Source: Alphaproteobacteria bacterium
GTDB lineage: Bacteria; Pseudomonadota; Alphaproteobacteria; UBA7887
DNA length: 64,000 nt
Direction: 5' to 3'
NCBI GenBank assembly: GCA_965216755.1
Contig: CBDCGL010000011.1
Location: forward strand, 192,001 to 256,000
The notes under the pieces are model-generated. The model had not been told where the DNA came from. It saw only the letters and a list, made by a program, of their open reading frames with translations, and ran no database searches. A program made the translations under genes and the position numbers. Positions 1-64,000 of the stretch are shown here, in pieces. The stretch's first letter is position 1, and each line of letters begins with the position of its first letter.

Positions 1-316
1 CGTCTGGAATATGATTGTAAATACGTGCCGCGGCCTTGGGGCTGTAAAGATAAAGCGGTGATGCCTCGCCGCGCGCAAGGTAATCAATGCCGCCCGCAAA
101 TAGTTTCTGATAGGCGTCCAATGTAACAGTCGAATTGTTGATATAGTCAGCGCCGGGACCGGCGCATTTGAGAGTTTCTCCCTCGAACGCGAAGAAATTT
201 GGCTCCTTGCTGGGGCTCATGAAGATGTCAGGATGTTGCCTTAGGTAGTTGTATAGGGCGGTGGTGCCCGACCTGGCGGCCCCGATGACAAGAAATGTTG
301 GCATGTTTGGTAACAT
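1..316 (-). CDS. Sulfotransferase family protein (5' part; runs off window start)
   Basis: Not in the ORF track. Manual minus-strand translation from ATG at 316 gives MLPNMPTFLVIGAARSGTTALYNYLRQHPDIFMSPSKEPNFF...GEASPLYLY, which has the PAPS-binding GxxRSGTT, KEPxFF and GEASP motifs. Confidence 0.9.
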   Translation of the reverse strand, partial: MLPNMPTFLVIGAARSGTTALYNYLRQHPDIFMSPSKEPNFFAFEGETLKCAGPGADYINNSTVTLDAYQKLFAGGIDYLARGEASPLYLYSPKAAARIYNHIPD

Positions 317-530
317 GATCCGCGCCTATGCCTTCGGAACTTGTTAATGGATGTGCGTTGATCGCACAGGGCAACATAGATTGGCGACATGGCGTCGTCC
401 ATTGCCATTTCCGTTTTGCCGTGGGATCCATACACTGGAAGAGCATTCGACCATACTTGCCAAGCAAACTGCGCGTTGTTACGGTGTCGTGTGATGCACC
501 AATTCTTCTCTAGAGTTTCGATAAATCACG

Positions 531-2105
531 ATGCATGATCACATCGTTATCGGCTCTGGTCCGGCTGGTGTCGCTGCAGCGTCTGCGCTCATTGAAGCCG
601 GTCGTCGGGTTCTCATGCTCGATGTTGGCGAGGAATTGGAGCCAGATTGCCAAGATCTGCGGCGTCGATTGGGGAGCCTGGAACCGGACCTTTGGCACGC
701 TGACGATCGGCGGGAGTTCATAAAGCGCGCCACCGGCACGCAAGCGGAAGGCAAAAAGCCCTTCGGGTCGGACATATTGTTTCGCGATCCAGTTGGCTTT
801 TTTGGGAATGGCCGCTCCACAAGTGAGTTTCAACTTAAGCCTTCGTTTGCAAAAGGTGGGTTGAGCAACGGCTGGGGTGCAGCTGTACTCCCTTATCGTT
901 CGCAAGACATTGAAAGCTGGCCGATTGATATTGACGACCTTGCGCCGCATTACCAAGCCGTTGCGGCCTTTATGCCGATCGCGGCACGCCTTGACGACTT
1001 GCAAGACATGTTCCCAGCGCACCCTATTCGCGACAATCAACCCTTGGCGCTGAGTTCGCAGGCGGCACGCTTGGTCCGCCGTTTGGAGAAAAGGAAATCG
1101 CACCTGCGGGATTTGGGAATCTATTTTGGACAAGCGCGTCAAGCTGCGTCGGCGGCGTGCCACAAATGCGCGATGTGTCTCTACGGGTGCCCCTATGACT
1201 TTATCTACGACACAACCAAAACGATCCGAGCGCTTGAACGTCACGGGGGGCTGCGCTATGTGCGTGGGCACTATGTCACCGAGTTTGATGAGCAGGGGGA
1301 GAGTGTCTCAGTTCGCGGCTACGATCCAATGACGCGCGCGAGATTTGAGGTGTACGGTGCGAAAGTGTTTATCGCGGCGGGCGTGCTGCCGACGGCGAAA
1401 ATCGTGCTCAACACAATCGCGCCGGGCGATCACACGGTCACACTGAAGGACAGCCAGCACTTCTTTTTGCCTCTGCTACATACCTGGTGGCCGAAGCCCG
1501 ATCCTGCGCTGGAAAAGCGTCACACGCTAACCCAGCTATTTATTGAACTTGCCGATTCGCACTCGGCAGCACGCGCTGTTCATTTTCAACTGTATACTTA
1601 CAATGATTTCTTTGCTAAAGATATGCGCGAGAGGCTTGGCAAGCTATCGAGAGGACTCGGGCCGTTGGTTGATCACATCAGTCGACGGTTGATCGTTGCG
1701 CAAGGTTTTTTGCATTCTGATGAGTCAGCATCGGTTAAGATTCGACGATGTGATGCGAGCGCTGGTGCGGAGCTTGATTTCGCCGTCGTAGGGAACACTC
1801 GATCGGCCGCCGCGGTGCAGCGGAGCATCAAGCGTATGCGAACTGCCTTGATGCGATCGGGCCTGGTGGCGCTGAATGCCTTTTGTCATATGGGTGCCGT
1901 GGGGAGCAGTTTTCACTGCGGTGGAACATTTCCAATGAGCGCTGAACCGGGTCCGCTGCAAACAGATACGATGGGACGGCTACACGGATTCACTCGGAGC
2001 TTTATCGTGGATGCTTCAGTTTTTTCAAGCGTTCCCGCCACAACCATCACTTTTTCGGTAATGGCGAACGCGCACCGTATCGCCGCCGCGGCGGCCCAAA
2101 CGTGA
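531..2105 (+). CDS. GMC-family FAD-dependent oxidoreductase
   Basis: N-terminal VIGSGPAG FAD motif, GGLSNGWG, CxxCxxCxxGCP, and C-terminal H-x-GGT ... VDASVF ... TITFSVMANA. Confidence 0.85.
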   Translation: MHDHIVIGSGPAGVAAASALIEAGRRVLMLDVGEELEPDCQDLRRRLGSLEPDLWHADDRREFIKRATGTQAEGKKPFGSDILFRDPVGFFGNGRSTSEFQLKPSFAKGGLSNGWGAAVLPYRSQDIESWPIDIDDLAPHYQAVAAFMPIAARLDDLQDMFPAHPIRDNQPLALSSQAARLVRRLEKRKSHLRDLGIYFGQARQAASAACHKCAMCLYGCPYDFIYDTTKTIRALERHGGLRYVRGHYVTEFDEQGESVSVRGYDPMTRARFEVYGAKVFIAAGVLPTAKIVLNTIAPGDHTVTLKDSQHFFLPLLHTWWPKPDPALEKRHTLTQLFIELADSHSAARAVHFQLYTYNDFFAKDMRERLGKLSRGLGPLVDHISRRLIVAQGFLHSDESASVKIRRCDASAGAELDFAVVGNTRSAAAVQRSIKRMRTALMRSGLVALNAFCHMGAVGSSFHCGGTFPMSAEPGPLQTDTMGRLHGFTRSFIVDASVFSSVPATTITFSVMANAHRIAAAAAQT

Positions 2106-2119
2106 GGCGGCGTGGGTCA

Positions 2120-3313
2120 CTATGTTCGGTGCTTCGAAAGGTACCTTGATCGAACATAGGGCTCGGTTTTCTTGATGCCGTCAGCGAAGGTGTAGCGGGG
2201 CGCGTATCCAAGTTCCCGGCGAGCTTTATCAATAGAACAACGCCCTGACCCACAGTAGAGCGCGATTTCGTCGGCTGTCGGTTCATATACGATCTCGCCG
2301 CGTTGTCTTTGCAGACGACGCAGCATATGCCGCAAATGCGACACGGTCGAGGCGCCAAGAGTCGACTGCAGCCCGCGACGCAGTCGATAAGTCGCTAAGT
2401 GAACGGCATGTCCCAATGAGGATGTAACGGCCTGCCGGTTCATGATCTGCTCTGTGTTCTGTGCCAAATCCATGGCACGGTACACAATAGAATTGCGACC
2501 GATCATGTCTTGGTATGCTTCGAAATAGTCAGACCAGGTCACCACATCGGGCCCAGATATGATGTAGGAACTGGCATTGGCCGTCTCCGCGGTGGCTGCA
2601 CACAACAGACCGTCGACAACATCATCCACAAAGACTGCGTTGCAGAAGCCCTCGGCACGATTGGGAAGTATTATTTTCCCGTCCAGGAGTTGCTCGATTT
2701 TCTGATCCGTCCAAAGCCAACTATACGGACCATACACAATGGTCGGTTGAATAATAACGGATTCAAGATTTCCCTTATCAGCCTGCCCGCGCAGCTTGCT
2801 TTCCATGGCAAGCTTTGCGGATTTGTACGGATTGTCCGGCGCGCTCAGCGGCGATTGCTCGGTAACGTCGCCGTTCGGCCAATCTCGGTAGACGACAATA
2901 GAGCTGACATGCACCAGCTTGGCAACTTGGTTTGCAACGCAGGCGTTCAACAAGTTGTCAAAATTGGTTAGATTTGTGCGCGCCGACCCGCCAAAATCAT
3001 GGGCTAAGTTAAAGACGATGCCACGCTCCGGAACCACCTTCTCAAGTGTGCGGGCATCCGACAAGTTCCCGCGAACGATTCGGACATTGTGCTGTTTGAG
3101 CCGTTTGGCACGGTGTCGATCGCGCGCGAGGACCGTCAAATCCACTTCGTCGACGGCGCACAGTTTGTCAGTCAGGCGCGCACCGATAAAACCCGTTGCA
3201 CCTGTGACCAGGACTTTTCGATTTTTCAACACCGCCTTTGCGGCGGCAGGTTGAGCAGGCAAATTTGTCATGGCAACGCCTTTAAAGTGTCCGTCGGCCG
3301 CATCGTCGGACAC
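2120..3313 (-). CDS. NAD-dependent epimerase/dehydratase (extended SDR)
   Basis: TGATGFIG, SSIVVY, YxxxK (YKSAK), PTIVYGP. True start may be the later MTNL. Confidence 0.9.
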   Translation of the reverse strand: MSDDAADGHFKGVAMTNLPAQPAAAKAVLKNRKVLVTGATGFIGARLTDKLCAVDEVDLTVLARDRHRAKRLKQHNVRIVRGNLSDARTLEKVVPERGIVFNLAHDFGGSARTNLTNFDNLLNACVANQVAKLVHVSSIVVYRDWPNGDVTEQSPLSAPDNPYKSAKLAMESKLRGQADKGNLESVIIQPTIVYGPYSWLWTDQKIEQLLDGKIILPNRAEGFCNAVFVDDVVDGLLCAATAETANASSYIISGPDVVTWSDYFEAYQDMIGRNSIVYRAMDLAQNTEQIMNRQAVTSSLGHAVHLATYRLRRGLQSTLGASTVSHLRHMLRRLQRQRGEIVYEPTADEIALYCGSGRCSIDKARRELGYAPRYTFADGIKKTEPYVRSRYLSKHRT

Positions 3314-3327
3314 TGCTCTAGCTGCGG

Positions 3328-4464
3328 CTAAGACGCAAGCAGCTCATTGTACAATGCTTCGATCTTTGGGTTCATATGGTCCAGCGCGAAACGGTCTTCA
3401 GCGCCGCGCGCGCGTGCCGCCGTAGACATTCGTCCCCTTAGCTGATCATCGGATACAAGCTGCATGACACTTGCCGTCAAAGCGTCAACATCTCCCACTG
3501 GTACAACAACGCCGACTTCGCTTGTGACCAATTCGGTCACGCCGCCGGTGTCGCACGCGATAACCGGGAGGCCCGCCCGGAACGCCTCGACGATCGAAAT
3601 CGGTAAGGCTTCCCAACGCGACGGCAAAAGAAACACGTCCGCAGCTCTAAGATATGCATGCGGTTGATCTGAATAGCCAACAAACGTCACGCGCGATTGG
3701 ATACCGGCCTCGGTAGCCATTGATTCCAACTCGCACCGCAATGGCCCGTCTCCAACGACAACAAAATGGACATCCTTTCGGCGCGCGGTAACACGTTTCG
3801 CCACGTCAACCAAAAGATCGATTCCCTTTTGAACCGCTAAGCGTCCGACCGTAACAACCAAATACTTCGCGTCATTGCTAAGGTAAGAATGTCTCAAATT
3901 TTGCCACTCGGCTTCCGCGATTGTGGGAGGCGGCGCGATTCCAAGACCAACGACGCGCAATTTCTTCTGCGGAACACCCAGGCGGCTGAGATCGTTGGCC
4001 GCTCGCTGACTTAAGGCGATAACCTTGTTACAGGCAAATCTGCTGGTTCGGGCGACTTCCGGCAATCGTCCTTCAGTGGCGCCATGAAACGTGAACACGA
4101 TGGGGATCGACAACCCGAGCACCGCAATTCTTGCCACAATGGCCGCGGCGGTCTCGTGAACGTGAACCAGGTCGATTTGCCGGGCCTTCAGCACTCGCCG
4201 AAGCTTCAGGGCACAGCGTATTGCCGCCACGACCCGCAATATGCGGGATTTGGGTTCAGACGCGAAGTCCTCGAGCTGGGTGACTTGGTCGATGTCCAAG
4301 GAAACGAACGATTCATCGATGTTCGGATTCAGCAACGTTCCCGGACAACCGCCGATCGACACTTCGTGGCCGCGCGCGCGCAGCCACTTGCTCAGCGCCA
4401 AAATATGTATCTGAATGCCGCCGCCGCGGGCGAAGAACGTTGAAAGCTCAAGAATGCGCATCAC
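3328..4464 (-). CDS. Glycosyltransferase family 4
   Basis: GGIQIH N-terminus, VGRLxxQKG, PSRWEALPISIVEA (EX7E motif). Confidence 0.92.
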   Translation of the reverse strand: MMRILELSTFFARGGGIQIHILALSKWLRARGHEVSIGGCPGTLLNPNIDESFVSLDIDQVTQLEDFASEPKSRILRVVAAIRCALKLRRVLKARQIDLVHVHETAAAIVARIAVLGLSIPIVFTFHGATEGRLPEVARTSRFACNKVIALSQRAANDLSRLGVPQKKLRVVGLGIAPPPTIAEAEWQNLRHSYLSNDAKYLVVTVGRLAVQKGIDLLVDVAKRVTARRKDVHFVVVGDGPLRCELESMATEAGIQSRVTFVGYSDQPHAYLRAADVFLLPSRWEALPISIVEAFRAGLPVIACDTGGVTELVTSEVGVVVPVGDVDALTASVMQLVSDDQLRGRMSTAARARGAEDRFALDHMNPKIEALYNELLAS

Positions 4465-4557
4465 CGCGTTTACGGCCCAACCGTTTGCGCACGCATATTG
4501 CGCGCGAGCCCACCGGTGTGTGTCATCGCCGAGAATGCGTGTGCGGCGGGGCGGCTG

Positions 4558-6087
4558 TTACATGCTGACATAAACTTGCAGGGCACCTTGGTTCAACGTT
4601 CCCTCGAAAGTCTTGTTCAGAACATATCTTCGTTCCAAATGTGCGGCCAAATCTGGATACTTTCGTTTTGTGCGATTTGGAAAGGCGATGACAATCCAAG
4701 TACGCTCAAATCTGCCGTCAATTTCTTCTAGGTGCCGCTGTGACTCAATGGTAATCCAGTCGGTACCGTAATATTGATCGAAAGCGGCCGCAGCAAGGCC
4801 GAATGTCACGACGACGTCACTGGTCCCGCGGACCTTGTTTACATAGTCAAGAGTTCCTTCGTAGTCCTGCTTTGGGTGCTCGTAATTGCGCAAGAGTAGA
4901 GGAACGGAAACAATAAACATCAACATCGAAGCCAACAAAAATAGATGATCGCGGTTGATCGGCAATGAAAACCAGCGTTTAGCAAAATCTGACAGAATGT
5001 TGCAAGAAATCAGAACGCCGTTTGTGATGAACAACAATATGAACCCAATATCTATAAAGAAGAATCGTGGCCAAATGCGCATGGATAGGGCAAGTAAAGT
5101 AAAAAGCGTTACAAATACATGTATAGCGAGAATCAGTGGAAGGGCTGGGACTCGCCGGCCGATGCCAACGGCGCCGATCACAGTCAATGTGATTGCGATC
5201 AATGCGACTCCGGAAGTTAGAAGGCTTGGCACCGCGACACTGCGGAGAATCTCGACCGCGGCCCAGATTGGGCTTTGGTATTCCTTCATGACATCGACTT
5301 CGGATGTGTCGGCCACCGTCGAAACCGTAAGCGCGAGCTGGGACAAAATGGGCCAATAGAGAATCAGCGTGACCAGCGCACCGCACGCGAACCCTAGCAA
5401 GGGAACGACTTGGTCCGATATGTGCGATGGCGCGCGCAGGTTGCTCGGCAGGCGAACACGTGGCACATAGCGAGCGATGAGCATGATCACATAGGTGAGC
5501 CCGTGTGCCGCGACAAAGAAGGCGGCAGTCAAGTGCGTATACAAAGCGGCCGCGACAACCACGCCATAGCCCAGCCAAAGCCGCCAACGTGGCTCCCGTA
5601 CACCCTCCAGGAACATGATTGTGGCGAGGACGTACCAGAACAAGATCTCGGTATAACCGCGCGCATTCTGCGAGAACCACACGTGGTGATACGATATGGC
5701 TAGGAGCACGGCGACAACGTGCGCTAGGGAGGTCGACGCGACACGTCGGGTCAGTACCCACATCGCGCCAATGCTCAACACACCGAAGATGAGGGCCGGC
5801 AAACGCACTGTCCAATTGTGCTCGCCGGCGATTGCAATCACAGCTTTGGCCTGAAGGCTGTAAAATATATGGTTGTTCATCTCCGAAAGATCGGAGGTCA
5901 CGGTCGAAATTGGCTGTCTGATTGAACTCAGAATCGTATGGATCTCGTCGTGCCACAGCGAGTCATTGAGACCAACAAGACGCAAAACCGCAGCCAGCGT
6001 CAGGATTCCAACAAGAACCATCACGCCCGCGTCAGAATTTGAAGTCCCGTCGCGTCTCATCTTCGGGCATATCCTCCTGCCAAACAC
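4558..6087 (-). CDS. GT-C fold membrane glycosyltransferase (PMT_2/GT39-like)
   Basis: SLWHDE motif, RLPALIFG, SQNARGY, many transmembrane segments. Start uncertain. Confidence 0.8.
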   Translation of the reverse strand: MFGRRICPKMRRDGTSNSDAGVMVLVGILTLAAVLRLVGLNDSLWHDEIHTILSSIRQPISTVTSDLSEMNNHIFYSLQAKAVIAIAGEHNWTVRLPALIFGVLSIGAMWVLTRRVASTSLAHVVAVLLAISYHHVWFSQNARGYTEILFWYVLATIMFLEGVREPRWRLWLGYGVVVAAALYTHLTAAFFVAAHGLTYVIMLIARYVPRVRLPSNLRAPSHISDQVVPLLGFACGALVTLILYWPILSQLALTVSTVADTSEVDVMKEYQSPIWAAVEILRSVAVPSLLTSGVALIAITLTVIGAVGIGRRVPALPLILAIHVFVTLFTLLALSMRIWPRFFFIDIGFILLFITNGVLISCNILSDFAKRWFSLPINRDHLFLLASMLMFIVSVPLLLRNYEHPKQDYEGTLDYVNKVRGTSDVVVTFGLAAAAFDQYYGTDWITIESQRHLEEIDGRFERTWIVIAFPNRTKRKYPDLAAHLERRYVLNKTFEGTLNQGALQVYVSM

Positions 6088-6231
6088 TTATCCGCAAAAC
6101 CTCTAGAGGAATAAAGCTCTGGTGCAGTTACGGCAGATTACCCGCATTTGGCGGCGAAAAGGCGATTGCGCTCGACCCGGGCGGGTCGCTTTTGCGTGCG
6201 ACACAAGCAGGACCTTTGATTGCAAATGATA

Positions 6232-6384
6232 TTATTCAGAATGATCGGATGTCGCTCTAAACCAATAGATCCCGTTCAACACCTTCCGATCATCCACCCG
6301 CGGCACACCGCGAGGCTTGTTCGGCAACAACGGTTCGATGATCGACCATTCAAAGTCCGTCAGTTCATAACGCCGTGTCAGCAT
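6232..6384 (-). pseudogene. IS5-family transposase N-terminal remnant
   Basis: Manual translation MLTRRYELTDFEWSIIEPLLPNKPRGVPRVDDRKVLNGIYW matches the typical IS5-family (IS427-like) N-terminus; it stops after 50 aa. Confidence 0.8.
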
Positions 6385-6443
6385 CCAAGTCAAACCGCTC
6401 AATGGTCGTCCGGCCCGCCGTCCGCCAGACCGCGCGACGGGGG

Positions 6444-8399
6444 TTATTTCCAGTGGATCCCGTAAACCGACTCAATTGCCCACAATTGATCACCGACGCC
6501 CAATAGCGTCACAATCGTCATTACGTCATTGGAATCATTCTTCAGTGAGACGCTGGCGCCCTTGTGCGCGATCGCGTCGGTCGGCTGCGGCTTGATCTCG
6601 AATTTATCCGCGCGCTCTTTCACAAACGTGAAACGCAGACCGACCTTCGCCGGCGGCAACTCGTAAAGCGTGGCGGCGCCTGCGGGTACATGTCCATTGG
6701 AAAAAATGCCCCCGGTTTCGTGCGATTCGATCCTCGACGCCGGATTCAGCATGGTCGGTGCTTGGACCACCGGCCCTTGGTTGAAGCGCCATCCCGGCCC
6801 TTCCAATTTATTCTCGTTCGCATTTACAATATTTGCATACACATGCGTCGGACCCAAATTAGGTGCGATACTCGGTGTAAACGGGTCGGGATCGATCACG
6901 TGCAGGAATTCGTGCACATCGTGCGCGACGTTACCTGTGACCGTCGTGTTGCTGGTGCCCCGAAGCGTGTCATTTCTCAATGTCAGGAACGTTTGAGATC
7001 CAACAACCCTGTTGCCGATCACGTCGATCTGATCTGTTCCGAGGAGAAATAAGGCCTGCTTGCCGCCGTTCACGGTGTTGTCCTGAATTTCCACGTTGCT
7101 GGCGGTACCGACGCGGATGCCGCGAGACATATGCCCAGCATGTATTATGTTCCCCGCAACCCGAATATGAGCGACCCTGTCAAGGCAATTTCCGGCCGTG
7201 ACATCACCGTCAAAGGACACCCCCGCCATGTTGTCGTCCAAGATGTTGGGATAAAGGATGTTGTGAGACACTGATCCGTGCGTCAATTTGTTGGCTAATT
7301 TCCCGCCGATCAACTTATACTCGATGGCGTGGTTCGTATTGTCGTACACGATGTTATGGTTGACGATAATGTTCTCACCGTCATTGACCGCCACGTCTAT
7401 GCCATCCCGGCCGCTACCGCCGGAAATATTGTTGAGGATAAAGATATTATGATGCTTGACCGCGCCGATATTCTCGTCTGTCGTTCCTGCTAGCTTTATA
7501 CCATCATTATTGATCGTATTCAGGGCGCGATTTCGTTCAATCCAGGCGCCGTCAATATCTCCTCGGAGCTGAATGCCCATGTAAAATACGCCATCCAAAT
7601 AGTTGTCTGAGACTCGTATATTCTCGCCGCCCCACACGTCAACGCCCATGCCGCCGCCAAGAAATTTGGACTTGCGAACCGATAAATGGTGTACGCGGTG
7701 CGCCCGCACAGCCGTCACCACTTCGGCGGCGGGCTTTCCCGGCACGTGCTTCGGCATGTGAAAGTCAATGCCCTCGATCAGGATGTGATGCCGCACTGAG
7801 GCCTGTTGACCGATTTCGAAAATTTGGAGATGGACAAACTGACCTTGGGCGTTCTTTTGGGGCTCACCGACAAGGATCGCACGGCCGCCCGCCGACCGGA
7901 TCGTGTAGTTGTCCCTGTTGACTTTTATCGACTTGACGACGGTATATGTGCCGCCCCAGAGCAGCACTGTTCCGCCATCTTTCAGTGAATCTAGGGCGAG
8001 CGAAATGGCCTTATGCGCCAGAATATTGGGTGGGTCGCCGGGGGCCGGCGCCGGGTCCGGCGCGCCGACGATTTGCACCAGGTCTCCGAACTTCGATTGG
8101 GCCTGTTGCGCCCAGGATTGGATGGGAGGCTGGATCGTCTTTGGGAACACGATCGCGGTGCGACCGTCGCTCAACAGGCCGAGATCCGGGAGGACGCAGC
8201 TGCCATCGCCAAGCAGTACTTCTCCTGATGCGCACAGCGTGTGTGCGCTTTCGTCCGGCCCACATTGCCACATGTTGGAAGTCCATTTGACAACTTCGTC
8301 ATCTGAGCATGTCAGTGGATCGATGGTGTGACCGCGTGCACTCATGGTCGCCAACCCAATCCATAGTACCACAACAACGAGACATGGAATTCTGGACAT
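6444..8399 (-). CDS. Secreted right-handed parallel beta-helix protein (pectin-lyase-like fold)
   Basis: Start moved to ATG 8399 (GGGAGG RBS; signal-peptide-like MSRIPCLVVVVLWIGLATMSARG). GGTVLLWGGTY cap followed by many Asn/Ile/Gly PbH1-type coils. Confidence 0.75.
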   Translation of the reverse strand: MSRIPCLVVVVLWIGLATMSARGHTIDPLTCSDDEVVKWTSNMWQCGPDESAHTLCASGEVLLGDGSCVLPDLGLLSDGRTAIVFPKTIQPPIQSWAQQAQSKFGDLVQIVGAPDPAPAPGDPPNILAHKAISLALDSLKDGGTVLLWGGTYTVVKSIKVNRDNYTIRSAGGRAILVGEPQKNAQGQFVHLQIFEIGQQASVRHHILIEGIDFHMPKHVPGKPAAEVVTAVRAHRVHHLSVRKSKFLGGGMGVDVWGGENIRVSDNYLDGVFYMGIQLRGDIDGAWIERNRALNTINNDGIKLAGTTDENIGAVKHHNIFILNNISGGSGRDGIDVAVNDGENIIVNHNIVYDNTNHAIEYKLIGGKLANKLTHGSVSHNILYPNILDDNMAGVSFDGDVTAGNCLDRVAHIRVAGNIIHAGHMSRGIRVGTASNVEIQDNTVNGGKQALFLLGTDQIDVIGNRVVGSQTFLTLRNDTLRGTSNTTVTGNVAHDVHEFLHVIDPDPFTPSIAPNLGPTHVYANIVNANENKLEGPGWRFNQGPVVQAPTMLNPASRIESHETGGIFSNGHVPAGAATLYELPPAKVGLRFTFVKERADKFEIKPQPTDAIAHKGASVSLKNDSNDVMTIVTLLGVGDQLWAIESVYGIHWK

Positions 8400-8530
8400 T
8401 TTGCTGCCTCCCTGTCCGGAAACGCAAAACTGATGGCACGGCGAACGCCGTGCGTGATCGGCATTCCTAGTCGACATCCCCTACATGGCTGACCCTTGTA
8501 GAGAGAATGGCCGGCTCCCGCCGAATTGAA

Positions 8531-9828
8531 CTGACATCCCCCAGATGGATGCCAACGGGCGGAAAGTGTGACCGGCCGATGCCGATATGGCAAGCCTCTC
8601 CTGCAACCGGCTCCGGCGCAGAGCCCCTCGACCGTCTCTAAGGCGGCGTTTCGGGTGGTACGGGCCCGACCCGCCCAAACTTTGAGCGTGCGCCGGCTTT
8701 TTCGGCCATTTCCGCACTTTGCGGGCAAGAAATCGAACACGCGTTCTGCGGAAACGCTGAGATTGGTTACTAGAAACCCGACACGGGGCAATAATTCACC
8801 GAGATGCCATTCGACCTTGACGACGACACGCCGCTTGATGTCCCAGCTGTTGGCGCGATAGCTGAGGTTCGCGAAATGGCGTTCGATGGTCGAGGATGGC
8901 CGCCCGTGCCAGCGCTTCAACAGATAGCCAATCTTCTCGCCAAGAACCCATTGGCCGGCAGGCGCATCGCATAACCGAAATCTTCGGTTTCGAGGAACTC
9001 GAAAATATCAGGGCGAGCAAACGCCGCATCGGCCCGGAAATAGTGGCGCCACAGTGGTTGCCATCGGTATCGCGCGACCACCGGCTCCAACACATCACGC
9101 CAGCCATTCGCGCGCGTCACGTTGCCCGGACGCAACGCGCATCGTTCGAGATCGCCATCTTGATTGAACACAAAGATCGGGTGATAGCAGACACAGGTGA
9201 AGTGGCCATTATGGGCAGCGCCTTCCTGGTCGCCGTGAATCGGGCTCGCCGAACTGTCGATGTCGAGGGTCAGAGTGGGTGAGAGTTGACGGTCGCGAAC
9301 CTTGTCAATCCAACGACCGCCGAGGTCGCTCAAAGCGGCGAGGTTCCGCTTCTTGGTCAGCGTCTCGGTCTCGAAGCGGTCCATGTCACTCTCGCCGGCA
9401 CCACGCCGATCATACCGTCACGGCCGACGATGACGCGCATGATCGGATCTTGCGATAACCAGCTGGCATCGTTGACTTCCTCATAGCCGGCCAACCGGCC
9501 AAAGACCGACTGCCGGACCAAGGCCCGCAAGTTGTGTTGAGTATTCCGTCCAGTACGCTTGTCCCACAGCTCACAGCTCGCCATCTCAGTCAGGCCGAAG
9601 ACCTCGTCCAGCTCCCGGAATAGCAGCACACCGCCGTTGGAGCTCAGCTCGGTGCCGTGAAACTCGAGCCTGATCCGCCGGTCGAAATCCAATCGCAAGG
9701 CGTTGGTTTTTGCTTCACCCGTAGCAAACCCGATCCGCACAGGCATTCGCACACCCCATCGCATTGAAGCCAATGAGAAAGTTCGAATCCATCAGGAGAA
9801 CTTTGTCAAGCTATCTGGGGGATGCGGG
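8531..9828 (-). mobile_element. Degenerate IS1380-family insertion sequence (frameshifted, internally deleted transposase)
   Basis: Three minus-strand fragments in different frames (LEFHG..SSNGG.LL.RELD, LAGYEEVND; LDIDSS.SPIHGDQEG..HNGHF...CYHP; RRVVVKVEWHLGELLPRVGFLVTNL). Terminal IR core CATCCCCCAGAT at 8535-8546, reverse complement at 9813-9824. Confidence 0.88.
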
Positions 9829-9890
9829 CTTAGGCCGAACGCTATGTTTTCAGATTGGACGCGTCGCATGCCGTGGCCGGTGTGCAGCAC

Positions 9891-10862
9891 CTACTTTTTG
9901 GGCGATGCTTTCTTTTCTTCAATAAGGTCGGCAATGATTGTTTCTAAGGATGATCGCGGGCGATATCCGATAACGCGCTCGAGCTTGCTGACGTCGGGAA
10001 CGCGTCGCTGCATATCTTCGAAGCCGAATGTGTATGCCTGGTCGTACGGAATGACTTGAATTTCCGACGAGCTGCCAACGGTCTCTTTCACCAGTTCGGC
10101 CAGAGCTCGAATTGTGATTTCTTGGTCGTTGCCAATGTTGAATACTTGGCCGACGGCAGCGGGGGTGTCGATCAGCCGAACAATTGACTCGACCACGTCA
10201 TGGACATGGGCGAAGCATCTTGATTGTTCGCCCGATCCGTAAACCGTGATCGGATCGTTGTTCAACGCCTGACCCACGAAATTGGGCAAGACCATGCCGT
10301 ATTGGCCAGTCTGGCGCGGCCCCGTCGTATTAAACAGACGCGTAATGATCGTCGACACTTTGTTTTCCTGGGCATAAGCAAGTGCCAAACATTCATCCAG
10401 GGCTTTGGCGCACGCATAAGACCATCGAAGGTTGGCCGTCGAACCCATGACCAAATCATCATCTTCGCGAAATGGCGTTTTGGTGGACTTGCCGTAGACC
10501 TCGGAGGTCGATGCGATCAGAACCAACTTCTTCTGGGACGACGCCGCGTGGAGAATGTTTTCCGTACCATTTACATTGGTATGGATCGAGTGACTGGGTC
10601 GATCCAAGATTAGTTTGACGCCAACGGCAGCGGCCAAATGTATCGCCATGTCGCACTCATCGACCAACTCGATGACCAGTGACTGATCTCGGACCGAGCC
10701 AATCACGCAATTGAAGTTGGGGCGGTCGGCAAGCGACGCAATATTGCTCATCGATCCGGTGGACAAATTGTCCAACACAGTTACGCCGTGGTCGTCATTG
10801 AGGAGACGTTCGGCAAGGTGCGATCCAATAAAACCTGCACCTCCGGTTATGAGTATCTTCAT
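9891..10862 (-). CDS. NAD-dependent nucleotide-sugar epimerase/dehydratase
   Basis: ITGGAGFIGSH, HLAAAVG, ASTSEVYG, YACAK, RLFNTTGPRQ. Confidence 0.92.
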   Translation of the reverse strand: MKILITGGAGFIGSHLAERLLNDDHGVTVLDNLSTGSMSNIASLADRPNFNCVIGSVRDQSLVIELVDECDMAIHLAAAVGVKLILDRPSHSIHTNVNGTENILHAASSQKKLVLIASTSEVYGKSTKTPFREDDDLVMGSTANLRWSYACAKALDECLALAYAQENKVSTIITRLFNTTGPRQTGQYGMVLPNFVGQALNNDPITVYGSGEQSRCFAHVHDVVESIVRLIDTPAAVGQVFNIGNDQEITIRALAELVKETVGSSSEIQVIPYDQAYTFGFEDMQRRVPDVSKLERVIGYRPRSSLETIIADLIEEKKASPKK

Positions 10863-10874
10863 GTGTTGGTCAAC

Positions 10875-12122
10875 CTATGAGTCAAGTGCATCGCGCACGG
10901 CCGTGTCGCCACTGGCCACGGCCGCGTTTCTAAGAACCGCGAAATAAGCCGTCATCACTGAATCTTCACTCCAGTGCGTTTTGAAGCCCGACAGAGCATT
11001 GTTTGCAAGCTTTTTCCGATGATCTGGTTCATTCTTCATGCGGCGAATCGCATCTTTCAGTTCTCTGCTATTTGCAAACAGTTCGCCGCCGTCGCATTGA
11101 GACACGATTTCGCCGAACGGTCCGAGATTGCGCGCGATCACCGGCGTGCCATTACGGAACGATTCAATCAAGATAATCCCAAATGTTTCAAAACAAACCG
11201 ACGGCACGATGAGTGCAATAGCGTGTTCATAGTATTGCGCGAGTTGATGCTGTGATAGGCGCCCAGTGAAAATAACATTGCTAATTCCCTCGGCGCGCTG
11301 TCGAAGTTCACTTTCATAGCTGCCATCACCGACGATCAGCAGGTCCGTGTCTGGAAAATCAGCGAACACCGGGATCACATCGTCCAGTCCCTTGATTTTC
11401 TCCAGGCGGCCGACGAACAGAAAATATGGCCGATCATGCGGGCGTCCGGACCCAGATGGAGGCTGCGTTTCGTTCTTTGGCAGAAAATAGGGGACCACGT
11501 TCATTTCCCGAGAAAATCCGAACTCTTGGTGTTTGCGACGGCTGAACTCGCTCTTCGCGATAAACGCATCGATAAATCCGAGGTGACGGTCGAGCATCCC
11601 GGTGTAACGCCAAATCTGCGGCGGGCGACGATAACTGACAACACAGCGTAGACACTGACGCTGGCGGCAAATCTCGCGATCGTGGCGCCAAAGTACGTGG
11701 GTGGGACAAACAAGCCAGTGTTCGTGTGCCTCGTAGATTTTGAGGCCATCACCCATGGCCAACAAGCCGGGACCTCCAATCAGTGAGACATTATGGTACC
11801 AAACGATGTCAAACGCGCCGGGCTTCAAGAGATCGTCGATACGACGACGGTGCACGATTGGCTTGCCCATTTGGTGGGTGAGAAGATTCGACAATAGGCC
11901 GTGCCGGCTGCGTAGCCCGATGACGCGGACATCGCCGTCAGAGGTCGTGCGATCCGGCTCTCCTCCGGCCAAGCTTACAAAGGCGTCAACGTCGTGAACG
12001 ATCGTAACGTCATGGCCCCGTCGCGCCAACGCTTTGGAAAGGCGCTCAACACCAATCGCGTCACCACCAAAACTGTATGGCGGATAAAACGTGGTCAGCA
12101 TGGCGATGCGCAGACGTTTCAC
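10875..12122 (-). CDS. Glycosyltransferase family 4
   Basis: FYPPYSFGG N-terminus, VGRLEKIKG, PSVCFETFGIILIES. Confidence 0.92.
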   Translation of the reverse strand: MKRLRIAMLTTFYPPYSFGGDAIGVERLSKALARRGHDVTIVHDVDAFVSLAGGEPDRTTSDGDVRVIGLRSRHGLLSNLLTHQMGKPIVHRRRIDDLLKPGAFDIVWYHNVSLIGGPGLLAMGDGLKIYEAHEHWLVCPTHVLWRHDREICRQRQCLRCVVSYRRPPQIWRYTGMLDRHLGFIDAFIAKSEFSRRKHQEFGFSREMNVVPYFLPKNETQPPSGSGRPHDRPYFLFVGRLEKIKGLDDVIPVFADFPDTDLLIVGDGSYESELRQRAEGISNVIFTGRLSQHQLAQYYEHAIALIVPSVCFETFGIILIESFRNGTPVIARNLGPFGEIVSQCDGGELFANSRELKDAIRRMKNEPDHRKKLANNALSGFKTHWSEDSVMTAYFAVLRNAAVASGDTAVRDALDS

Positions 12123-12135
12123 GAATTATCTCGCT

Positions 12136-13581
12136 TCACACGTTGCGTTCAAATCGCAAAGTTTCGATCACCCGGACAATCCGCTCTTTACCTTGGAGAT
12201 ACGTGAACGCAATGTAAACGACCGCACCGATTGTGATTGATGACCCAAACGCCACCACTGGTGAAAACAGACCATCGGTCAATAATTGCCAAACTAAAAC
12301 GGACACGGCCATAGCAATTGTGGCACCAATGGGAATCAAGAGCGCGCGTGTATAGGTCGCCAATTCAACACCAAATTCCTTGTTGAGAAACCAAAATCGA
12401 AGGGGCCAGACGAAAATATATCGGAATACAAAGGCCGCGGCCACCACAAGCGGGTTTAACCAAGCTGCAATGACCATTGCGATTATGCCAAATATAGATT
12501 CCAATGATGATAAAATAAAAAGTGTCTTTGGTGATCCCATAGCAAGAAAAAACGCCTGCTGAACTCTCTCAATTGAAAAATATATCCCAACCAGACAAAG
12601 AATTTGTAGAATAGGTACCGCAGATTCCCATTCTGAACCAAACATCAGCGGCACGGCTATCGATGCAACCAGCGCCAAGCCAACAAAACTGGCGAACCCA
12701 ATTGTGGCGGAAGCTTCCATAAAACTTTGCAGGAGGTTCTGGGTTTGGACTCCGGATGTGCGATATCGCGCCAAAGCAGGCTGGGCGACGGCGCGGATCG
12801 GGACGACGATAAGAAACGACAGAACTTCTACCAGACGCCATGCAATCGTGTATTGGCCAAGCACGTTGGTGCCGAAGACCATGCCTATGACAACTGTCGG
12901 TGTCTGTACGGAAATGAGCTCGCTGACGCGTAGTCCCACGACATTCACGCCGAACCCGGTGATATCTTGGGTGTGACGACGAGACATGCGAAATCGGGGT
13001 AGCCATGGACTTGCAATCCAGGCAAGGGCGCTATTTACAAAGACTTGCGCCAATCGTTGGCCAATCAACGCCCATGCACCGAAATCAGCGAGGGCCATCG
13101 CAATGCCGACGACACCACCGACGACAACCCCGCCTGTGGCACGCAGCGCCAATGCGCGAAAGCGTAGTTCGCGTCGTAGCAGAACCACCGGCACGGCGGA
13201 AAACCCAATGAAAAGTACCGTCGCGCTTCCGCCTCGCACAAAATCGGCCACGTCGGGTTCAGAATAAAGGAGCGCGATCCATGGCGCGCACGTGATCAAG
13301 GCAATGAATATCAGGACAGAGAAAAGTATCAGCAACCAAAATACCGCGTCCAAATGGCCGGGATCAGGATCATGCATTCTAATAATCGGTTCGGTAAGAG
13401 TCTCGCGAACAAGGAATTCAGCGAATATGACAAAAACCATCGCCATCATCGCCAGGCCAAACGCATCTGGTCCAAGCAATCGTGCTAGGATCACAAAGAT
13501 CACAAAGTTGAAAGCTTGCTCTGTCCAGCTTCCGGCAAACGCCCAGGCCAGGCTGGACACAATTCGGCGATGCATCTGCAC
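12136..13581 (-). CDS. Wzx-type polysaccharide flippase (WzxC-like)
   Basis: ILARLLGPDAFG motif, LRRELRF, LGQYTIAWRL, about 12 hydrophobic segments. Confidence 0.9.
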   Translation of the reverse strand: MQMHRRIVSSLAWAFAGSWTEQAFNFVIFVILARLLGPDAFGLAMMAMVFVIFAEFLVRETLTEPIIRMHDPDPGHLDAVFWLLILFSVLIFIALITCAPWIALLYSEPDVADFVRGGSATVLFIGFSAVPVVLLRRELRFRALALRATGGVVVGGVVGIAMALADFGAWALIGQRLAQVFVNSALAWIASPWLPRFRMSRRHTQDITGFGVNVVGLRVSELISVQTPTVVIGMVFGTNVLGQYTIAWRLVEVLSFLIVVPIRAVAQPALARYRTSGVQTQNLLQSFMEASATIGFASFVGLALVASIAVPLMFGSEWESAVPILQILCLVGIYFSIERVQQAFFLAMGSPKTLFILSSLESIFGIIAMVIAAWLNPLVVAAAFVFRYIFVWPLRFWFLNKEFGVELATYTRALLIPIGATIAMAVSVLVWQLLTDGLFSPVVAFGSSITIGAVVYIAFTYLQGKERIVRVIETLRFERNV

Positions 13582-13825
13582 CCGGTGGCTCTTTCTGCGG
13601 ATAAGCTGAGGTTGCGGGGTCGATCGCAGGTAATATATACAACAAGCGACCTTGGGGTTGCGCCTTTTTCAAGGAGTTCCCTGCAAGCCGGGGTAAACGT
13701 GTTGGTTTGCGCGGTTACAGAAGAACAGGGCATGTCGCGGCTCGGCCGCACGACTTTGATGGTATGATAGTGCTAAATGTGCAAGCGCGCGCGGCGTACC
13801 GCAACCCAACGAGACATCCATCGCC

Positions 13826-14620
13826 GTGGGGATAGGCGGACAATTGCAAACCCAGGCCCATCGTATTGATGTTTTAACTTACCACTCGATATCGGACGGC
13901 CATGGTCCGACATGCATCCCTGCGGCGACGCTGCGTGGCCATCTCGAATTCATCGATGCTTGTGGCTACACGATCGTATCGGTCGATGATTTTGTTTCTT
14001 GGCAGCAAGGGCAGAAGGTTCTGCCGCAAAAGTCAATTGTTATTACGTTTGATGACGGCTTTGCTGATTTCGCAGAACAAGCGTTCCCGATATTGCGGCA
14101 ACATAGAGCTACCGCAACGGTTTTCTTGCCGACTGGAAAGGTCGGTGGAGTCGCGGACTGGGATGGGGATCAATCGTCGCCTAACGCCCGCCTCATGTCC
14201 TGGCAGACTGTGAAAGACCTCGCAAATGAGGGAATCGGTTTTGGTAGTCACTCGGTAACGCACGCCGACTTAACCAAACTTTCTCCGCAACAGCTCGTCA
14301 ACGAACTTGTCGTATCGAAGCAACAGGTGGTCGATCGGATCGGCAAAGTACCGACGAGTTTTGCTCCGCCCTATGGCGTTTCGAACGACACGGTGCGCCG
14401 GGCGATCGGCGACCACTATGACGCGGCGTTTGGCACCCGCCTCCAATATGTTGATAGGACATCCAACAGGTACGATATCCCGCGCATCGAAATGCACTAT
14501 TTCCGTGATATGAAGCGTTGGCGCGCCCACCTTGCTGGTCGCGGCCATGTGTATTTCATGGCGCGGCGCACGCTGCGTGGCGTTCGACAGAAAATTAGTC
14601 AATTTGGCGGCAATCGCTAA
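13826..14620 (+). CDS. Polysaccharide deacetylase (CE4)
   Basis: LTYHSI, ITFDDG, GSHSVTH, FAPPYG motifs. Confidence 0.92.
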   Translation: MGIGGQLQTQAHRIDVLTYHSISDGHGPTCIPAATLRGHLEFIDACGYTIVSVDDFVSWQQGQKVLPQKSIVITFDDGFADFAEQAFPILRQHRATATVFLPTGKVGGVADWDGDQSSPNARLMSWQTVKDLANEGIGFGSHSVTHADLTKLSPQQLVNELVVSKQQVVDRIGKVPTSFAPPYGVSNDTVRRAIGDHYDAAFGTRLQYVDRTSNRYDIPRIEMHYFRDMKRWRAHLAGRGHVYFMARRTLRGVRQKISQFGGNR

Positions 14621-14662
14621 GATCTCGGTTTTTTGTACTGACGCTAAGCGCGCCGTCGACAA

Positions 14663-15766
14663 TCACTTGCGCATCCAAGAAAAAAGAACGCCACATATAA
14701 CGCCGGATCCAAATATCAAAAACAAACCCAAGAATAAATACTTTCGGCCACCGGTTTTTGATCGGAACGCGTTCATTAGATGTTCGCGTATCCGCGGTGG
14801 CGGCGGACGGTGGATCGAACCCCAAACATCTCTCCAATGATCGGGCGTAAAGCTCTCGGATGATGTTTCGCCGACCGTATGAATCGTCACGTCCACATTG
14901 ACGCCCGTCACCTGCACGTGCAGGTAGTTATCAAACTGTTGTGCGAGTAGACGGTTCCACTCATGTGATTTTAGATAGTCTAACCCGATCGGTGATCCGA
15001 TCGCCGACTGATAATATGTGACACCGTCGCGTTGCCGATAAGAGAACTTCTGCGGGCCAAAATCACCGCTGAATACTGCGCGCACTTTGCCTTGTGTCAG
15101 CATCGGATGAACATCGCGCCACCAAGACGAATCATCTGGTTCCCACCACAATAGGTGATGCATGAAGACGAACGCATGATCGTATGTGTCTGCTTGTGAT
15201 AGCTGCTCGTCGAGAAAGTTGATCTGGTTTTCGTCAAGTGGAACGCCGCCCGGCGCATAGTGATGACGTTGATCGCCATCTTCCGGTATCCAGGCACTGC
15301 TAACCATGAGAAACCGCACTTGACCAATATCGTGAGCTTGCGGCAAGGCGCCATATCTTTCGAGATAAAGATCGCGTGTACCTAGGTCGCTGATATCGTG
15401 ATTTCCTGGCGTTCGATATATCGGAATAGATAGTGTGGCAAGGGCATTGTCCACGGCTTCCCATTCTGATCTCACTTTGGCCGTGTCGGCAGGGTCGGAA
15501 TTGACGTCCCCAAAGACGATGTCGCCTGTTAAGACGATGGCGTCAGGCGCCAAGTCGCGGACCTCGTCCAAGAGCGTGTTTAGAAGTGGGTGTGGTTTGC
15601 CATCCGCCTCGCCACGGATATGACCGAGGACGACAAACTCGAAGTCCTCGTCAACTTGGTCGCCGGACCGTGCTGGCCCGCTCGGCCTGTCTTGCCCAAG
15701 GCCAAGCCCGGGCAGGGATAGCAGCAGCGCGCATGCGGCAATGGCCAAAAACGGCTGCTTAGCCAC
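14663..15766 (-). CDS. Exported, C-terminally anchored calcineurin-like metallophosphoesterase (variant motifs)
   Basis: TGDIVFG, PGNHD and FMHH motifs; N-terminal signal-like stretch; C-terminal TM helix ending MRK. Start placed at GTG 15766, overlapping the upstream stop. Confidence 0.8.
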   Translation of the reverse strand: MAKQPFLAIAACALLLSLPGLGLGQDRPSGPARSGDQVDEDFEFVVLGHIRGEADGKPHPLLNTLLDEVRDLAPDAIVLTGDIVFGDVNSDPADTAKVRSEWEAVDNALATLSIPIYRTPGNHDISDLGTRDLYLERYGALPQAHDIGQVRFLMVSSAWIPEDGDQRHHYAPGGVPLDENQINFLDEQLSQADTYDHAFVFMHHLLWWEPDDSSWWRDVHPMLTQGKVRAVFSGDFGPQKFSYRQRDGVTYYQSAIGSPIGLDYLKSHEWNRLLAQQFDNYLHVQVTGVNVDVTIHTVGETSSESFTPDHWRDVWGSIHRPPPPRIREHLMNAFRSKTGGRKYLFLGLFLIFGSGVICGVLFSWMRK

Positions 15767-18700
15767 CGCTAAGAACCGCTTCTGCGACACCGTCGGTGGT
15801 TCCGATCGGTGCCAGTGAATAAAGTTCAAATCTATGAAGCCACAACTCAGCCGCCTGACGTTCGACCAATCCGGTATCCGCGTCTATTCGCGACGCATCG
15901 CGCGCGGGCTGAATATCAAGCAAAATCTGGTCATAGCGACCGGACGGAAGATCCATCGTGATAAGGCGCGCATATCTCTGGTCGGGCGGCAGTTGAACCG
16001 CTCGTCGGACTGTATGGTCATCCGACGCAATTTGAACTTCGACACGCTCAATGCCCCGTCCCGCCAACTCCAAGACAAGCTGATACCGCTCGTCGGACAT
16101 GTCCGCCAGTTCCCAGTCGATCTCCCGCGCAACGCTGCCTTGGCGCCCTTCGACCGAGATGAAGAGGGCGTCGCCAATTTCCTCGAGCCGTTCGGTGTCG
16201 CCCATCATATGCCAAGGAGCCCGCGACGGTGTGAAATACCGCCCAAATCGATCGCGTGCAGTGATTCGAGCTGCGGCACCGGACGGAATTGTGACGTCGA
16301 CACCGGATCTATAAGCGCCGGGAGCGAGGCCAGCCAGTCCATATGCCCAGTCCGGCCGCGAGGCGGGGTCTGCCGTCACTCGCGCCATATCCGCCGTCGC
16401 CTCAATATCGTGAATTGTAATCATCGAATTTTCATCAAGCACCAGATCGTTGTCGTTGTTCTCCACGACAGTCTTGATCAACCGGCCCCAGCCACCACCG
16501 CCATAGCGCCAGTTCTTCACTTGTGCAAGAACTCCGACAGCATTTTCCGTGATCATATTGTGAATTAGGATTGGACCTGATCGGTCCTTGATTTCAACTC
16601 CGCGATTGCCGAGCGCAATCATATTATTGGCAATGACCGGATGACTGCTTTCACCAATTGAAATGCCTTTGTCGCCGCTGTGCGTCAGTGTGTTGCCGAT
16701 GATCAGCGGCGATGACCCCATCAGGTCTATTGCATCGTTGCCAGACTCATGGAAACGTGATTGGGCTATCATTCCGGAAGAATAGTCGAAATCAATGGCA
16801 TCGGAATTCGCGCCCAAGAAATTGCCATGCGCAATTGTCGCATCGGCGTGGACCACATTGAGCGCGTCGTCACTGCGCAAATTGTCTACGAATTCGCAAT
16901 TGTCGAATGCCACGTTGCTGACCCAATGCACGCTGACCATGCCCTTGTAGGTCACACGACCGATGCGTGCGCCACCCCCGCCTCGAAAGGTCACATGTTC
17001 GAATACACTACCGTCGGCGTGTTCGTCTTGCAGGGCAAATGTGCCCCAAGGCAGAGGTCCAGAGGGTTCAAATCGGATGGGCGCGGAAGGCGTACCCCGG
17101 GCGCTGACCTTGCCGCGCGCGATAATTGACACGTCGGGATCCAAGCGGATCGTGGTACCTGGTTCGATGCGCAGCTCTTGTCGCGGATCGATCGCAAGGT
17201 CCTCGGTCAGGTGGACGACGCCGCTTAGGTGGACGCTGTTGTTTTGTCCTGTTGTGAATTGCCAAGGGCTCCAGCTGTTACCGCCGTTTAGTGAGTCTCC
17301 GTTCTGCCATGCGAGTACTTGGCTTTCCGCGCCGGTCACGCGATTTGTCAGAGTGGGTGTAATGGTGCTGGCCTCGTCGGCAACTCCAACCAGGAACAAA
17401 CGGTAATGAACGTTGCCGGCCTCGAAGTAGCCGTCGGGCGTCTTCCACCCTGGTAAGAGGCCCAACGGTTCGTTCAGCGTAAATTTGACACCGCTCGGAT
17501 GGGCGGACCGCGCGAGTGGAATCTCGGGATCGTCTATGTCTCGAACGCCATTCTGATTATGGTCGGCAAATAAACGCGCCGGCGCTGTTCCTGCTCCCGA
17601 CAATGTGAGGGCGCGCAGGTCGCTACCGGCGAAACCGATCGTTTCAAAGTCGATGACATGTAAGCTGTCTGGGCGCGCTTGTGAGCGGAACCGAATTCGC
17701 GCATCGGAGGTCCATGTTTCGAGCGTATTGACGTTTGCACGCAAGGTTTCGATGATATCTTCGGGCGTGCCGGGCGGTGATACCAGGCCGGCGCGAAGTT
17801 CCTCAAAGCGCAGATAATCTCCATAGCGAAAAACCGCGTCATCGATCAGTGCCTGGGTCGTTGCCAACAAGTCGGCTTGTATTGCCGCGTGAACATCCCG
17901 CAAGATCCGATCGACGACGAAGGGATCACGCGCAACGGCACGAAAAAAATCATTCAAAAAGCCCTGTGGCTCGGCAAGAGGTAGAATACGCAAATCCCAA
18001 GGGACCGGATGGAGGCGCGCGGTAGACGGATCCTCGTACCAGAATTGGTTATGAACGCCACTCATGTGATAGGGGTCGCCGACGAACAGCAACAGTGCGA
18101 GCATTTGCGCTATTTCCTGTCGGTCCACCAACTGCATGAGGCGTTCGTGCGCGACAAAATCCGACCCGGCGAGCGTCCCCACGAGCTCGACCAAAGCTTC
18201 GTTCGGTGCCACACCAACTGTGTTGACCTCAGCCGAACGTTCCCAAATATAGGGGTTTTCAAAGACGTTTCTCTGCAGTTTCTTGTAATACTCACCACGT
18301 TCTGCAGTGTCGGCGCGAAAGATGTTGCCCGGCATCCGTTCGATGCGCCGCACGAACGACTCATCGACAGGTTCGACGAGCCGAAACAGGCCATAAAAAT
18401 GCCGATTTACAAACACTGGCGACAAGGCGGTGAACGGCGCCATAACGTCGAATTGTTCCGTTAATTTGTTGGCTATATAACTGGACAAAACTTCTTTGCC
18501 AGAAAAACCCAGACGACGATAGCCCCCGAACAACGATGCCTTTGTTGTCCTCAGGCTGAAGGAACTTTTTGGCGTCGTCCAATGGACGCTGGTATCACCG
18601 CGACGACGTATTCTTGCCGAAATCGGTTGGCCGCCGATGTGGACACGCGCGTCGACCCAGCGGCGTTCCGCAAATGGATCCTTGAACGCGTCGGCGAAAT

Positions 18701-18995
18701 CATCGCGGTCGACGCGGAGGTCAACGATCCCGATCGAGCTTTCCTCCATGTCAATGTTTTGCCGAATTGCGATGGCCGGGAGAGCCGTCAATCCAGCGTG
18801 AAGTCGCGCTTCGATCAGATTCGCCAGCCGGCTGTTGTGACCCCACCAATCATCGAACTGCACGCGTACACGATAGTCGATTAACGCGGCCACAGATATG
18901 TAAGCTGCGGCAAACACAACAGGTGCTGTCAGAATGACAACGTCGCGAAACCTCAAACGCTGCCATGGGAAACGGGCCCTGCGACGCGCAATCAT
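15759..18995 (-). CDS. CotH-family kinase fused to a parallel beta-helix domain
   Basis: N-terminal TM; RRRGDTSVHW...KSSFSL, FYGLFRLVEP, HNQFWY, PVPWDL (CotH-like). C-terminal half has DDALN, SDAIDFD, NDAIDL, DKGISIGE beta-helix coils. Confidence 0.8.
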   Translation of the reverse strand: MIARRRARFPWQRLRFRDVVILTAPVVFAAAYISVAALIDYRVRVQFDDWWGHNSRLANLIEARLHAGLTALPAIAIRQNIDMEESSIGIVDLRVDRDDFADAFKDPFAERRWVDARVHIGGQPISARIRRRGDTSVHWTTPKSSFSLRTTKASLFGGYRRLGFSGKEVLSSYIANKLTEQFDVMAPFTALSPVFVNRHFYGLFRLVEPVDESFVRRIERMPGNIFRADTAERGEYYKKLQRNVFENPYIWERSAEVNTVGVAPNEALVELVGTLAGSDFVAHERLMQLVDRQEIAQMLALLLFVGDPYHMSGVHNQFWYEDPSTARLHPVPWDLRILPLAEPQGFLNDFFRAVARDPFVVDRILRDVHAAIQADLLATTQALIDDAVFRYGDYLRFEELRAGLVSPPGTPEDIIETLRANVNTLETWTSDARIRFRSQARPDSLHVIDFETIGFAGSDLRALTLSGAGTAPARLFADHNQNGVRDIDDPEIPLARSAHPSGVKFTLNEPLGLLPGWKTPDGYFEAGNVHYRLFLVGVADEASTITPTLTNRVTGAESQVLAWQNGDSLNGGNSWSPWQFTTGQNNSVHLSGVVHLTEDLAIDPRQELRIEPGTTIRLDPDVSIIARGKVSARGTPSAPIRFEPSGPLPWGTFALQDEHADGSVFEHVTFRGGGGARIGRVTYKGMVSVHWVSNVAFDNCEFVDNLRSDDALNVVHADATIAHGNFLGANSDAIDFDYSSGMIAQSRFHESGNDAIDLMGSSPLIIGNTLTHSGDKGISIGESSHPVIANNMIALGNRGVEIKDRSGPILIHNMITENAVGVLAQVKNWRYGGGGWGRLIKTVVENNDNDLVLDENSMITIHDIEATADMARVTADPASRPDWAYGLAGLAPGAYRSGVDVTIPSGAAARITARDRFGRYFTPSRAPWHMMGDTERLEEIGDALFISVEGRQGSVAREIDWELADMSDERYQLVLELAGRGIERVEVQIASDDHTVRRAVQLPPDQRYARLITMDLPSGRYDQILLDIQPARDASRIDADTGLVERQAAELWLHRFELYSLAPIGTTDGVAEAVLSGG

Positions 18996-20059
18996 CGCAG
19001 TTGATCGGGCTCAAATGCGCCGAGGTAGATACGTGCCCGCGCAGTTTCGAGGCCCCCCGGGTTAAGCGTATTTCGATAGCTGGTCTCGACCATGTCCCAC
19101 GTCTGCACGTCGACTTTCTTTGGTGCCTTGAGCGTCAGATCGACCGCTTTTACAGCAAACGGTTTTTCGGGCAGGCGAATGCTCCAACTTGAAGCGGAGC
19201 TTTGCACGCTCGCGGTGGTACTGTTCGAACGAGACGCCGCGACTTGGGGGACGTCGTATTCGCCATGAAAAGCGAAATCGAGACGCACGTGCTCGATTGC
19301 AATCGGCCCGGTGCGACTGCGGATCCGCAGCTCATCGCCATCCGCCGTGACCGGCTGGTCAAACACCGCGCGCACATTGTGCTTGTGGCCAGCGACAACA
19401 ACCCGGACGGCGGCTTGTCTTGCGCCAAGCTCGACCACGATCGTGTCTACCCGTATGGAGTCCAAATAGGTCTGAAACAGTGCGACCACCTTGTGATAGT
19501 CGGCAGCGTCGAACGCGTGCTGCACAAGAGCGTTCACGGATGGCAGGTGCGACGGGTGGACGCTGAGGATGTATGCGAAATGTTCGGCGGCCTCATCGGG
19601 TTCGTCGAAACGCCTCGCCGCCTGCGCCAATGCGAAATGGTTTTCCACGTTACGTGGATCAAATCGAACGGCGCGTCGATAGCTGCCGAGAGCAAGGCGC
19701 TTGCGGCCGAGGCCCTCATAGGCCTGCCCAAGGCCGCGTAACACGCGTTCGCGTTCAACATCCAACGCGTGGCGTACCGTCCGCGCTGGAAACGATTGAT
19801 CGAGGCTCGACAAATATGACACGGCGTCTTCGTACTTGCCGGCGGCGACCAATGCTTCGCCGTAGGTCACGTCCGCGATCGGTTGCTGAGCAAACTTAAT
19901 GATCACGCGCTGGGCGAGATTAGCGATAGGCGTGCGCAATTGTGGAACCAGCAACGGCGCGATGGCGGCAGCAACAAGCACCAAGTAAAAAATCGTGAGC
20001 GATCGTTCGTGTTGCTGAAACCACGATGCAGACCGCCGTCGCATGCCCGAAGTTTGCAC
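18992..20059 (-). CDS. Membrane-anchored TPR-repeat protein
   Basis: N-terminal TM; TPR-like LGQAYEGLG..ALGSYRRAVRFDPRN..HFALAQ..AAEHF..ILSVHP. Stop overlaps the CotH start (ATGA). Confidence 0.75.
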   Translation of the reverse strand: MQTSGMRRRSASWFQQHERSLTIFYLVLVAAAIAPLLVPQLRTPIANLAQRVIIKFAQQPIADVTYGEALVAAGKYEDAVSYLSSLDQSFPARTVRHALDVERERVLRGLGQAYEGLGRKRLALGSYRRAVRFDPRNVENHFALAQAARRFDEPDEAAEHFAYILSVHPSHLPSVNALVQHAFDAADYHKVVALFQTYLDSIRVDTIVVELGARQAAVRVVVAGHKHNVRAVFDQPVTADGDELRIRSRTGPIAIEHVRLDFAFHGEYDVPQVAASRSNSTTASVQSSASSWSIRLPEKPFAVKAVDLTLKAPKKVDVQTWDMVETSYRNTLNPGGLETARARIYLGAFEPDQLR

Positions 20060-20162
20060 GGCTCAGACAGTGCACATGTGTGTTGCCACATGTGACATTG
20101 CATCAACCGGAGTCGCCCATAAAACCATGACGCAAATCGACCTAGCTGTCCGAGGCCCAATC

Positions 20163-20858
20163 TTAGATCACGACGTTTTCATGGCCAGGCAGTAACGCCA
20201 CCGTGCCGCCGTCCGTCACGGCGCGGAGCTCTTCGAGCAAATTGTGCTCATCCGTACCGCGTTTCAATTCCACCGAGTAGACGAGTTCGAGCATGGAGCC
20301 GTCACGAATCGTCTCGACGCTCAGCAGTGCATGCTCGCGCAGGCGGCGCACAAATATCCCGTCAAAAACCTCATTGTAGTCGAGGCCCGCGGGCAAATGA
20401 ATCTTGAGAAGAACTTCGCGCGACGTCACCGCTCCCACTTCAAATCGATGCAAGAAATACACAATTGCAGCCATAAACAGGGTGAAAACGACCGCCGCCA
20501 AATAAAATCCAGTACCCGTGGCCATACCGATGGCCATGGTTACAAAGATAAACGCAACGTCCCGCGAATCCTTAACCGCGTTGCGAAACCGAATGATTGA
20601 CAGGGCGCCAACGAGCGCAAAAGCGCGCGCGATATTGCTGCCGATGATCAACATGATGACCGAAACCGTCACGCCCATAATGATCATGCTGTGCACAAAA
20701 GCGACGGAGTACGACAGGCCGACATGTGTCTCGCGATAGAAATATGCGATCACCAGGCACAGAAAAAAGCTTAGAGCGAGCGCGATCATGGCTTCCCAAA
20801 GCTGAAAACCACCGCCAGCAGACGTGCTTTGAATCATTTCTCTGATGAGTTCGTCCAC
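20163..20858 (-). CDS. DUF4956 family membrane protein
   Basis: IGSNIARAFALVGALSIIRFRNAVKDSRD...AIGMATGTG signature; GGAG RBS upstream of the GTG start. Confidence 0.9.
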   Translation of the reverse strand: MDELIREMIQSTSAGGGFQLWEAMIALALSFFLCLVIAYFYRETHVGLSYSVAFVHSMIIMGVTVSVIMLIIGSNIARAFALVGALSIIRFRNAVKDSRDVAFIFVTMAIGMATGTGFYLAAVVFTLFMAAIVYFLHRFEVGAVTSREVLLKIHLPAGLDYNEVFDGIFVRRLREHALLSVETIRDGSMLELVYSVELKRGTDEHNLLEELRAVTDGGTVALLPGHENVVI

Positions 20859-20910
20859 TATGTCCTCCGTCTGCCCAGCCGTTCCGCCGTGATTATTTGA
20901 GAATTCGCGG

Positions 20911-21651
20911 TCAAGTTAATGCGTTATCAAAGTATGCTCGATCAACTGCAGTGCAATACTTGGATAACCGAGTCATTTGCAAGTCATTCCGAGAAACCAA
21001 TTTGCATAACCATTTCGGCGCACGATCGGCGAATTTGATCTCCATGATGATCAATCTCGGATCCACGATGTACTTGCCAGTTTCAGATTGTTTTGTAATG
21101 CCGTTGATAGATTGGTCGTACTGAACGCGCCGATCGAATGTGATTCGCAGGTCCGGTTCGAAGGTCCCAAAGAATGCGCGCCGCCTGTAAGAGACGGCCA
21201 TGCGCGGGCGAAGTTTGTACGAATATTTCAGAAAAAGAGCTTCGCGAACAATCGTGTCGTCCGATGCTGGTGGCGTGTCACGAGTGCCAGCCAGGTCGTC
21301 AGCCGCCAAACCAAATAGTTTCTCGGCCTCGGTGACGCGCAAGCGCGCCCGACGTTTCTCAAGCGTGCGGTCCAAACGTTGCTTGATCTCGACAAATAGC
21401 AGATCACCATTTCCATATCGTCGAAACCGCAGTTTACGACGGTATTTGATACCCTCAATCTTCTCCCAAAACAGGGCAAGGCCCTCCGAGTCCCAATACA
21501 CGCTGTGGACCGGGTAGCCGAATTCGTCCTCCCAATTGGGGTCGCGATAGACGTAGGGTTCTATCTCTTCGACGATACGTGGGATCCGAGTATGCGGAAC
21601 GAGGAACTTGATCTCGAATCTATTCGAGCTTCTTTTGAAGTGTTGAAGCAC
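20911..21651 (-). CDS. VTC-domain (polyphosphate polymerase-like, CYTH/TTM fold) protein
   Basis: RFEIKF, SVYWD, RRKLRFRRY, VEIKQR, YRRRAF, LRITFD, MEIKF, SKYC motifs. Confidence 0.9.
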   Translation of the reverse strand: MLQHFKRSSNRFEIKFLVPHTRIPRIVEEIEPYVYRDPNWEDEFGYPVHSVYWDSEGLALFWEKIEGIKYRRKLRFRRYGNGDLLFVEIKQRLDRTLEKRRARLRVTEAEKLFGLAADDLAGTRDTPPASDDTIVREALFLKYSYKLRPRMAVSYRRRAFFGTFEPDLRITFDRRVQYDQSINGITKQSETGKYIVDPRLIIMEIKFADRAPKWLCKLVSRNDLQMTRLSKYCTAVDRAYFDNALT

Positions 21652-21944
21652 GTCTGTCCTCAGTATTGCCCCGTAACCGACATCCGAAACTCGTCATCGG
21701 ACGATCTTATGTTTATTTACTTCGCGATGCGTCGCTGAACAGGCGACACGTTTGCACAAATGGCGCCAATTTGTCACGAACTCGTCATCTATCGTCCGTG
21801 GCGCGCGAAACAGGGTCGCCGGGACTTGACCTCTCGCCACGCCGGTGGCACCGCTATCCTATGAATTGCGAAAGTCCCGTGAGCAGATCCGTTTCGCCCG
21901 GTCGCGAACGCCTCGGCTCGAACGAGAATCCATGTCAAGACGGC

Positions 21945-23195
21945 GTGAACCGCAGGAATATTTTGCGCGTGCTGGGCGCTGGGGCAACCCTCGGGGCACT
22001 CGCCGCGTGTAAGGCGAGTCTTGGTGAGCGTTGGGTTGGGACTTGGTCGAAGGAGGCGGCCGCACGAGAGCTTGCCGCACATCGCATTTCGCGGATGGTC
22101 CCGCGCGAGATGCAGGACCGCTACAGCCACTGGGTCGGACCGAACGCGCAGCATGGTCCGGCGGGTTGGGGGCGGCGCTATCGCATACGCAGCTTGGACA
22201 CGGATCGTGGCGCTCACGGCTGGGCTATGAGCTACTGGGAAGCCGGCGAACTCGACGAATTCCTCGGCGCACGTGTCGGCGACCTTTACGACTTAGATCA
22301 GGGCGCGATGGGCGATGCATGGAAATTGGATATCGTGCTTCACGATCTGGTCGCAAACATCCTCGGCGTATCCGTGCGTGATCTGTTGGGCGCCAAGGGG
22401 CCGCCGAGCCTCCTCGCGTATAGTGCCTCAATCTACATGGAGGATGTCTGGCCGCGGGACGACCCCAAGGGGATCGATGCCATCTTGCGATCTTGCCAAA
22501 TCGACCACGATCTGGGCTATCGGGCTTTCAAGCTCAAGATCGGCCGCGGCGCGAAGCGCATGGACCGACGCGCCGGTTTGGAGCGCGACATCGCGGTGAC
22601 GTGGGCCGTCCGGGAGCGTTTTCCCAACAGCCATATCTGTGTCGACGCCAACGATAGCCTGTCCGTCGATGAGACCGTCGCATATGTGAAAGGTGCCGCC
22701 GGTGCGGACCTTTATTTTATCGAGGAGCCGTTTGTTGAGGGTCAAGATGGCCTCAAGAAGCTGCGCAGCGCCATGTTCAAGTTCAATTGCCGCGCGCTCG
22801 TCTGCGAGGGTGAGTCTCGGAGCGAACGCGCGTCACAGCGTTGGCGTTATGGCGGATACACGCAGGAGCATATCGATCGGCTGTTCCGGCTGGCCGACGA
22901 TAGACTCATCGACATTGTGAATTTGGATCTAGGACTCGTCGGATTTACGAATTGGCGGCGCATCATGCCGGAACTCGTGCGTGTTGGATTGACGGCATCG
23001 CCGCATACGTGGGCGGCGACGCCGCGGGCCTACTATGCGGCGCAGCTCGGTGGCGGCCTTGGTAATGTGGCCATTGCCGAGGGGATTCCAGGTGGTGCCG
23101 CCGACATTGACTATTCCGCTTACCGGTTCGACGCGGGCGGCCGGCTTGTATTGCCCCTCGATCGGCCGGGTTTTGGCCTCACGCTGCGCGCCTGA
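21945..23195 (+). CDS. Mandelate racemase/muconate-lactonizing enzyme family protein with Tat/lipoprotein signal
   Basis: FKLKIG, VDAN, IEEP and a third E ligand; N-terminal NRRNILRVLGAGATLGALAAC. Start uncertain (GTG 21945 or ATG 21861). Confidence 0.75.
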   Translation: MNRRNILRVLGAGATLGALAACKASLGERWVGTWSKEAAARELAAHRISRMVPREMQDRYSHWVGPNAQHGPAGWGRRYRIRSLDTDRGAHGWAMSYWEAGELDEFLGARVGDLYDLDQGAMGDAWKLDIVLHDLVANILGVSVRDLLGAKGPPSLLAYSASIYMEDVWPRDDPKGIDAILRSCQIDHDLGYRAFKLKIGRGAKRMDRRAGLERDIAVTWAVRERFPNSHICVDANDSLSVDETVAYVKGAAGADLYFIEEPFVEGQDGLKKLRSAMFKFNCRALVCEGESRSERASQRWRYGGYTQEHIDRLFRLADDRLIDIVNLDLGLVGFTNWRRIMPELVRVGLTASPHTWAATPRAYYAAQLGGGLGNVAIAEGIPGGAADIDYSAYRFDAGGRLVLPLDRPGFGLTLRA

Positions 23196-23226
23196 AACGT
23201 TAGAATCGGAACCCAAGCGATGGTCA

Positions 23227-24114
23227 TCAGCGACTGTCGCCGCGCATTCTTGCCGCGCGTTCAAGAATGCGCAGGGCCTGTTTTTGATGCGGAATATCGA
23301 TCATTTTGCCGTCAAGTGACACCGCGCCACTGCCACCGGCATTCTCAAACGCCTTCACAACGGCCTGGGCGTGGGCGATATCCGCCGCCGAGGGCGTCAT
23401 TGCGTCATTGATAATTGGCACCTGACGCGGGTGAATCGCGATTTTTCCGGTGAAGCCTTGCCGCTGCGAAAGTTGGGTCGTGGCGCGCAGCCCTTCGTCA
23501 TCGCGGAAATCCGTGTACACCGTGTCAACCGGCTGGATGCCCCCTGCAACCGCCGCAAATAGGCACAAGGACTTGGCGAATTCATATGGCGCGTCCCAGC
23601 CGCCCGCGCCGTTCTTGTTGGTTTGGGCGCCCAGTTCCGCACTTAGATCTTCCGCGCCCCAGGCGCAGGCCGCCAAACGTGGACTCGACCCTGCCAACTC
23701 GCCCATGCGGAACATGACGTCCGGCGTTTCCGTGGCGATGACCAGAATGCGGATACGGTTCGGTGCCAAACCGTCGCGCGCCTCCAATGCGCTCAAATAG
23801 TGACACAAAGTTGTGACGTCTTCTCCGCGCCGCACCTTTGGTAAGACGATGCCGCCGAGTCCCGCTGAGACGACGGTGCTCAAGTCAGGTAAGGCATCGG
23901 CGGTTTCCAATGGATTGATCCGGACCCACCGCTCAATGTCCGTGTTTTCGACCTCTCTGAGTGTGTTGCGCACCAGCGCGCGTGCCGTCGCTTTCCGATC
24001 AGGCATGACTGCGTCTTCCAAGTCGTAAATCAACGCATCCGCGCCACTTTCGTCACCTTTGGCAATCTTGCGTTCACTGTCGCCAGGGACGAACAAATAC
24101 GATCGGGCGTTCAT
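23227..24114 (-). CDS. CitE-like CoA-ester lyase (HpcH/HpaI aldolase/citrate lyase family)
   Basis: RSYLFVPG, DLEDAV, WVRIN, GAEDL, GFTGKIAIHP, DGKMID. Confidence 0.92.
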   Translation of the reverse strand: MNARSYLFVPGDSERKIAKGDESGADALIYDLEDAVMPDRKATARALVRNTLREVENTDIERWVRINPLETADALPDLSTVVSAGLGGIVLPKVRRGEDVTTLCHYLSALEARDGLAPNRIRILVIATETPDVMFRMGELAGSSPRLAACAWGAEDLSAELGAQTNKNGAGGWDAPYEFAKSLCLFAAVAGGIQPVDTVYTDFRDDEGLRATTQLSQRQGFTGKIAIHPRQVPIINDAMTPSAADIAHAQAVVKAFENAGGSGAVSLDGKMIDIPHQKQALRILERAARMRGDSR

Positions 24115-24566
24115 GTTGCAGGCTTCCTGTGCATCAGACCGGACCGCTCGCAGGTCCCGACCAACTCATCATGCTGGTTGAAGGCACGATGCTCAAACGT
24201 CACGATGCCCGTATCGGGTCGGGATTTGCTGGCGCGCATTTGGACCACTTCGGTCTCAACTCGGATCGTATCGCCGTGAAACAAAGGTTTCGGAAATCGC
24301 ACCTTGTCCCAACCGAGGTTAGCGACCGTCGTGCCCAATGTGGTATCTCCAACCGAGATCCCGACCATCAAGCCCAAAGTGAACGCGCTGTTGACGATCC
24401 GTTGGCCGAACTCCGTGTTTTTGCAATACTCTTCATCAAGATGGAGAGCCGCCGGATTGTGGGTGAGTGCACTGAAAAACGTGTTGTCGGCTTCCGTTAT
24501 TGTGCGCCGCATGGCGTGCTTGAAGACATGACCGATTTCAAACTCTTCATAGTACAGACCCGCCAT
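24111..24566 (-). CDS. MaoC-family (R)-hydratase
   Basis: RTITEADN...NPAALHLD, NLGWDKVRFPKP. Start moved to ATG 24566 behind an AGGGGAGG RBS. Confidence 0.9.
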   Translation of the reverse strand: MAGLYYEEFEIGHVFKHAMRRTITEADNTFFSALTHNPAALHLDEEYCKNTEFGQRIVNSAFTLGLMVGISVGDTTLGTTVANLGWDKVRFPKPLFHGDTIRVETEVVQMRASKSRPDTGIVTFEHRAFNQHDELVGTCERSGLMHRKPAT

Positions 24567-24760
24567 GGTTCCTCCCCTCTCAATCCCTGACTCGAGCAAG
24601 GGTGGCACCGTAGTTGCTTTTCGCCGCCGCGGCATTCGATAAATCCGAACTGTGGGCACGACCATACAACGCCGCCCCTATCATCACTGCGCCTCGGCCG
24701 CTATTGGATCGATCCGTTGGTCACGGTTCTTAGATGGCTGGCTGCAAGGGCGGGTCCTTC

Positions 24761-25588
24761 ATGGTTGAACGTTCAGGCAACTATCCCATTGACACCCGTC
24801 AGTCCGAGATTGCTCGTTTGCGCATGCAGGCTGAGGCAATGGCCTTTGATGCCGGCGTGATGCTCGATCGCATCGGCGTTAAAAGGGGGTGGCAGTGTCT
24901 CGACTTGGCATGTGGTTGCGGCGGCATTGTCGATCTACTGAGTGCACGCGTTGGGCCCACAGGCTCCGTAACCGGTCTTGATTTCGACGATGCCTTGCTT
25001 GCGGTGGCGCGCGAATGGGCCGACGAGCGCGGCCTTGGGAACGTTGACTGGGTCCGTGACGACGCCTACCGCACTCAATTGCCGGCCGGCATATTCGATT
25101 TGGTGCACATGCGCTTCATCCTGAGTACAGCTGGCAATGCGGACGAGCTCTTGTCCGAAGCAGCACGTCTGACGAAGCCCGGCGGCGTGATTGCCGCGCA
25201 GGAACCGGACATAGAGACTTTGCATTGTTATCCGCCACATCCCGCGTGGGACAGGCTACGTAACCTGCTGGAGCTGGTATTCGGTCGTGTTGGGAATATC
25301 CGAATGGCGCAGCATTTGTTTCGCCAGTTTCATGCCTTAGGCTTAGCCCGCGTTGCTTATCGGCCCTTTTTGGTGGGGTTTACGAATCAAGATCCGATGG
25401 CCGACTATTTGCCGCAAACTCTGCTCTCTTTGAAGACCACGCTTGTCGACAACGATGGCATTGATCCGAACGAAATCGATGACACGGTTGCAGCCCTGCG
25501 CACACATATGGCAAAACCGGACACGATTTCGACCAGTTACCTGGTCGCACAAGTCTGGGGCATCAAGAATGGCGAAGGGGTCCGCTGA
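24761..25588 (+). CDS. Class I SAM-dependent methyltransferase
   Basis: LDLACGCG, VTGLD, FDLVHMRF, LTKPGG. Start uncertain (24734 or 24761). Confidence 0.85.
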   Translation: MVERSGNYPIDTRQSEIARLRMQAEAMAFDAGVMLDRIGVKRGWQCLDLACGCGGIVDLLSARVGPTGSVTGLDFDDALLAVAREWADERGLGNVDWVRDDAYRTQLPAGIFDLVHMRFILSTAGNADELLSEAARLTKPGGVIAAQEPDIETLHCYPPHPAWDRLRNLLELVFGRVGNIRMAQHLFRQFHALGLARVAYRPFLVGFTNQDPMADYLPQTLLSLKTTLVDNDGIDPNEIDDTVAALRTHMAKPDTISTSYLVAQVWGIKNGEGVR

Positions 25589-25722
25589 ACCCAACGATCC
25601 GCCGCCAATGCTGCGTACCGCAGCGCGACCTGCGGGCCCTGTCGGACCTATGGGAATTGAGCGCAGATTTGCACGGATGACAAATCGGCGGCACCATAGA
25701 TAGCAGATTGCTCGAGGTACTG

Positions 25723-27138
25723 ATGGTTTCCATTACGCGTGAATTGGCCGAATTTGTTAGCGACCTGTCATATGGGGCGTTGCCCCTGGCGGTTGTGGAA
25801 CGGGCCAAATCGCTTGTGTTGGATAGCGTTGGCATTGCCGTGCGCGCGCGCCACGACGCTGAGTCAACAGAAAGCGTGCTTGCGGCGGTTAAAGCGCTTG
25901 GATTTGGGCATGGACAGGCGACAATTATCGGCAGCGACGATTGCGTTTCGCCACCGGCAGCGGCCCTGATCAATGGCACGCTCATTCATTCCTTGGATTT
26001 TGATGATACGCATGCGCGTGGCTCGATCCACTCCAGCGCGCCAATCGTACCGGCGGCCTTGGCCGCTGCGGAAATGGTTGGCGCCAATGGCCGCGAACTG
26101 CTTGCCGGGATCGTCGCCGGCTATGAAGTCCAAATCCGCTTAGGCCTGGCCCTGGTGCCGAAGGATCACTACGCGCGGGGCTATCATCCAACGGCCACGT
26201 GCGGGGCATTTGGCGCCGCCGCGGCCGCAGCAAAGATCTTTGGTTTGTCCGCTGCACAAATCGCCGATGCTTTCGGCGTCTGTCTAAGCCAGACTGCCGG
26301 CACTGTCCAATTCCTTGCCAACGGGGCATGGACCAAGCGTTTTCAAGTTGGAAACGCGGCGATGAACGGCTTGGTGGCCGCCAGTTTGGCGCGCGAGGGC
26401 TTCAAAGGAGCTGCCGAGGCGATCGAAGGCCGGGCAGGGTTTCTACGTGCCTACGCGCCGGAACCCGATTTCAGCAAGGCGGTCGTGGGTCTTGGCGCCC
26501 ATTTTGAAACGTTGGCGATTGCGGTAAAGCCCTATCCGTGTTGCCGTTATAGCCATGCCGCCATGGATGCGCTGATTGCGTTGCGGAATGAAAACAACAT
26601 CGGCGCAGACGAGATCCAGTCGGTCGAGATTGGCCTGCCGCAGACGGGCTGGGAAATCATCGGTCACCCGGAATCAGACAAGCATCAGCCAACGAGCATC
26701 GTCGACGGCCAGTTCTCCATGCCGTTCTTGGCGGCCGTCGCGTTGCTTGACGGAGGACTGGTTTGGGATTCCTACAGACGCCATCTGGCAAGCGCAAAGA
26801 CCTTGGGATTGTGTCGGCGCGTGCACTCGGTTGTTGATCCGCGGGCCGCGGCGGCCTTTCCTGAGCAAATGGCAGCTGTCGCACGTGTGACGACATCGCG
26901 TGGCCGATTTGAACGGTTCGTCGAGGTGCCAAAAGGCGAGCCGGAGAATTTTCCGACGGGGGACGAACAACGTGCCAAATTCGAAGGTTTGGCCGGGCCC
27001 TATTTGTCGCCTGAGCGATTGACAGCCGCGTATGCGGCGCTGATGTCGCTCAATGACGCAGATTGTATCAGGGCCGTGCTTCGTCTAACCCATCCCGAGG
27101 TTGCCGTGTCGATGAAAGTGGCAGCGGCGGTTCAATAG
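25723..27138 (+). CDS. MmgE/PrpD family protein
   Basis: AALINGTLIHSLDFDDTH, GYHPT, KPYPCCRYSH, QFSMPF, PKGEPENF. Confidence 0.92.
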   Translation: MVSITRELAEFVSDLSYGALPLAVVERAKSLVLDSVGIAVRARHDAESTESVLAAVKALGFGHGQATIIGSDDCVSPPAAALINGTLIHSLDFDDTHARGSIHSSAPIVPAALAAAEMVGANGRELLAGIVAGYEVQIRLGLALVPKDHYARGYHPTATCGAFGAAAAAAKIFGLSAAQIADAFGVCLSQTAGTVQFLANGAWTKRFQVGNAAMNGLVAASLAREGFKGAAEAIEGRAGFLRAYAPEPDFSKAVVGLGAHFETLAIAVKPYPCCRYSHAAMDALIALRNENNIGADEIQSVEIGLPQTGWEIIGHPESDKHQPTSIVDGQFSMPFLAAVALLDGGLVWDSYRRHLASAKTLGLCRRVHSVVDPRAAAAFPEQMAAVARVTTSRGRFERFVEVPKGEPENFPTGDEQRAKFEGLAGPYLSPERLTAAYAALMSLNDADCIRAVLRLTHPEVAVSMKVAAAVQ

Positions 27139-27149
27139 GAAAATCGTGA

Positions 27150-27656
27150 ATGAGCTTTGTCCAAGAGTGTGTCGGCGCGAATCGATATCGTGAATCATTC
27201 GGCCGTCATTTCGAGGATTTCACTGTCGGTGATGTTTACGAACACCGCCCGGGGCGGACGATCAGCGAGGCGGACAACACGTGGTTCACGTTGCTGACCA
27301 TGAACAACCATCCGCTCCATTTCGATGCCGCCTATGCATCCAAAAGCGAATTCGGACAATTGGTCGTCAACAGTGCGCTCACGCTTTCGATCGTGGCGGG
27401 TATGACGGTCAGTGGTGTTTCGCAAAAAGCGATTGCCAATCTGGGATGGAACGATATTCGGCTGACCGCGCCGGTATTCGTCGGCGACACGATCTATGCC
27501 GAGTCCGAGGTGCTTTCGAAGCGCGAGTCCAAGTCGCGGCCGCAACAGGGGATTGTCACGGTCAAGACCACGGGCAAGAAGGCCGACGGTACCGTATTCA
27601 TGTCCTACGAAAGGACCGTTCTTGTGCCAAAACGCGGCCATGCGGTTGACGATTAG
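27150..27656 (+). CDS. MaoC-family hydratase (itaconyl-CoA hydratase-like)
   Basis: YEHRPGRTISEADNTWFTLLTMNNHPLHFD, ANLGW. The resemblance to RipB-type hydratases is from recall only. Confidence 0.8.
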   Translation: MSFVQECVGANRYRESFGRHFEDFTVGDVYEHRPGRTISEADNTWFTLLTMNNHPLHFDAAYASKSEFGQLVVNSALTLSIVAGMTVSGVSQKAIANLGWNDIRLTAPVFVGDTIYAESEVLSKRESKSRPQQGIVTVKTTGKKADGTVFMSYERTVLVPKRGHAVDD

Positions 27657-27667
27657 GACGCAGTGTC

Positions 27668-28834
27668 ATGCCTGACGATGACCGCGGCCTTTCGAACGAC
27701 CCCGAACAGCTGATTTTAGACAGTATCGACCGGTTTCTCGAACGAGATGTGAGGCCTGTCGCTCGCGCGTTGGAATCCGAAGACGCGTACCCCGCAGAAA
27801 TCGTTGAGAAGATGAAGGCGCTGGGTTTGTTTGGCGCGACCATTGGCCAAGAATACGGCGGATTGGGACTGTCAACGGCGACATACGCCAAAATCGTCGA
27901 ACGTGTATCTGCCGTTTGGATGTCGGTTTCCGGCATATTTAATTCTCATTTGATCATGGCTGCGGCCGTTCACAGGTTCGGCACGGACGCCCAAAAAAGG
28001 TACTACTTGCCACGCTTTGCCTCTGGTGAAATGCGTGGCGGCATTGCCCTTACTGAACCCGGTTGCGGCACGGATCTGCAAGCAATTCGCACTCGCGCCG
28101 ATCGCGACGGCGATACTTATGTCGTTAATGGCACGAAGACCTGGATTACCAACAGTCTTCATGGCCAAATTTTGGCCGTGTTGGTCAAGACCGACCCGCG
28201 CGCAGATCCCAAACATAGGGGTATGAGTCTGCTGTTGATGGAGAAGGGCCCGGGCCTTACCGTCAGCCGAAAAATGCAGAAACTCGGATACCGCGGAATT
28301 GATACTGCCGAGGTGATATTCGAAGACTGCCGGGTACCGGCCGAACGCTTGATCGGCGTCGAAGAAGGTCGTGGACTTCAACAAATTCTCAATGGATTGG
28401 CGCTTGGCCGCATCAATGTGGCTGCGCGTGGCGTCGGCCTGGCGCGTGCCTGTCTTGAAGAGTCGATCGCCTACGCGCAAACTCGCGAAACGTTCGGCAA
28501 ACCCATTTGCCAGCACCAGGCCATTCAAATCAAACTTGCCGATATGGCGACGCAAGTTGAAGCGGCCCGGCTTTTGGTCGCTGCGGCGGCCAGGGCCTAT
28601 GACGCCGGCGAACGTTGTGACATGGAAGCCGGCATCGCAAAGCTGTTTGCGACCGAGGCCGCCCTGAGTAACAGCTTGGAGGCGATGCGCCTCCACGGCG
28701 CCTATGGCTATTCGAAGGAGTTCAATATCGAACGATACTATCGCGACGCGCCGTTGCTGGCGATCGGCGAAGGCACCAACGAATTGCAGCGCATTTTGAT
28801 CGCACGTCAGCTCGTTGAGCGTAACCCGGTCTAG
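27668..28834 (+). CDS. Acyl-CoA dehydrogenase
   Basis: ALTEPGCGTD, NGTKTWITN, RETFGKPI, HGAYGY, IGEGTNE. Confidence 0.95.
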   Translation: MPDDDRGLSNDPEQLILDSIDRFLERDVRPVARALESEDAYPAEIVEKMKALGLFGATIGQEYGGLGLSTATYAKIVERVSAVWMSVSGIFNSHLIMAAAVHRFGTDAQKRYYLPRFASGEMRGGIALTEPGCGTDLQAIRTRADRDGDTYVVNGTKTWITNSLHGQILAVLVKTDPRADPKHRGMSLLLMEKGPGLTVSRKMQKLGYRGIDTAEVIFEDCRVPAERLIGVEEGRGLQQILNGLALGRINVAARGVGLARACLEESIAYAQTRETFGKPICQHQAIQIKLADMATQVEAARLLVAAAARAYDAGERCDMEAGIAKLFATEAALSNSLEAMRLHGAYGYSKEFNIERYYRDAPLLAIGEGTNELQRILIARQLVERNPV

Positions 28835-28845
28835 GGTCGCCGATC

Positions 28846-30033
28846 ATGTTGCCGCTCTCAGGGGTTCGCGTTCTTGCCGTCGAGCAATATGGCGCTGGAC
28901 CATTTGGCACAATGTACCTGGCCAACTTGGGCGCAGAAGTGATCAAGATCGAGAATCCGGCGGACGGCGGCGACATGTCTCGAGGCGTTGGGCCGCATTT
29001 TTTTGCGCCGGGCGATAGCTTTTTTTTCCATAGCCTAAACAGCAACAAAAAGAGTTTGACCCTCGACTTGGATCATGAGCAGGGACAGGCTGTTTTTCAT
29101 GACTTGGTGGCGAGTGCCGATGCGGTCACCTGCAATTTACGCGGCGATGTGCCGGCGAAACTTGGCCTCACTTACGAGACGCTGAAGGCGCATAACGCCA
29201 AGATCGTGTGCGCCCACCTGACCGCTTATGGACGCAAAGGGCCGCGCAAATCCTGGCCGGGCTATGACTACTTGATGCAGGCGGAAGCCGGCTATTTCGC
29301 GATCACGGGGGAACCTGGTGGCCCGCCGACCCGCTTCGGTTTGTCGGTTATCGACATGATGACCGGACTGGCGATGTCTTACGCGGTTTTGGCGGCTTTA
29401 ACCGCGGCCCGCGCGTCCGGGGTAGGGCGCGATATTGACGTGAGCTTGTTTGATGTCGCGTTACATAATCTCAACTACTTGGCCGCGTGGTATCTCAACA
29501 CAGGACATGCGCAGTCGCGTCTCCCGCGTTCCGCCCATCCTTCGCTTGCGCCGTGTGAACTATTCTCCACTCGGGACGGGTGGATATTTCTCATGTGCAA
29601 CAAAGAGAAGTTCTGGCCAGCGTTGTGCCGGACCCTTGGCCACCCGGAATGGGCGGACGATCCCCGCTTTCGGACGTTTGACGATCGGCGTGCCCATCAC
29701 GACGCCATGGTAGAGCTCTTGGACGTCGCCTTGGGAAAGCGCACAACCGACGAATGGATGCAGTGTTTCGCGGGCGTTGTGCCGGCCGCGCCGGTCCATG
29801 ATATTGCCCAGGCCTTGGACAATCCGTTTGTCATCGACAATGGGCGGCTTCAGACATTTGTCCACCCCGATGCTGGCGCGTATCGCTTGGTGGCGCCGCC
29901 GATCCGCTGTGACGATACGCAGCCGCCGGCGCACCCCGCGCCGGCATTGGGTGCTGATACCGATACGATCCTTGGCGAGCTTGGTTATGATGCCGCGCGG
30001 CGCGCCCAGCTTCGCGACGCAAAGGTCATTTGA
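28846..30033 (+). CDS. Family III CoA transferase (CaiB/BaiF)
   Basis: AGPFGTMYLANLGAEVIKIE, NSNKKSLTLDL, GYDYLMQA, APALGADT. Confidence 0.93.
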   Translation: MLPLSGVRVLAVEQYGAGPFGTMYLANLGAEVIKIENPADGGDMSRGVGPHFFAPGDSFFFHSLNSNKKSLTLDLDHEQGQAVFHDLVASADAVTCNLRGDVPAKLGLTYETLKAHNAKIVCAHLTAYGRKGPRKSWPGYDYLMQAEAGYFAITGEPGGPPTRFGLSVIDMMTGLAMSYAVLAALTAARASGVGRDIDVSLFDVALHNLNYLAAWYLNTGHAQSRLPRSAHPSLAPCELFSTRDGWIFLMCNKEKFWPALCRTLGHPEWADDPRFRTFDDRRAHHDAMVELLDVALGKRTTDEWMQCFAGVVPAAPVHDIAQALDNPFVIDNGRLQTFVHPDAGAYRLVAPPIRCDDTQPPAHPAPALGADTDTILGELGYDAARRAQLRDAKVI

Positions 30034-30170
30034 GCGCCCGCACGGCAGTTGGTCGGGCGGTGGCGGAGCCGTGTTCTCCCCTCTTGCCAGCCTGGCGATT
30101 ATGGCAGGCTCCACCAGCCTCATGTTCTGTTAAAGCCAGTCGCTGCGGGACCGACGATCGGATGCATTCC

Positions 30171-31703
30171 ATGGACAAGCCCATCATTGCCGCGAAAACG
30201 CCGGCAAAAACAGACCTCGAGAAGGGCAAGACATATTTTTGGTGCCGTTGTGGACGTTCGGCGAGCCAACCTTTTTGTGACGGATCCCATGCGAGCACCG
30301 ATCTCACGCCACTCGAATTCACGGCCGATGAATCCGGCGCGGCCTTTCTGTGTCGATGCAAAGCGACCAGCAATCAGCCATTTTGCGACGGCACGCACGC
30401 GCAGCTCGGTGCCGCCGCCATAGGCGGTCCGACTCCTGAACTTCAGCGCGATGGCCCGCCTGTCGCTCAACCAACTTCGGAAGAACCGACAGTCGCGCGT
30501 GTTCATCAACTCGCCCGCGAAGGTTTGTCCAAGCTCGGGCATCACGGCCCAATGGGGGCCATGGGTGTGCCGCGCGCCGCGTTGCCGCATTGGGACCACA
30601 TACAGCTTTTGCCGGCCCAGTTCGCGCGCAAGCCGCTCATGGATGATGCCGTGGTCGGGACCGACCTGATCATCGGGCCGAGGGCCGAGAAGCCGCTGAG
30701 ACTAGAGATCCCGCTGTTTGTTTCCGACATGAGCTTTGGCGCCTTGTCCGAAGAGGCGAAAGTTGCACTGGCAAAGGGCGCTGAACGCGCGGGCACCGGC
30801 ATTTGCTCAGGCGAAGGGGGATCTTTGGCTGAGGAGCGTGCTGCCAACAGCCGCTACCTTTATGAGCTCGCCTCGGCCAAATTTGGATGGGATCTTGCTT
30901 TGGTCGAGCAGGTTCAGGCCTTTCACTACAAGGGCGGGCAGGGCGCAAAAACAGGCACCGGGGGCCATTTGCCCGGCGACAAGGTCACGGGCAAAATTGC
31001 TGAAACGCGCGGCTTGCGCCCGGGGCAGGATGCGGTTTCGCCGCCGACCTTCGACACGCCCAGGACAGTTGACGAGTTCCGCCGGTTTTCCGATCAAGTT
31101 CGCGAGCGATCCGGCGGTATCCCCGTCGGGTTCAAAATGTCGGCCAATCACATCGAGGACGATATCGACTTCGCCTTGGATGCGGGCGCGGATTACATCA
31201 TTTTGGATGGCCGCGGTGGCGGCACAGGGGCCGCGCCACTGATTTTCCGCGATCACATAAGTGTCCCAACCATTCCGGCCTTGGCGAGAGCACGCGCGCA
31301 TCTGGACAAGAAGGCAGGTCGCGATGTGACATTGATCATCACCGGCGGGCTGCGCATGCCGGAGGACTTCGCCAAGGCAATGGCGTTGGGCGCGGACGGG
31401 ATCGCGATCGCCAATTCAGCGATTCAGGCTGTCGGCTGTGTCGCCGCGCGCATGTGCGATACGAATAACTGCCCGGCTGGCGTTGCCACTCAGAAGCCAG
31501 AGTTACGGAAGCGTTTGGACGTTGCCGCAGGGGCGCGTCGTTTGGCGACGTTTTTGGAGGCGTCGACACATTTGATGCAGGTCTTGGCGCGCGCTTGTGG
31601 CCATGAACACCTGTCCAGGTTTTGCCGTGACGACCTCACCACATGGCGACGCGAAATGGCGGATTTATCTGGCGTTCGATATGGAGGCATGGGCGCGGTG
31701 TGA
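30171..31703 (+). CDS. FMN-binding glutamate synthase family protein with two N-terminal CDGSH Fe-S domains
   Basis: CRCGRS..QPFCDGSH and CRCK...QPFCDGTH; DMSFGALS, SGEGG, GQGAKTGTGGHLPG, DGRGGGTGA, CxxxxxCxxxxCP. Confidence 0.9.
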   Translation: MDKPIIAAKTPAKTDLEKGKTYFWCRCGRSASQPFCDGSHASTDLTPLEFTADESGAAFLCRCKATSNQPFCDGTHAQLGAAAIGGPTPELQRDGPPVAQPTSEEPTVARVHQLAREGLSKLGHHGPMGAMGVPRAALPHWDHIQLLPAQFARKPLMDDAVVGTDLIIGPRAEKPLRLEIPLFVSDMSFGALSEEAKVALAKGAERAGTGICSGEGGSLAEERAANSRYLYELASAKFGWDLALVEQVQAFHYKGGQGAKTGTGGHLPGDKVTGKIAETRGLRPGQDAVSPPTFDTPRTVDEFRRFSDQVRERSGGIPVGFKMSANHIEDDIDFALDAGADYIILDGRGGGTGAAPLIFRDHISVPTIPALARARAHLDKKAGRDVTLIITGGLRMPEDFAKAMALGADGIAIANSAIQAVGCVAARMCDTNNCPAGVATQKPELRKRLDVAAGARRLATFLEASTHLMQVLARACGHEHLSRFCRDDLTTWRREMADLSGVRYGGMGAV

Positions 31704-31818
31704 CAGGCGTGTTGGCGCCGGTCACCCGTTCCGCCGTCATGGCGCCTGTGATAGGGTCCGGCGCGTCGCGCGCGGGAAACGCACCCGTATTGTTCGGAAT
31801 TATCGAAGCACGGAGTCG

Positions 31819-32904
31819 ATGGTGAACGGTTTCACTCCCCAATTCTTGCCGGGCGACAAGCCCGTCAAGCCATTCTCGATACTCGATGCAAATGGAAAGC
31901 TTAGACGCGGCGCGGATCCCGGCATGACGGACAAGCGAGTGCTTGAGGGTCTGCGTTTGATGATGTTGGGGCGCGCCTTCGACGAAAAGGCTCTGAGCCA
32001 ACAGCGGCAAGGGCGATTGGGGACGTTTGCGCCTATTTTCGGTCAGGAAGCGACATTGGCGGGTGTGGCTCTAGCCATGGATCCAAGACAAGACTGGGCC
32101 GTACCGCAATATCGAGAACTTCCAGTTCAGATCCACCAGGGATTGCCCCTGGAATCCATCGTGCTCTATCGGCGTGGCCATCCCGATGGTGGTATCATAC
32201 CAGAGGGCGTAAACATCATGGCCACGCAAGTCTCGCTTGCCGCGCAAATTCCACACGCTGTGGGTCTCGCGTGGGGGCTGAAGAAAAAGGGCAGCAAAGG
32301 CGTCGTTGCCGTATTCTTCGGCGACGGTGCGTCTTCCGAGGGCGATTTCCACGAATCCTGCAACCTCGCGGGGTTGGTCGAAGCGCCCGTGATCTTTGTC
32401 TTGCAAAATAATCAGTGGGCCATTTCGACGCCGCGCAGCATCCAAAGCGCCGGGTCTGATCTGGCATCGCGCGCGGCGGCCTATGGTTTTCCCGGCGTTT
32501 CTGTCGACGGCAACGATCTATTTGCCATGCATACGGTCATGGCCGACGCCGTTGCGCGTGGGCGTGCTGGCGACGGGGCTACGTTGATAGAGGCCCACAC
32601 TTATCGCATGGGCATGCACACCACGGCTGACGATCCAACGCGATATGTCGATCCCGCGGAACGCGAACGTTGGGGCAAGAAAGATCCGATCGAACGCGTG
32701 CAAAAATACCTGACGGCGAAAGGGAAATGGGACGACGACACTGCCACCCAATGGCAAGACGAAATCTCGGAACAGGTTGAGGCTGCATTCGCTAAGGCCG
32801 ACGCGCATCCACAGGCTAAGGCCGACGCCCTTTATGAGCACGTCTTTGCTGAACCCACCGTCACGTTGCGGCGCCAGCGCGCGGCTCACCTCGGCGCGCA
32901 ATAG
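31819..32904 (+). CDS. pdhA: 2-oxoacid (pyruvate-type) dehydrogenase E1 alpha
   Basis: TPP motif GDGASSEG...NNQWAIS; HTTADDP. Start moved to ATG 31819. Confidence 0.85.
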   Translation: MVNGFTPQFLPGDKPVKPFSILDANGKLRRGADPGMTDKRVLEGLRLMMLGRAFDEKALSQQRQGRLGTFAPIFGQEATLAGVALAMDPRQDWAVPQYRELPVQIHQGLPLESIVLYRRGHPDGGIIPEGVNIMATQVSLAAQIPHAVGLAWGLKKKGSKGVVAVFFGDGASSEGDFHESCNLAGLVEAPVIFVLQNNQWAISTPRSIQSAGSDLASRAAAYGFPGVSVDGNDLFAMHTVMADAVARGRAGDGATLIEAHTYRMGMHTTADDPTRYVDPAERERWGKKDPIERVQKYLTAKGKWDDDTATQWQDEISEQVEAAFAKADAHPQAKADALYEHVFAEPTVTLRRQRAAHLGAQ

Positions 32905-32915
32905 GGGAGTTTTCG

Positions 32916-33896
32916 ATGCCTCAAATGAATATGGTCGAAGCGATCCGCAGCGGTTTGCGCCAGGAAATGGAACGCGACGAACGTGTCTTATTGATGGGCG
33001 AGGATGTCGGCCATCTGGGCGGCGTTTTTCGCGTCACGGACGGTTTGCAGCAATTTTTTGGATCGCAGCGGGTGATTGACACACCTCTGGCGGAGAGCGT
33101 GATTACCGGTTCGGCGCTCGGCCTGGCCCTTGCGGGTTGGGTGCCGATTGTTGAAATTCAGTTTCTGGGTTTCACTCAGCAATGTTATCACCAGATCAAT
33201 CAGCAGATCGCGCGGGTTCGATTCCGGACCCGTGGCTGTCATTCGGCGCCGATCACGATCCGGTCACCGTTCGGCGGTTGCGTGCGCACACCTGAGTTTC
33301 ATTCCGATTCCATGGAGCAGACCTTCGTCCAGTCTTCGGGGCTAAAGGTCGTCATGCCGGCCAATCCTTACGACGCCAAGGGACTGCTTGCGTCGGCCAT
33401 TCGCGACCCTGATCCGGTGCTCTATCTAGAACCGTTACGCGGCTATCGGTTGATCACGGGCGAAGTCCCCAACGATGACTATACGATTCCGTTTGGCGAG
33501 CTGCGCACGGTGCGTGAAGGCACTGATGTCACGTTGGTCGCGTGGAGCCAGTCCGTGCCGGTTGCCGAGCAGGCTGCCGAGATGGTCGCTGAAAAAGGTA
33601 TCAGCGCGCATGTTGTGGATTTGCGGACTCTTGTTCCGCTCGACGAAGAGGGCTTGGTCGCCGCGGTCGAGCGCACGGGCCGCTGCGTCATTGTCCACGA
33701 ATCGCAAGCCACGTCCGGTTTTGGGGCCGAAGTCATCGCGCTGCTGCAAGAACAAGCGTTTTATTCACTAGAGGCGCCGCTTCGCCGTGTCACAGCGCCG
33801 GACGTGCCATATCCCATGCCTGCGGTCGAGGATTTCTTTGTTCCCGATCCGGAGCGTGTTGTGCAGGCCATTGAAGAAACCATGGCGGATCAATGA
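32916..33896 (+). CDS. pdhB: 2-oxoacid dehydrogenase E1 beta
   Basis: GEDVGHLGGVFRVT, DTPLAES, EIQF, DLRTLVPLD. Confidence 0.88.
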   Translation: MPQMNMVEAIRSGLRQEMERDERVLLMGEDVGHLGGVFRVTDGLQQFFGSQRVIDTPLAESVITGSALGLALAGWVPIVEIQFLGFTQQCYHQINQQIARVRFRTRGCHSAPITIRSPFGGCVRTPEFHSDSMEQTFVQSSGLKVVMPANPYDAKGLLASAIRDPDPVLYLEPLRGYRLITGEVPNDDYTIPFGELRTVREGTDVTLVAWSQSVPVAEQAAEMVAEKGISAHVVDLRTLVPLDEEGLVAAVERTGRCVIVHESQATSGFGAEVIALLQEQAFYSLEAPLRRVTAPDVPYPMPAVEDFFVPDPERVVQAIEETMADQ

Positions 33897-35146
33897 GCGA
33901 TTATGAATTCAAGCTGCCGGACATCGGCGAGGGCCTGAGCGAGGGCGAAATCGTCCATTGGCATGTCGGACCGGGTGACTCGGTGAAGGCCGATCAGACG
34001 ATTGTCGACGTTCAAACCGATAAGGCTGTCGTGGAGATTCCTGCGCCGGTCGCTGGCGTCATCAAGACTCTCGGTGGCGATCCCGGTGATGTGTTGCCGA
34101 TCGGTAGTCTGCTCGTGGTCATCGATTCGAATGTGTCGCCGCCGCCGGCCTCGGCGGCGCACGCTGCGCCCGCGCCTTCGGGACCGGCAACCGAAACACC
34201 GCCGTCTGCTGCGCCCGCACTGTCCGCATCCGCACTGCCGGTCAATGGCGGTCGGCGACGTGTGCTGGCGAGCCCGGCAACGCGCAAATTCGCCGTCGAA
34301 CAAGGGGTTGACCTGACGACGATCACGGGCACGGGCAATCGCGGGCAGATCACCAAAGATGATGTGCGCCGTGCCGCTGCGGGCGGTGCGCCGGCTGTCG
34401 CATCGGGCGCGCCAATGCCAAGCAAACCAATTGTGCCGGTAGAAGGTGCTGATCGTGCGGAGCCGCTTCGAGGCCTGCGGCGTCAAATTGCCGTAACCAT
34501 GGCGGAGGCCTGGCGCGAAATTCCGCATATTCTGACAACGCTCGATATCGATGCCGCCAATTTGGTCGCGGCGCGTGCGGCTTTGGTTGAGGAATTGGCG
34601 CAGGCGGGTGTCAAGCCCAGCTATATGCCATTGATCATGAAGGCTGCGGCCGCGGCGCTGCGGCGCTATCCGACATTCAACGCCAGTCTCGACATGGCCG
34701 GTCAGCAAATCATCTTTCGCCATCGCGTCAATATCGGTTTTGCCGCGGCGACGCCGGATGGTCTGATCGTTCCAGTCGTTCACGATGTGGACCGTAAGCC
34801 GTTGCTCACGCTGGTTCAGGAAATCAACGCGCTTGCCGAGGCGGCTCGCGCCCGCAAGATCACGGTTGATCAACTGCAAGGCGGGACATTTACGATATCC
34901 AACTATGGCAGCTATGGCGGGCAATTTGGCACACCGATCATTCGCCCGCCCGAAGTGGCGATCTTGGGCGTTGGTGCCATTCGCGATGCAGTCGTACCCG
35001 TCGACGGCGCGCCGGCCGTACGCAAGATCATGACCCTAGTCGTTTCGACCGATCATCGCTTGAACGATGGCGAACATCTTGGTCAGTTTGCCGGCGCGAT
35101 CGCCGATTACCTGCGTGAGCCCGTGCGATTGCTGGGGCAACTCTGA
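33893..35146 (+). CDS. Dihydrolipoamide acyltransferase E2
   Basis: Lipoyl domain LPDIGEG...TDKA, ASPATRK binding domain, catalytic DHRLNDG. Confidence 0.92.
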   Translation: MSDYEFKLPDIGEGLSEGEIVHWHVGPGDSVKADQTIVDVQTDKAVVEIPAPVAGVIKTLGGDPGDVLPIGSLLVVIDSNVSPPPASAAHAAPAPSGPATETPPSAAPALSASALPVNGGRRRVLASPATRKFAVEQGVDLTTITGTGNRGQITKDDVRRAAAGGAPAVASGAPMPSKPIVPVEGADRAEPLRGLRRQIAVTMAEAWREIPHILTTLDIDAANLVAARAALVEELAQAGVKPSYMPLIMKAAAAALRRYPTFNASLDMAGQQIIFRHRVNIGFAAATPDGLIVPVVHDVDRKPLLTLVQEINALAEAARARKITVDQLQGGTFTISNYGSYGGQFGTPIIRPPEVAILGVGAIRDAVVPVDGAPAVRKIMTLVVSTDHRLNDGEHLGQFAGAIADYLREPVRLLGQL

Positions 35147-36567
35147 TGGTTGTTGGCCAGATCGCGGAACCGGTCGATTTTGTGGTCGTTGGGGCCGGGC
35201 CGGGTGGATACGCGGCGGCGTTGCGGGCCAGTCAGCTCGGCCGGAAGGTGTTGCTCGTAGACCGCGACGGTGCCGACGGAGTCGGGGGAGTTTGTCTCCG
35301 CGTTGGGTGCATTCCCAGCAAAGCTTTGATCGAGGTAGCCGATTTGGCCGAAAGGGCGCGCGACGCGTCGCGTTTTGGCGTGGATGTCGATGTAAAGGGC
35401 GTCGACATGGCGCAATTCCAGAAATGGAAGACAGGTGTGGTCGACGGCCTGACGGGTGGTGTGCGCGGGCTGCTCGACAAAGCCGGCGTTGACGTCGCGC
35501 GTGGTACGTTTCGTTTCACTGGTCCCGATCGCGGCGTCATTACGCCGGAAGGCGAGGATCAACTGCGCTTCATCAAATTCAAGGATCTGGTTTTGGCCAC
35601 AGGGTCGCGGCCGGTTGAGCTCTGTGAATTGCCGTTCGACGACGAGACCATTCTCGATTCGACCGGCGCCCTTGCCCTGAAGCGACTTCCGAAGACACTG
35701 GCGATTGTGGGTGCCGGCTATATCGGTCTCGAAATCGGCATTGCTTTGGCGAAACTCGGATCCAAGGTCACGATCGTCGAGGCCGAAGATCGGATACTGC
35801 CGACCATGGATCGACGCCTCGCGCGACCGGTTGCGACGACCCTATCAAAACTGGATATCGACATCCGTCTGAAGGCGCGTGCCCAGGGGCAAAGCCGGGG
35901 CAAGCTTGTGATCAAGGGATCAGACGGCGATGAAAAGATCGCCGCCGAATGCATCATCGTCGCCGTCGGCCGTCGTCCAAACACCGATGACCTGAGTTTG
36001 GGGGAGGTCAGACTAAATCCGGGCGAAGACGGCTTGCTGCAAGTGGCTGCCGATCGGCGTATGGCGCCGCATATCGCGGCGATCGGCGACATTACGCCGG
36101 GGCCCGCATTAGCGCATAAAGCCACGGCGGAAGCGATCGTCGCGGCCGAAGCCCTTTGTGGGCAAAAGACGGCTTTCCAGCCGCAAGTAATCCCGGCCGT
36201 GGTTTTCGCCGATCCGGAAATTGCCACGGTCGGCTTGAGTGTTGACGATGCGAAATCGGACGGAATCGATGCACAGGCAACCATGTTCCCGCTCAGCGCC
36301 TCGGGCCGTGCCAAAACTTTGGGTACGCAAGACGGTTTTTTGCAGCTGGTTAGCGACACCGCGGATGGACGCGTGATCGGTGTCCACATTGTCGGTCCGC
36401 ATGCCTCGGATTTAATTGGTGAGGGTGCATTGGCGATTGAGATGGGGGCGACGCAGGAAGATTTGGCATTGACCATTCACGCCCACCCGACCTTGGGCGA
36501 GCTTTATCCTGAAGCTGCTCACTTGGCTCTTGGACAGCCCATTCACATGGCGTTGACGCACCGATAG
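35146..36567 (+). CDS. lpdA: Dihydrolipoyl dehydrogenase E3
   Basis: GAGPGGY, GGVCLRVGCIPSK, GAGYIGLE, HAHPTLGE. Confidence 0.95.
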   Translation: MVVGQIAEPVDFVVVGAGPGGYAAALRASQLGRKVLLVDRDGADGVGGVCLRVGCIPSKALIEVADLAERARDASRFGVDVDVKGVDMAQFQKWKTGVVDGLTGGVRGLLDKAGVDVARGTFRFTGPDRGVITPEGEDQLRFIKFKDLVLATGSRPVELCELPFDDETILDSTGALALKRLPKTLAIVGAGYIGLEIGIALAKLGSKVTIVEAEDRILPTMDRRLARPVATTLSKLDIDIRLKARAQGQSRGKLVIKGSDGDEKIAAECIIVAVGRRPNTDDLSLGEVRLNPGEDGLLQVAADRRMAPHIAAIGDITPGPALAHKATAEAIVAAEALCGQKTAFQPQVIPAVVFADPEIATVGLSVDDAKSDGIDAQATMFPLSASGRAKTLGTQDGFLQLVSDTADGRVIGVHIVGPHASDLIGEGALAIEMGATQEDLALTIHAHPTLGELYPEAAHLALGQPIHMALTHR

Positions 36568-36598
36568 CCGACGTTCGGCCGTAACCGGAAGGAGCCCC

Positions 36599-37816
36599 AT
36601 GCAGCCGTTGCTGACCGGTATGCGCATCGTCGAAGGCTCGGCGTTTATCGCCGCACCCATGTGCGGCATGACGCTTGCCCAGCTTGGCGCCGATGTTATC
36701 CGGTTCGATCAGATTGGCGGCGGCTTGGATTATCGGCGCTGGCCTGTAACCAAAGACAATGTCAGCATCTATTGGGCCGAAATGAACAAGGGCAAGCGTT
36801 CATTTGCTGTTGATTTACGGTCCGATCGAGGGCGTGAGCTGGTCACCCAATTGATTTGTGCTGGCGGCGATGGTAGCGGCATCTTTTCGACCAACCTGCC
36901 CGCCCGTGGCTGGTTGTCCTATGAATCGTTGAAACGGCACCGCGATGATTTGATCCAACTGGCGATCATCGGCGATCGCCACGGCGCCACGGCTGTGGAC
37001 TATACGGTGAACAGCCGCGTTGGTTTTCCGACCATGACCGGTTATCCGGACGATGATCGACCGATCAACCACATTCTGCCTGCATGGGACAATATCACCG
37101 CCTACCAAGCAGCGCTCAGCCTGCTTGCCGCCGATCGTCATCGGCGTCTGACGGGGCAGGGGCAATATGTCGAGATCGCCTTGGCCGATGTCGCGCTGGC
37201 AACGATGGGCCACCTTGGCTTTATCGGCGAAGTCATGGTCAATGACGTGGAGCGTCCGCGGGTCGGCACCGATATCTATGGGTCGTATGGCCGAGATGTG
37301 CTGACCGCCGACAATGTGCGCGTCATGGTCGTATCGGTCAGCCCACGGCAATGGCGCGGGTTGCTGGCCGCGACCCACAGCACTGACGCGATCGGCGAGC
37401 TCGCCGCCAGGCGGGGTCTGAATTTCGATCGGGAAGGCGATCGCTATGCGGCGCGCGACGATATCACGGCCATCTTGCAGACCTGGGTCGGCCGCCATAT
37501 CTACGACGACGTTGCCCGGGCGTTCGATAGCAGCGGCGTGTGCTGGGGCCGCTTTCAGACTGTGCGCGAACTTGTGCGCGATGACCCGGATGTCAGCACG
37601 GACAATCCAATATTCGATATGGTCGACCAGCCTGACATTGGCCGCTATCTGGTTCCAGGCCAACCGATGAGCTTCTCCGCCGTCGAACGCGCACCTGCCA
37701 CACCCGCACCGCGGTTGGGCGAACACACCGACGAAATTCTTGCTGAAGACCTTGGCCTGACCAGCGCCGAAATCGGTATTCTCCACGACCAGGGCGTCGT
37801 TGCGAAATCACGGTGA
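36599..37816 (+). CDS. mct: Family III CoA transferase, mesaconyl-CoA C1-C4 transferase (2-methylfumaryl-CoA isomerase)-like
   Basis: RIVEGSAFIAAPMCGMTLAQLGADVIRFDQIGGGLDYRRWP, NLPARGWLSY, VDYTVN and NHILPAWD match my recall of Chloroflexus-type Mct. Confidence 0.75.
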   Translation: MQPLLTGMRIVEGSAFIAAPMCGMTLAQLGADVIRFDQIGGGLDYRRWPVTKDNVSIYWAEMNKGKRSFAVDLRSDRGRELVTQLICAGGDGSGIFSTNLPARGWLSYESLKRHRDDLIQLAIIGDRHGATAVDYTVNSRVGFPTMTGYPDDDRPINHILPAWDNITAYQAALSLLAADRHRRLTGQGQYVEIALADVALATMGHLGFIGEVMVNDVERPRVGTDIYGSYGRDVLTADNVRVMVVSVSPRQWRGLLAATHSTDAIGELAARRGLNFDREGDRYAARDDITAILQTWVGRHIYDDVARAFDSSGVCWGRFQTVRELVRDDPDVSTDNPIFDMVDQPDIGRYLVPGQPMSFSAVERAPATPAPRLGEHTDEILAEDLGLTSAEIGILHDQGVVAKSR

Positions 37817-37927
37817 CAGTTTTATTACGGTGACAGTTTGCTAAATACGAGTGAACAAACTAACGTAAGTATCATGTGTGGAATTTGCGTATTTAGTAAA
37901 CTGTCACCGTAATAAAACTGTCACCGT
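37810..37927. repeat. 118-bp inverted-repeat element (40-bp arms, one mismatch), REP/MITE-like
   Basis: Arm 37810-37849 (acggtgacagttttattacggtgacagtttgctaaatacg) is the reverse complement of 37888-37927 except at one base. Each arm holds two ACGGTGACAGTTT copies. Confidence 0.92.
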
Positions 37928-38676
37928 AAATCCGTGCTTCCCGACAGCAACTGCGTTAGCGACCGTGACAAGCCTTTTGTCGACTTTGCGGGCGGTGTCG
38001 CGAATGAACCCTTGGTTGCGGGCCGCGGACCAAGTCTCACCAGCGTTTCGGCATGGCTAACCGCGCAGCTGACCCCATCAAGTAGCGGCACGGGGACCGC
38101 GTCGGCGCGTTCCCGGGCCAGGCCGGCCAGCGGCCCGCCACCCAATATCACGATTTCGGCACCATCTTCGGCGACGGTCTTGTTGCATAATGAGATAATC
38201 AGTTCGCCAAGTTGTTCCTTGGCGCGCCCGATATCCGGTATCGGCACGTCGAGACACCGCACCGCCGCCAAACGTCCGGCGAGACCATGTTCCTGGGCAC
38301 ATTCCTCGAACCAACGCCCGAGCCGGGGTGTCAGGGCGACAATTGAATAACGCCGGCCAAATGGCCACGCATTTAATAGCGCCGCTTCGGCGAGGCCAAC
38401 GACAGGAATGTCCAGGAGTTCGCGGGCGGCCGCGAGGCCGGGGTCGCCAAACGCGGAGATGATCGCCGCGTTATAGGTCGCGCTGTGTTCCGCCAAGCAA
38501 TCGAGCACCGCGTGGGCCGCGATCGCCGCTTCGACGCGATTCTCAATGTAAGCCGCGCCGAACCGCGCCGTCACCGCGTCCACGGTTGTTTCCGGTGCGG
38601 CCGCGCGCCGCGCTTCGTCGGCCATTCGCGCGGTCACCGTTTCGGTGACGTTGGGATTGACCAGCAGCAATTTCAC
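37921..38676 (-). CDS. Asp/Glu/hydantoin racemase family protein
   Basis: LVNPNVT, AFGDPGL.AARE...PVVG, PLLDGV. The usual catalytic Cys positions read SAFGDP and LGGGPL. Confidence 0.85.
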   Translation of the reverse strand: MKLLLVNPNVTETVTARMADEARRAAAPETTVDAVTARFGAAYIENRVEAAIAAHAVLDCLAEHSATYNAAIISAFGDPGLAAARELLDIPVVGLAEAALLNAWPFGRRYSIVALTPRLGRWFEECAQEHGLAGRLAAVRCLDVPIPDIGRAKEQLGELIISLCNKTVAEDGAEIVILGGGPLAGLARERADAVPVPLLDGVSCAVSHAETLVRLGPRPATKGSFATPPAKSTKGLSRSLTQLLSGSTDLR

Positions 38677-38694
38677 GGCGCGCTCGCGATCGGC

Positions 38695-40581
38695 CTACTC
38701 GGCGGCTTGGGCTTTGCCCATCCAATTCTGGAAGACCGGCGTCTTCGGCGGGTCTATGTGGGTCTCCTCTTTACAGTGTTGCTTCAGCTCGTCCACCGAA
38801 CCGCCGAAATCAAAGATTTCGGTCTTGCCACGTTCCGACGCCAGCCTGCGTCGCAAGGCCTCTGTTGCGCGCTCGTCCACGCTGAGGTCCTTTTTCAGTA
38901 CGACTCCATAACGCCGCGCACCGTCTGCGGTCACGATCCCGCGACGGGCATCGAGAGCCACCTTGTCGGCGTCGCGCTTTAGCGGGTCACCCCAACCGCC
39001 GCCGCCCCAAGTGTTGAAATAGAGCGTATCGCCCGGTGCGACTTTCAACCGGTCGCATTTTGATGGCATCCATTCGCTGCTGCCGTCGGCGCGCACCATC
39101 AGTTTGGTGCTGCGTCGGCCGGGCAAACCGCCATTGACTCCCCAAGGATGGGTCAGCCAACGGTCATCGTGGATCGAGATCTCGCCGGGCTCCAAGAACT
39201 GATAGCCCATGGATAAGCCATTGCCGCCCCGATGCAGGCCCGGGCCACCACTGTCCGCGATAGTCTCGAACTTGACGATACGGAGCGGGAAATAGGCCTC
39301 CAGGAATTCGTTGGGAACGTTGGTAAAGGCTGGCCATAGGGAATGACCATCAGGGCCATCGCCGGCGGGTCGCCCTGGAATTCCACCAAAACCGATTTGG
39401 TAGAGCTGATACCACTCCCCATCCTTGTTGTAGCCCGAATACATGAAATGCGGACTGTCGGAAAATCCGGCCGCGCACAACGCGTCGGGCGAACCCTGCC
39501 CCAGCAATCCGCTCATGATATCGAAAATGCGGGCCAGCAGATGGGTGCGCGAGCTGAGCGCGGCTGGGCGGATTGGCTTCAAGATCGTGCCACGCGGAAT
39601 GTGCACATCGACCAAATCATAAAACCCGTCATTGAACAGGATTTGCGGGTCAAACAGATTGATGAAGAACGCGCCGAGGAACATTTTGAACATTTCCTCG
39701 TTGAGCAAGAAATTCACCGAGCTGATCGACTGCGGGTCGGTGCCTTCAAAATCGAAAATGACACGATCGCCCTCGCGCCACATGGCACAAGCGATCTTGT
39801 ATGGCCCCATACCCATACCATCGTCGTCAATATAGTCTTCGAAATACTGCTTCGTCTCCGGAACCACGTTTTTCAAAATTGCGCCCATCGCGCGTTTGTT
39901 GCGCTCTAGCATTTCGCCCATGGCGGCGACGAACATGTCGACGCCAAAGCGATCGACCATCTCCAAGACGCGCCGTTCGGCCAGGCGCATGGCGGCCACC
40001 AGGGCGTTGAAGTCCGACCTGTTCCACTCCGGCATGCGGCAGTTGCGCAGTATGAGTTCCAAGATCTCTTCGTTCAGTACGCCCTTGCGGATGATCTTAA
40101 CCGGTGGAATCTGAACCCCTTCTTCAAAAATCTGAGCCGCATCGGTCGGCAGACTCCCTGGCACTTTGCCGCCGATATCGGTCATATGCCCAAACATGGC
40201 TGCCCAGGCAACAATGCGCCCATCAATGTAGATTGGCATCATCATCAACCAGTCATTGAGGTGGCTGATCGCGCCGTTGCATGTATAAGGATCGTTGGTC
40301 AGGAAGATATCGCCTTCCTCGATCGTACCCTCGTAGCCCTGTTGGAAGCCCCAGAAGAACGATCCGAACTGGCCAACAACCATTTTGCCTTCCGGGTTGG
40401 CGATCATCGGGAAGGCGTCATGTTGTTCGCGTATCCCGGGCGACATGGCCGTGCGGAATAGAACGGCGTCCATTTCGCTGCGTGCATTTCTGAGGGCATT
40501 CTCGACAATGTCGAGCGTTATCGGGTCGACTTCGACGCTCGTAAAGGGCGCCGTGTTTGTCTGAATAATTTTCGCGGGCAT
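38695..40581 (-). CDS. Hydantoinase B/oxoprolinase family subunit
   Basis: RTAMSPGIRE, NDPY...SHLND, HMTDIGGKVPGS, SGGPGLHRGG, GGGGWGDP. Confidence 0.93.
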   Translation of the reverse strand: MPAKIIQTNTAPFTSVEVDPITLDIVENALRNARSEMDAVLFRTAMSPGIREQHDAFPMIANPEGKMVVGQFGSFFWGFQQGYEGTIEEGDIFLTNDPYTCNGAISHLNDWLMMMPIYIDGRIVAWAAMFGHMTDIGGKVPGSLPTDAAQIFEEGVQIPPVKIIRKGVLNEEILELILRNCRMPEWNRSDFNALVAAMRLAERRVLEMVDRFGVDMFVAAMGEMLERNKRAMGAILKNVVPETKQYFEDYIDDDGMGMGPYKIACAMWREGDRVIFDFEGTDPQSISSVNFLLNEEMFKMFLGAFFINLFDPQILFNDGFYDLVDVHIPRGTILKPIRPAALSSRTHLLARIFDIMSGLLGQGSPDALCAAGFSDSPHFMYSGYNKDGEWYQLYQIGFGGIPGRPAGDGPDGHSLWPAFTNVPNEFLEAYFPLRIVKFETIADSGGPGLHRGGNGLSMGYQFLEPGEISIHDDRWLTHPWGVNGGLPGRRSTKLMVRADGSSEWMPSKCDRLKVAPGDTLYFNTWGGGGWGDPLKRDADKVALDARRGIVTADGARRYGVVLKKDLSVDERATEALRRRLASERGKTEIFDFGGSVDELKQHCKEETHIDPPKTPVFQNWMGKAQAAE

Positions 40582-40593
40582 GGCGGCGGTCCC

Positions 40594-42984
40594 CTAATCG
40601 GCCGGACGAATGAGAATATTGGACACCTGATCGACCTCACCGACATGGTCCGGCAGAACCAACGTGGTCGAATCCATTTCGGTCACAACCGCGGGGCCTC
40701 TTATCCGGTCGCCAGCCAACAACTTAGACCGGTCATAGATCTTTGCCGGATGTTCGCCGCCGTCGACAAACACTCTCGATGTCTCATAGACCGCGTGCGC
40801 GCCGTCGTTGCCGCCGGCGGCCAGCGTTTCCGCCTTGGCGAGGCTTTCACGCCCTTGGACGATCGCGCGCAGATTGTAGAGCTCGCGCTCGGCATCCATC
40901 GAAAACGTAAATAACTGCTCGTGCAACTTGTCAAAGCGTTGCGCGATTTCACCGAGCCCGCCGCCGGCATAGTCCTCCGGCGTGATATCCACGGTCAGTC
41001 GCATGCCTTGGCCCGCATATCTCAGGTCGACCTGGTACATCGTGGTTTGCTCGTCACGCGGCACGCCTTCATCGTCCAGCGTGGCCGAAGCGGCGGTGGC
41101 GAGATCTTCAAGAATGCCGTGGACCTCCGCGTCGCTGGTATCCGATATGCGCCGGACGAATGTCCGCGACGCTTCATCGCGTACGCGCGTCGTCGCGTCG
41201 CCATAGGCACACAACACACCCGGTCCGGGGGGGATGACGACCGGCCACGAACCCATGAGCTTGCCCAGCGCGTTGGCGTGCAGTGGGCCCGCGCCGCCGA
41301 AGCCGACCAAGGCGAAGTCGCGCGGGTCAAAACCTTGCTCGACGGAAACCAGGCGCAGCGCCCCGAACATGTTTTCGTTGACGATATTGACGATGCCTTC
41401 GGCCGCTTCCATCAACGGCAATCCCATGGCGTCGGCGATTTTGGCGACGGCCTCTTCAGCTTTGTCGCGGTCAATAAGCATGTCGCCGCCAAGTTTTGCC
41501 GTTGCCGGCAGATAGCCGAGCACGACGTTGGCATCCGTCACTGTCGGTTCGGTGCCACCGCGACCATAGGCGGCGGGGCCGGGTTCGGCCCCAGCGCTTT
41601 GTGGCCCGACGCGGAGCGCCTTGGTGAGCTCCGGGACATAGGCGATTGAGCCGCCGCCCGCTCCAACCGTGCGGACATCGATTGAAGACGCGCGTACGGT
41701 CACGTCCGCGACCCGGGTCTCGCGCCGTGTCTGCGCCACGCCCCCTTGAATCAGCGCAACATCGGTTGACGTACCGCCCATATCGAATGTCAGTAAATCC
41801 GTGAAGCCGGCCTGTTTGGCCATCCAAATTGCGCCCGAGACGCCGCCCGCCGGTCCACTCATCAATAGATTAACGGGGGTCGCCTTAGCCGCCTCGGCTG
41901 ACGCCAGGCCACCGTCCGACCGCAAAACGTGGAGTTGTACGCCGTTCATGCGTTTGTTGAGCTCGGCATGAAGGTTTTCGACATACGTCGATACGACAGG
42001 CCGAATGTACGAGTTCACGACCGTGGTTTCGGTCCGTTCATACTCGTACATTTCGGGCACAACTTCCGACGAAATTGAAATCGGCACGTTCGGCATGATT
42101 TGCGCGGCGATCGCGCGGACTTTTTCTTCGTGGGCGCCACTCGCATAAGCGTTCATAAGCGACACTGTCAGCGCTTCAACGCCTTCGGCCCGGAGCCGGT
42201 TCAGATCCTCGCGCAGCTTGGCCTCATCCAAGGGTTCGACGATCTCACCTTTGGCACCTGTGCGCTCATTGGCCTCGATGGTCAATTCCAACGGCGCCAA
42301 CGGATCAGCTTTGTTGTAGATCACCCATCCACCGAGACCGCCAGGCACATAAGATCGGGCAATTTGCAGTATCTGCCGATAGCCCTTGGTGGTCACCAAC
42401 CCAACCCGCGCGCCGCTGGCGGTGAGTACTGTATTTGTCGCAACTGTCGTGCCATGCATGACATGGCCGATAGCTGTAGCTTCGATTCCGGCGTAGTCGC
42501 AGATCCGTTCGATCCCGTTCAAGACGCCGATCGACGAGTCCTGCGGTGTCGACGGGACCTTTGCTGTATAGGTGTGTCCCGTCTTTTCCTCGATTAGCAA
42601 CAAGTCGGTGAAAGTACCGCCGACGTCAACGCCAAGCTGGTACTGGCCGCCCGCGGTTGGGCGCCGCCGTGGTTTCGCCGTCGGCTCGGGGCGCGGCGGC
42701 GCGGGCCGCGCTGTGGTCGGCGCTCGCGCGTCGATCTTGCGTGGCGCGGGCCTTGGCGCTGCTGGTTTTTCCCGGGTACGTGGGGTTTCGACTGGCGCGA
42801 CCGGTGGGGCCACACTCGGTGATGATACGGGAGCCACTGGCGGCGTGGAGACCGGACCGCCGGCAGGCGCAGGCGATCGCGGCGCCGATCGGCCGCCAGT
42901 ACGACCGAGCTTGTCAAATTCTTGGGCGATATCGGCGAGTTGCTTGTCGAACCAACTCGTGCCGTTGCCTGAGTTCTTCGCCAT
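40594..42984 (-). CDS. Hydantoinase A/oxoprolinase family subunit with a long N-terminal extension
   Basis: GVDVGGTFTD, HGTTVATN, SGPAGG, DMGGTSTD, GAGGGSIA, PTVTDAN, FGGAGPLH. Confidence 0.93.
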   Translation of the reverse strand: MAKNSGNGTSWFDKQLADIAQEFDKLGRTGGRSAPRSPAPAGGPVSTPPVAPVSSPSVAPPVAPVETPRTREKPAAPRPAPRKIDARAPTTARPAPPRPEPTAKPRRRPTAGGQYQLGVDVGGTFTDLLLIEEKTGHTYTAKVPSTPQDSSIGVLNGIERICDYAGIEATAIGHVMHGTTVATNTVLTASGARVGLVTTKGYRQILQIARSYVPGGLGGWVIYNKADPLAPLELTIEANERTGAKGEIVEPLDEAKLREDLNRLRAEGVEALTVSLMNAYASGAHEEKVRAIAAQIMPNVPISISSEVVPEMYEYERTETTVVNSYIRPVVSTYVENLHAELNKRMNGVQLHVLRSDGGLASAEAAKATPVNLLMSGPAGGVSGAIWMAKQAGFTDLLTFDMGGTSTDVALIQGGVAQTRRETRVADVTVRASSIDVRTVGAGGGSIAYVPELTKALRVGPQSAGAEPGPAAYGRGGTEPTVTDANVVLGYLPATAKLGGDMLIDRDKAEEAVAKIADAMGLPLMEAAEGIVNIVNENMFGALRLVSVEQGFDPRDFALVGFGGAGPLHANALGKLMGSWPVVIPPGPGVLCAYGDATTRVRDEASRTFVRRISDTSDAEVHGILEDLATAASATLDDEGVPRDEQTTMYQVDLRYAGQGMRLTVDITPEDYAGGGLGEIAQRFDKLHEQLFTFSMDAERELYNLRAIVQGRESLAKAETLAAGGNDGAHAVYETSRVFVDGGEHPAKIYDRSKLLAGDRIRGPAVVTEMDSTTLVLPDHVGEVDQVSNILIRPAD

Positions 42985-43003
42985 TTAACGTGTCCCGATT
43001 TCG

Positions 43004-43648
43004 CTAGTTGTTACGGCGACGCCATTGTTCAATCCAGTCGATCGCGTGATCGGCAGTGATGACGTCACAATAACGCCGCCCAACGTCGCGAAGATTATCT
43101 TGGTGCGGCCTTTCATCGTGATCGCCCACGCAATCTTCTGGCACAATTGTGCGGAATCCCCACTGAAAGCTGTCAATGACCGAGGCGCGAACGCAACCAG
43201 ACGTCACACAACCCGTGACAATCACAGTGTCAACGTGTTGCTTCAACAAATAAGCCGTTGCAGGAGTTTGAAAGAAAATGGACGCGCCGGACTTGCGCAT
43301 GGCCACGTCGTAACCGGGGTCGAATATGCGTGGGTCGAATTTGGTCGACGGGTGGCCTTCGATGAGATCCTCAGTGACCGTCGTGACCTTCCAATAGGGC
43401 ATATCCTCCCGCGAGTTGTAGGCCGTATAGCACGTCGCGACGGGAACGCCGCTGCGTCGCGCCACCTCCAGCAAGCGGGCTGTATTGTTGACCGCGCGAT
43501 CAATCAATGGCGCACCGCCAAGTTTGTATGCCGGGTCCGTGAATGCAGTCTGAAAGTCGACCACGACGATTCCGGCCTTCTGACCGAAACCAATTTCCGT
43601 ACCTCCGTAGGTGCGTTCTTGGTAGATCTCCGTCGATGAATCCGTCAC
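43004..43648 (-). CDS. Isochorismatase-family amidohydrolase (N-carbamoylsarcosine amidase/NicF-like)
   Basis: VVDFQ, RKSGASIF, TGCVTSGCVRAS..D; GGAGG RBS before the GTG start. Confidence 0.88.
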   Translation of the reverse strand: MTDSSTEIYQERTYGGTEIGFGQKAGIVVVDFQTAFTDPAYKLGGAPLIDRAVNNTARLLEVARRSGVPVATCYTAYNSREDMPYWKVTTVTEDLIEGHPSTKFDPRIFDPGYDVAMRKSGASIFFQTPATAYLLKQHVDTVIVTGCVTSGCVRASVIDSFQWGFRTIVPEDCVGDHDERPHQDNLRDVGRRYCDVITADHAIDWIEQWRRRNN

Positions 43649-43730
43649 CGTGTCCTCCCTTTGGCTCGCCGCTGGCCGGTGTCAAGCGGTTATGGTCGCT
43701 AGGTTATAGCAGGGATTTTGGCGGAGCTCT

Positions 43731-44459
43731 TTGATTCCAATGGAGATGATGAAACTGGACATTGCCGGCGATGCGCGACGGGCGTTTGACGTGCTGGCGC
43801 GCGGCGGAATTGCGATCCTTCCGATGGACGTTGGCTATTCGCTGATCGGTGGCTCCGACGTCGCGTTAGAGACCATATTCCAGACGAAGAAGCGCGCTGG
43901 GTCAAAGCTGAACGCCATGCTCGGCGACAATACACTGCAACACGAGCTCCAGATACTGGATCAGCGCGGATGGGAGATCGTTGACGCCATTATCGGCGAC
44001 TATGATCTCCCGCTTGGCGCCATCGCGCCCGCGCGAATGGATCATCCCATTCTTCGGAAAATGAGCTCCGATGCGCTTCGGCGTTCAACCAGATTAGACA
44101 CGGTCTTGATGCTACTCAATGCTGGTCATTTTCATGCGGAGATCTGTCGGTTTAGCCGAGAGGCCGTGCATCCGCTGTTCGGTTCGTCGGCGAACCTGTC
44201 GCTTTCCGGTACAAAGTTCCTGGTATCCGATATTGAGCCAGAACTACGGGCGATCGCCGACATCGTCATCGATCACGGTCTGCGCAAGTATCATCTCTAC
44301 CGAGCGTCCTCGACACTTCTTGATCTGAAAACCTTGGACGTCGTGCGCTATGGCTCCTGCTTTGAACTGATCGCGGATATCCTCAAACGCCATTTCAAAA
44401 TTGAACTCCCACCGCCGCCGCCGGGGTACTTGCACACACTGATCGCCGATCGCCTATAG
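43731..44459 (+). CDS. Divergent Sua5/YrdC (TsaC-like) domain protein, copy 1
   Basis: GGIAILPMDVGY, IFQTKKR, FGSSANLS, ADIVID.G, SSTLLDL, VRYG. Start may be ATG 43740/43746. Confidence 0.8.
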   Translation: MIPMEMMKLDIAGDARRAFDVLARGGIAILPMDVGYSLIGGSDVALETIFQTKKRAGSKLNAMLGDNTLQHELQILDQRGWEIVDAIIGDYDLPLGAIAPARMDHPILRKMSSDALRRSTRLDTVLMLLNAGHFHAEICRFSREAVHPLFGSSANLSLSGTKFLVSDIEPELRAIADIVIDHGLRKYHLYRASSTLLDLKTLDVVRYGSCFELIADILKRHFKIELPPPPPGYLHTLIADRL

Positions 44460-44485
44460 ATACGACTCAAGGAAGGGTAGGCTTC

Positions 44486-45202
44486 ATGGACATGTTCGAA
44501 GGGCGGAATATCGCGACTGACGCGCGGCGCATACTTGATACGGTGGCCGCCGGCGGGGTCGCGATCTTTCCCTTGACCGTGGGCTACGGCATGGTAGGCC
44601 ACACCAAGGCTGCCGTCGCGCGCATCTATGAGGCCAAGGCACGCAGTTTCGGCAAACCGTGCGGCATGTTCGCAAACTGGGAATTGTTTATGGAAATCAG
44701 CGATGTTGATGACCAACGCCGCAACATTGTCCGCACGATCATCGACATGCACAATTTGCCGTTTTCAATCGTCGCGCCATTTCGACAAAACCATCCTTTG
44801 ATCCAATCGTTAGACGCATACGCACTCGCGAACGCCAGCAAGTCGGGCACGATGGACTTACTCATGAATGCCGGTGCGCTGCACGATGCCGTCGCGCAAG
44901 GCGCCCGCGGGCGTGGGATGGCGGTCGTCGGGTCTTCTGCCAATCGTTCATTGACAGGAAGCAAATTTCGACTCGAAGACGTTGAGGACCAGGTGCGGGC
45001 CGCTGCCGATCTTTGCATTGATTACGGTCTCAGCCGGTATCACAACGACGAAGGCTTGGGCAGCTCGATTATCGATCTGATCAGTTTTGAAACCATCCGC
45101 GTCGGCTGTGTCTATGATCAAATCTGTCAAATTCTGTTGGACGAACACGCAATCGACCTCAAGGCTATCGGCATGGCCGGCCGAGATCCACAAACTAAAT
45201 AG
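44486..45202 (+). CDS. Divergent Sua5/YrdC (TsaC-like) domain protein, copy 2
   Basis: GGVAIFPLTVGY, IYEAKAR, GSSANRS, ADLCIDYG, SSIIDL, IRVG. Confidence 0.8.
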   Translation: MDMFEGRNIATDARRILDTVAAGGVAIFPLTVGYGMVGHTKAAVARIYEAKARSFGKPCGMFANWELFMEISDVDDQRRNIVRTIIDMHNLPFSIVAPFRQNHPLIQSLDAYALANASKSGTMDLLMNAGALHDAVAQGARGRGMAVVGSSANRSLTGSKFRLEDVEDQVRAAADLCIDYGLSRYHNDEGLGSSIIDLISFETIRVGCVYDQICQILLDEHAIDLKAIGMAGRDPQTK

Positions 45203-45330
45203 TGTCCGGCTATCAGCTCGGACCATCAATTTCGATCGTGCTGGGGTCGCCAAGGAAACGCCGCCTTGCTAGGTTATGGCCACGGACGCATGAGACTTAC
45301 AATTGCGAACAAGCCGGAAGGAGACCGCCA

Positions 45331-46851
45331 ATGGCGCAGGTTGTGTCGTTCCAAGAACCGATGGAGCAACTGGTCCGCTTTGTCGAGGATACCGCCCCGG
45401 ATCACATGGTTGCGGCAGCGCAAGAGCGTCTGAACGCGGGCGTGCAACCCCGCGACCTGCTCGCGGCGGCGGGTCTCGCCGTTAGTCGATCGACGGAGTT
45501 ACCGCCTTCGCATCACGGTGGACCCGTGCATCCGGTCTGCGGCCTTTCTGCGTTGAACGGATTGACCGAGCGGCTTTCCGGCAAACGTGGATTCCTGCCG
45601 ACGATTCAAGGCCTTGCCTTGGCAAACAGACATATTCACGCGCCAGAAATGGGGCCGGCGGCCATGGCTGTTGTCGACGTCGATGACTTGGTGAAGCTAG
45701 GCAAGAAAACAGTTCTCGACGGATTTCGAGATGCCTTGCACGCACGTGTGGCACCGACGGCCATTCGTCACATGATCGCGCTCACCAAAATGGCGACGCC
45801 CGGGGAAATCATGGAGGGCCTTCTGAGCGTGGCACTGCCCCGTAACGCCCTCGACGATCATTACTTTCTGTACGTGGTTTACGCGTTTCGCGCCCTCGAC
45901 GATCTGGGCTGGGAACATGCCGGCGTCATGCTGCGGCCGCCCGTGCAGTTTCTTACCCGCCACCCGATGATGGAACATGGCGACGGCATGCGCGGTCAGA
46001 TCATCGCCGATGGCATCGCCCTGTACCGTGCTTTCACAGACTTGGAGTCGGCGCTTGACCAGAGTGGTCTGGTTGACTCGCCGCCACCTTTCGATACCAA
46101 TGCCGGCGAATCCCGCGCGATCGATTTGCTCGCAGACGAAATCGCCTTGATCGAGGCGATCCCGAATGTCTCGACATTGCTAATCGATGCCATGGTTGGT
46201 GGACTCTCGATTATGGGTACTTTGGAAGCGATGTCAATCGGCGGTGGCCGACGCTATTTGCGGTCCGACAGTGGCAATCCGTTCGATGTCCATATTCACA
46301 CCGGGGTCAATGCCCGTCGGTATCTACTGGGCTTGCCCGATTTGTCATTGCGCACCAAACTGTTGGCATTGCTGTCTTGGGGGCAGGGCTATGAGGTACG
46401 CCATTTGGATCGCACAATGCGTCACCCCGTCGGTGCCGATCCGCATCAATTGGCGCGTCTGCCACGACGCGACCAAACAACTCTACTCGATGCAATTGCG
46501 GAAGATCTAGCCAGTCTACCGGTTGTCGATCTCACCGCGCTGACGGGATCAATTGCTGACCTGGTTGCCCCGCAGGCATTGGCACACACGATCGCGCTGG
46601 CACAACAATACGCCCAGGCCGGCCATGATCCGGATCCATTCTTCGCGCTAATGGCTGATTTGGTCTGTCACGACGACCAATCCGAAATGCACGCGTACAA
46701 AATGCAGCAGGCCGCCTATGAGGAATACCAGGCGACGCGGGATCCGTTCCGGTGGGTGCACATAGTATCCGCCGCGCGCCATCTTGCTGTGATCATGCAA
46801 ATGCGTCCGCGAACGGTCTATCCGCAGGCTTTGAAACTATTGCCCGCGTAG
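45331..46851 (+). CDS. Uncharacterised helical protein with repeated His/acidic motifs
   Basis: Long ORF; GGAAGGAG RBS before ATG 45331; motifs HHGGPVH, DDHYF, FDVHIHT, SEMHAYK. No family recognised with confidence. Confidence 0.65.
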   Translation: MAQVVSFQEPMEQLVRFVEDTAPDHMVAAAQERLNAGVQPRDLLAAAGLAVSRSTELPPSHHGGPVHPVCGLSALNGLTERLSGKRGFLPTIQGLALANRHIHAPEMGPAAMAVVDVDDLVKLGKKTVLDGFRDALHARVAPTAIRHMIALTKMATPGEIMEGLLSVALPRNALDDHYFLYVVYAFRALDDLGWEHAGVMLRPPVQFLTRHPMMEHGDGMRGQIIADGIALYRAFTDLESALDQSGLVDSPPPFDTNAGESRAIDLLADEIALIEAIPNVSTLLIDAMVGGLSIMGTLEAMSIGGGRRYLRSDSGNPFDVHIHTGVNARRYLLGLPDLSLRTKLLALLSWGQGYEVRHLDRTMRHPVGADPHQLARLPRRDQTTLLDAIAEDLASLPVVDLTALTGSIADLVAPQALAHTIALAQQYAQAGHDPDPFFALMADLVCHDDQSEMHAYKMQQAAYEEYQATRDPFRWVHIVSAARHLAVIMQMRPRTVYPQALKLLPA

Positions 46852-47997
46852 TGGCCTGAAGAACGCGCGGATCTCCTCGACCAGGGCATCGGGCTGCTCC
46901 ATGGCGGCAAAATGCCCGCCGCGATCCCGCACGGTCCAACGCTGAATGTCGGTATACACCTGCTCGGCGAGCGAGCGCGTGGGCCGCAAGATCTCGCAGG
47001 GAAATTCGCAATAGCCGGTGGGGACGTCGATGGTGGCACCTTCGGGGATTGGCCAAGGACTGTGCATGCGGGCGTAATACGGCCAAAACGACGAGCCGAT
47101 CGCGCCGGTAAACCAATACAAGCTGATATTGCCGAGCAACTGATCTTTGCTGAAGACCGACTCGATGTTGCCATTGCAGTCCGACCATGCGCGGAATTTT
47201 TCACTGATCCAAGCCGCCAAGCCGGCTGGTGAATCGGTCAATCCAAAAGCAAGGGTTTGAGGCCGCGTTCCCTGGATCCATTGATACCCGGTTTCATCCT
47301 TCAGCCATGCTGCCAATTCATCCAGATATTTCTGTTCTTCCGCCGATGGATCGGCCAACATCTTCGGGTCGCGGCGAAGTGGCATCAGGTTCAAATGGAT
47401 CCCCAGGCAATGGGCGGCGTCGACCAGCCCAAGCCGCGAGGTAATAAATGACCCCCAATCGCCGCCCTGGGCCCCGTAGCGTTGATAGCCCAGCACCTCG
47501 CCCATGAGACCGGCAAAACAATCGACGATAGCCTCGACGCCGAACCTCTCTTGTCCAGGCTGGAATGATAGTCCGTAGCCCGGCAGCGACGGCGCCACGA
47601 CTGTGAACGCATCGGCCGGGTCGGCGCCATGGCGCGCCGGGTCCGTCAACTTCGGAATAATGTCAACGAACTCGAAGACCGAACCCGGCCAGCCATGCGA
47701 CAGCAGTAAGGGCATGGGGGCCGGGCCCTGGCCCGAGACATGCAGGTAGTGCACGTCGATCCCGTGCAGCGGCACTTTGAATTGCGGAAAGGCGTTGAGT
47801 CGCGCTTCCTGCGCGCGCCAGTCAAACTCATGGCCCCAATAGTCGATGAGCTTGCGAAGCCAGGTGACGTCGGTGCCATAGGCCCAGGGTTCACCCGGCG
47901 CTTGGTCCGGGTAACGTGTCCCTGCCAATCTCTGTTTAAGGTCGGCAATGGCGTCATCGGATACTGCTAGTGCAAACGGTTTCGGCGTGGCGCTCAT
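46837..47997 (-). CDS. Epoxide hydrolase (EHN, microsomal-type alpha/beta hydrolase)
   Basis: FDWRAQE.RLN, HGWPGS, QGGDWG, GGHFAAMEQP. Confidence 0.93.
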   Translation of the reverse strand: MSATPKPFALAVSDDAIADLKQRLAGTRYPDQAPGEPWAYGTDVTWLRKLIDYWGHEFDWRAQEARLNAFPQFKVPLHGIDVHYLHVSGQGPAPMPLLLSHGWPGSVFEFVDIIPKLTDPARHGADPADAFTVVAPSLPGYGLSFQPGQERFGVEAIVDCFAGLMGEVLGYQRYGAQGGDWGSFITSRLGLVDAAHCLGIHLNLMPLRRDPKMLADPSAEEQKYLDELAAWLKDETGYQWIQGTRPQTLAFGLTDSPAGLAAWISEKFRAWSDCNGNIESVFSKDQLLGNISLYWFTGAIGSSFWPYYARMHSPWPIPEGATIDVPTGYCEFPCEILRPTRSLAEQVYTDIQRWTVRDRGGHFAAMEQPDALVEEIRAFFRPLRGQ

Positions 47998-48005
47998 GTA
48001 TCGTT

Positions 48006-48791
48006 CTACCTGAAGGTTAAGCTAACGGTTCCCAAAACACCGAAATTGGCGATCACTTCAGTGCCAGCACGAACAGGCAGGGGCTCAAGACACGTACCGG
48101 TGGTGATGACCTGCCCAGCTCGCAAAGAAATATTGAGTGACGAAAGTTCGTTGACGATCCACGTCAGCGCAATGAGCGGGCCGTCGAGTACGTTGGCGCC
48201 TGTGCCCTCGCGCGTGACCGAACCGACGACCGAACCGGTGACCTTGTGTGTGGCAAGGTCAAGATTGCGCCAAATATCGGGTGCCTCGGGCCCCAACACG
48301 AACTCGTGGGCACACGCATTATCGGCGATTAATTGGGGTGCGCCGACCGTCGCAAAGTCCTCGAATCGCGAGTCGGGAATTTCCAGCGCGGGATGCAAAG
48401 CATCAATCGCTGCCAACAGATCATCAACGTCGTAGGGCTCTCGTCGGGCGGGCAAATCTTGACCTAAGCGGAACGCAAACTCGGGTTCGGCGACGCCCAT
48501 GTGGTTGCGGCCGAATTCCAATCGCGCGCCATGGCCAAAGGCCCTCTCCGCGAGCAACCGTCCCGCGAGCGGACCATCAACGCCAATATGTGACTGCCCG
48601 GCGCGGCTTGTTGCAGCGATTTTCCAGCCGAACAGAGGCTTTGCGCTGCGCGCTTCCAGCGTGGCTTGAATGGCATAGCCATCCTGTCGCGAAGCAGGCC
48701 GCGTATCGGCCGGCAACGCAGCCATAGAGTCGCCATCCTGCCAGTGGCGCCACAACCTATCGGCCGCGTCTCTGACCGCCTCAGGATTCAC
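48006..48791 (-). CDS. 2-keto-4-pentenoate hydratase-like (FAH family)
   Basis: GWKIAATS, EPEFAF, LEIPDSR, IADNA, GQVITTG. Confidence 0.88.
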   Translation of the reverse strand: MNPEAVRDAADRLWRHWQDGDSMAALPADTRPASRQDGYAIQATLEARSAKPLFGWKIAATSRAGQSHIGVDGPLAGRLLAERAFGHGARLEFGRNHMGVAEPEFAFRLGQDLPARREPYDVDDLLAAIDALHPALEIPDSRFEDFATVGAPQLIADNACAHEFVLGPEAPDIWRNLDLATHKVTGSVVGSVTREGTGANVLDGPLIALTWIVNELSSLNISLRAGQVITTGTCLEPLPVRAGTEVIANFGVLGTVSLTFR

Positions 48792-48896
48792 GCGTTGAAT
48801 TCCGTAAGTTCGACATTTGCTGCTGGCTTGACGCCAGCCCCAGGGCGTTTACCCATTTGGGCCATGCGGGCAGCGAACATAGCTGAGGCGGCCAGA

Positions 48897-49190
48897 CTAG
48901 GCGTCGGTTTCACCGAAATAGCGAATGCTGGGCGGCGCGCCAAACATTTCCGCCATTTCTCCGAGCATGCCGGATTCGGTGCGCCAGGCCAAATATTTCT
49001 CGTAGTGCGGCTTCGATTCCCACTTTTCGACCAAGACCAAAACATTCGGGTTGTCCTGGTTCTGATACGTGTCGACGCCAATGCAACCATCATAGGTGCG
49101 GGTGTCCGGCAAAATGTCTTTAAACTTTTGCAGCAGATCGTTGCCGGCGCCGTCCTTCGCGGTCACTTCAAGCATCACCATCACCGCCAT
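48897..49190 (-). CDS. ABM-domain (putative quinol monooxygenase) protein
   Basis: PDTRTYDGC, LVEKWES..HYEKYLAWR; GGGAGG RBS. Confidence 0.85.
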   Translation of the reverse strand: MAVMVMLEVTAKDGAGNDLLQKFKDILPDTRTYDGCIGVDTYQNQDNPNVLVLVEKWESKPHYEKYLAWRTESGMLGEMAEMFGAPPSIRYFGETDA

Positions 49191-49331
49191 GTTGTCCTCC
49201 CCTGGAGAGCAATTTCAAACTGCGTCAAGATGACACATCATAAGGACAGATCTAGCAGCGGACCAAACACATGCGCAAGCCTCATGACGGGAGCGTGATC
49301 CGCGGGCCAGTCGGATTCGGTAGGTAGACCT

Positions 49332-50807
49332 GTGGATACAACATTGTCTTTGGGCGCGGTTCCCGCCCACTACGCGAGCACTTTAGGGCCGGATACTGTA
49401 TGCCTCACCTATCCGGACGGTGCGCTCACCTGGCTGGAACTGGACATGCGAACCAATCAGCGTGCGCGGGCTTTTTCGGATTTGGGTGTCGGTCAAGATG
49501 ATTTCGTGACCATTGCGTTGCCCAACGGGTCGCTGTTTCACGAGACCACGTTCGCCTTGTGGAAGTTGGGCGCGACGCCGCACGTCGTCTCTTCGAAATT
49601 GCCAGACCCGGAACTGCGGGCGATTGCGGATCTCCTAAAGCCGAAGCTGATTGTCGGCGTCGATCAAGCGGTGACGCCAAACCATCGTGTGGTGCCAGCG
49701 GATCTTGCGACCGCTAGCCACGCATCTGGCAGCATGCCGCTGCGCGTCGCGAAGCACTGGAAAGCTATGTCCAGCGGCGGCTCGACCGGCCAGCCAAAAA
49801 TCATAGTCGACCACAACCCCGCGAAGGTGGAACCGGATGAGTGGTTCTTGGACATGCCATTGCGTGGATGCGTCCTGAATCCCGGGCCGCTTTATCACAA
49901 TGCTCCCTTCATTTTTTCACACTATGGACTGTTTCGCGGCAACCACGTGGTTGGCATGTCAAAATTCGACGCCTTGGAATCCTTGCGACTGGTCGAAAAG
50001 TACAGGCCTTCGTGGGTGATGATGGTGCCGACGATGATGCATCGTATTTGGCGTTTGGAGGAACCGGAGCGGACCCAATTTGATACGTCCAGCCTTGACA
50101 TCGTCGCCCATGTCGCGGCACCGATGCCGGCGTGGTTGAAAGAAAAGTGGATTGAATGGCTTGGGCCGGAAAGGGTCTATGAACTCTATGGTGCGACAGA
50201 AGGCACTGGGGCAACTTGGATTAGTGGCACCGAATGGCTGGCGCATAAGGGTTCCGTGGGGAAGTTTATCCGCGGCGCACGGGTGAAAATCCTGGGCGAA
50301 GACGGCCGCGAATGCGCGCCCCGCGAAATCGGCGAGGTTTTCCTCATGCCAGAGGGCGGACCGGGCAGCACATATCATTACATCGGCGGCGAGCCAAGAA
50401 GCGTGGCCGGTGGTTGGGAGTCGGTTGGTGATATTGGATGGCTCGATGACGACGGATACTTGTATTTGGCCGACCGTCGCACGGATCTGATCATTTCCGG
50501 CGGCGCCAATATCTATCCGGCCGAGGTGGAATCAGCCTTGGCCGAACATCCGGCTGTCGACACCGCTGTTGTAATTGGGTTGCCAGACGATGACCTCGGC
50601 CAAATCGTTCATGCGATCATTTTTGCGCACGAGGCGTGGCGTGATCGCATAACGGGTGAAATGTTGTGTGAATTCGTAGAGCAAAAACTGGTGCGCTATA
50701 AAACACCACGGACGTATGAGTTTGTCGCGGAATCACTACGAGATGACGCCGGAAAGGTGCGGCGTCCGCAATTGCGCGCGGAACGACTTGCGCACCTGTC
50801 AGCTTAA
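49332..50807 (+). CDS. AMP-binding acyl-CoA ligase (bile acid-CoA ligase-like)
   Basis: SSGGSTGQPK, PLYHNAP, YGATEG, GDIGWLD, IISGGANIYPAEVE, GKVRR. Confidence 0.92.
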   Translation: MDTTLSLGAVPAHYASTLGPDTVCLTYPDGALTWLELDMRTNQRARAFSDLGVGQDDFVTIALPNGSLFHETTFALWKLGATPHVVSSKLPDPELRAIADLLKPKLIVGVDQAVTPNHRVVPADLATASHASGSMPLRVAKHWKAMSSGGSTGQPKIIVDHNPAKVEPDEWFLDMPLRGCVLNPGPLYHNAPFIFSHYGLFRGNHVVGMSKFDALESLRLVEKYRPSWVMMVPTMMHRIWRLEEPERTQFDTSSLDIVAHVAAPMPAWLKEKWIEWLGPERVYELYGATEGTGATWISGTEWLAHKGSVGKFIRGARVKILGEDGRECAPREIGEVFLMPEGGPGSTYHYIGGEPRSVAGGWESVGDIGWLDDDGYLYLADRRTDLIISGGANIYPAEVESALAEHPAVDTAVVIGLPDDDLGQIVHAIIFAHEAWRDRITGEMLCEFVEQKLVRYKTPRTYEFVAESLRDDAGKVRRPQLRAERLAHLSA

Positions 50808-50808
50808 G

Positions 50809-51272
50809 CTAGAGCGCTTTCCGACCATATTGAATCAATTCTGTTTGCGGTCCGGCGCGGCGGTCCACAAGAAGGGCGACGCAGCGCGATGCTCGTGTCC
50901 CGAAACCGCAGTTCGTCACGTCTGACCCCAGGCGCCTTACGAACTTCGGTTGCGTCAGGACACGAGCCGAATATTTGGATCTCGTGCGGTTCACGGATCG
51001 GACGTTCGCTCTGGTGCTCGATGCGAGATCAAGCGAACGTCCGATCCACCGCACGAGCGCATCGGGCAAGTCGTCCGACCAATGCGGTCGTCCACATGGA
51101 TTCCCATTGGGGGACGCCTGCCGGTCGCAAACCCGCAGGGCCGGGCGCATTTGTGACAATCTCGACGGCGATGTCCTTCGCCGTATGCCCGATACGGCCT
51201 GCGGACATCGACTTGATCTTGTCATAAAATCGCTCCGGCAGAATGGTTCAATATGGTCGGAAAGCGCTCTAG
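50809..51272. mobile_element. 464-bp non-coding MITE-like element with 26-bp perfect terminal inverted repeats and CTAG ends
   Basis: ctagagcgctttccgaccatattgaa at 50809-50834; exact reverse complement at 51247-51272. Confidence 0.85.
50892..50966. repeat. 75-bp imperfect palindromic element nested in the MITE
   Basis: Ends CTCGTGTCC / GGACACGAG form a perfect 9-bp IR; inner arms aaccgcagttcgt / acgaacttcggtt pair with one mismatch. Confidence 0.65.
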
Positions 51273-52147
51273 TCGCGCGATCTCAAAGAACCCCAGTTGC
51301 CGCTTTCAATGTCACCGATTACCAATTTGCGCGTTTCCGTATCCGAAAGGTTCTTAGCCGCATCCATCGCCGCACCGCGAAGTCTTTCGGCTTCGTCTTT
51401 GTTGCCATTGATCGCCGCAGCCCGCGCCAACGCTTCTTGGCTGTAGACAAGGTCGAACGGTAACAAGTCATCTGTGTTGACCTGCGTCATTGCTGCGCAT
51501 TGTTGGGCGTAACGCTGGGCCTCTGTTCCGATGCCGAGTTCCGCGTAGACCCGCGCAAGCAACCAAAGCCCACGTTGATGGTGTACCGCGGTGCCGGCCG
51601 TCATCCAATGCGCGTGTGATGCATGGGCCGCGTGTATCATCTCGCTATTGTCCTCGTTTGAGCGCTTTGCGTTGGCCAACAGCTCCCACACCCGGTTGTT
51701 GAAGCGCACCGCTTCGCGGCGGGGGCGATCTTTCTCGGGGTCGGTTGCGTCGCCAACTTCGGAATCAGTTTCGAACAACGCGAATACCGCGCCAACTGGA
51801 TCTTGGACCACGCAAAATCGGCGCCCGGCCATGGGTTTCGGCGGCACAACAATCTCACCGCCCAGGTCGCGGCACCTGGCGACACTGGTTTCCAGATCTG
51901 TGACGGCGATGTAATTCAACCACACGGGCGGCAAATCGGCATTTGCACCTCGGGCGTGACAGATGCCGGCTGTTGGCTGTGTGTGCCCGGGTATGTGGGC
52001 GCTATAGTCCGCGTAGAGGCCCATATCATGATCCGCAAAAGTCCACCCGACGACCGTTTCATAAAAGGCACGCAGCTTCTCCGCGTCGGGCACCGTCAAA
52101 TCGCTCCAGAAAATGCTACCTGGCTTCGGCTTGTTGAAATCGCTCAT
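51269..52147 (-). CDS. VOC/glyoxalase domain fused to an uncharacterised helical C-terminal domain
   Basis: WSDLTVPD....AFY..VVGW, WLNYIAVTDL, VVQDPVGAVFAL, then FNNRVWELL...HAAHASHAHW...RGLWLLARVY. Confidence 0.8.
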   Translation of the reverse strand: MSDFNKPKPGSIFWSDLTVPDAEKLRAFYETVVGWTFADHDMGLYADYSAHIPGHTQPTAGICHARGANADLPPVWLNYIAVTDLETSVARCRDLGGEIVVPPKPMAGRRFCVVQDPVGAVFALFETDSEVGDATDPEKDRPRREAVRFNNRVWELLANAKRSNEDNSEMIHAAHASHAHWMTAGTAVHHQRGLWLLARVYAELGIGTEAQRYAQQCAAMTQVNTDDLLPFDLVYSQEALARAAAINGNKDEAERLRGAAMDAAKNLSDTETRKLVIGDIESGNWGSLRSRD

Positions 52148-52245
52148 ATCGAATCCTGTTTCAAATGAGTCGCGCGTTTGAACTTGGGCGGGCTATGGTG
52201 GCCGATGTTCACGAAAGAGATCCGATTTTGCAATCGTAGGAAGCA

Positions 52246-53355
52246 ATGACCGATCGTCAGCCACCATTTCGTGCCGATCATGTTGGGAGTCTGCTCAGAC
52301 CGCCAGAATTGGTTGCGGCGCGCGCCAAGTTTGCGAGTGGTGCCTTAGACGCCGTCGCACTTCGCGCGGTTGAGGATCAATCCGTTGCGGCTGTTATTGT
52401 GAAGCAAGAGGCGGTCGGCTTGCGCGGAATCACCGATGGCGAATATCGTCGTTCTATGTGGCATTTCGACTTTTTGCGCGAATTCGATGGGGTTGAGGAA
52501 GTCACCGCGCCGCACGGCATAAAGTTTCAAGGCGACTTGGAGACCAAGCCTGTTGGGCTGCGGGTCAATGGCAGAATCACATATGGTGGCCACAGTTTCA
52601 TTGATGATTTTGATTTTGTGCGGTCGCGCACGCATCGCATCGCCAAGCAAACGATTCCATCTCCAAGCGTCTTGCATTTTCGCGGCGGCCGACCGGCGAT
52701 CAGTACCGCCACGTATCCGGACCTTGGACCGTTTTTTGCGGACCTTGGAAACGCGTTTGCTGATGTCGTTGAGGCCTTCGCCGACGCTGGCTGCCGCTAT
52801 TTGCAACTTGATGACACCAACTTCGCGTATCTATGCGATCCGGAACAATGTGAAGCATCCCGGGCGCGTGGCGACAACCCTGACGCGCTGCCAGCGATCT
52901 ATGCGAAGCTGATCAACGGCGCTCTGTCGACCCGACCAGCGGACATGCGCGTGACCATGCACCTATGCCGTGGAAATTTTCGATCCTCTTGGATTTCGTC
53001 AGGCGGATATGAGCCGGTCGCGGAATGCTTGTTCAACGATGTGAACGTCGATGGCTACTTTCTTGAATATGACAGTGATCGCGCCGGCAACTTTGAGCCA
53101 CTGCGATTCGTACCGAAAAACAAAGTCGTCGTGCTCGGTCTCATCACGTCAAAATCCGGCGCGCTTGAATCCCCCGACGTAATTCGGCGGCGTATCGATG
53201 AGGCAGCCAAGTTCGTACCACTCGATCAGATTTGCCTCAGTCCTCAATGTGGGTTTGCAAGCACCGAGGAGGGCAACTTGCTGACCGAAGATCAGCAGTG
53301 GCGTAAGCTTGACCTCACCGTACAGATCGCCGACGCTGTGTGGGGCGGCAATTAA
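52246..53355 (+). CDS. Cobalamin-independent methionine synthase II (MetE C-terminal-like) family protein
   Basis: FRADHVGSLLRP, TDGEYRR, HLCRGN, LEYD, SPQCGFAS. Confidence 0.92.
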   Translation: MTDRQPPFRADHVGSLLRPPELVAARAKFASGALDAVALRAVEDQSVAAVIVKQEAVGLRGITDGEYRRSMWHFDFLREFDGVEEVTAPHGIKFQGDLETKPVGLRVNGRITYGGHSFIDDFDFVRSRTHRIAKQTIPSPSVLHFRGGRPAISTATYPDLGPFFADLGNAFADVVEAFADAGCRYLQLDDTNFAYLCDPEQCEASRARGDNPDALPAIYAKLINGALSTRPADMRVTMHLCRGNFRSSWISSGGYEPVAECLFNDVNVDGYFLEYDSDRAGNFEPLRFVPKNKVVVLGLITSKSGALESPDVIRRRIDEAAKFVPLDQICLSPQCGFASTEEGNLLTEDQQWRKLDLTVQIADAVWGGN

Positions 53356-53371
53356 GACGGGGAGCACAGCC

Positions 53372-54049
53372 ATGCGGCCTCTTTCTTGCGCACGTCGCGC
53401 GTTGACCCGGCGGTCGATCTTGGGTGGCCTGACGGTCGGACTGGCCGCTGCGGCGGCATCACGCGTTGCCGGTGCCGCTTGCGGCGGGAATACGCCAAGG
53501 CAGGCCACGGGTCCATTTTATCCGCGGGTTATCAAGGAAGCCGATTGGGATTTGACCCATGTCGCGGGCGGCACCGGGCGCGCCGAAGGTTCGGTGATCG
53601 AGGTGGTCGGACAAGTTCGCGATGCCCAGTGCAGGCCCATCGCGGACGCTGTCGTTGAGGTTTGGCAAGCCAATGCCGCGGGCCGTTACGACCATCCCGC
53701 CGATCCCACTGATCGGCCATTGGATCCCAATTTTCAGTCATATGCGCGGCTGGTGGCGGATCGGAACGGTGAGTATCGATTCATCACCGTGAAACCCGGA
53801 CCCTATCCGCTTGGATTTGTCTCGGACGGTGCGGACGCCTGGCGCACACCCCACATTCACTTCAAGATCCATGGCGCGGTTGGTCAGAAATTGACCACGC
53901 AGATGTATTTCGCCGGCGAGGAACTAAACGAGACTGACATCTTGCTTCGGGATGTTCCGATCTCGCAACGCGCATTGCTCGTCGTGCCGTTCGACAGTGC
54001 AAGCGCCACCGGGCTGCCGCGCGGGCGCTTCGACGTGGCGCTGGCATAA
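53372..54049 (+). CDS. Intradiol ring-cleavage dioxygenase family protein with Tat signal
   Basis: TRRSILGGL twin-arginine motif; GPFYP, VEVWQANAAGRY, KPGPYP, RTPHIHF, TTQMYF. Confidence 0.85.
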   Translation: MRPLSCARRALTRRSILGGLTVGLAAAAASRVAGAACGGNTPRQATGPFYPRVIKEADWDLTHVAGGTGRAEGSVIEVVGQVRDAQCRPIADAVVEVWQANAAGRYDHPADPTDRPLDPNFQSYARLVADRNGEYRFITVKPGPYPLGFVSDGADAWRTPHIHFKIHGAVGQKLTTQMYFAGEELNETDILLRDVPISQRALLVVPFDSASATGLPRGRFDVALA

Positions 54050-54083
54050 GGCCGGCCTCGGCCGCCGCCGGGTACGTCGGCTC

Positions 54084-56276
54084 ATGAAGTTGTTCTCCAA
54101 CCGGCATCGCCCTGTACATATGGGCGGCTATCCCCTTGAGCGGCTAAAGCGCGTGGGCCTGGACAAATTACGCGAAGGTCCGCGCGCATTCGAACCAGCT
54201 TCACGGGATGCCACGCTGCTCGGTTCGGTCGGTCAAGTGGACCGAATCTATCTGGAGTTGTTTGCCAAATACCGGGATGGTCCGGTGGCGCCGCGGCGCG
54301 CACCCATCGATGTTGACCCTGAAACTATCGCTCACGACCTGAAAGCGGCCGGGTACTTTCTTGATGCCACCATGATGGGGGCATGCGATCTGCCGCGCGA
54401 CGCGTGGGCCGTGGTGACTGCGGTTGACGCGGATCAACGTCACGCCTTGGTCGTACTTGTTGAGCATGGGCGACCTGTTGAAAGCGCGAATGCGGCATCG
54501 GCTTGGATCAAGAACAGCGACACCCTGCGTAGCACAATGCGGGCTCTCGAAATCGCCAATGTGCTGGCGGGCTATATTCGCAATCTCGGTTGGGGCGCCA
54601 AGTCCCATGCGGTCTCGTGTAGCGACGTCGACATCGACCGGCTCGTTGTGCGCAGCGGCTTGGGGGAATGGCAGCGCAATCGTGTCGTCAACCCATTTCT
54701 CGGCGACCGGTTTGCTGCGGCAATTGTCACGACGGTGTTGCCGATTGCACCCGACTTGCCGCTGGCACCACGGCGCCTGTGGGATCGCGGACCGGCGTTT
54801 TGGTTTGGTCTCGCTGGCGCTGTGCCGGAGCTTGAACGTCGTGACGAACGGCGCCGACCGTCCCATTGGAGCCGCTATCCAATGGAACGGATCAAAACGA
54901 AAGATCGCCCGACGACATTGATTATCGACGAAGAAGTGCCACGCGTATCCAAGCGCGCCGCGTTTTTCGAGCGCGCTTTGCGCGGCGACCTGGGACCAAA
55001 GGCGCAAGCCGAAAGGACCCGTTTTGCGGTCAAACACCCGTTGACTTTTGCCATGCGCGGCATGCAAGCCAGCATGGTGCCAATGCAAGACGGCCCGATC
55101 GCCCAGACACGAGCGCATGGAACAGACGACGCCGACGCTAACGCGCGCGCGGTCAAAGCGCTTTGTTATTGGATGGGCGTCGACCTGGCTGGTATCTGCG
55201 CGATTCCCCGGTATGCCTGGTTTTCGCACAAAGAAAACGGGACGCCGATCACCCCCTACCACAAGAACGCCATCGTAATTCTGATTGACCAGGGCTTCGA
55301 AACAATGGAAGGGGCTAGCGGTGATGATTGGATGTCGGGGTCGCAATCGATGCGTGGCTATATGCGTGGCGCCGAGATTACCGGAATTGTCGCCGAGCAC
55401 ATCCGCAGTCTTGGCTATGGCGCCCGCGCGCAAACCAACATTGACAGCGACGTCCTACATATCCCGCTCATTTTGCGGGCCGGCCTGGGCGAGATGAGCC
55501 GTATCGGCGAACTCGTGCTCAATCCTTATGTCGGACCACGTTTCAAGTCGGCGGCAATAACAACCGATTTGCCGCTAACCGCAGACAAGCCGATCGATTT
55601 TGGTCTCCAGGACATGTGCGCAAAGTGCAACAAATGTGCGCGGGAATGTCCCTGTGATGCGATTCCGTGGGGACACAAGATCATGTTCAATGGCTATGAG
55701 ACATGGAAACCCGATGTCGAACGCTGTGCGCGCTACCGACTCACCAATCCCAAGGGCGCCGCCTGTGGCCGCTGCATGAAAACATGCCCATACAATCATG
55801 AGGGCCTTCTATATCACCGTTTTTTCTTGTGGTTGGCGATACACATACCGGCGTTGCGCGGCTGGATCGCGCGACTAGACGATCGCATCGGCAACGGCCG
55901 TCGCAATTTGGTCAAGAAATGGTGGCGCGACCTCGAGTGGCATCGCGACGGATATGCGGTAACGCCACGGGGGGGTACCAATGCGCGGGATATCAATCTG
56001 ATGCGTAAGGTGGATCCTAGCAAACAGAAATTGGCACTCTACCCTGCTGACGCCATGCCGGTACCCAATGACACAAACCCGCAAATCGTCGATCGCAAAA
56101 GGGCTTTGGCGGCTGCCGCGCAGATCGAGTCGCCAGCCGAGGCAACGCGGCGGCGCGCGCAATATGGCGCCATGCCAAGCCAATATGTCGCCAGGCCACC
56201 GCATGCCGGCGGTCCGCGGGGGCCCGAAGTTGAGGCCGGGCGATCCGGACTTGCGGAACCTGTCACCAAGCGATGA
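54084..56276 (+). CDS. rdhA: Catabolic (non-respiratory) reductive dehalogenase, cobalamin and 2x[4Fe-4S]
   Basis: FSNRHRPVHMGGYPLERL N-terminus, duplicated B12-type domain, AGLGEMSRIG...GPRFKS, CAKCNKCARECP and CGRCMKTCP. No Tat signal and no fused reductase. Confidence 0.85.
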   Translation: MKLFSNRHRPVHMGGYPLERLKRVGLDKLREGPRAFEPASRDATLLGSVGQVDRIYLELFAKYRDGPVAPRRAPIDVDPETIAHDLKAAGYFLDATMMGACDLPRDAWAVVTAVDADQRHALVVLVEHGRPVESANAASAWIKNSDTLRSTMRALEIANVLAGYIRNLGWGAKSHAVSCSDVDIDRLVVRSGLGEWQRNRVVNPFLGDRFAAAIVTTVLPIAPDLPLAPRRLWDRGPAFWFGLAGAVPELERRDERRRPSHWSRYPMERIKTKDRPTTLIIDEEVPRVSKRAAFFERALRGDLGPKAQAERTRFAVKHPLTFAMRGMQASMVPMQDGPIAQTRAHGTDDADANARAVKALCYWMGVDLAGICAIPRYAWFSHKENGTPITPYHKNAIVILIDQGFETMEGASGDDWMSGSQSMRGYMRGAEITGIVAEHIRSLGYGARAQTNIDSDVLHIPLILRAGLGEMSRIGELVLNPYVGPRFKSAAITTDLPLTADKPIDFGLQDMCAKCNKCARECPCDAIPWGHKIMFNGYETWKPDVERCARYRLTNPKGAACGRCMKTCPYNHEGLLYHRFFLWLAIHIPALRGWIARLDDRIGNGRRNLVKKWWRDLEWHRDGYAVTPRGGTNARDINLMRKVDPSKQKLALYPADAMPVPNDTNPQIVDRKRALAAAAQIESPAEATRRRAQYGAMPSQYVARPPHAGGPRGPEVEAGRSGLAEPVTKR

Positions 56277-57205
56277 GTCGTACGGCACTGATCGGGGTCG
56301 ATTGGGGAACCACGTCGTTTCGCGCCTATCGCATCGCCGACGACGGTGAGGTCCTGGAGGCACTCGAAGCGGCGCTTGGCATTTTAAGAGTCAGTGACCG
56401 CTCTTTCGAGAAGGCTTTCGAAGTCAAGCTTGAGTCGTGGCTCGATGCGGAGCCTTCGGCACCGATCTTGATCGCGGGCATGATCACAAGCCGGCAGGGG
56501 TGGATTGAAACCGACTATTTGCGTTGTCCCGCGGGTTGCGAGGAATTGGCGGCAGTATTGGCACGGTTGGAAACAAAGAGGGGTCGCAGGCTCCACTTTG
56601 TAACCGGGCTTACGACAGTCGACGCCGCCGGCATGCCTGATGTCATGCGTGGTGAGGAGACCCAAGTGGTCGGTGCCTGGGCCGATGATCGCCAAAGTGG
56701 CCTGGTGGTATTACCGGGAACCCATTCCAAGTGGGTTTTGATCGAAGGGGGCAAGATCGTGCGATTCGCCACATTCATGACCGGCGAAGTTTATGGGGCT
56801 CTCAAAGATCATACGATCTTGGGGCGCCTTATGACCGGCGATGTCGATGACGCTGCGGCGTTCAAACGCGGCGTGGACGATGGTTTTGACAATGATCCCG
56901 CGCGCGGCGGATTGCTACGGCGTCTGTTCGGGGTGCGTTCCCATGGGTTGGTCGGTAACATGTCCGGCGAAGTGTTGAGCAGCTATCTATCAGGTCTTCT
57001 AATCGGATCCGAAATCCGGGAAGCTTTGTCAGGCCTTGGGTCGCGGCTCGACAAGGGATTGGTGACCGTAATCGCGAGCGAGGCGTTGTTGCGGCGCTAT
57101 GCGCGGGCGCTCTCGTATCTCCAACGGTCATATGAACTGGTCGATGGCGATGCTTCGGCGCGCGGGCTTTACCGCATCGCCGGCGTTGCCAAGCTGTTCG
57201 GCTGA
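56273..57205 (+). CDS. dgoK: 2-dehydro-3-deoxygalactonokinase
   Basis: VDWGTTSFRAY, GMITSRQGW, DVMRGEETQ, LPGTHSKW, FMTGE, YLSGLLIGSE. Confidence 0.92.
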   Translation: MSRTALIGVDWGTTSFRAYRIADDGEVLEALEAALGILRVSDRSFEKAFEVKLESWLDAEPSAPILIAGMITSRQGWIETDYLRCPAGCEELAAVLARLETKRGRRLHFVTGLTTVDAAGMPDVMRGEETQVVGAWADDRQSGLVVLPGTHSKWVLIEGGKIVRFATFMTGEVYGALKDHTILGRLMTGDVDDAAAFKRGVDDGFDNDPARGGLLRRLFGVRSHGLVGNMSGEVLSSYLSGLLIGSEIREALSGLGSRLDKGLVTVIASEALLRRYARALSYLQRSYELVDGDASARGLYRIAGVAKLFG

Positions 57206-57217
57206 CGATAAGCGCGG

Positions 57218-57952
57218 TTAAATCAGGTCGGCGCGGCCGCCTTCGGCGTGCGAAATATCCTGTTCCGCAATCAGCGAAATGACGTCAAACGTGCGATCAA
57301 TATGCTGGCCCAACAATTTCGCGGCCTTGTCGCAGTCTTTGTCGAGTGTCGCCTCGTAAATCGCCTGGTGCTCCGCGTGAACATCGCGCGGCACAGACTT
57401 GTCTACCAATGCAAAGCGACGGTAACGCTCTGATTGTTGAAGCAGGATGTTTCGGAAGTACAGCAGCCAATTGTTGCGACACGCGGCTGTCAGCGCGCGA
57501 TGAAATGCCAGATTTCTCGCTTCCCACTCGTCGCTGACACCTTTTGCATCGTCCGCGAGACGTTCCTCCACCTTGGCGAGCCTATGATAAGCGGCAACGA
57601 CGTCTGCTTCCCATTCGTCGTCTCCATTCGTGATCGACTCGCGCAAAGCCTCCATTTCCAGCAACCGTCGCATGTCGGTGATGTCCTTGAGATCTGAGAG
57701 CGATAGCGGCGCCACGCGAAAGCCACGTTGACCTTCGGAAATCACCAAGGCATCGCCGACCAAGCGCAACAAAGCCTCGCGTAGCGTACTGGCGCCGATG
57801 CTATAGGAATCACGCAGCCGCTCGATTCGCAATTTGCTGCCTGGTTCTAGGGTCCCGTCCAAGATGTCGTGACGGATACGTTCATAAACCGACTCAACGA
57901 CGGTCTTGGTCACCCGCGTCGGTATTTCTTGAGTCTTTTGAGAAACGTTCAT
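57218..57952 (-). CDS. GntR/FadR-family (FCD) transcriptional regulator, divergent from the phenol hydroxylase
   Basis: DILDGTLEPGSKL, LREALLRL, QRGFRV, FHRAL, EHQAIY. Start moved to ATG 57952. Confidence 0.9.
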   Translation of the reverse strand: MNVSQKTQEIPTRVTKTVVESVYERIRHDILDGTLEPGSKLRIERLRDSYSIGASTLREALLRLVGDALVISEGQRGFRVAPLSLSDLKDITDMRRLLEMEALRESITNGDDEWEADVVAAYHRLAKVEERLADDAKGVSDEWEARNLAFHRALTAACRNNWLLYFRNILLQQSERYRRFALVDKSVPRDVHAEHQAIYEATLDKDCDKAAKLLGQHIDRTFDVISLIAEQDISHAEGGRADLI

Positions 57953-57995
57953 TCTGGGCTGCCGTTCGGTCGGTCTGACGATCACGAGAATGCTA

Positions 57996-58140
57996 CTCGA
58001 TTTTCGAGAATGAGCAACATAATTCGAAAATATATGAAATTTCATTAAAAACAAAAAATATCGAAATTTTCGTTGACAGACGATATCTGTGGGTGTGAAC
58101 TCACCTCAACGCCTCGCGCAAGAAGGCCTGAAATTGACAA
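57996..58140. promoter_or_regulatory. AT-rich divergent promoter/operator region
   Basis: Palindromes CTCGA-TTT-TCGAG (57996-58008) and ATGAAATTTCAT (58034-58045), TCGAAATTTTCG (58061-58072), TTGACA at 58073 and 58134. Confidence 0.55.
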
Positions 58141-58194
58141 CCACATATGTGCCGACAGGCCACAACGAGTTGTCAGCGTTGTAGGGGAAGAGGA

Positions 58195-58503
58195 ATGTCC
58201 GCGGTGGCTGCATGCCAAACCGAATGGGGCCGAGCCTTCATCAAAGTGACCGGTGTCCGTCGCGACCGTTTCGTCGAGTTCTCATTTTGGCTCAACGACG
58301 AAGATCTTAGCGTCGAACTTGTCATGCCTTATCCCGAATTCCAGGAATTCTGCAAAGCGCGGCAGGCGACCCTCGTGTCGCCTGACCAAGCGGCGCGGGT
58401 TCCATTTGAACAGCTTCAATGGCGCTTCCGGGAACCGCAAACCGATCCGACGCCCGAAGCCAAATCGCGTCAAGGACATGACCCAAGGGAGGATGTCTCG
58501 TGA
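58195..58503 (+). CDS. dmpK: Phenol hydroxylase P0 assembly subunit
   Basis: FVEFSF...DLSVELVMP...FQEFC; first gene of the operon. Confidence 0.85.
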   Translation: MSAVAACQTEWGRAFIKVTGVRRDRFVEFSFWLNDEDLSVELVMPYPEFQEFCKARQATLVSPDQAARVPFEQLQWRFREPQTDPTPEAKSRQGHDPREDVS

Positions 58504-59504
58504 CAATTGAAATCAAGACGCTGAGCCTGGAACCTCGGCGTCAGACTTATTCGCATATTGCACGCCGCTTTGGCAGCGACCGCCCGGCGTCGCGCTACGA
58601 AGAAGGTGTGCTCGATGTCCAGGCCACCGACCATTTTCACTATCGGCCCTTGTGGGCGCCGGAGTATGAGATTTTCGACGCACGCCGTACCGCGATCGAG
58701 ATGGCGGACTGGTACGAATTGCGCGATCCGCGCCAGCTGTATTACGCCACCTACTGCATTGCGCGTTCCGGACTCAACCAAGTCACTGAACAGAATTTCG
58801 CGTTTATCGAAAAACGCGACATGCTTGCCAGTATTGACAGCACTTGGTTGTCAACGGCCCAGGAATACCTCGTGCCGCTCCGCCACTACGAGTGGGGCGC
58901 GAACATGAACAGCAGCTTGATCGCCGATTGGGGATACGGCACTGCGCTTACGGCGGCGGCGATTTTCAGCGCCGGCGACCGTTTGGGCATGGCACAGATC
59001 CTGGGTCGTGTCGGTTTGGCCATCGACGGCAACAGCGGAACCTCACTCGACCAAGCGAAAGAAGCCTGGCTCACGGGCGCGCAGTGGCAGAAGCTGCGCC
59101 AATTGGTCGAAGACAGTTTCGTGGTGCAGGATTGGTTCGAGACGTTCGTTGCACAAAACCTGGCGATGGATGGCATCGTCCACCCGCTCGTCTTTGGCGT
59201 GTTTGACCGCACCGGGCAGGCTCATGGCGGAGCCGCCTTGTCGATGGTTTGCGAATTCATGCCGACCTGGTACGCCGACCAGTCGCGATGGGTCGATGCC
59301 GTTATCAAGCGCGCAGCCGCGGAATCGGCAGATAACAAATCCGCTTTGGAAAGCTGGTTGCAAACCTGGAGCGAACGCGCGATCGAGGCCGCGCAGCCGT
59401 TGGCACGACACGTGCTCGGCCAAGCCGGCGACGATGCAGTCTTTGGCCTTCGCGCCGATCTCAATGCCCGTGCCCAAAAACTGGGCTTGGATATCGGCTC
59501 GTAA
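58500..59504 (+). CDS. dmpL: Phenol hydroxylase P1 (beta) subunit
   Basis: MTIEIKT..LEPRRQTY, FHYRPLW, LRDPRQLYY, PLRHYEWGANMN. Confidence 0.93.
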   Translation: MTIEIKTLSLEPRRQTYSHIARRFGSDRPASRYEEGVLDVQATDHFHYRPLWAPEYEIFDARRTAIEMADWYELRDPRQLYYATYCIARSGLNQVTEQNFAFIEKRDMLASIDSTWLSTAQEYLVPLRHYEWGANMNSSLIADWGYGTALTAAAIFSAGDRLGMAQILGRVGLAIDGNSGTSLDQAKEAWLTGAQWQKLRQLVEDSFVVQDWFETFVAQNLAMDGIVHPLVFGVFDRTGQAHGGAALSMVCEFMPTWYADQSRWVDAVIKRAAAESADNKSALESWLQTWSERAIEAAQPLARHVLGQAGDDAVFGLRADLNARAQKLGLDIGS

Positions 59505-59510
59505 AGGAGA

Positions 59511-59786
59511 GTGACGATGGCACGCAATGTATCCATTACGCTGCAAAACACGTCGGATGCCAGGCCAATTATCGAGGCCATCACGGAAGATAACCCGACG
59601 GCGGAAGTCAACAATTTTCCGGCGATGGTCAAGATCGACTGTCCGGCACGATTGGTGGTCCGGCGCGACAGCGTTGAGAACAAGATTGGTCGAGAATGGG
59701 ACCTGCAGGAGTTGCATCTCAGCCTGATCTCGCTGGCTGGCAATATCGACGAGGACGACGACGAGTTCGTCCTTGCTTGGAACTAG
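59511..59786 (+). CDS. dmpM: Phenol hydroxylase P2 regulatory subunit (MmoB/DmpM)
   Basis: ARPIIEAI..DNP, PAMVKID, LISLAGNIDEDDDEF. Confidence 0.93.
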   Translation: MTMARNVSITLQNTSDARPIIEAITEDNPTAEVNNFPAMVKIDCPARLVVRRDSVENKIGREWDLQELHLSLISLAGNIDEDDDEFVLAWN

Positions 59787-59801
59787 AGAAGGAGAGGCGC
59801 A

Positions 59802-61319
59802 ATGAGCACTCCTAAGAAACTGGGCCTCAAAAAGCGTTACGCGCTGATGACACGCGGCCTCGGTTGGGACACCACCTATCAACCGATGGATAAGGTGTTT
59901 CCCTACGACAAATTCGAAGGCATCAAGATCCATGATTGGGAGGCCTGGGAAGATCCGTTCCGGCTGACCATGGACGCATATTGGAAGTTCCAAGCCGAAA
60001 AGGAACGCAAGCTATACGCGGTAATCGACAGCTTTGCCCAGAACAACGGCCAGCTCGGGCTGACCGATGCCCGATACATCAACGCGGTCAAGCTATTCAT
60101 CACGGGCGTATCGCCATTGGAATACCAGGCGCATCGGCACTTCGCCCATATCGGGCGGCATCTCCGAGGTGTCGGGCCACGGATCGCGGGCCAAATGCAA
60201 TCGCTTGATGAATTGCGACATGCCCAAACGCAGATCCACACAATAAGTCACTACAACAAGTATTTCGACGGGATGCATGATTTCCGCCATATGCATGACC
60301 GCGTTTGGTACCTGTCGGTGCCAAAGTCGTTCTTTGACGATGCGGTCACCGCGGGCCCGTTTGAATTCATGACCTCGATTTCGTTTGCGTTCGAATATGT
60401 GCTGACCAACTTACTGTTTGTGCCGTTCATGTCCGGCGCGGCCTATAATGGTGACCTGGCCACCGTAACATTTGGTTTTTCGGCACAGTCCGATGAATCG
60501 CGCCACATGACGCTTGGTCTTGAGGTGATCAAGTTCATGCTTGAGCAGGACGAGGGCAATGTGCCGATCGTCCAGCGTTGGATCGACAAGTGGTTCTGGC
60601 GCGGCTACCGCCTGTTGTCGCTGGTCGGCATGATGATGGACTACATGCTGCCAAAGAAGATCATGTCTTGGTCAGAGGCCTGGGAGATGTATTTCGAGGA
60701 AGCCGGCGGCGCCCTGTTCGAAGATTTGGCACGCTATGGCATCCGTCCGCCGAAATATGCTGATGTGGCAAACAAAGAGAAATCTCGCATCTCGCATGAA
60801 GTCTGGGCAATCTTCTATCAATACACCCATGCAGCCGCGTTCCACACGTGGGACATCGATGACGAGCACAAGAATTGGCTGTCGGAGAAGTATCCGGAAA
60901 CGTTTGATCGCCACTATCGACCACGGCTCGACATGTGGGCGGATATGTCCAAACAGGGTCAACGTTACTACAACAACGCACTACCGCAATTGTGCACGAC
61001 CTGTCAGATCCCGATGGGCTTTACCGAACCCGACGATCCAACCACGATCTGCTTCCGGTCCAGCGAGTATAACGGTGACCGTTATCATTTCTGCTCGGAT
61101 GGCTGCAAGGACATATTCGACAATGAGCCGGAAAAATATGTCCAGTCTTGGTTGCCGGTGCATCAAATATTTCAAGGTAATTGTGGCGGTGCCGAGATCG
61201 GTGACGTCCTGAATTGGTACCACCTGAATCTTGGTACGGACAACATGGCCTACGAGGGTTCGCCGGAGCAAGAAATGTGGTCCCGGTGGGTCCGCGATCG
61301 GCAGAAGGTGGCCAGCTAA
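59802..61319 (+). CDS. dmpN: Phenol hydroxylase P3 (alpha, di-iron) subunit
   Basis: WEDPFRLTMDAYWK; two EXXH motifs (DELRH, DESRH); YHS-like HFCSDGC; WLPVHQI. Confidence 0.97.
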   Translation: MSTPKKLGLKKRYALMTRGLGWDTTYQPMDKVFPYDKFEGIKIHDWEAWEDPFRLTMDAYWKFQAEKERKLYAVIDSFAQNNGQLGLTDARYINAVKLFITGVSPLEYQAHRHFAHIGRHLRGVGPRIAGQMQSLDELRHAQTQIHTISHYNKYFDGMHDFRHMHDRVWYLSVPKSFFDDAVTAGPFEFMTSISFAFEYVLTNLLFVPFMSGAAYNGDLATVTFGFSAQSDESRHMTLGLEVIKFMLEQDEGNVPIVQRWIDKWFWRGYRLLSLVGMMMDYMLPKKIMSWSEAWEMYFEEAGGALFEDLARYGIRPPKYADVANKEKSRISHEVWAIFYQYTHAAAFHTWDIDDEHKNWLSEKYPETFDRHYRPRLDMWADMSKQGQRYYNNALPQLCTTCQIPMGFTEPDDPTTICFRSSEYNGDRYHFCSDGCKDIFDNEPEKYVQSWLPVHQIFQGNCGGAEIGDVLNWYHLNLGTDNMAYEGSPEQEMWSRWVRDRQKVAS

Positions 61320-61334
61320 CGGCATTGAATAATC

Positions 61335-61363
61335 GGGCGGCGCAAGTGACGTTCGCGCCGCCC
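61335..61363 (+). other. Intercistronic GC stem-loop between dmpN and dmpO
   Basis: GGGCGGCGC-N11-GCGCCGCCC, with no U-tract. Confidence 0.45.
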
Positions 61364-61385
61364 CGGATCACCAGGGAGGGTCGAT

Positions 61386-61748
61386 ATGGCCGTCGTTGCA
61401 CTTCAAGAAAACTACAAGGGTGAAGTCCGAGACAGAATTGAGAACTTCCACGGGAATCAACTCGTCTATTTCCATTGGGAAGATCACCTTATGTTTTGCG
61501 CTGCCCTGGCATTTCCATTTCCACCCGATATGCCATTTGGCGCAGTGACTGGTGAGGTTTTGCCAACATTCTACGGACTGCATCCGGATTGGGACAACGT
61601 GGATTGGGCGATCGTCCGCTGGACTGTGGACGGCGCGCCCTTCACGCCGGATCCTAAGAAGAGCCTCAAAGATAACGGGATTTCGCACAAATCACTGCTG
61701 CGGTTTTGGACGCCTGGTTTAGAGGGCTACCAAGGCAGCAAGAGTTAG
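61386..61748 (+). CDS. dmpO: Phenol hydroxylase P4 (gamma) subunit
   Basis: ENFHGNQL..WEDHLMFC, PPDMPFG, HPDW, HKSLLRFWTPGL. Confidence 0.93.
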   Translation: MAVVALQENYKGEVRDRIENFHGNQLVYFHWEDHLMFCAALAFPFPPDMPFGAVTGEVLPTFYGLHPDWDNVDWAIVRWTVDGAPFTPDPKKSLKDNGISHKSLLRFWTPGLEGYQGSKS

Positions 61749-61786
61749 CGGCCCATACCGGCCATCGCGATGACTGAGGTGTGGCA

Positions 61787-62848
61787 ATGCATAGTCTGAC
61801 AATAGAGCCAATTGGCGAGACGGTCGATGTTGCCGATGGTCAGAGCATTCTCGATGCCTGCTTGCGTGCGGGTGTGTGGCTGCCGCACGCGTGTTGCCAC
61901 GGACTTTGTGGCACGTGCAAGGTCGAGATATTGGACGGCGAGGTTGACCATCGCGATGCGTCGTCCTTTGCATTGATGGATTTCGAGCGCGACGAAGGCA
62001 AAACATTGGCGTGCTGCGGGACATTGGCGTCTGATGCTACGATTGAGGCTGAAATAGACGAGGATCCCGACGCCCAGTATTTTTCGGTACGGGATCATAG
62101 CGCCGCCGTCATTGCCTACGAAGACGTGACACCGGATGTGCGCGTGATACGATTACGGGTTGATGGCGACGGCGTGGCGTTTCAACCGGGGCAGTACATA
62201 AACCTTGAAGTCCCGGGTACCGACAAGCCGCGCGCATTTTCGATGGCGCAATCGCCTGGCGAACAAAACCGTATCGAGCTACATATCCGGCGTGTTGAAG
62301 GGGGCCAAGCCACGGGCTGGTTGCACAGCCACATTCAACTGGGGCAGAAGCTGTCTTTCTCAGGGCCGTATGGGCGCTTCTTCGTACGCAAATCCAAGGA
62401 GAAGCCGCTGTTGTTTCTCGCCGGCGGTTCAGGTCTGTCGTCACCAAAGTCCATGATACTGGATCTTCTCGAACAGGGCTGCACACAACCGATCACGCTG
62501 ATCCACGGCGTGCGGGGCCGGAAAGATCTTTATTGTGGGGCGTTGTTTGAGCGTTTGGCCCGAGAGCATGACAATCTTCGTTATGTGGCGGCGCTGTCTG
62601 CCCCGGATCCGAGCGACGACTGGTCCGGGGAGACCGGTTTTGTGCATGACGTTGCCGCCCGGCTCTTTGATGGCAAGTTCGCCGGCAGCGTCGCTTATCT
62701 ATGTGGCCCACCGCCGATGATCGAAGCGTGTATTCGCACATTGATGAAAGGTCGGCTTTTTGAGCGTGACATCTTCACAGAGAAGTTTGTCACCCTTGGC
62801 GACGGCGACGCGGCATTGGCACGCAGTCCGCTATTCAAACGCATATGA
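61787..62848 (+). CDS. dmpP: Phenol hydroxylase P5 NADH reductase ([2Fe-2S]/FAD)
   Basis: CCHGLCGTCK, FQPGQY, RAFSMA, AGGSGLSSPKSM, YLCGPPPM, SPLFKRI. Confidence 0.95.
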   Translation: MHSLTIEPIGETVDVADGQSILDACLRAGVWLPHACCHGLCGTCKVEILDGEVDHRDASSFALMDFERDEGKTLACCGTLASDATIEAEIDEDPDAQYFSVRDHSAAVIAYEDVTPDVRVIRLRVDGDGVAFQPGQYINLEVPGTDKPRAFSMAQSPGEQNRIELHIRRVEGGQATGWLHSHIQLGQKLSFSGPYGRFFVRKSKEKPLLFLAGGSGLSSPKSMILDLLEQGCTQPITLIHGVRGRKDLYCGALFERLAREHDNLRYVAALSAPDPSDDWSGETGFVHDVAARLFDGKFAGSVAYLCGPPPMIEACIRTLMKGRLFERDIFTEKFVTLGDGDAALARSPLFKRI

Positions 62849-62858
62849 GCGCCGCGCG

Positions 62859-63200
62859 ATGACGGAAGTGGCATACATTATAACCATTGCAGGGCAAGAC
62901 GGGGCATTTGCCTGTCCAACCACCGAGCGTGTTCTTCTGGCCATGGAGCGAAGTGGCCGCAAGATGATCCCGGTTGGCTGCCGAGGTGGTGGCTGCGGAT
63001 TTTGCAAAGTGCGCGTGTTGGGTGGGCGTTATCACACGGGCCGCATGAGCAGTGCGCATATCAGTGAATCTGAGCAAGCTACAGGATATGCCCTGGCTTG
63101 TCGTATCTACCCGGAAAGCGATCTGTTGTTGCAGGTTATCGGGCCTAAACCAAGACAGGGCTGGCGGGTGCGCAATGCAGCGGCCAATGCCGCCCCATGA
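62859..63200 (+). CDS. dmpQ: XylT/DmpQ-type [2Fe-2S] ferredoxin
   Basis: VGCRGGGCGFCKV, MSSAHI, LACRIYP; lies directly before the catechol dioxygenase. Confidence 0.9.
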   Translation: MTEVAYIITIAGQDGAFACPTTERVLLAMERSGRKMIPVGCRGGGCGFCKVRVLGGRYHTGRMSSAHISESEQATGYALACRIYPESDLLLQVIGPKPRQGWRVRNAAANAAP

Positions 63201-63224
63201 CATTGATGGAAGGAGCGCAGTGAA

Positions 63225-64000
63225 ATGGCAATTACCGGAGTCCTACGGCCTGGGTTCGTACAAATTCGCGTCCTCGATATGGAAGAGGCCAAGAATCATT
63301 ACTGCCAGATTATGGGTCTTAAGGAGGTGAGCACGGGGGCCGACGGTCGCGTCTATCTTCGCGCGTCGGATGAATTCGATCGGCACAGCATCGTTCTCCG
63401 CGAGGCCGATGCGGCCGGTATGGATGTCATGGCATTCAAGGTTGCGCGAGATGCGGACCTCGACGATTTTTCGGCGCGCATTCGTGATTGGGGTGTCAGT
63501 GTCGATCAAGTGGAAGCCGGCGAACAACCTGGCGTCGGGCGGCGAATCGGTTTTGCAATTCCGAGCGGGCACCGCATCGAGCTTTATGCATCTATGGAAC
63601 AATCGCCAAATTGCCCACAAACGACCAATCCAGAAGTTTGGCAAGACCCGCCCGCCGGTATGAAGATCAACCGCTTCGACCACTGCCTCCTCTACGGACC
63701 AAATATTCCCGAAGTCACACGCTTTTTCGAAGAGGCGTTGGACTTTGCCTTGGCTGAGAAAGTCGACACGCCGGATGGCACGATCGCGGTTTGGCTCACA
63801 TGCTCAAACAAGGCGCATGACGTAGCGTTCGTCAATCATGAGGAACCAAATAAATTCCACCACGCCGCATTCATGCTGGAAGATTGGAACGACATCGGCT
63901 ATGCCGCGGACATCATGGCGCGCTACGACGTGTCGATCGACATCGGCCCGACCAGGCATGGCATCACGCGCGGTCAGACGATCTACTATTTCGATCCGTC
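63225..64000 (+). CDS. xylE: Catechol 2,3-dioxygenase (3' truncated by window end)
   Basis: Not in the ORF track. Manual translation MAITGVLRPGFVQIRVLDM...RFDHCLLYG...KAHDVAF...FHHAAF...GPTRHGITRGQTIYYFDP. Confidence 0.95.
   Translation, partial: MAITGVLRPGFVQIRVLDMEEAKNHYCQIMGLKEVSTGADGRVYLRASDEFDRHSIVLREADAAGMDVMAFKVARDADLDDFSARIRDWGVSVDQVEAGEQPGVGRRIGFAIPSGHRIELYASMEQSPNCPQTTNPEVWQDPPAGMKINRFDHCLLYGPNIPEVTRFFEEALDFALAEKVDTPDGTIAVWLTCSNKAHDVAFVNHEEPNKFHHAAFMLEDWNDIGYAADIMARYDVSIDIGPTRHGITRGQTIYYFDP

Follow-up and report, generated by a model that had tools for sequence, protein, structure and literature searches.

Few enzyme families are universal; the YrdC/Sua5 family (PF01300) is among them, and how to annotate those of its paralogues that are not TsaC is an unsettled matter, for which YciO serves as the standard example. 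HypF and the TobZ/GdmN/NovN enzymes use carbamate and ATP to form a carbamoyl-adenylate that is transferred to a non-tRNA acceptor, so the YrdC fold serves small-molecule as well as protein chemistry. The creatinine/N-methylhydantoin route, which reportedly operates in sponge symbionts, consists of an ATP-dependent N-methylhydantoinase and an N-carbamoylsarcosine amidase, and we know of no YrdC-like component in it. In Pa-Sua5, according to the accessible part of the report, ATP is bound by the KxR/SxN tetrad (K56xR58/S143xN145) and threonine by T33, S181 and R195 (PMC10321239). The accessible part of a preprint on YciO, the E. coli TsaC paralogue, describes a protein that keeps the active site and is not the t6A enzyme, that has only trace TC-AMP activity, for which a missing partner or another substrate is suspected, whose gene shows linkage to rnm (RNase AM), and that carries a conserved basic RNA-binding patch (bioRxiv 10.1101/2024.07.01.601547).

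In this study, we describe a pair of divergent YrdC/Sua5-fold genes in a stretch of 64,000 nucleotides of alphaproteobacterial DNA (the window). The neighbouring genes yrdc1 and yrdc2, 36% identical to each other (E 9e-49), lie head-to-head with a divergent operon for a cysteine-hydrolase amidase, an ATP-dependent hydantoinase A/B and a hydantoin racemase (Table 1). Their siting beside genes for the breakdown of ring-nitrogen compounds, here and in many other bacteria, makes a novel role in metabolism probable. We tentatively, and at a little under even confidence, regard them as an uncharacterised, non-t6A subfamily of adenylate-forming accessory enzymes in cyclic amide or ureide catabolism. 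The gene map was built from open reading frames and Pfam (PF01300 cut-off 25.1 bits). As an earlier, sequence-only reading had it, the pair starts close to the divergent operon: the gap from the amidase start is 82 bp if yrdc1 begins at the TTG at 43731, and approximately 97-100 bp from the ATGs at 43746 and 43749, one of which is probably the true start, as suggested by homologue alignment. A consensus scan of 43649..43730 found no sigma-70-like site.

Table 1. Features of the locus, in window coordinates
Feature	Coordinates	Strand	Evidence
Family III CoA-transferase	36599..37816	+	PF02515 189 bits
Hydantoin/allantoin racemase-like gene	37921-38676	-	PF01177 143 bits
Hydantoinase/oxoprolinase B subunit (HydB)	38695-40581	-	PF02538 499 bits
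Hydantoinase/oxoprolinase A subunit (HydA)	40594-42984	-	PF01968, PF05378, PF19278 (N and C domains present)
Isochorismatase-family cysteine hydrolase (amidase)	43004-43648	-	PF00857 101.5 bits
Divergent intergenic region, amidase to yrdc1	43649..43730	none	sequence read
yrdc1 (YrdC/Sua5-fold paralogue, clade 1)	43731-44459	+	PF01300 32.6 bits
yrdc2 (YrdC/Sua5-fold paralogue, clade 2)	44486-45202	+	PF01300 41.0 bits
506-aa all-helical His-rich protein	45331..46851	+	no Pfam or NCBIfam match

The motifs are as first described, with KxR and SSAN kept, PMDVGY or PLTVGY in place of PTETVYG, and no WPGPLT: yrdc1 has LPMDVGYS, KKR and GSSANLS, yrdc2 has FPLTVGYG, KAR and GSSANRS, and the source genome's own Sua5 has FSTETVYG, KARPRFNPL, WPGALT and PSANRSG. 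In yrdc1, K53, R55, GSSAN, SST and R206 are invariant across 17 homologues. Across 97 clade members, both window genes included, the ATP tetrad (K51, R53, S151 and N153) is always kept and aligns with that of the source genome's Sua5, and S193 and R205, the Ser and Arg that bind threonine in Sua5, are likewise kept in 97/97. The equivalent of Thr33 is Val in 91, Ile in five and a gap in one, and the Thr before it is replaced by V, L, M or N, the four commonest residues, in 83/97. K57, N128 and K160 are invariants specific to the family, whose signature reads P-x-x-V-G-Y, T..L.N.G..H and GSSANxSLxG[ST]K[FY]. An AF2 model of yrdc2 (pLDDT 92.5) found its best Foldseek matches in 3l7v, Sua5/TsaC2, HypF and YrdC, each with probability 1.0; 29 PDB chains matched at E<=1e-3, with the YrdC fold throughout among the matches listed.

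By sequence, yrdc1 and yrdc2 belong to a distinct and so far uncharacterised clade of PF01300, very far from TsaC. The Sua5 outgroup branch spans 7 to 10 changes per column, and yrdc1 falls within a 25-row clade whose support is 100. For yrdc2 we found 476 homologues at E<=1e-3, and among 1.84 billion representatives the clade gave 1099 matches at that threshold and 86 at 1e-30. The clade is patchily distributed, with carriers making up 25 of 401 genomes in a sample of the class. A heterodimer, which the sequence-only reading had raised as a possibility, is not an obligate arrangement, since forms with a single copy exist: 12 of the 25 carriers show one copy, and in two genomes of ~2 Mb a lone yrdc1-type gene lies directly 3′ of hydB. 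Both paralogues appear equipped for catalysis and may work together, though either type can occur alone. A search for longer proteins revealed no longer or fused forms of the clade at E<=1e-10, which is weak evidence, and no Kae1-type acceptor/transferase domain was fused or obviously adjacent to clade genes; in remote relatives, the only fusions seen were to IPMS-like and CADD/TENA domains.

The cell's t6A TsaC is a different gene. A canonical Sua5 with PGM..HY and the C-terminal Sua5 region is encoded elsewhere in the source genome (G000:C11:1043305), scoring 200.6 bits against PF01300 vs 41 and 32 for yrdc2 and yrdc1, so neither window copy is the cell's TsaC, in keeping with what the sequence-only reading had presumed. 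Canonical copies of 160-190 bits were also found in all five other carriers checked. Together with this separate Sua5, the loss of the threonine-binding Thr and the scores against the TIGR00057 equivalog (yrdc1 25.4 and yrdc2 33.0 bits; cut-off 123.2) speak against that identity.

We next consider the genomic association, for which 74 related loci were collected, 46 of them well flanked (at least 5 kb on both sides). Among these 46, hydA or hydB lies within 10 kb of the clade gene in 27; in 32 an amide hydrolase of some kind is encoded within 5 kb, and in 12 there is none within 10 kb. The linkage to hydantoinase genes is real and well above chance, roughly estimated at ~4% from 9 HydB copies in the 5.0-Mb genome, and the proposed association with hydantoinase and amidase genes extends beyond the window. 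In the class sample, where co-occurrence counts overstate the support because related genomes are not independent, HydB (E<=1e-100) is present in 21/25 carriers vs 15/376 non-carriers, lying within 5 kb of the clade gene in 15 of those 21, and an orthologue of the window amidase is present in 19/25 carriers vs 12/376 others. Gene order is reshuffled among lineages and proximity is retained; same-strand, operon-compatible arrangements include hydA-hydB-yrdC(-prpD) in two ~2 Mb genomes and hydA-hydB-amidase-PrpD-yrdC at one further locus (L083). At the Burkholderiales loci, the pair lies beside OYE, TauD, DJ-1 and amidase genes, and hydantoinase is absent within 10 kb. Nine sampled genomes have close HydAB orthologues but no YrdC, and seven such clusters, each with hydA and hydB, were read; HydAB therefore does not need YrdC. 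The sequence-only reading had also proposed that the pair might activate a non-threonine amine or take part in salvage of modified nucleosides; no nucleoside-related gene recurs in the clade neighbourhoods.

Within the window's operon, the amidase of the sequence-only reading is indeed present, but it is an isochorismatase-family cysteine hydrolase (PF00857) and not an amidase-signature enzyme. Members of that family use an Asp-Lys-Cys catalytic triad. Its top PDB match is N-carbamoylsarcosine amidohydrolase 26st (126.7 bits), followed by the maleamate-amidase-type 4l07 (107), 3ot4 (103) and 1nba (98); the stretches TSGCVRA, VVVD and KxgAS align with both 26st and 4l07, and it scores below every NCBIfam cut-off. 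We liken it to N-carbamoylsarcosine and maleamate amidases. HydA (796 aa) is a real open reading frame, whose N-terminal 110 residues bear a conserved WFDxQL motif and which also has a Pro/Ala-rich linker, with M1, W11, F12, D13, L16, F23 and L26 invariant in an alignment of six orthologues. HydA and HydB reach 535 and 220 bits against the NCBIfam caprolactamase alpha and beta models (cut-off 1000 for each), and the PDB matches of HydB are N-methylhydantoinase 7hk5 (236 bits), caprolactamase 6yra_B (212) and acetone carboxylase (~60). Two genes that had been read as members of the module are not conserved partners: the racemase (PDB 3qvk 126.7 bits, 5lfd 126.1 bits) and the His-rich protein are each found at 0/74 related loci, the former belonging to the window's operon and the latter to a family present in 6/401 genomes, the other five of which lack the clade. 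The His-rich protein most likely starts at ATG 45331 and not at 45202, as do all its homologues; its AF2 model (pLDDT 94.7) aligned by VIA-align with questin oxidase BTG13 (7y3w; Z 16.0 across 330 residues) and hydroquinone dioxygenase PaD (8z4q; Z 14.7 across 336 residues).

How might an adenylate-forming enzyme act in such a setting? HydAB, the N-carbamoylsarcosine/maleamate-type amidase and the racemase would break down cyclic amides or ureides. By analogy with TsaC, HypF and TobZ, the YrdC enzyme would bind ATP together with a small metabolite, whose negatively charged carboxylate or carbamate would attack at the alpha-phosphate; the products would be PPi and an acyl- or carbamoyl-adenylate. 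The most plausible substrate would be an N-carboxy or N-carbamoyl acid, derived from a ring-opened ureide hydrolysed by the neighbouring amidase; an amino-dicarboxylate with CO2 would be an alternative. Rather improbable is the further idea that the clade interconverts such a HydAB/amidase product and a carbamoyl-adenylate, which would be the first TsaC-type small-molecule chemistry in catabolism. The adenylate could then be passed to HydA, which we take to be an actin-fold subunit, echoing the pairing of YrdC with Kae1-like partners in TsaC/TsaD, HypF and TobZ, or the reaction could run in reverse with PPi, regaining the ATP spent on ring opening. Counting against the main proposal, it is not obvious what a hydrolytic route of catabolism would gain from an adenylation that consumes ATP; the well-flanked loci that lack an amide hydrolase, the HydAB clusters without YrdC, the Burkholderiales loci and the lack of a Kae1-type partner also count against it.

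The genes that recur beside the clade besides hydantoinase (MmgE/PrpD, amidase-signature amidases, family III CoA-transferase, and HMG-CoA-lyase-like and methylisocitrate-lyase-like genes, with HpcH lyases also among cluster genes elsewhere) bring in a different, unlikely explanation: the YrdC-like proteins would adenylate a C5/C6 di- or tricarboxylate of the sort that PrpD, methylisocitrate lyase and HMG-CoA lyase act on, and so feed or prime the CoA-transferase as a split ATP-dependent CoA ligase, or drive isomerisation or decarboxylation with MmgE/PrpD. The gene most often found right beside the clade is MmgE/PrpD, no more than 300 bp away at 17/74 loci, with its stop overlapping the yrdc start by 4 bp in L070; an HMG-CoA-lyase-like gene is adjacent at 12/74. 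At 22/74 loci there is a CoA-transferase III gene within 10 kb, and in L023 and L054 it separates yrdc1 from yrdc2. Some loci without an amide hydrolase pair yrdc with CoA-transferase, PrpD or PEP-mutase/ICL genes only (L063, and L067 and L074, which favour this explanation), within 20 kb the window itself holds PrpD, MaoC hydratase, HpcH lyase, acyl-CoA dehydrogenase and two CoA-transferases, and a ligand with several negative charges would fit the invariant Lys57, Asn128 and Lys160. Nevertheless, to our knowledge no YrdC-fold enzyme adenylates a plain carboxylate, four of the seven YrdC-less hydAB clusters adjoin HMG-CoA-lyase-like and CoA-transferase genes, and in the clade nearest the window the linkage is to hydAB and amidase, not to PrpD.

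It is rather improbable that the proteins are instead non-catalytic, regulating the hydantoinase/amidase system or serving it as subunits that bind a nucleotide or other ligand, and perhaps docking on the HydA N-terminal peptide. In LeuA, the regulatory domain normally follows the catalytic domain, and the remote relatives P0366 and P0377 carry a YrdC-like domain in just that place, after an isopropylmalate-synthase-like catalytic domain; the conserved HydA motif of the window's subclade, borne on a flexible linker, and the trace activity of YciO despite its kept active site (in the accessible part of bioRxiv 10.1101/2024.07.01.601547) would also be in line with this. The invariance of six catalytic and substrate-binding positions in 97/97 members, across both paralogue clades, argues for catalysis, however; moreover, in other genomes HydAB orthologues do their work with no YrdC present, and type II loci, in which the HydA extension is absent, still keep YrdC. 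That one or both copies make L-threonylcarbamoyl-AMP for tRNA t6A, as a reserve enzyme or under particular conditions, is very improbable, since their place in PF01300 and their conserved KxR/SxN, Ser and Arg are outweighed by the low TIGR00057 scores, the Val or Ile at Thr33, the canonical Sua5 in every carrier checked, the patchy distribution and the catabolic context.

We found no published report of a divergent YrdC clade in hydantoinase clusters in the literature. Databases name its members 'tRNA A37 threonylcarbamoyladenosine synthetase subunit TsaC/SUA5/YrdC', and the signature motifs offer a sequence rule against such over-annotation as TsaC. The reproducible genomic association leads to testable substrates, namely hydantoins, lactams, imides and their ring-opened acids, and Marinibaculum pumilum KCTC 42964 (locus L033) offers a cultivable carrier. 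If an adenylate does form in a catabolic route, carbamoyl-adenylate chemistry would extend beyond tRNA, hydrogenase maturation and antibiotic tailoring.

Set against known systems, the clade shares with TsaC/Sua5 (EC 2.7.7.87) the fold (Foldseek probability 1.0; TMq 0.65-0.69 to Sua5/TsaC2), the KxR/SxN tetrad and the threonine-binding Ser and Arg. It differs in the Val or Ile at the Thr33 equivalent, the missing WPGxLT stretch, a 10-residue insertion bearing the invariant T..L.N.G..H, the extra invariants K57 and K160, and its occurrence as extra copies beside a real Sua5 in a catabolic, not translation-related, context. Its best sequence-profile match (38.4 bits, E 7e-9) and best fold match is the uncharacterised SMU.1377c of Streptococcus mutans (PDB 3l7v), of which the literature searched yielded no mention; the two have P-x-x-V-G-Y and SSAN-S-G in common in the alignment, although identity is only 17% and SMU.1377c is 295 aa long. 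The YrdC-like domains of HypF and of TobZ/GdmN/NovN have the same fold, with weaker matches (HypF E 5e-8; GdmN/TobZ 3e-3 to 1e-2), but they are fused to a Kae1-like (ASKHA) transferase, whereas the window's proteins, at 230-240 aa, and those of the clade, at 230-250 aa, stand alone. Like YciO (fold match 1k7j, TMt 0.73), the clade is a PF01300 paralogue apart from the t6A enzyme, tied to hydantoinase, amidase and PrpD genes where YciO, in the accessible part of its report, is tied to rnm. Finally, the enzymes of the creatinine/N-methylhydantoin route are the best solved relatives of the window's HydB and amidase, yet HydA, HydB and the amidase miss the NCBIfam equivalog cut-offs of their nearest models, and the hydantoin racemase in the operon makes a chiral 5-substituted hydantoin a likelier substrate than N-methylhydantoin.

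The window carries two divergent genes of the YrdC/Sua5 fold (PF01300), yrdc1 and yrdc2, which share 36% identity and stand head-to-head with an operon-like run of four minus-strand genes, recognized from their ORFs and Pfam matches as an isochorismatase-family hydrolase (the amidase of this locus), HydA and HydB, the subunits of an ATP-dependent hydantoinase/oxoprolinase, and a racemase. The sequence-only reading had set the pair less than 100 bp from this run; the orientation is as it described, the distance only approximately so, at 82 to about 100 bp, and the YrdC motifs it had named match those found in the window sequences. Its expectation that neither copy is the t6A TsaC was also borne out: they score 25 and 33 bits against a TsaC equivalog cut-off of 123.2, and the genome has its own Sua5-type gene (200.6 bits to PF01300) with STETVYG, KARPR, WPGALT, SANRSG, STVID and the Sua5 extension. 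Likewise, all five of the other carriers checked (sampled genomes with a member of this YrdC subfamily, here the clade) have a canonical Sua5-type gene at 160-190 bits, with the divergent copies alongside at 29-51 bits.

Coordinates of the features discussed (window positions)
Feature	Position	Strand	Remarks
Upstream island	21666-37816		
Asp/Glu/hydantoin racemase	37921-38676	-	Hydantoin/allantoin racemases 3qvk, 5lfd, ~126 bits
Hydantoinase B (HydB)	38695-40581	-	N-methylhydantoinase 7hk5, 236 bits; caprolactamase 6yra, 212 bits (PDB search)
Hydantoinase A (HydA)	40594-42984	-	
HydA N-terminal extra segment	42655-42984	-	~110 residues
Isochorismatase-family hydrolase	43004-43648	-	Best solved relative N-carbamoylsarcosine amidohydrolase 26st, 126.7 bits
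yrdc1	43731-44459	+	PF01300, 32.6 bits
yrdc2	44486-45202	+	PF01300, 41.0 bits
506-aa protein	45331-46851	+	Start most likely ATG 45331, after a 129-bp gap

PMC10321239 assigns ATP binding to K56xR58/S143xN145 and threonine binding to T33, S181 and R195. When 97 clade members, drawn from 80 public loci, four further genomes and the window, were aligned, the ATP tetrad and the equivalents of the Ser and Arg proved conserved in all 97; at the Thr33 position, 91 have Val and five have Ile. Thus, in both paralogues the ATP/adenylate site is conserved and the threonine pocket is changed, indeed lost, within proteins of stand-alone architecture. Lys57, Asn128 (in a 10-residue insertion, T..L.N.G..H) and Lys/Arg160 are invariants specific to the clade. 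The fold of an AF2 model (pLDDT 92.5) is that of Sua5/TsaC/HypF/YrdC, with the uncharacterised SMU.1377c (PDB 3l7v) as its top match and also as the top profile match (38 bits); we found no literature on 3L7V, and the ESM Atlas returned generic YrdC clusters only.

To place these genes in context, 261 relatives were confirmed and the best 80 loci retained, their ORFs being searched with the window proteins and seed neighbours; the anchor gene was lost to an overlap filter in six loci, so counts are given per 74. A hydA or hydB neighbour lies within 10 kb in 37 of these, and in 27 of the 46 flanked by >=5 kb on each side, against a chance proximity estimated at about 4% from nine Hydantoinase_B copies in the 5.0-Mb genome that the window comes from, which upholds the claim that homologues are linked to hydantoinase or amidase genes. 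Counting any amide hydrolase (HydAB, isochorismatase-type, amidase-signature or Amidohydro_1), 32 of the 46 well-flanked loci have one within 5 kb and 12 have none within 10 kb. In a class sample of 401 genomes, HydB at E<=1e-100 is present in 21/25 carriers (all at >=67% identity) versus 15/376 non-carriers and the amidase orthologue in 19/25 versus 12/376, ratios that overstate the statistical weight because related genomes are not independent. HydB and the clade gene are <=5 kb apart in 15 of the 21 carriers. The amidase was considered as a tighter partner than HydB and rejected, co-occurrence being similar (19/25 and 21/25). Proximity persists across lineages although gene order varies: we observed yrdc2> hydB< hydA< amidase<; hydA> hydB> PEP-mutase/ICL> isochorismatase> PrpD> yrdc> amidase>; hydA> hydB> amidase-signature> PrpD> yrdc>; and, in a 1.9-Mb genome, hydA> hydB> yrdC> prpD>. 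In one genome, an amidase, a luciferase-like monooxygenase, a CN-hydrolase, a dihydropyrimidinase-type amidohydrolase and then the yrdc pair follow on one strand. Genomically, the clade goes together with ATP-dependent ring-opening enzymes and with amide hydrolases.

By analogy with TsaC, HypF and TobZ, adenylation of a carbamate or carboxylate is the probable reaction of the YrdC enzyme. A cysteine hydrolase acting on an N-carbamoyl acid yields ammonia and an N-carboxy acid. As the latter belongs to the substrate class of TsaC, the neighbouring amidase is a plausible supplier of N-carboxy acid to the YrdC enzyme; structure 9dsv is, by its entry title, a TsaC complex with bound N-carboxy-L-threonine. 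The main rival places YrdC instead in the organic-acid/CoA half of the pathway, with PrpD and CoA-transferase, and has on its side that MmgE/PrpD lies within 300 bp in 17/74 loci, an HMG-CoA-lyase-like gene (NF004283, 320-344 bits, above cut-off) is adjacent in 12/74, and family III CoA-transferase genes lie within 10 kb in 22/74. Isochorismatase-type genes are adjacent in 15/74 and yrdc1 in 13/74; amidase-signature genes lie within 10 kb in 23/74 and methylisocitrate-lyase-like genes in 16/74. Taken together, the clusters look like catabolism of an N-heterocycle or ureide, with branched C5/C6 dicarboxylyl-CoA chemistry as the probable fate of its carbon skeleton. Two weaker alternatives are that YrdC regulates or docks, which has the fully conserved ATP tetrad to explain, and that it keeps a residual t6A role, for which that site speaks but which faces both the lost threonine pocket and the separate Sua5-type genes.

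Within the window, the best solved relatives of the minus-strand genes (see table) fit an ATP-dependent hydantoin route. Maleamate-type amidases score lower against the hydrolase in the PDB search (4l07, 107 bits; 3ot4, 103 bits), and none of the hydrolase, HydA, HydB and racemase reaches an NCBIfam equivalog cut-off. HydAB as a carboxylase was rejected, HydB scoring about 60 bits with acetone carboxylase and 125 with acetophenone carboxylase versus 212-236 with the lactamase and hydantoinase. A promoter/terminator scan was uninformative, with one promoter-like site versus 3.7 expected and none in the divergent amidase-yrdc1 region. The extra segment of HydA occurs in the subclade nearest the window (also L093, L005, L008, L009, L010, L014 and L021 among the numbered loci) and consists of a conserved motif of 30 residues, M..W-F-D-x-Q-L..F..L-G, and, after it, a low-complexity linker rich in Pro and Ala; it might act as a docking or membrane helix on a tether. 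In other locus types, HydA begins directly at its Hydant_A_N domain. In the upstream island, 8-20 kb away, lie an HpcH/HpaI lyase, a MaoC/mesaconyl-CoA-hydratase-like gene, MmgE/PrpD, an acyl-CoA dehydrogenase, two CoA-transferase III genes, a GltB-like FMN protein that bears two CDGSH iron-sulfur motifs and a complete E1alpha/E1beta/E2/E3 2-oxoacid dehydrogenase complex. An enolase-superfamily gene and a methyltransferase also belong to the island. The island looks like a C5-dicarboxylate/2-oxoacid CoA pathway, which may take up the product of the hydantoinase operon.

Some genes of the window did not recur near the clade. The racemase and the 506-aa protein downstream of yrdc2, the unknown His-motif protein of the sequence-only reading, were each found in 0/74 loci, as were the window's epoxide hydrolase and FAA-hydrolase; the 506-aa family occurs in 6/401 genomes, the other five without the clade. 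This protein has no match in Pfam or NCBIfam, and its all-helical model (pLDDT 94.7) has none by Foldseek at E<=1e-3. In VIA-align, its sole full-length matches are questin oxidase BTG13 (7y3w, Z 16.0, 330 residues) and hydroquinone dioxygenase PaD (8z4q, Z 14.7, 336 residues), where a Z near 14 may be chance for helical proteins; later rows cover <=125 residues. BTG13 and PaD are atypical non-haem-iron ring-cleaving oxygenases. The 506-aa protein is likely a rare bacterial branch of this fold, and eight His residues together with K457 and E452 do not vary among 40 of its homologues. YrdC itself is accessory rather than a core subunit, since nine sampled genomes have HydAB orthologues (62-76% identity) but no YrdC; in the seven such clusters read, hydA and hydB are always present, and in L094, L096, L098 and L099 they adjoin an HMG-CoA-lyase-like gene and a CoA-transferase. 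Nor can the suggested YrdC heterodimer be obligatory, given that 12/25 carriers have one copy and that the single genes beside hydB in two ~2-Mb genomes are of the yrdc1 type.

Two further observations concern the neighbours of the clade at the numbered loci, one of which, L033, is from the cultivable carrier Marinibaculum pumilum KCTC 42964. In Burkholderiales (L030, at ~7100-15400, L034, L039 and L041), yrdc1-yrdc2 directly follow TspO/MBR and FAD monooxygenase-like genes beside carotenoid genes and face an OYE reductase, a TauD dioxygenase, a DJ-1/PfpI protein and an amidase-signature amidase; no hydantoinase gene lies closer than 10 kb. Since maleimides are reduced by OYE enzymes and tetrapyrroles are ligands of TspO, cyclic imides derived from tetrapyrroles could conceivably be the substrates there. 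Two recurrent neighbour families (c18 and c14, ~370 and ~168 aa) with no Pfam match precede an SBP_bac_8-type ABC transporter in L006, L009, L020, L021, L057, L068 and others.

The clade is patchy. A search with yrdc2 gave 476 homologues at E<=1e-3 in a 90%-clustered database, called TsaC/Sua5/YrdC where the source gives a name; looking with it for fused proteins of greater length gave none at E<=1e-10, which is weak evidence. Against 1.84 billion 50%-identity representatives, the clade profile matched 1099 at E<=1e-3, 309 at 1e-10 and 86 at 1e-30, so few that the bulk of true TsaC/Sua5 proteins must go undetected. A quick maximum-likelihood tree puts the Sua5 outgroup at the end of a branch of 7-10 changes per column and unites the yrdc1-type sequences in a single clade (support 100) nested within yrdc2-like lineages. 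Of the 25 carriers among 401 genomes, 13 have two copies, adjacent in nine. The only fusions found by profile are remote (P0366, P0377, P0376 and P0319, about 100-126 bits): a YrdC-like domain forms either the C-terminal part, after an isopropylmalate/homocitrate-synthase-like catalytic domain (HMGL-like + HCS_D2; <=407 bits, LeuA model), or the N-terminal part, before a CADD/TENA/PqqC-type haem-oxygenase-like domain. Hits to a DnaJ protein and to a PrpD fragment attached to a YrdC fragment were judged to be chance or chimeric.

In the paper library searched, we found no literature linking YrdC-family proteins with hydantoinase/oxoprolinase clusters; supplementary tables of the PF01300 network study might include the group. 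That study deals with TsaC, Sua5 and YciO, and clusters of <40 nodes are left out of its display (bioRxiv 10.1101/2024.07.01.601547). The fold and likely chemistry are already known, and what would be new is the biological role of the clade.
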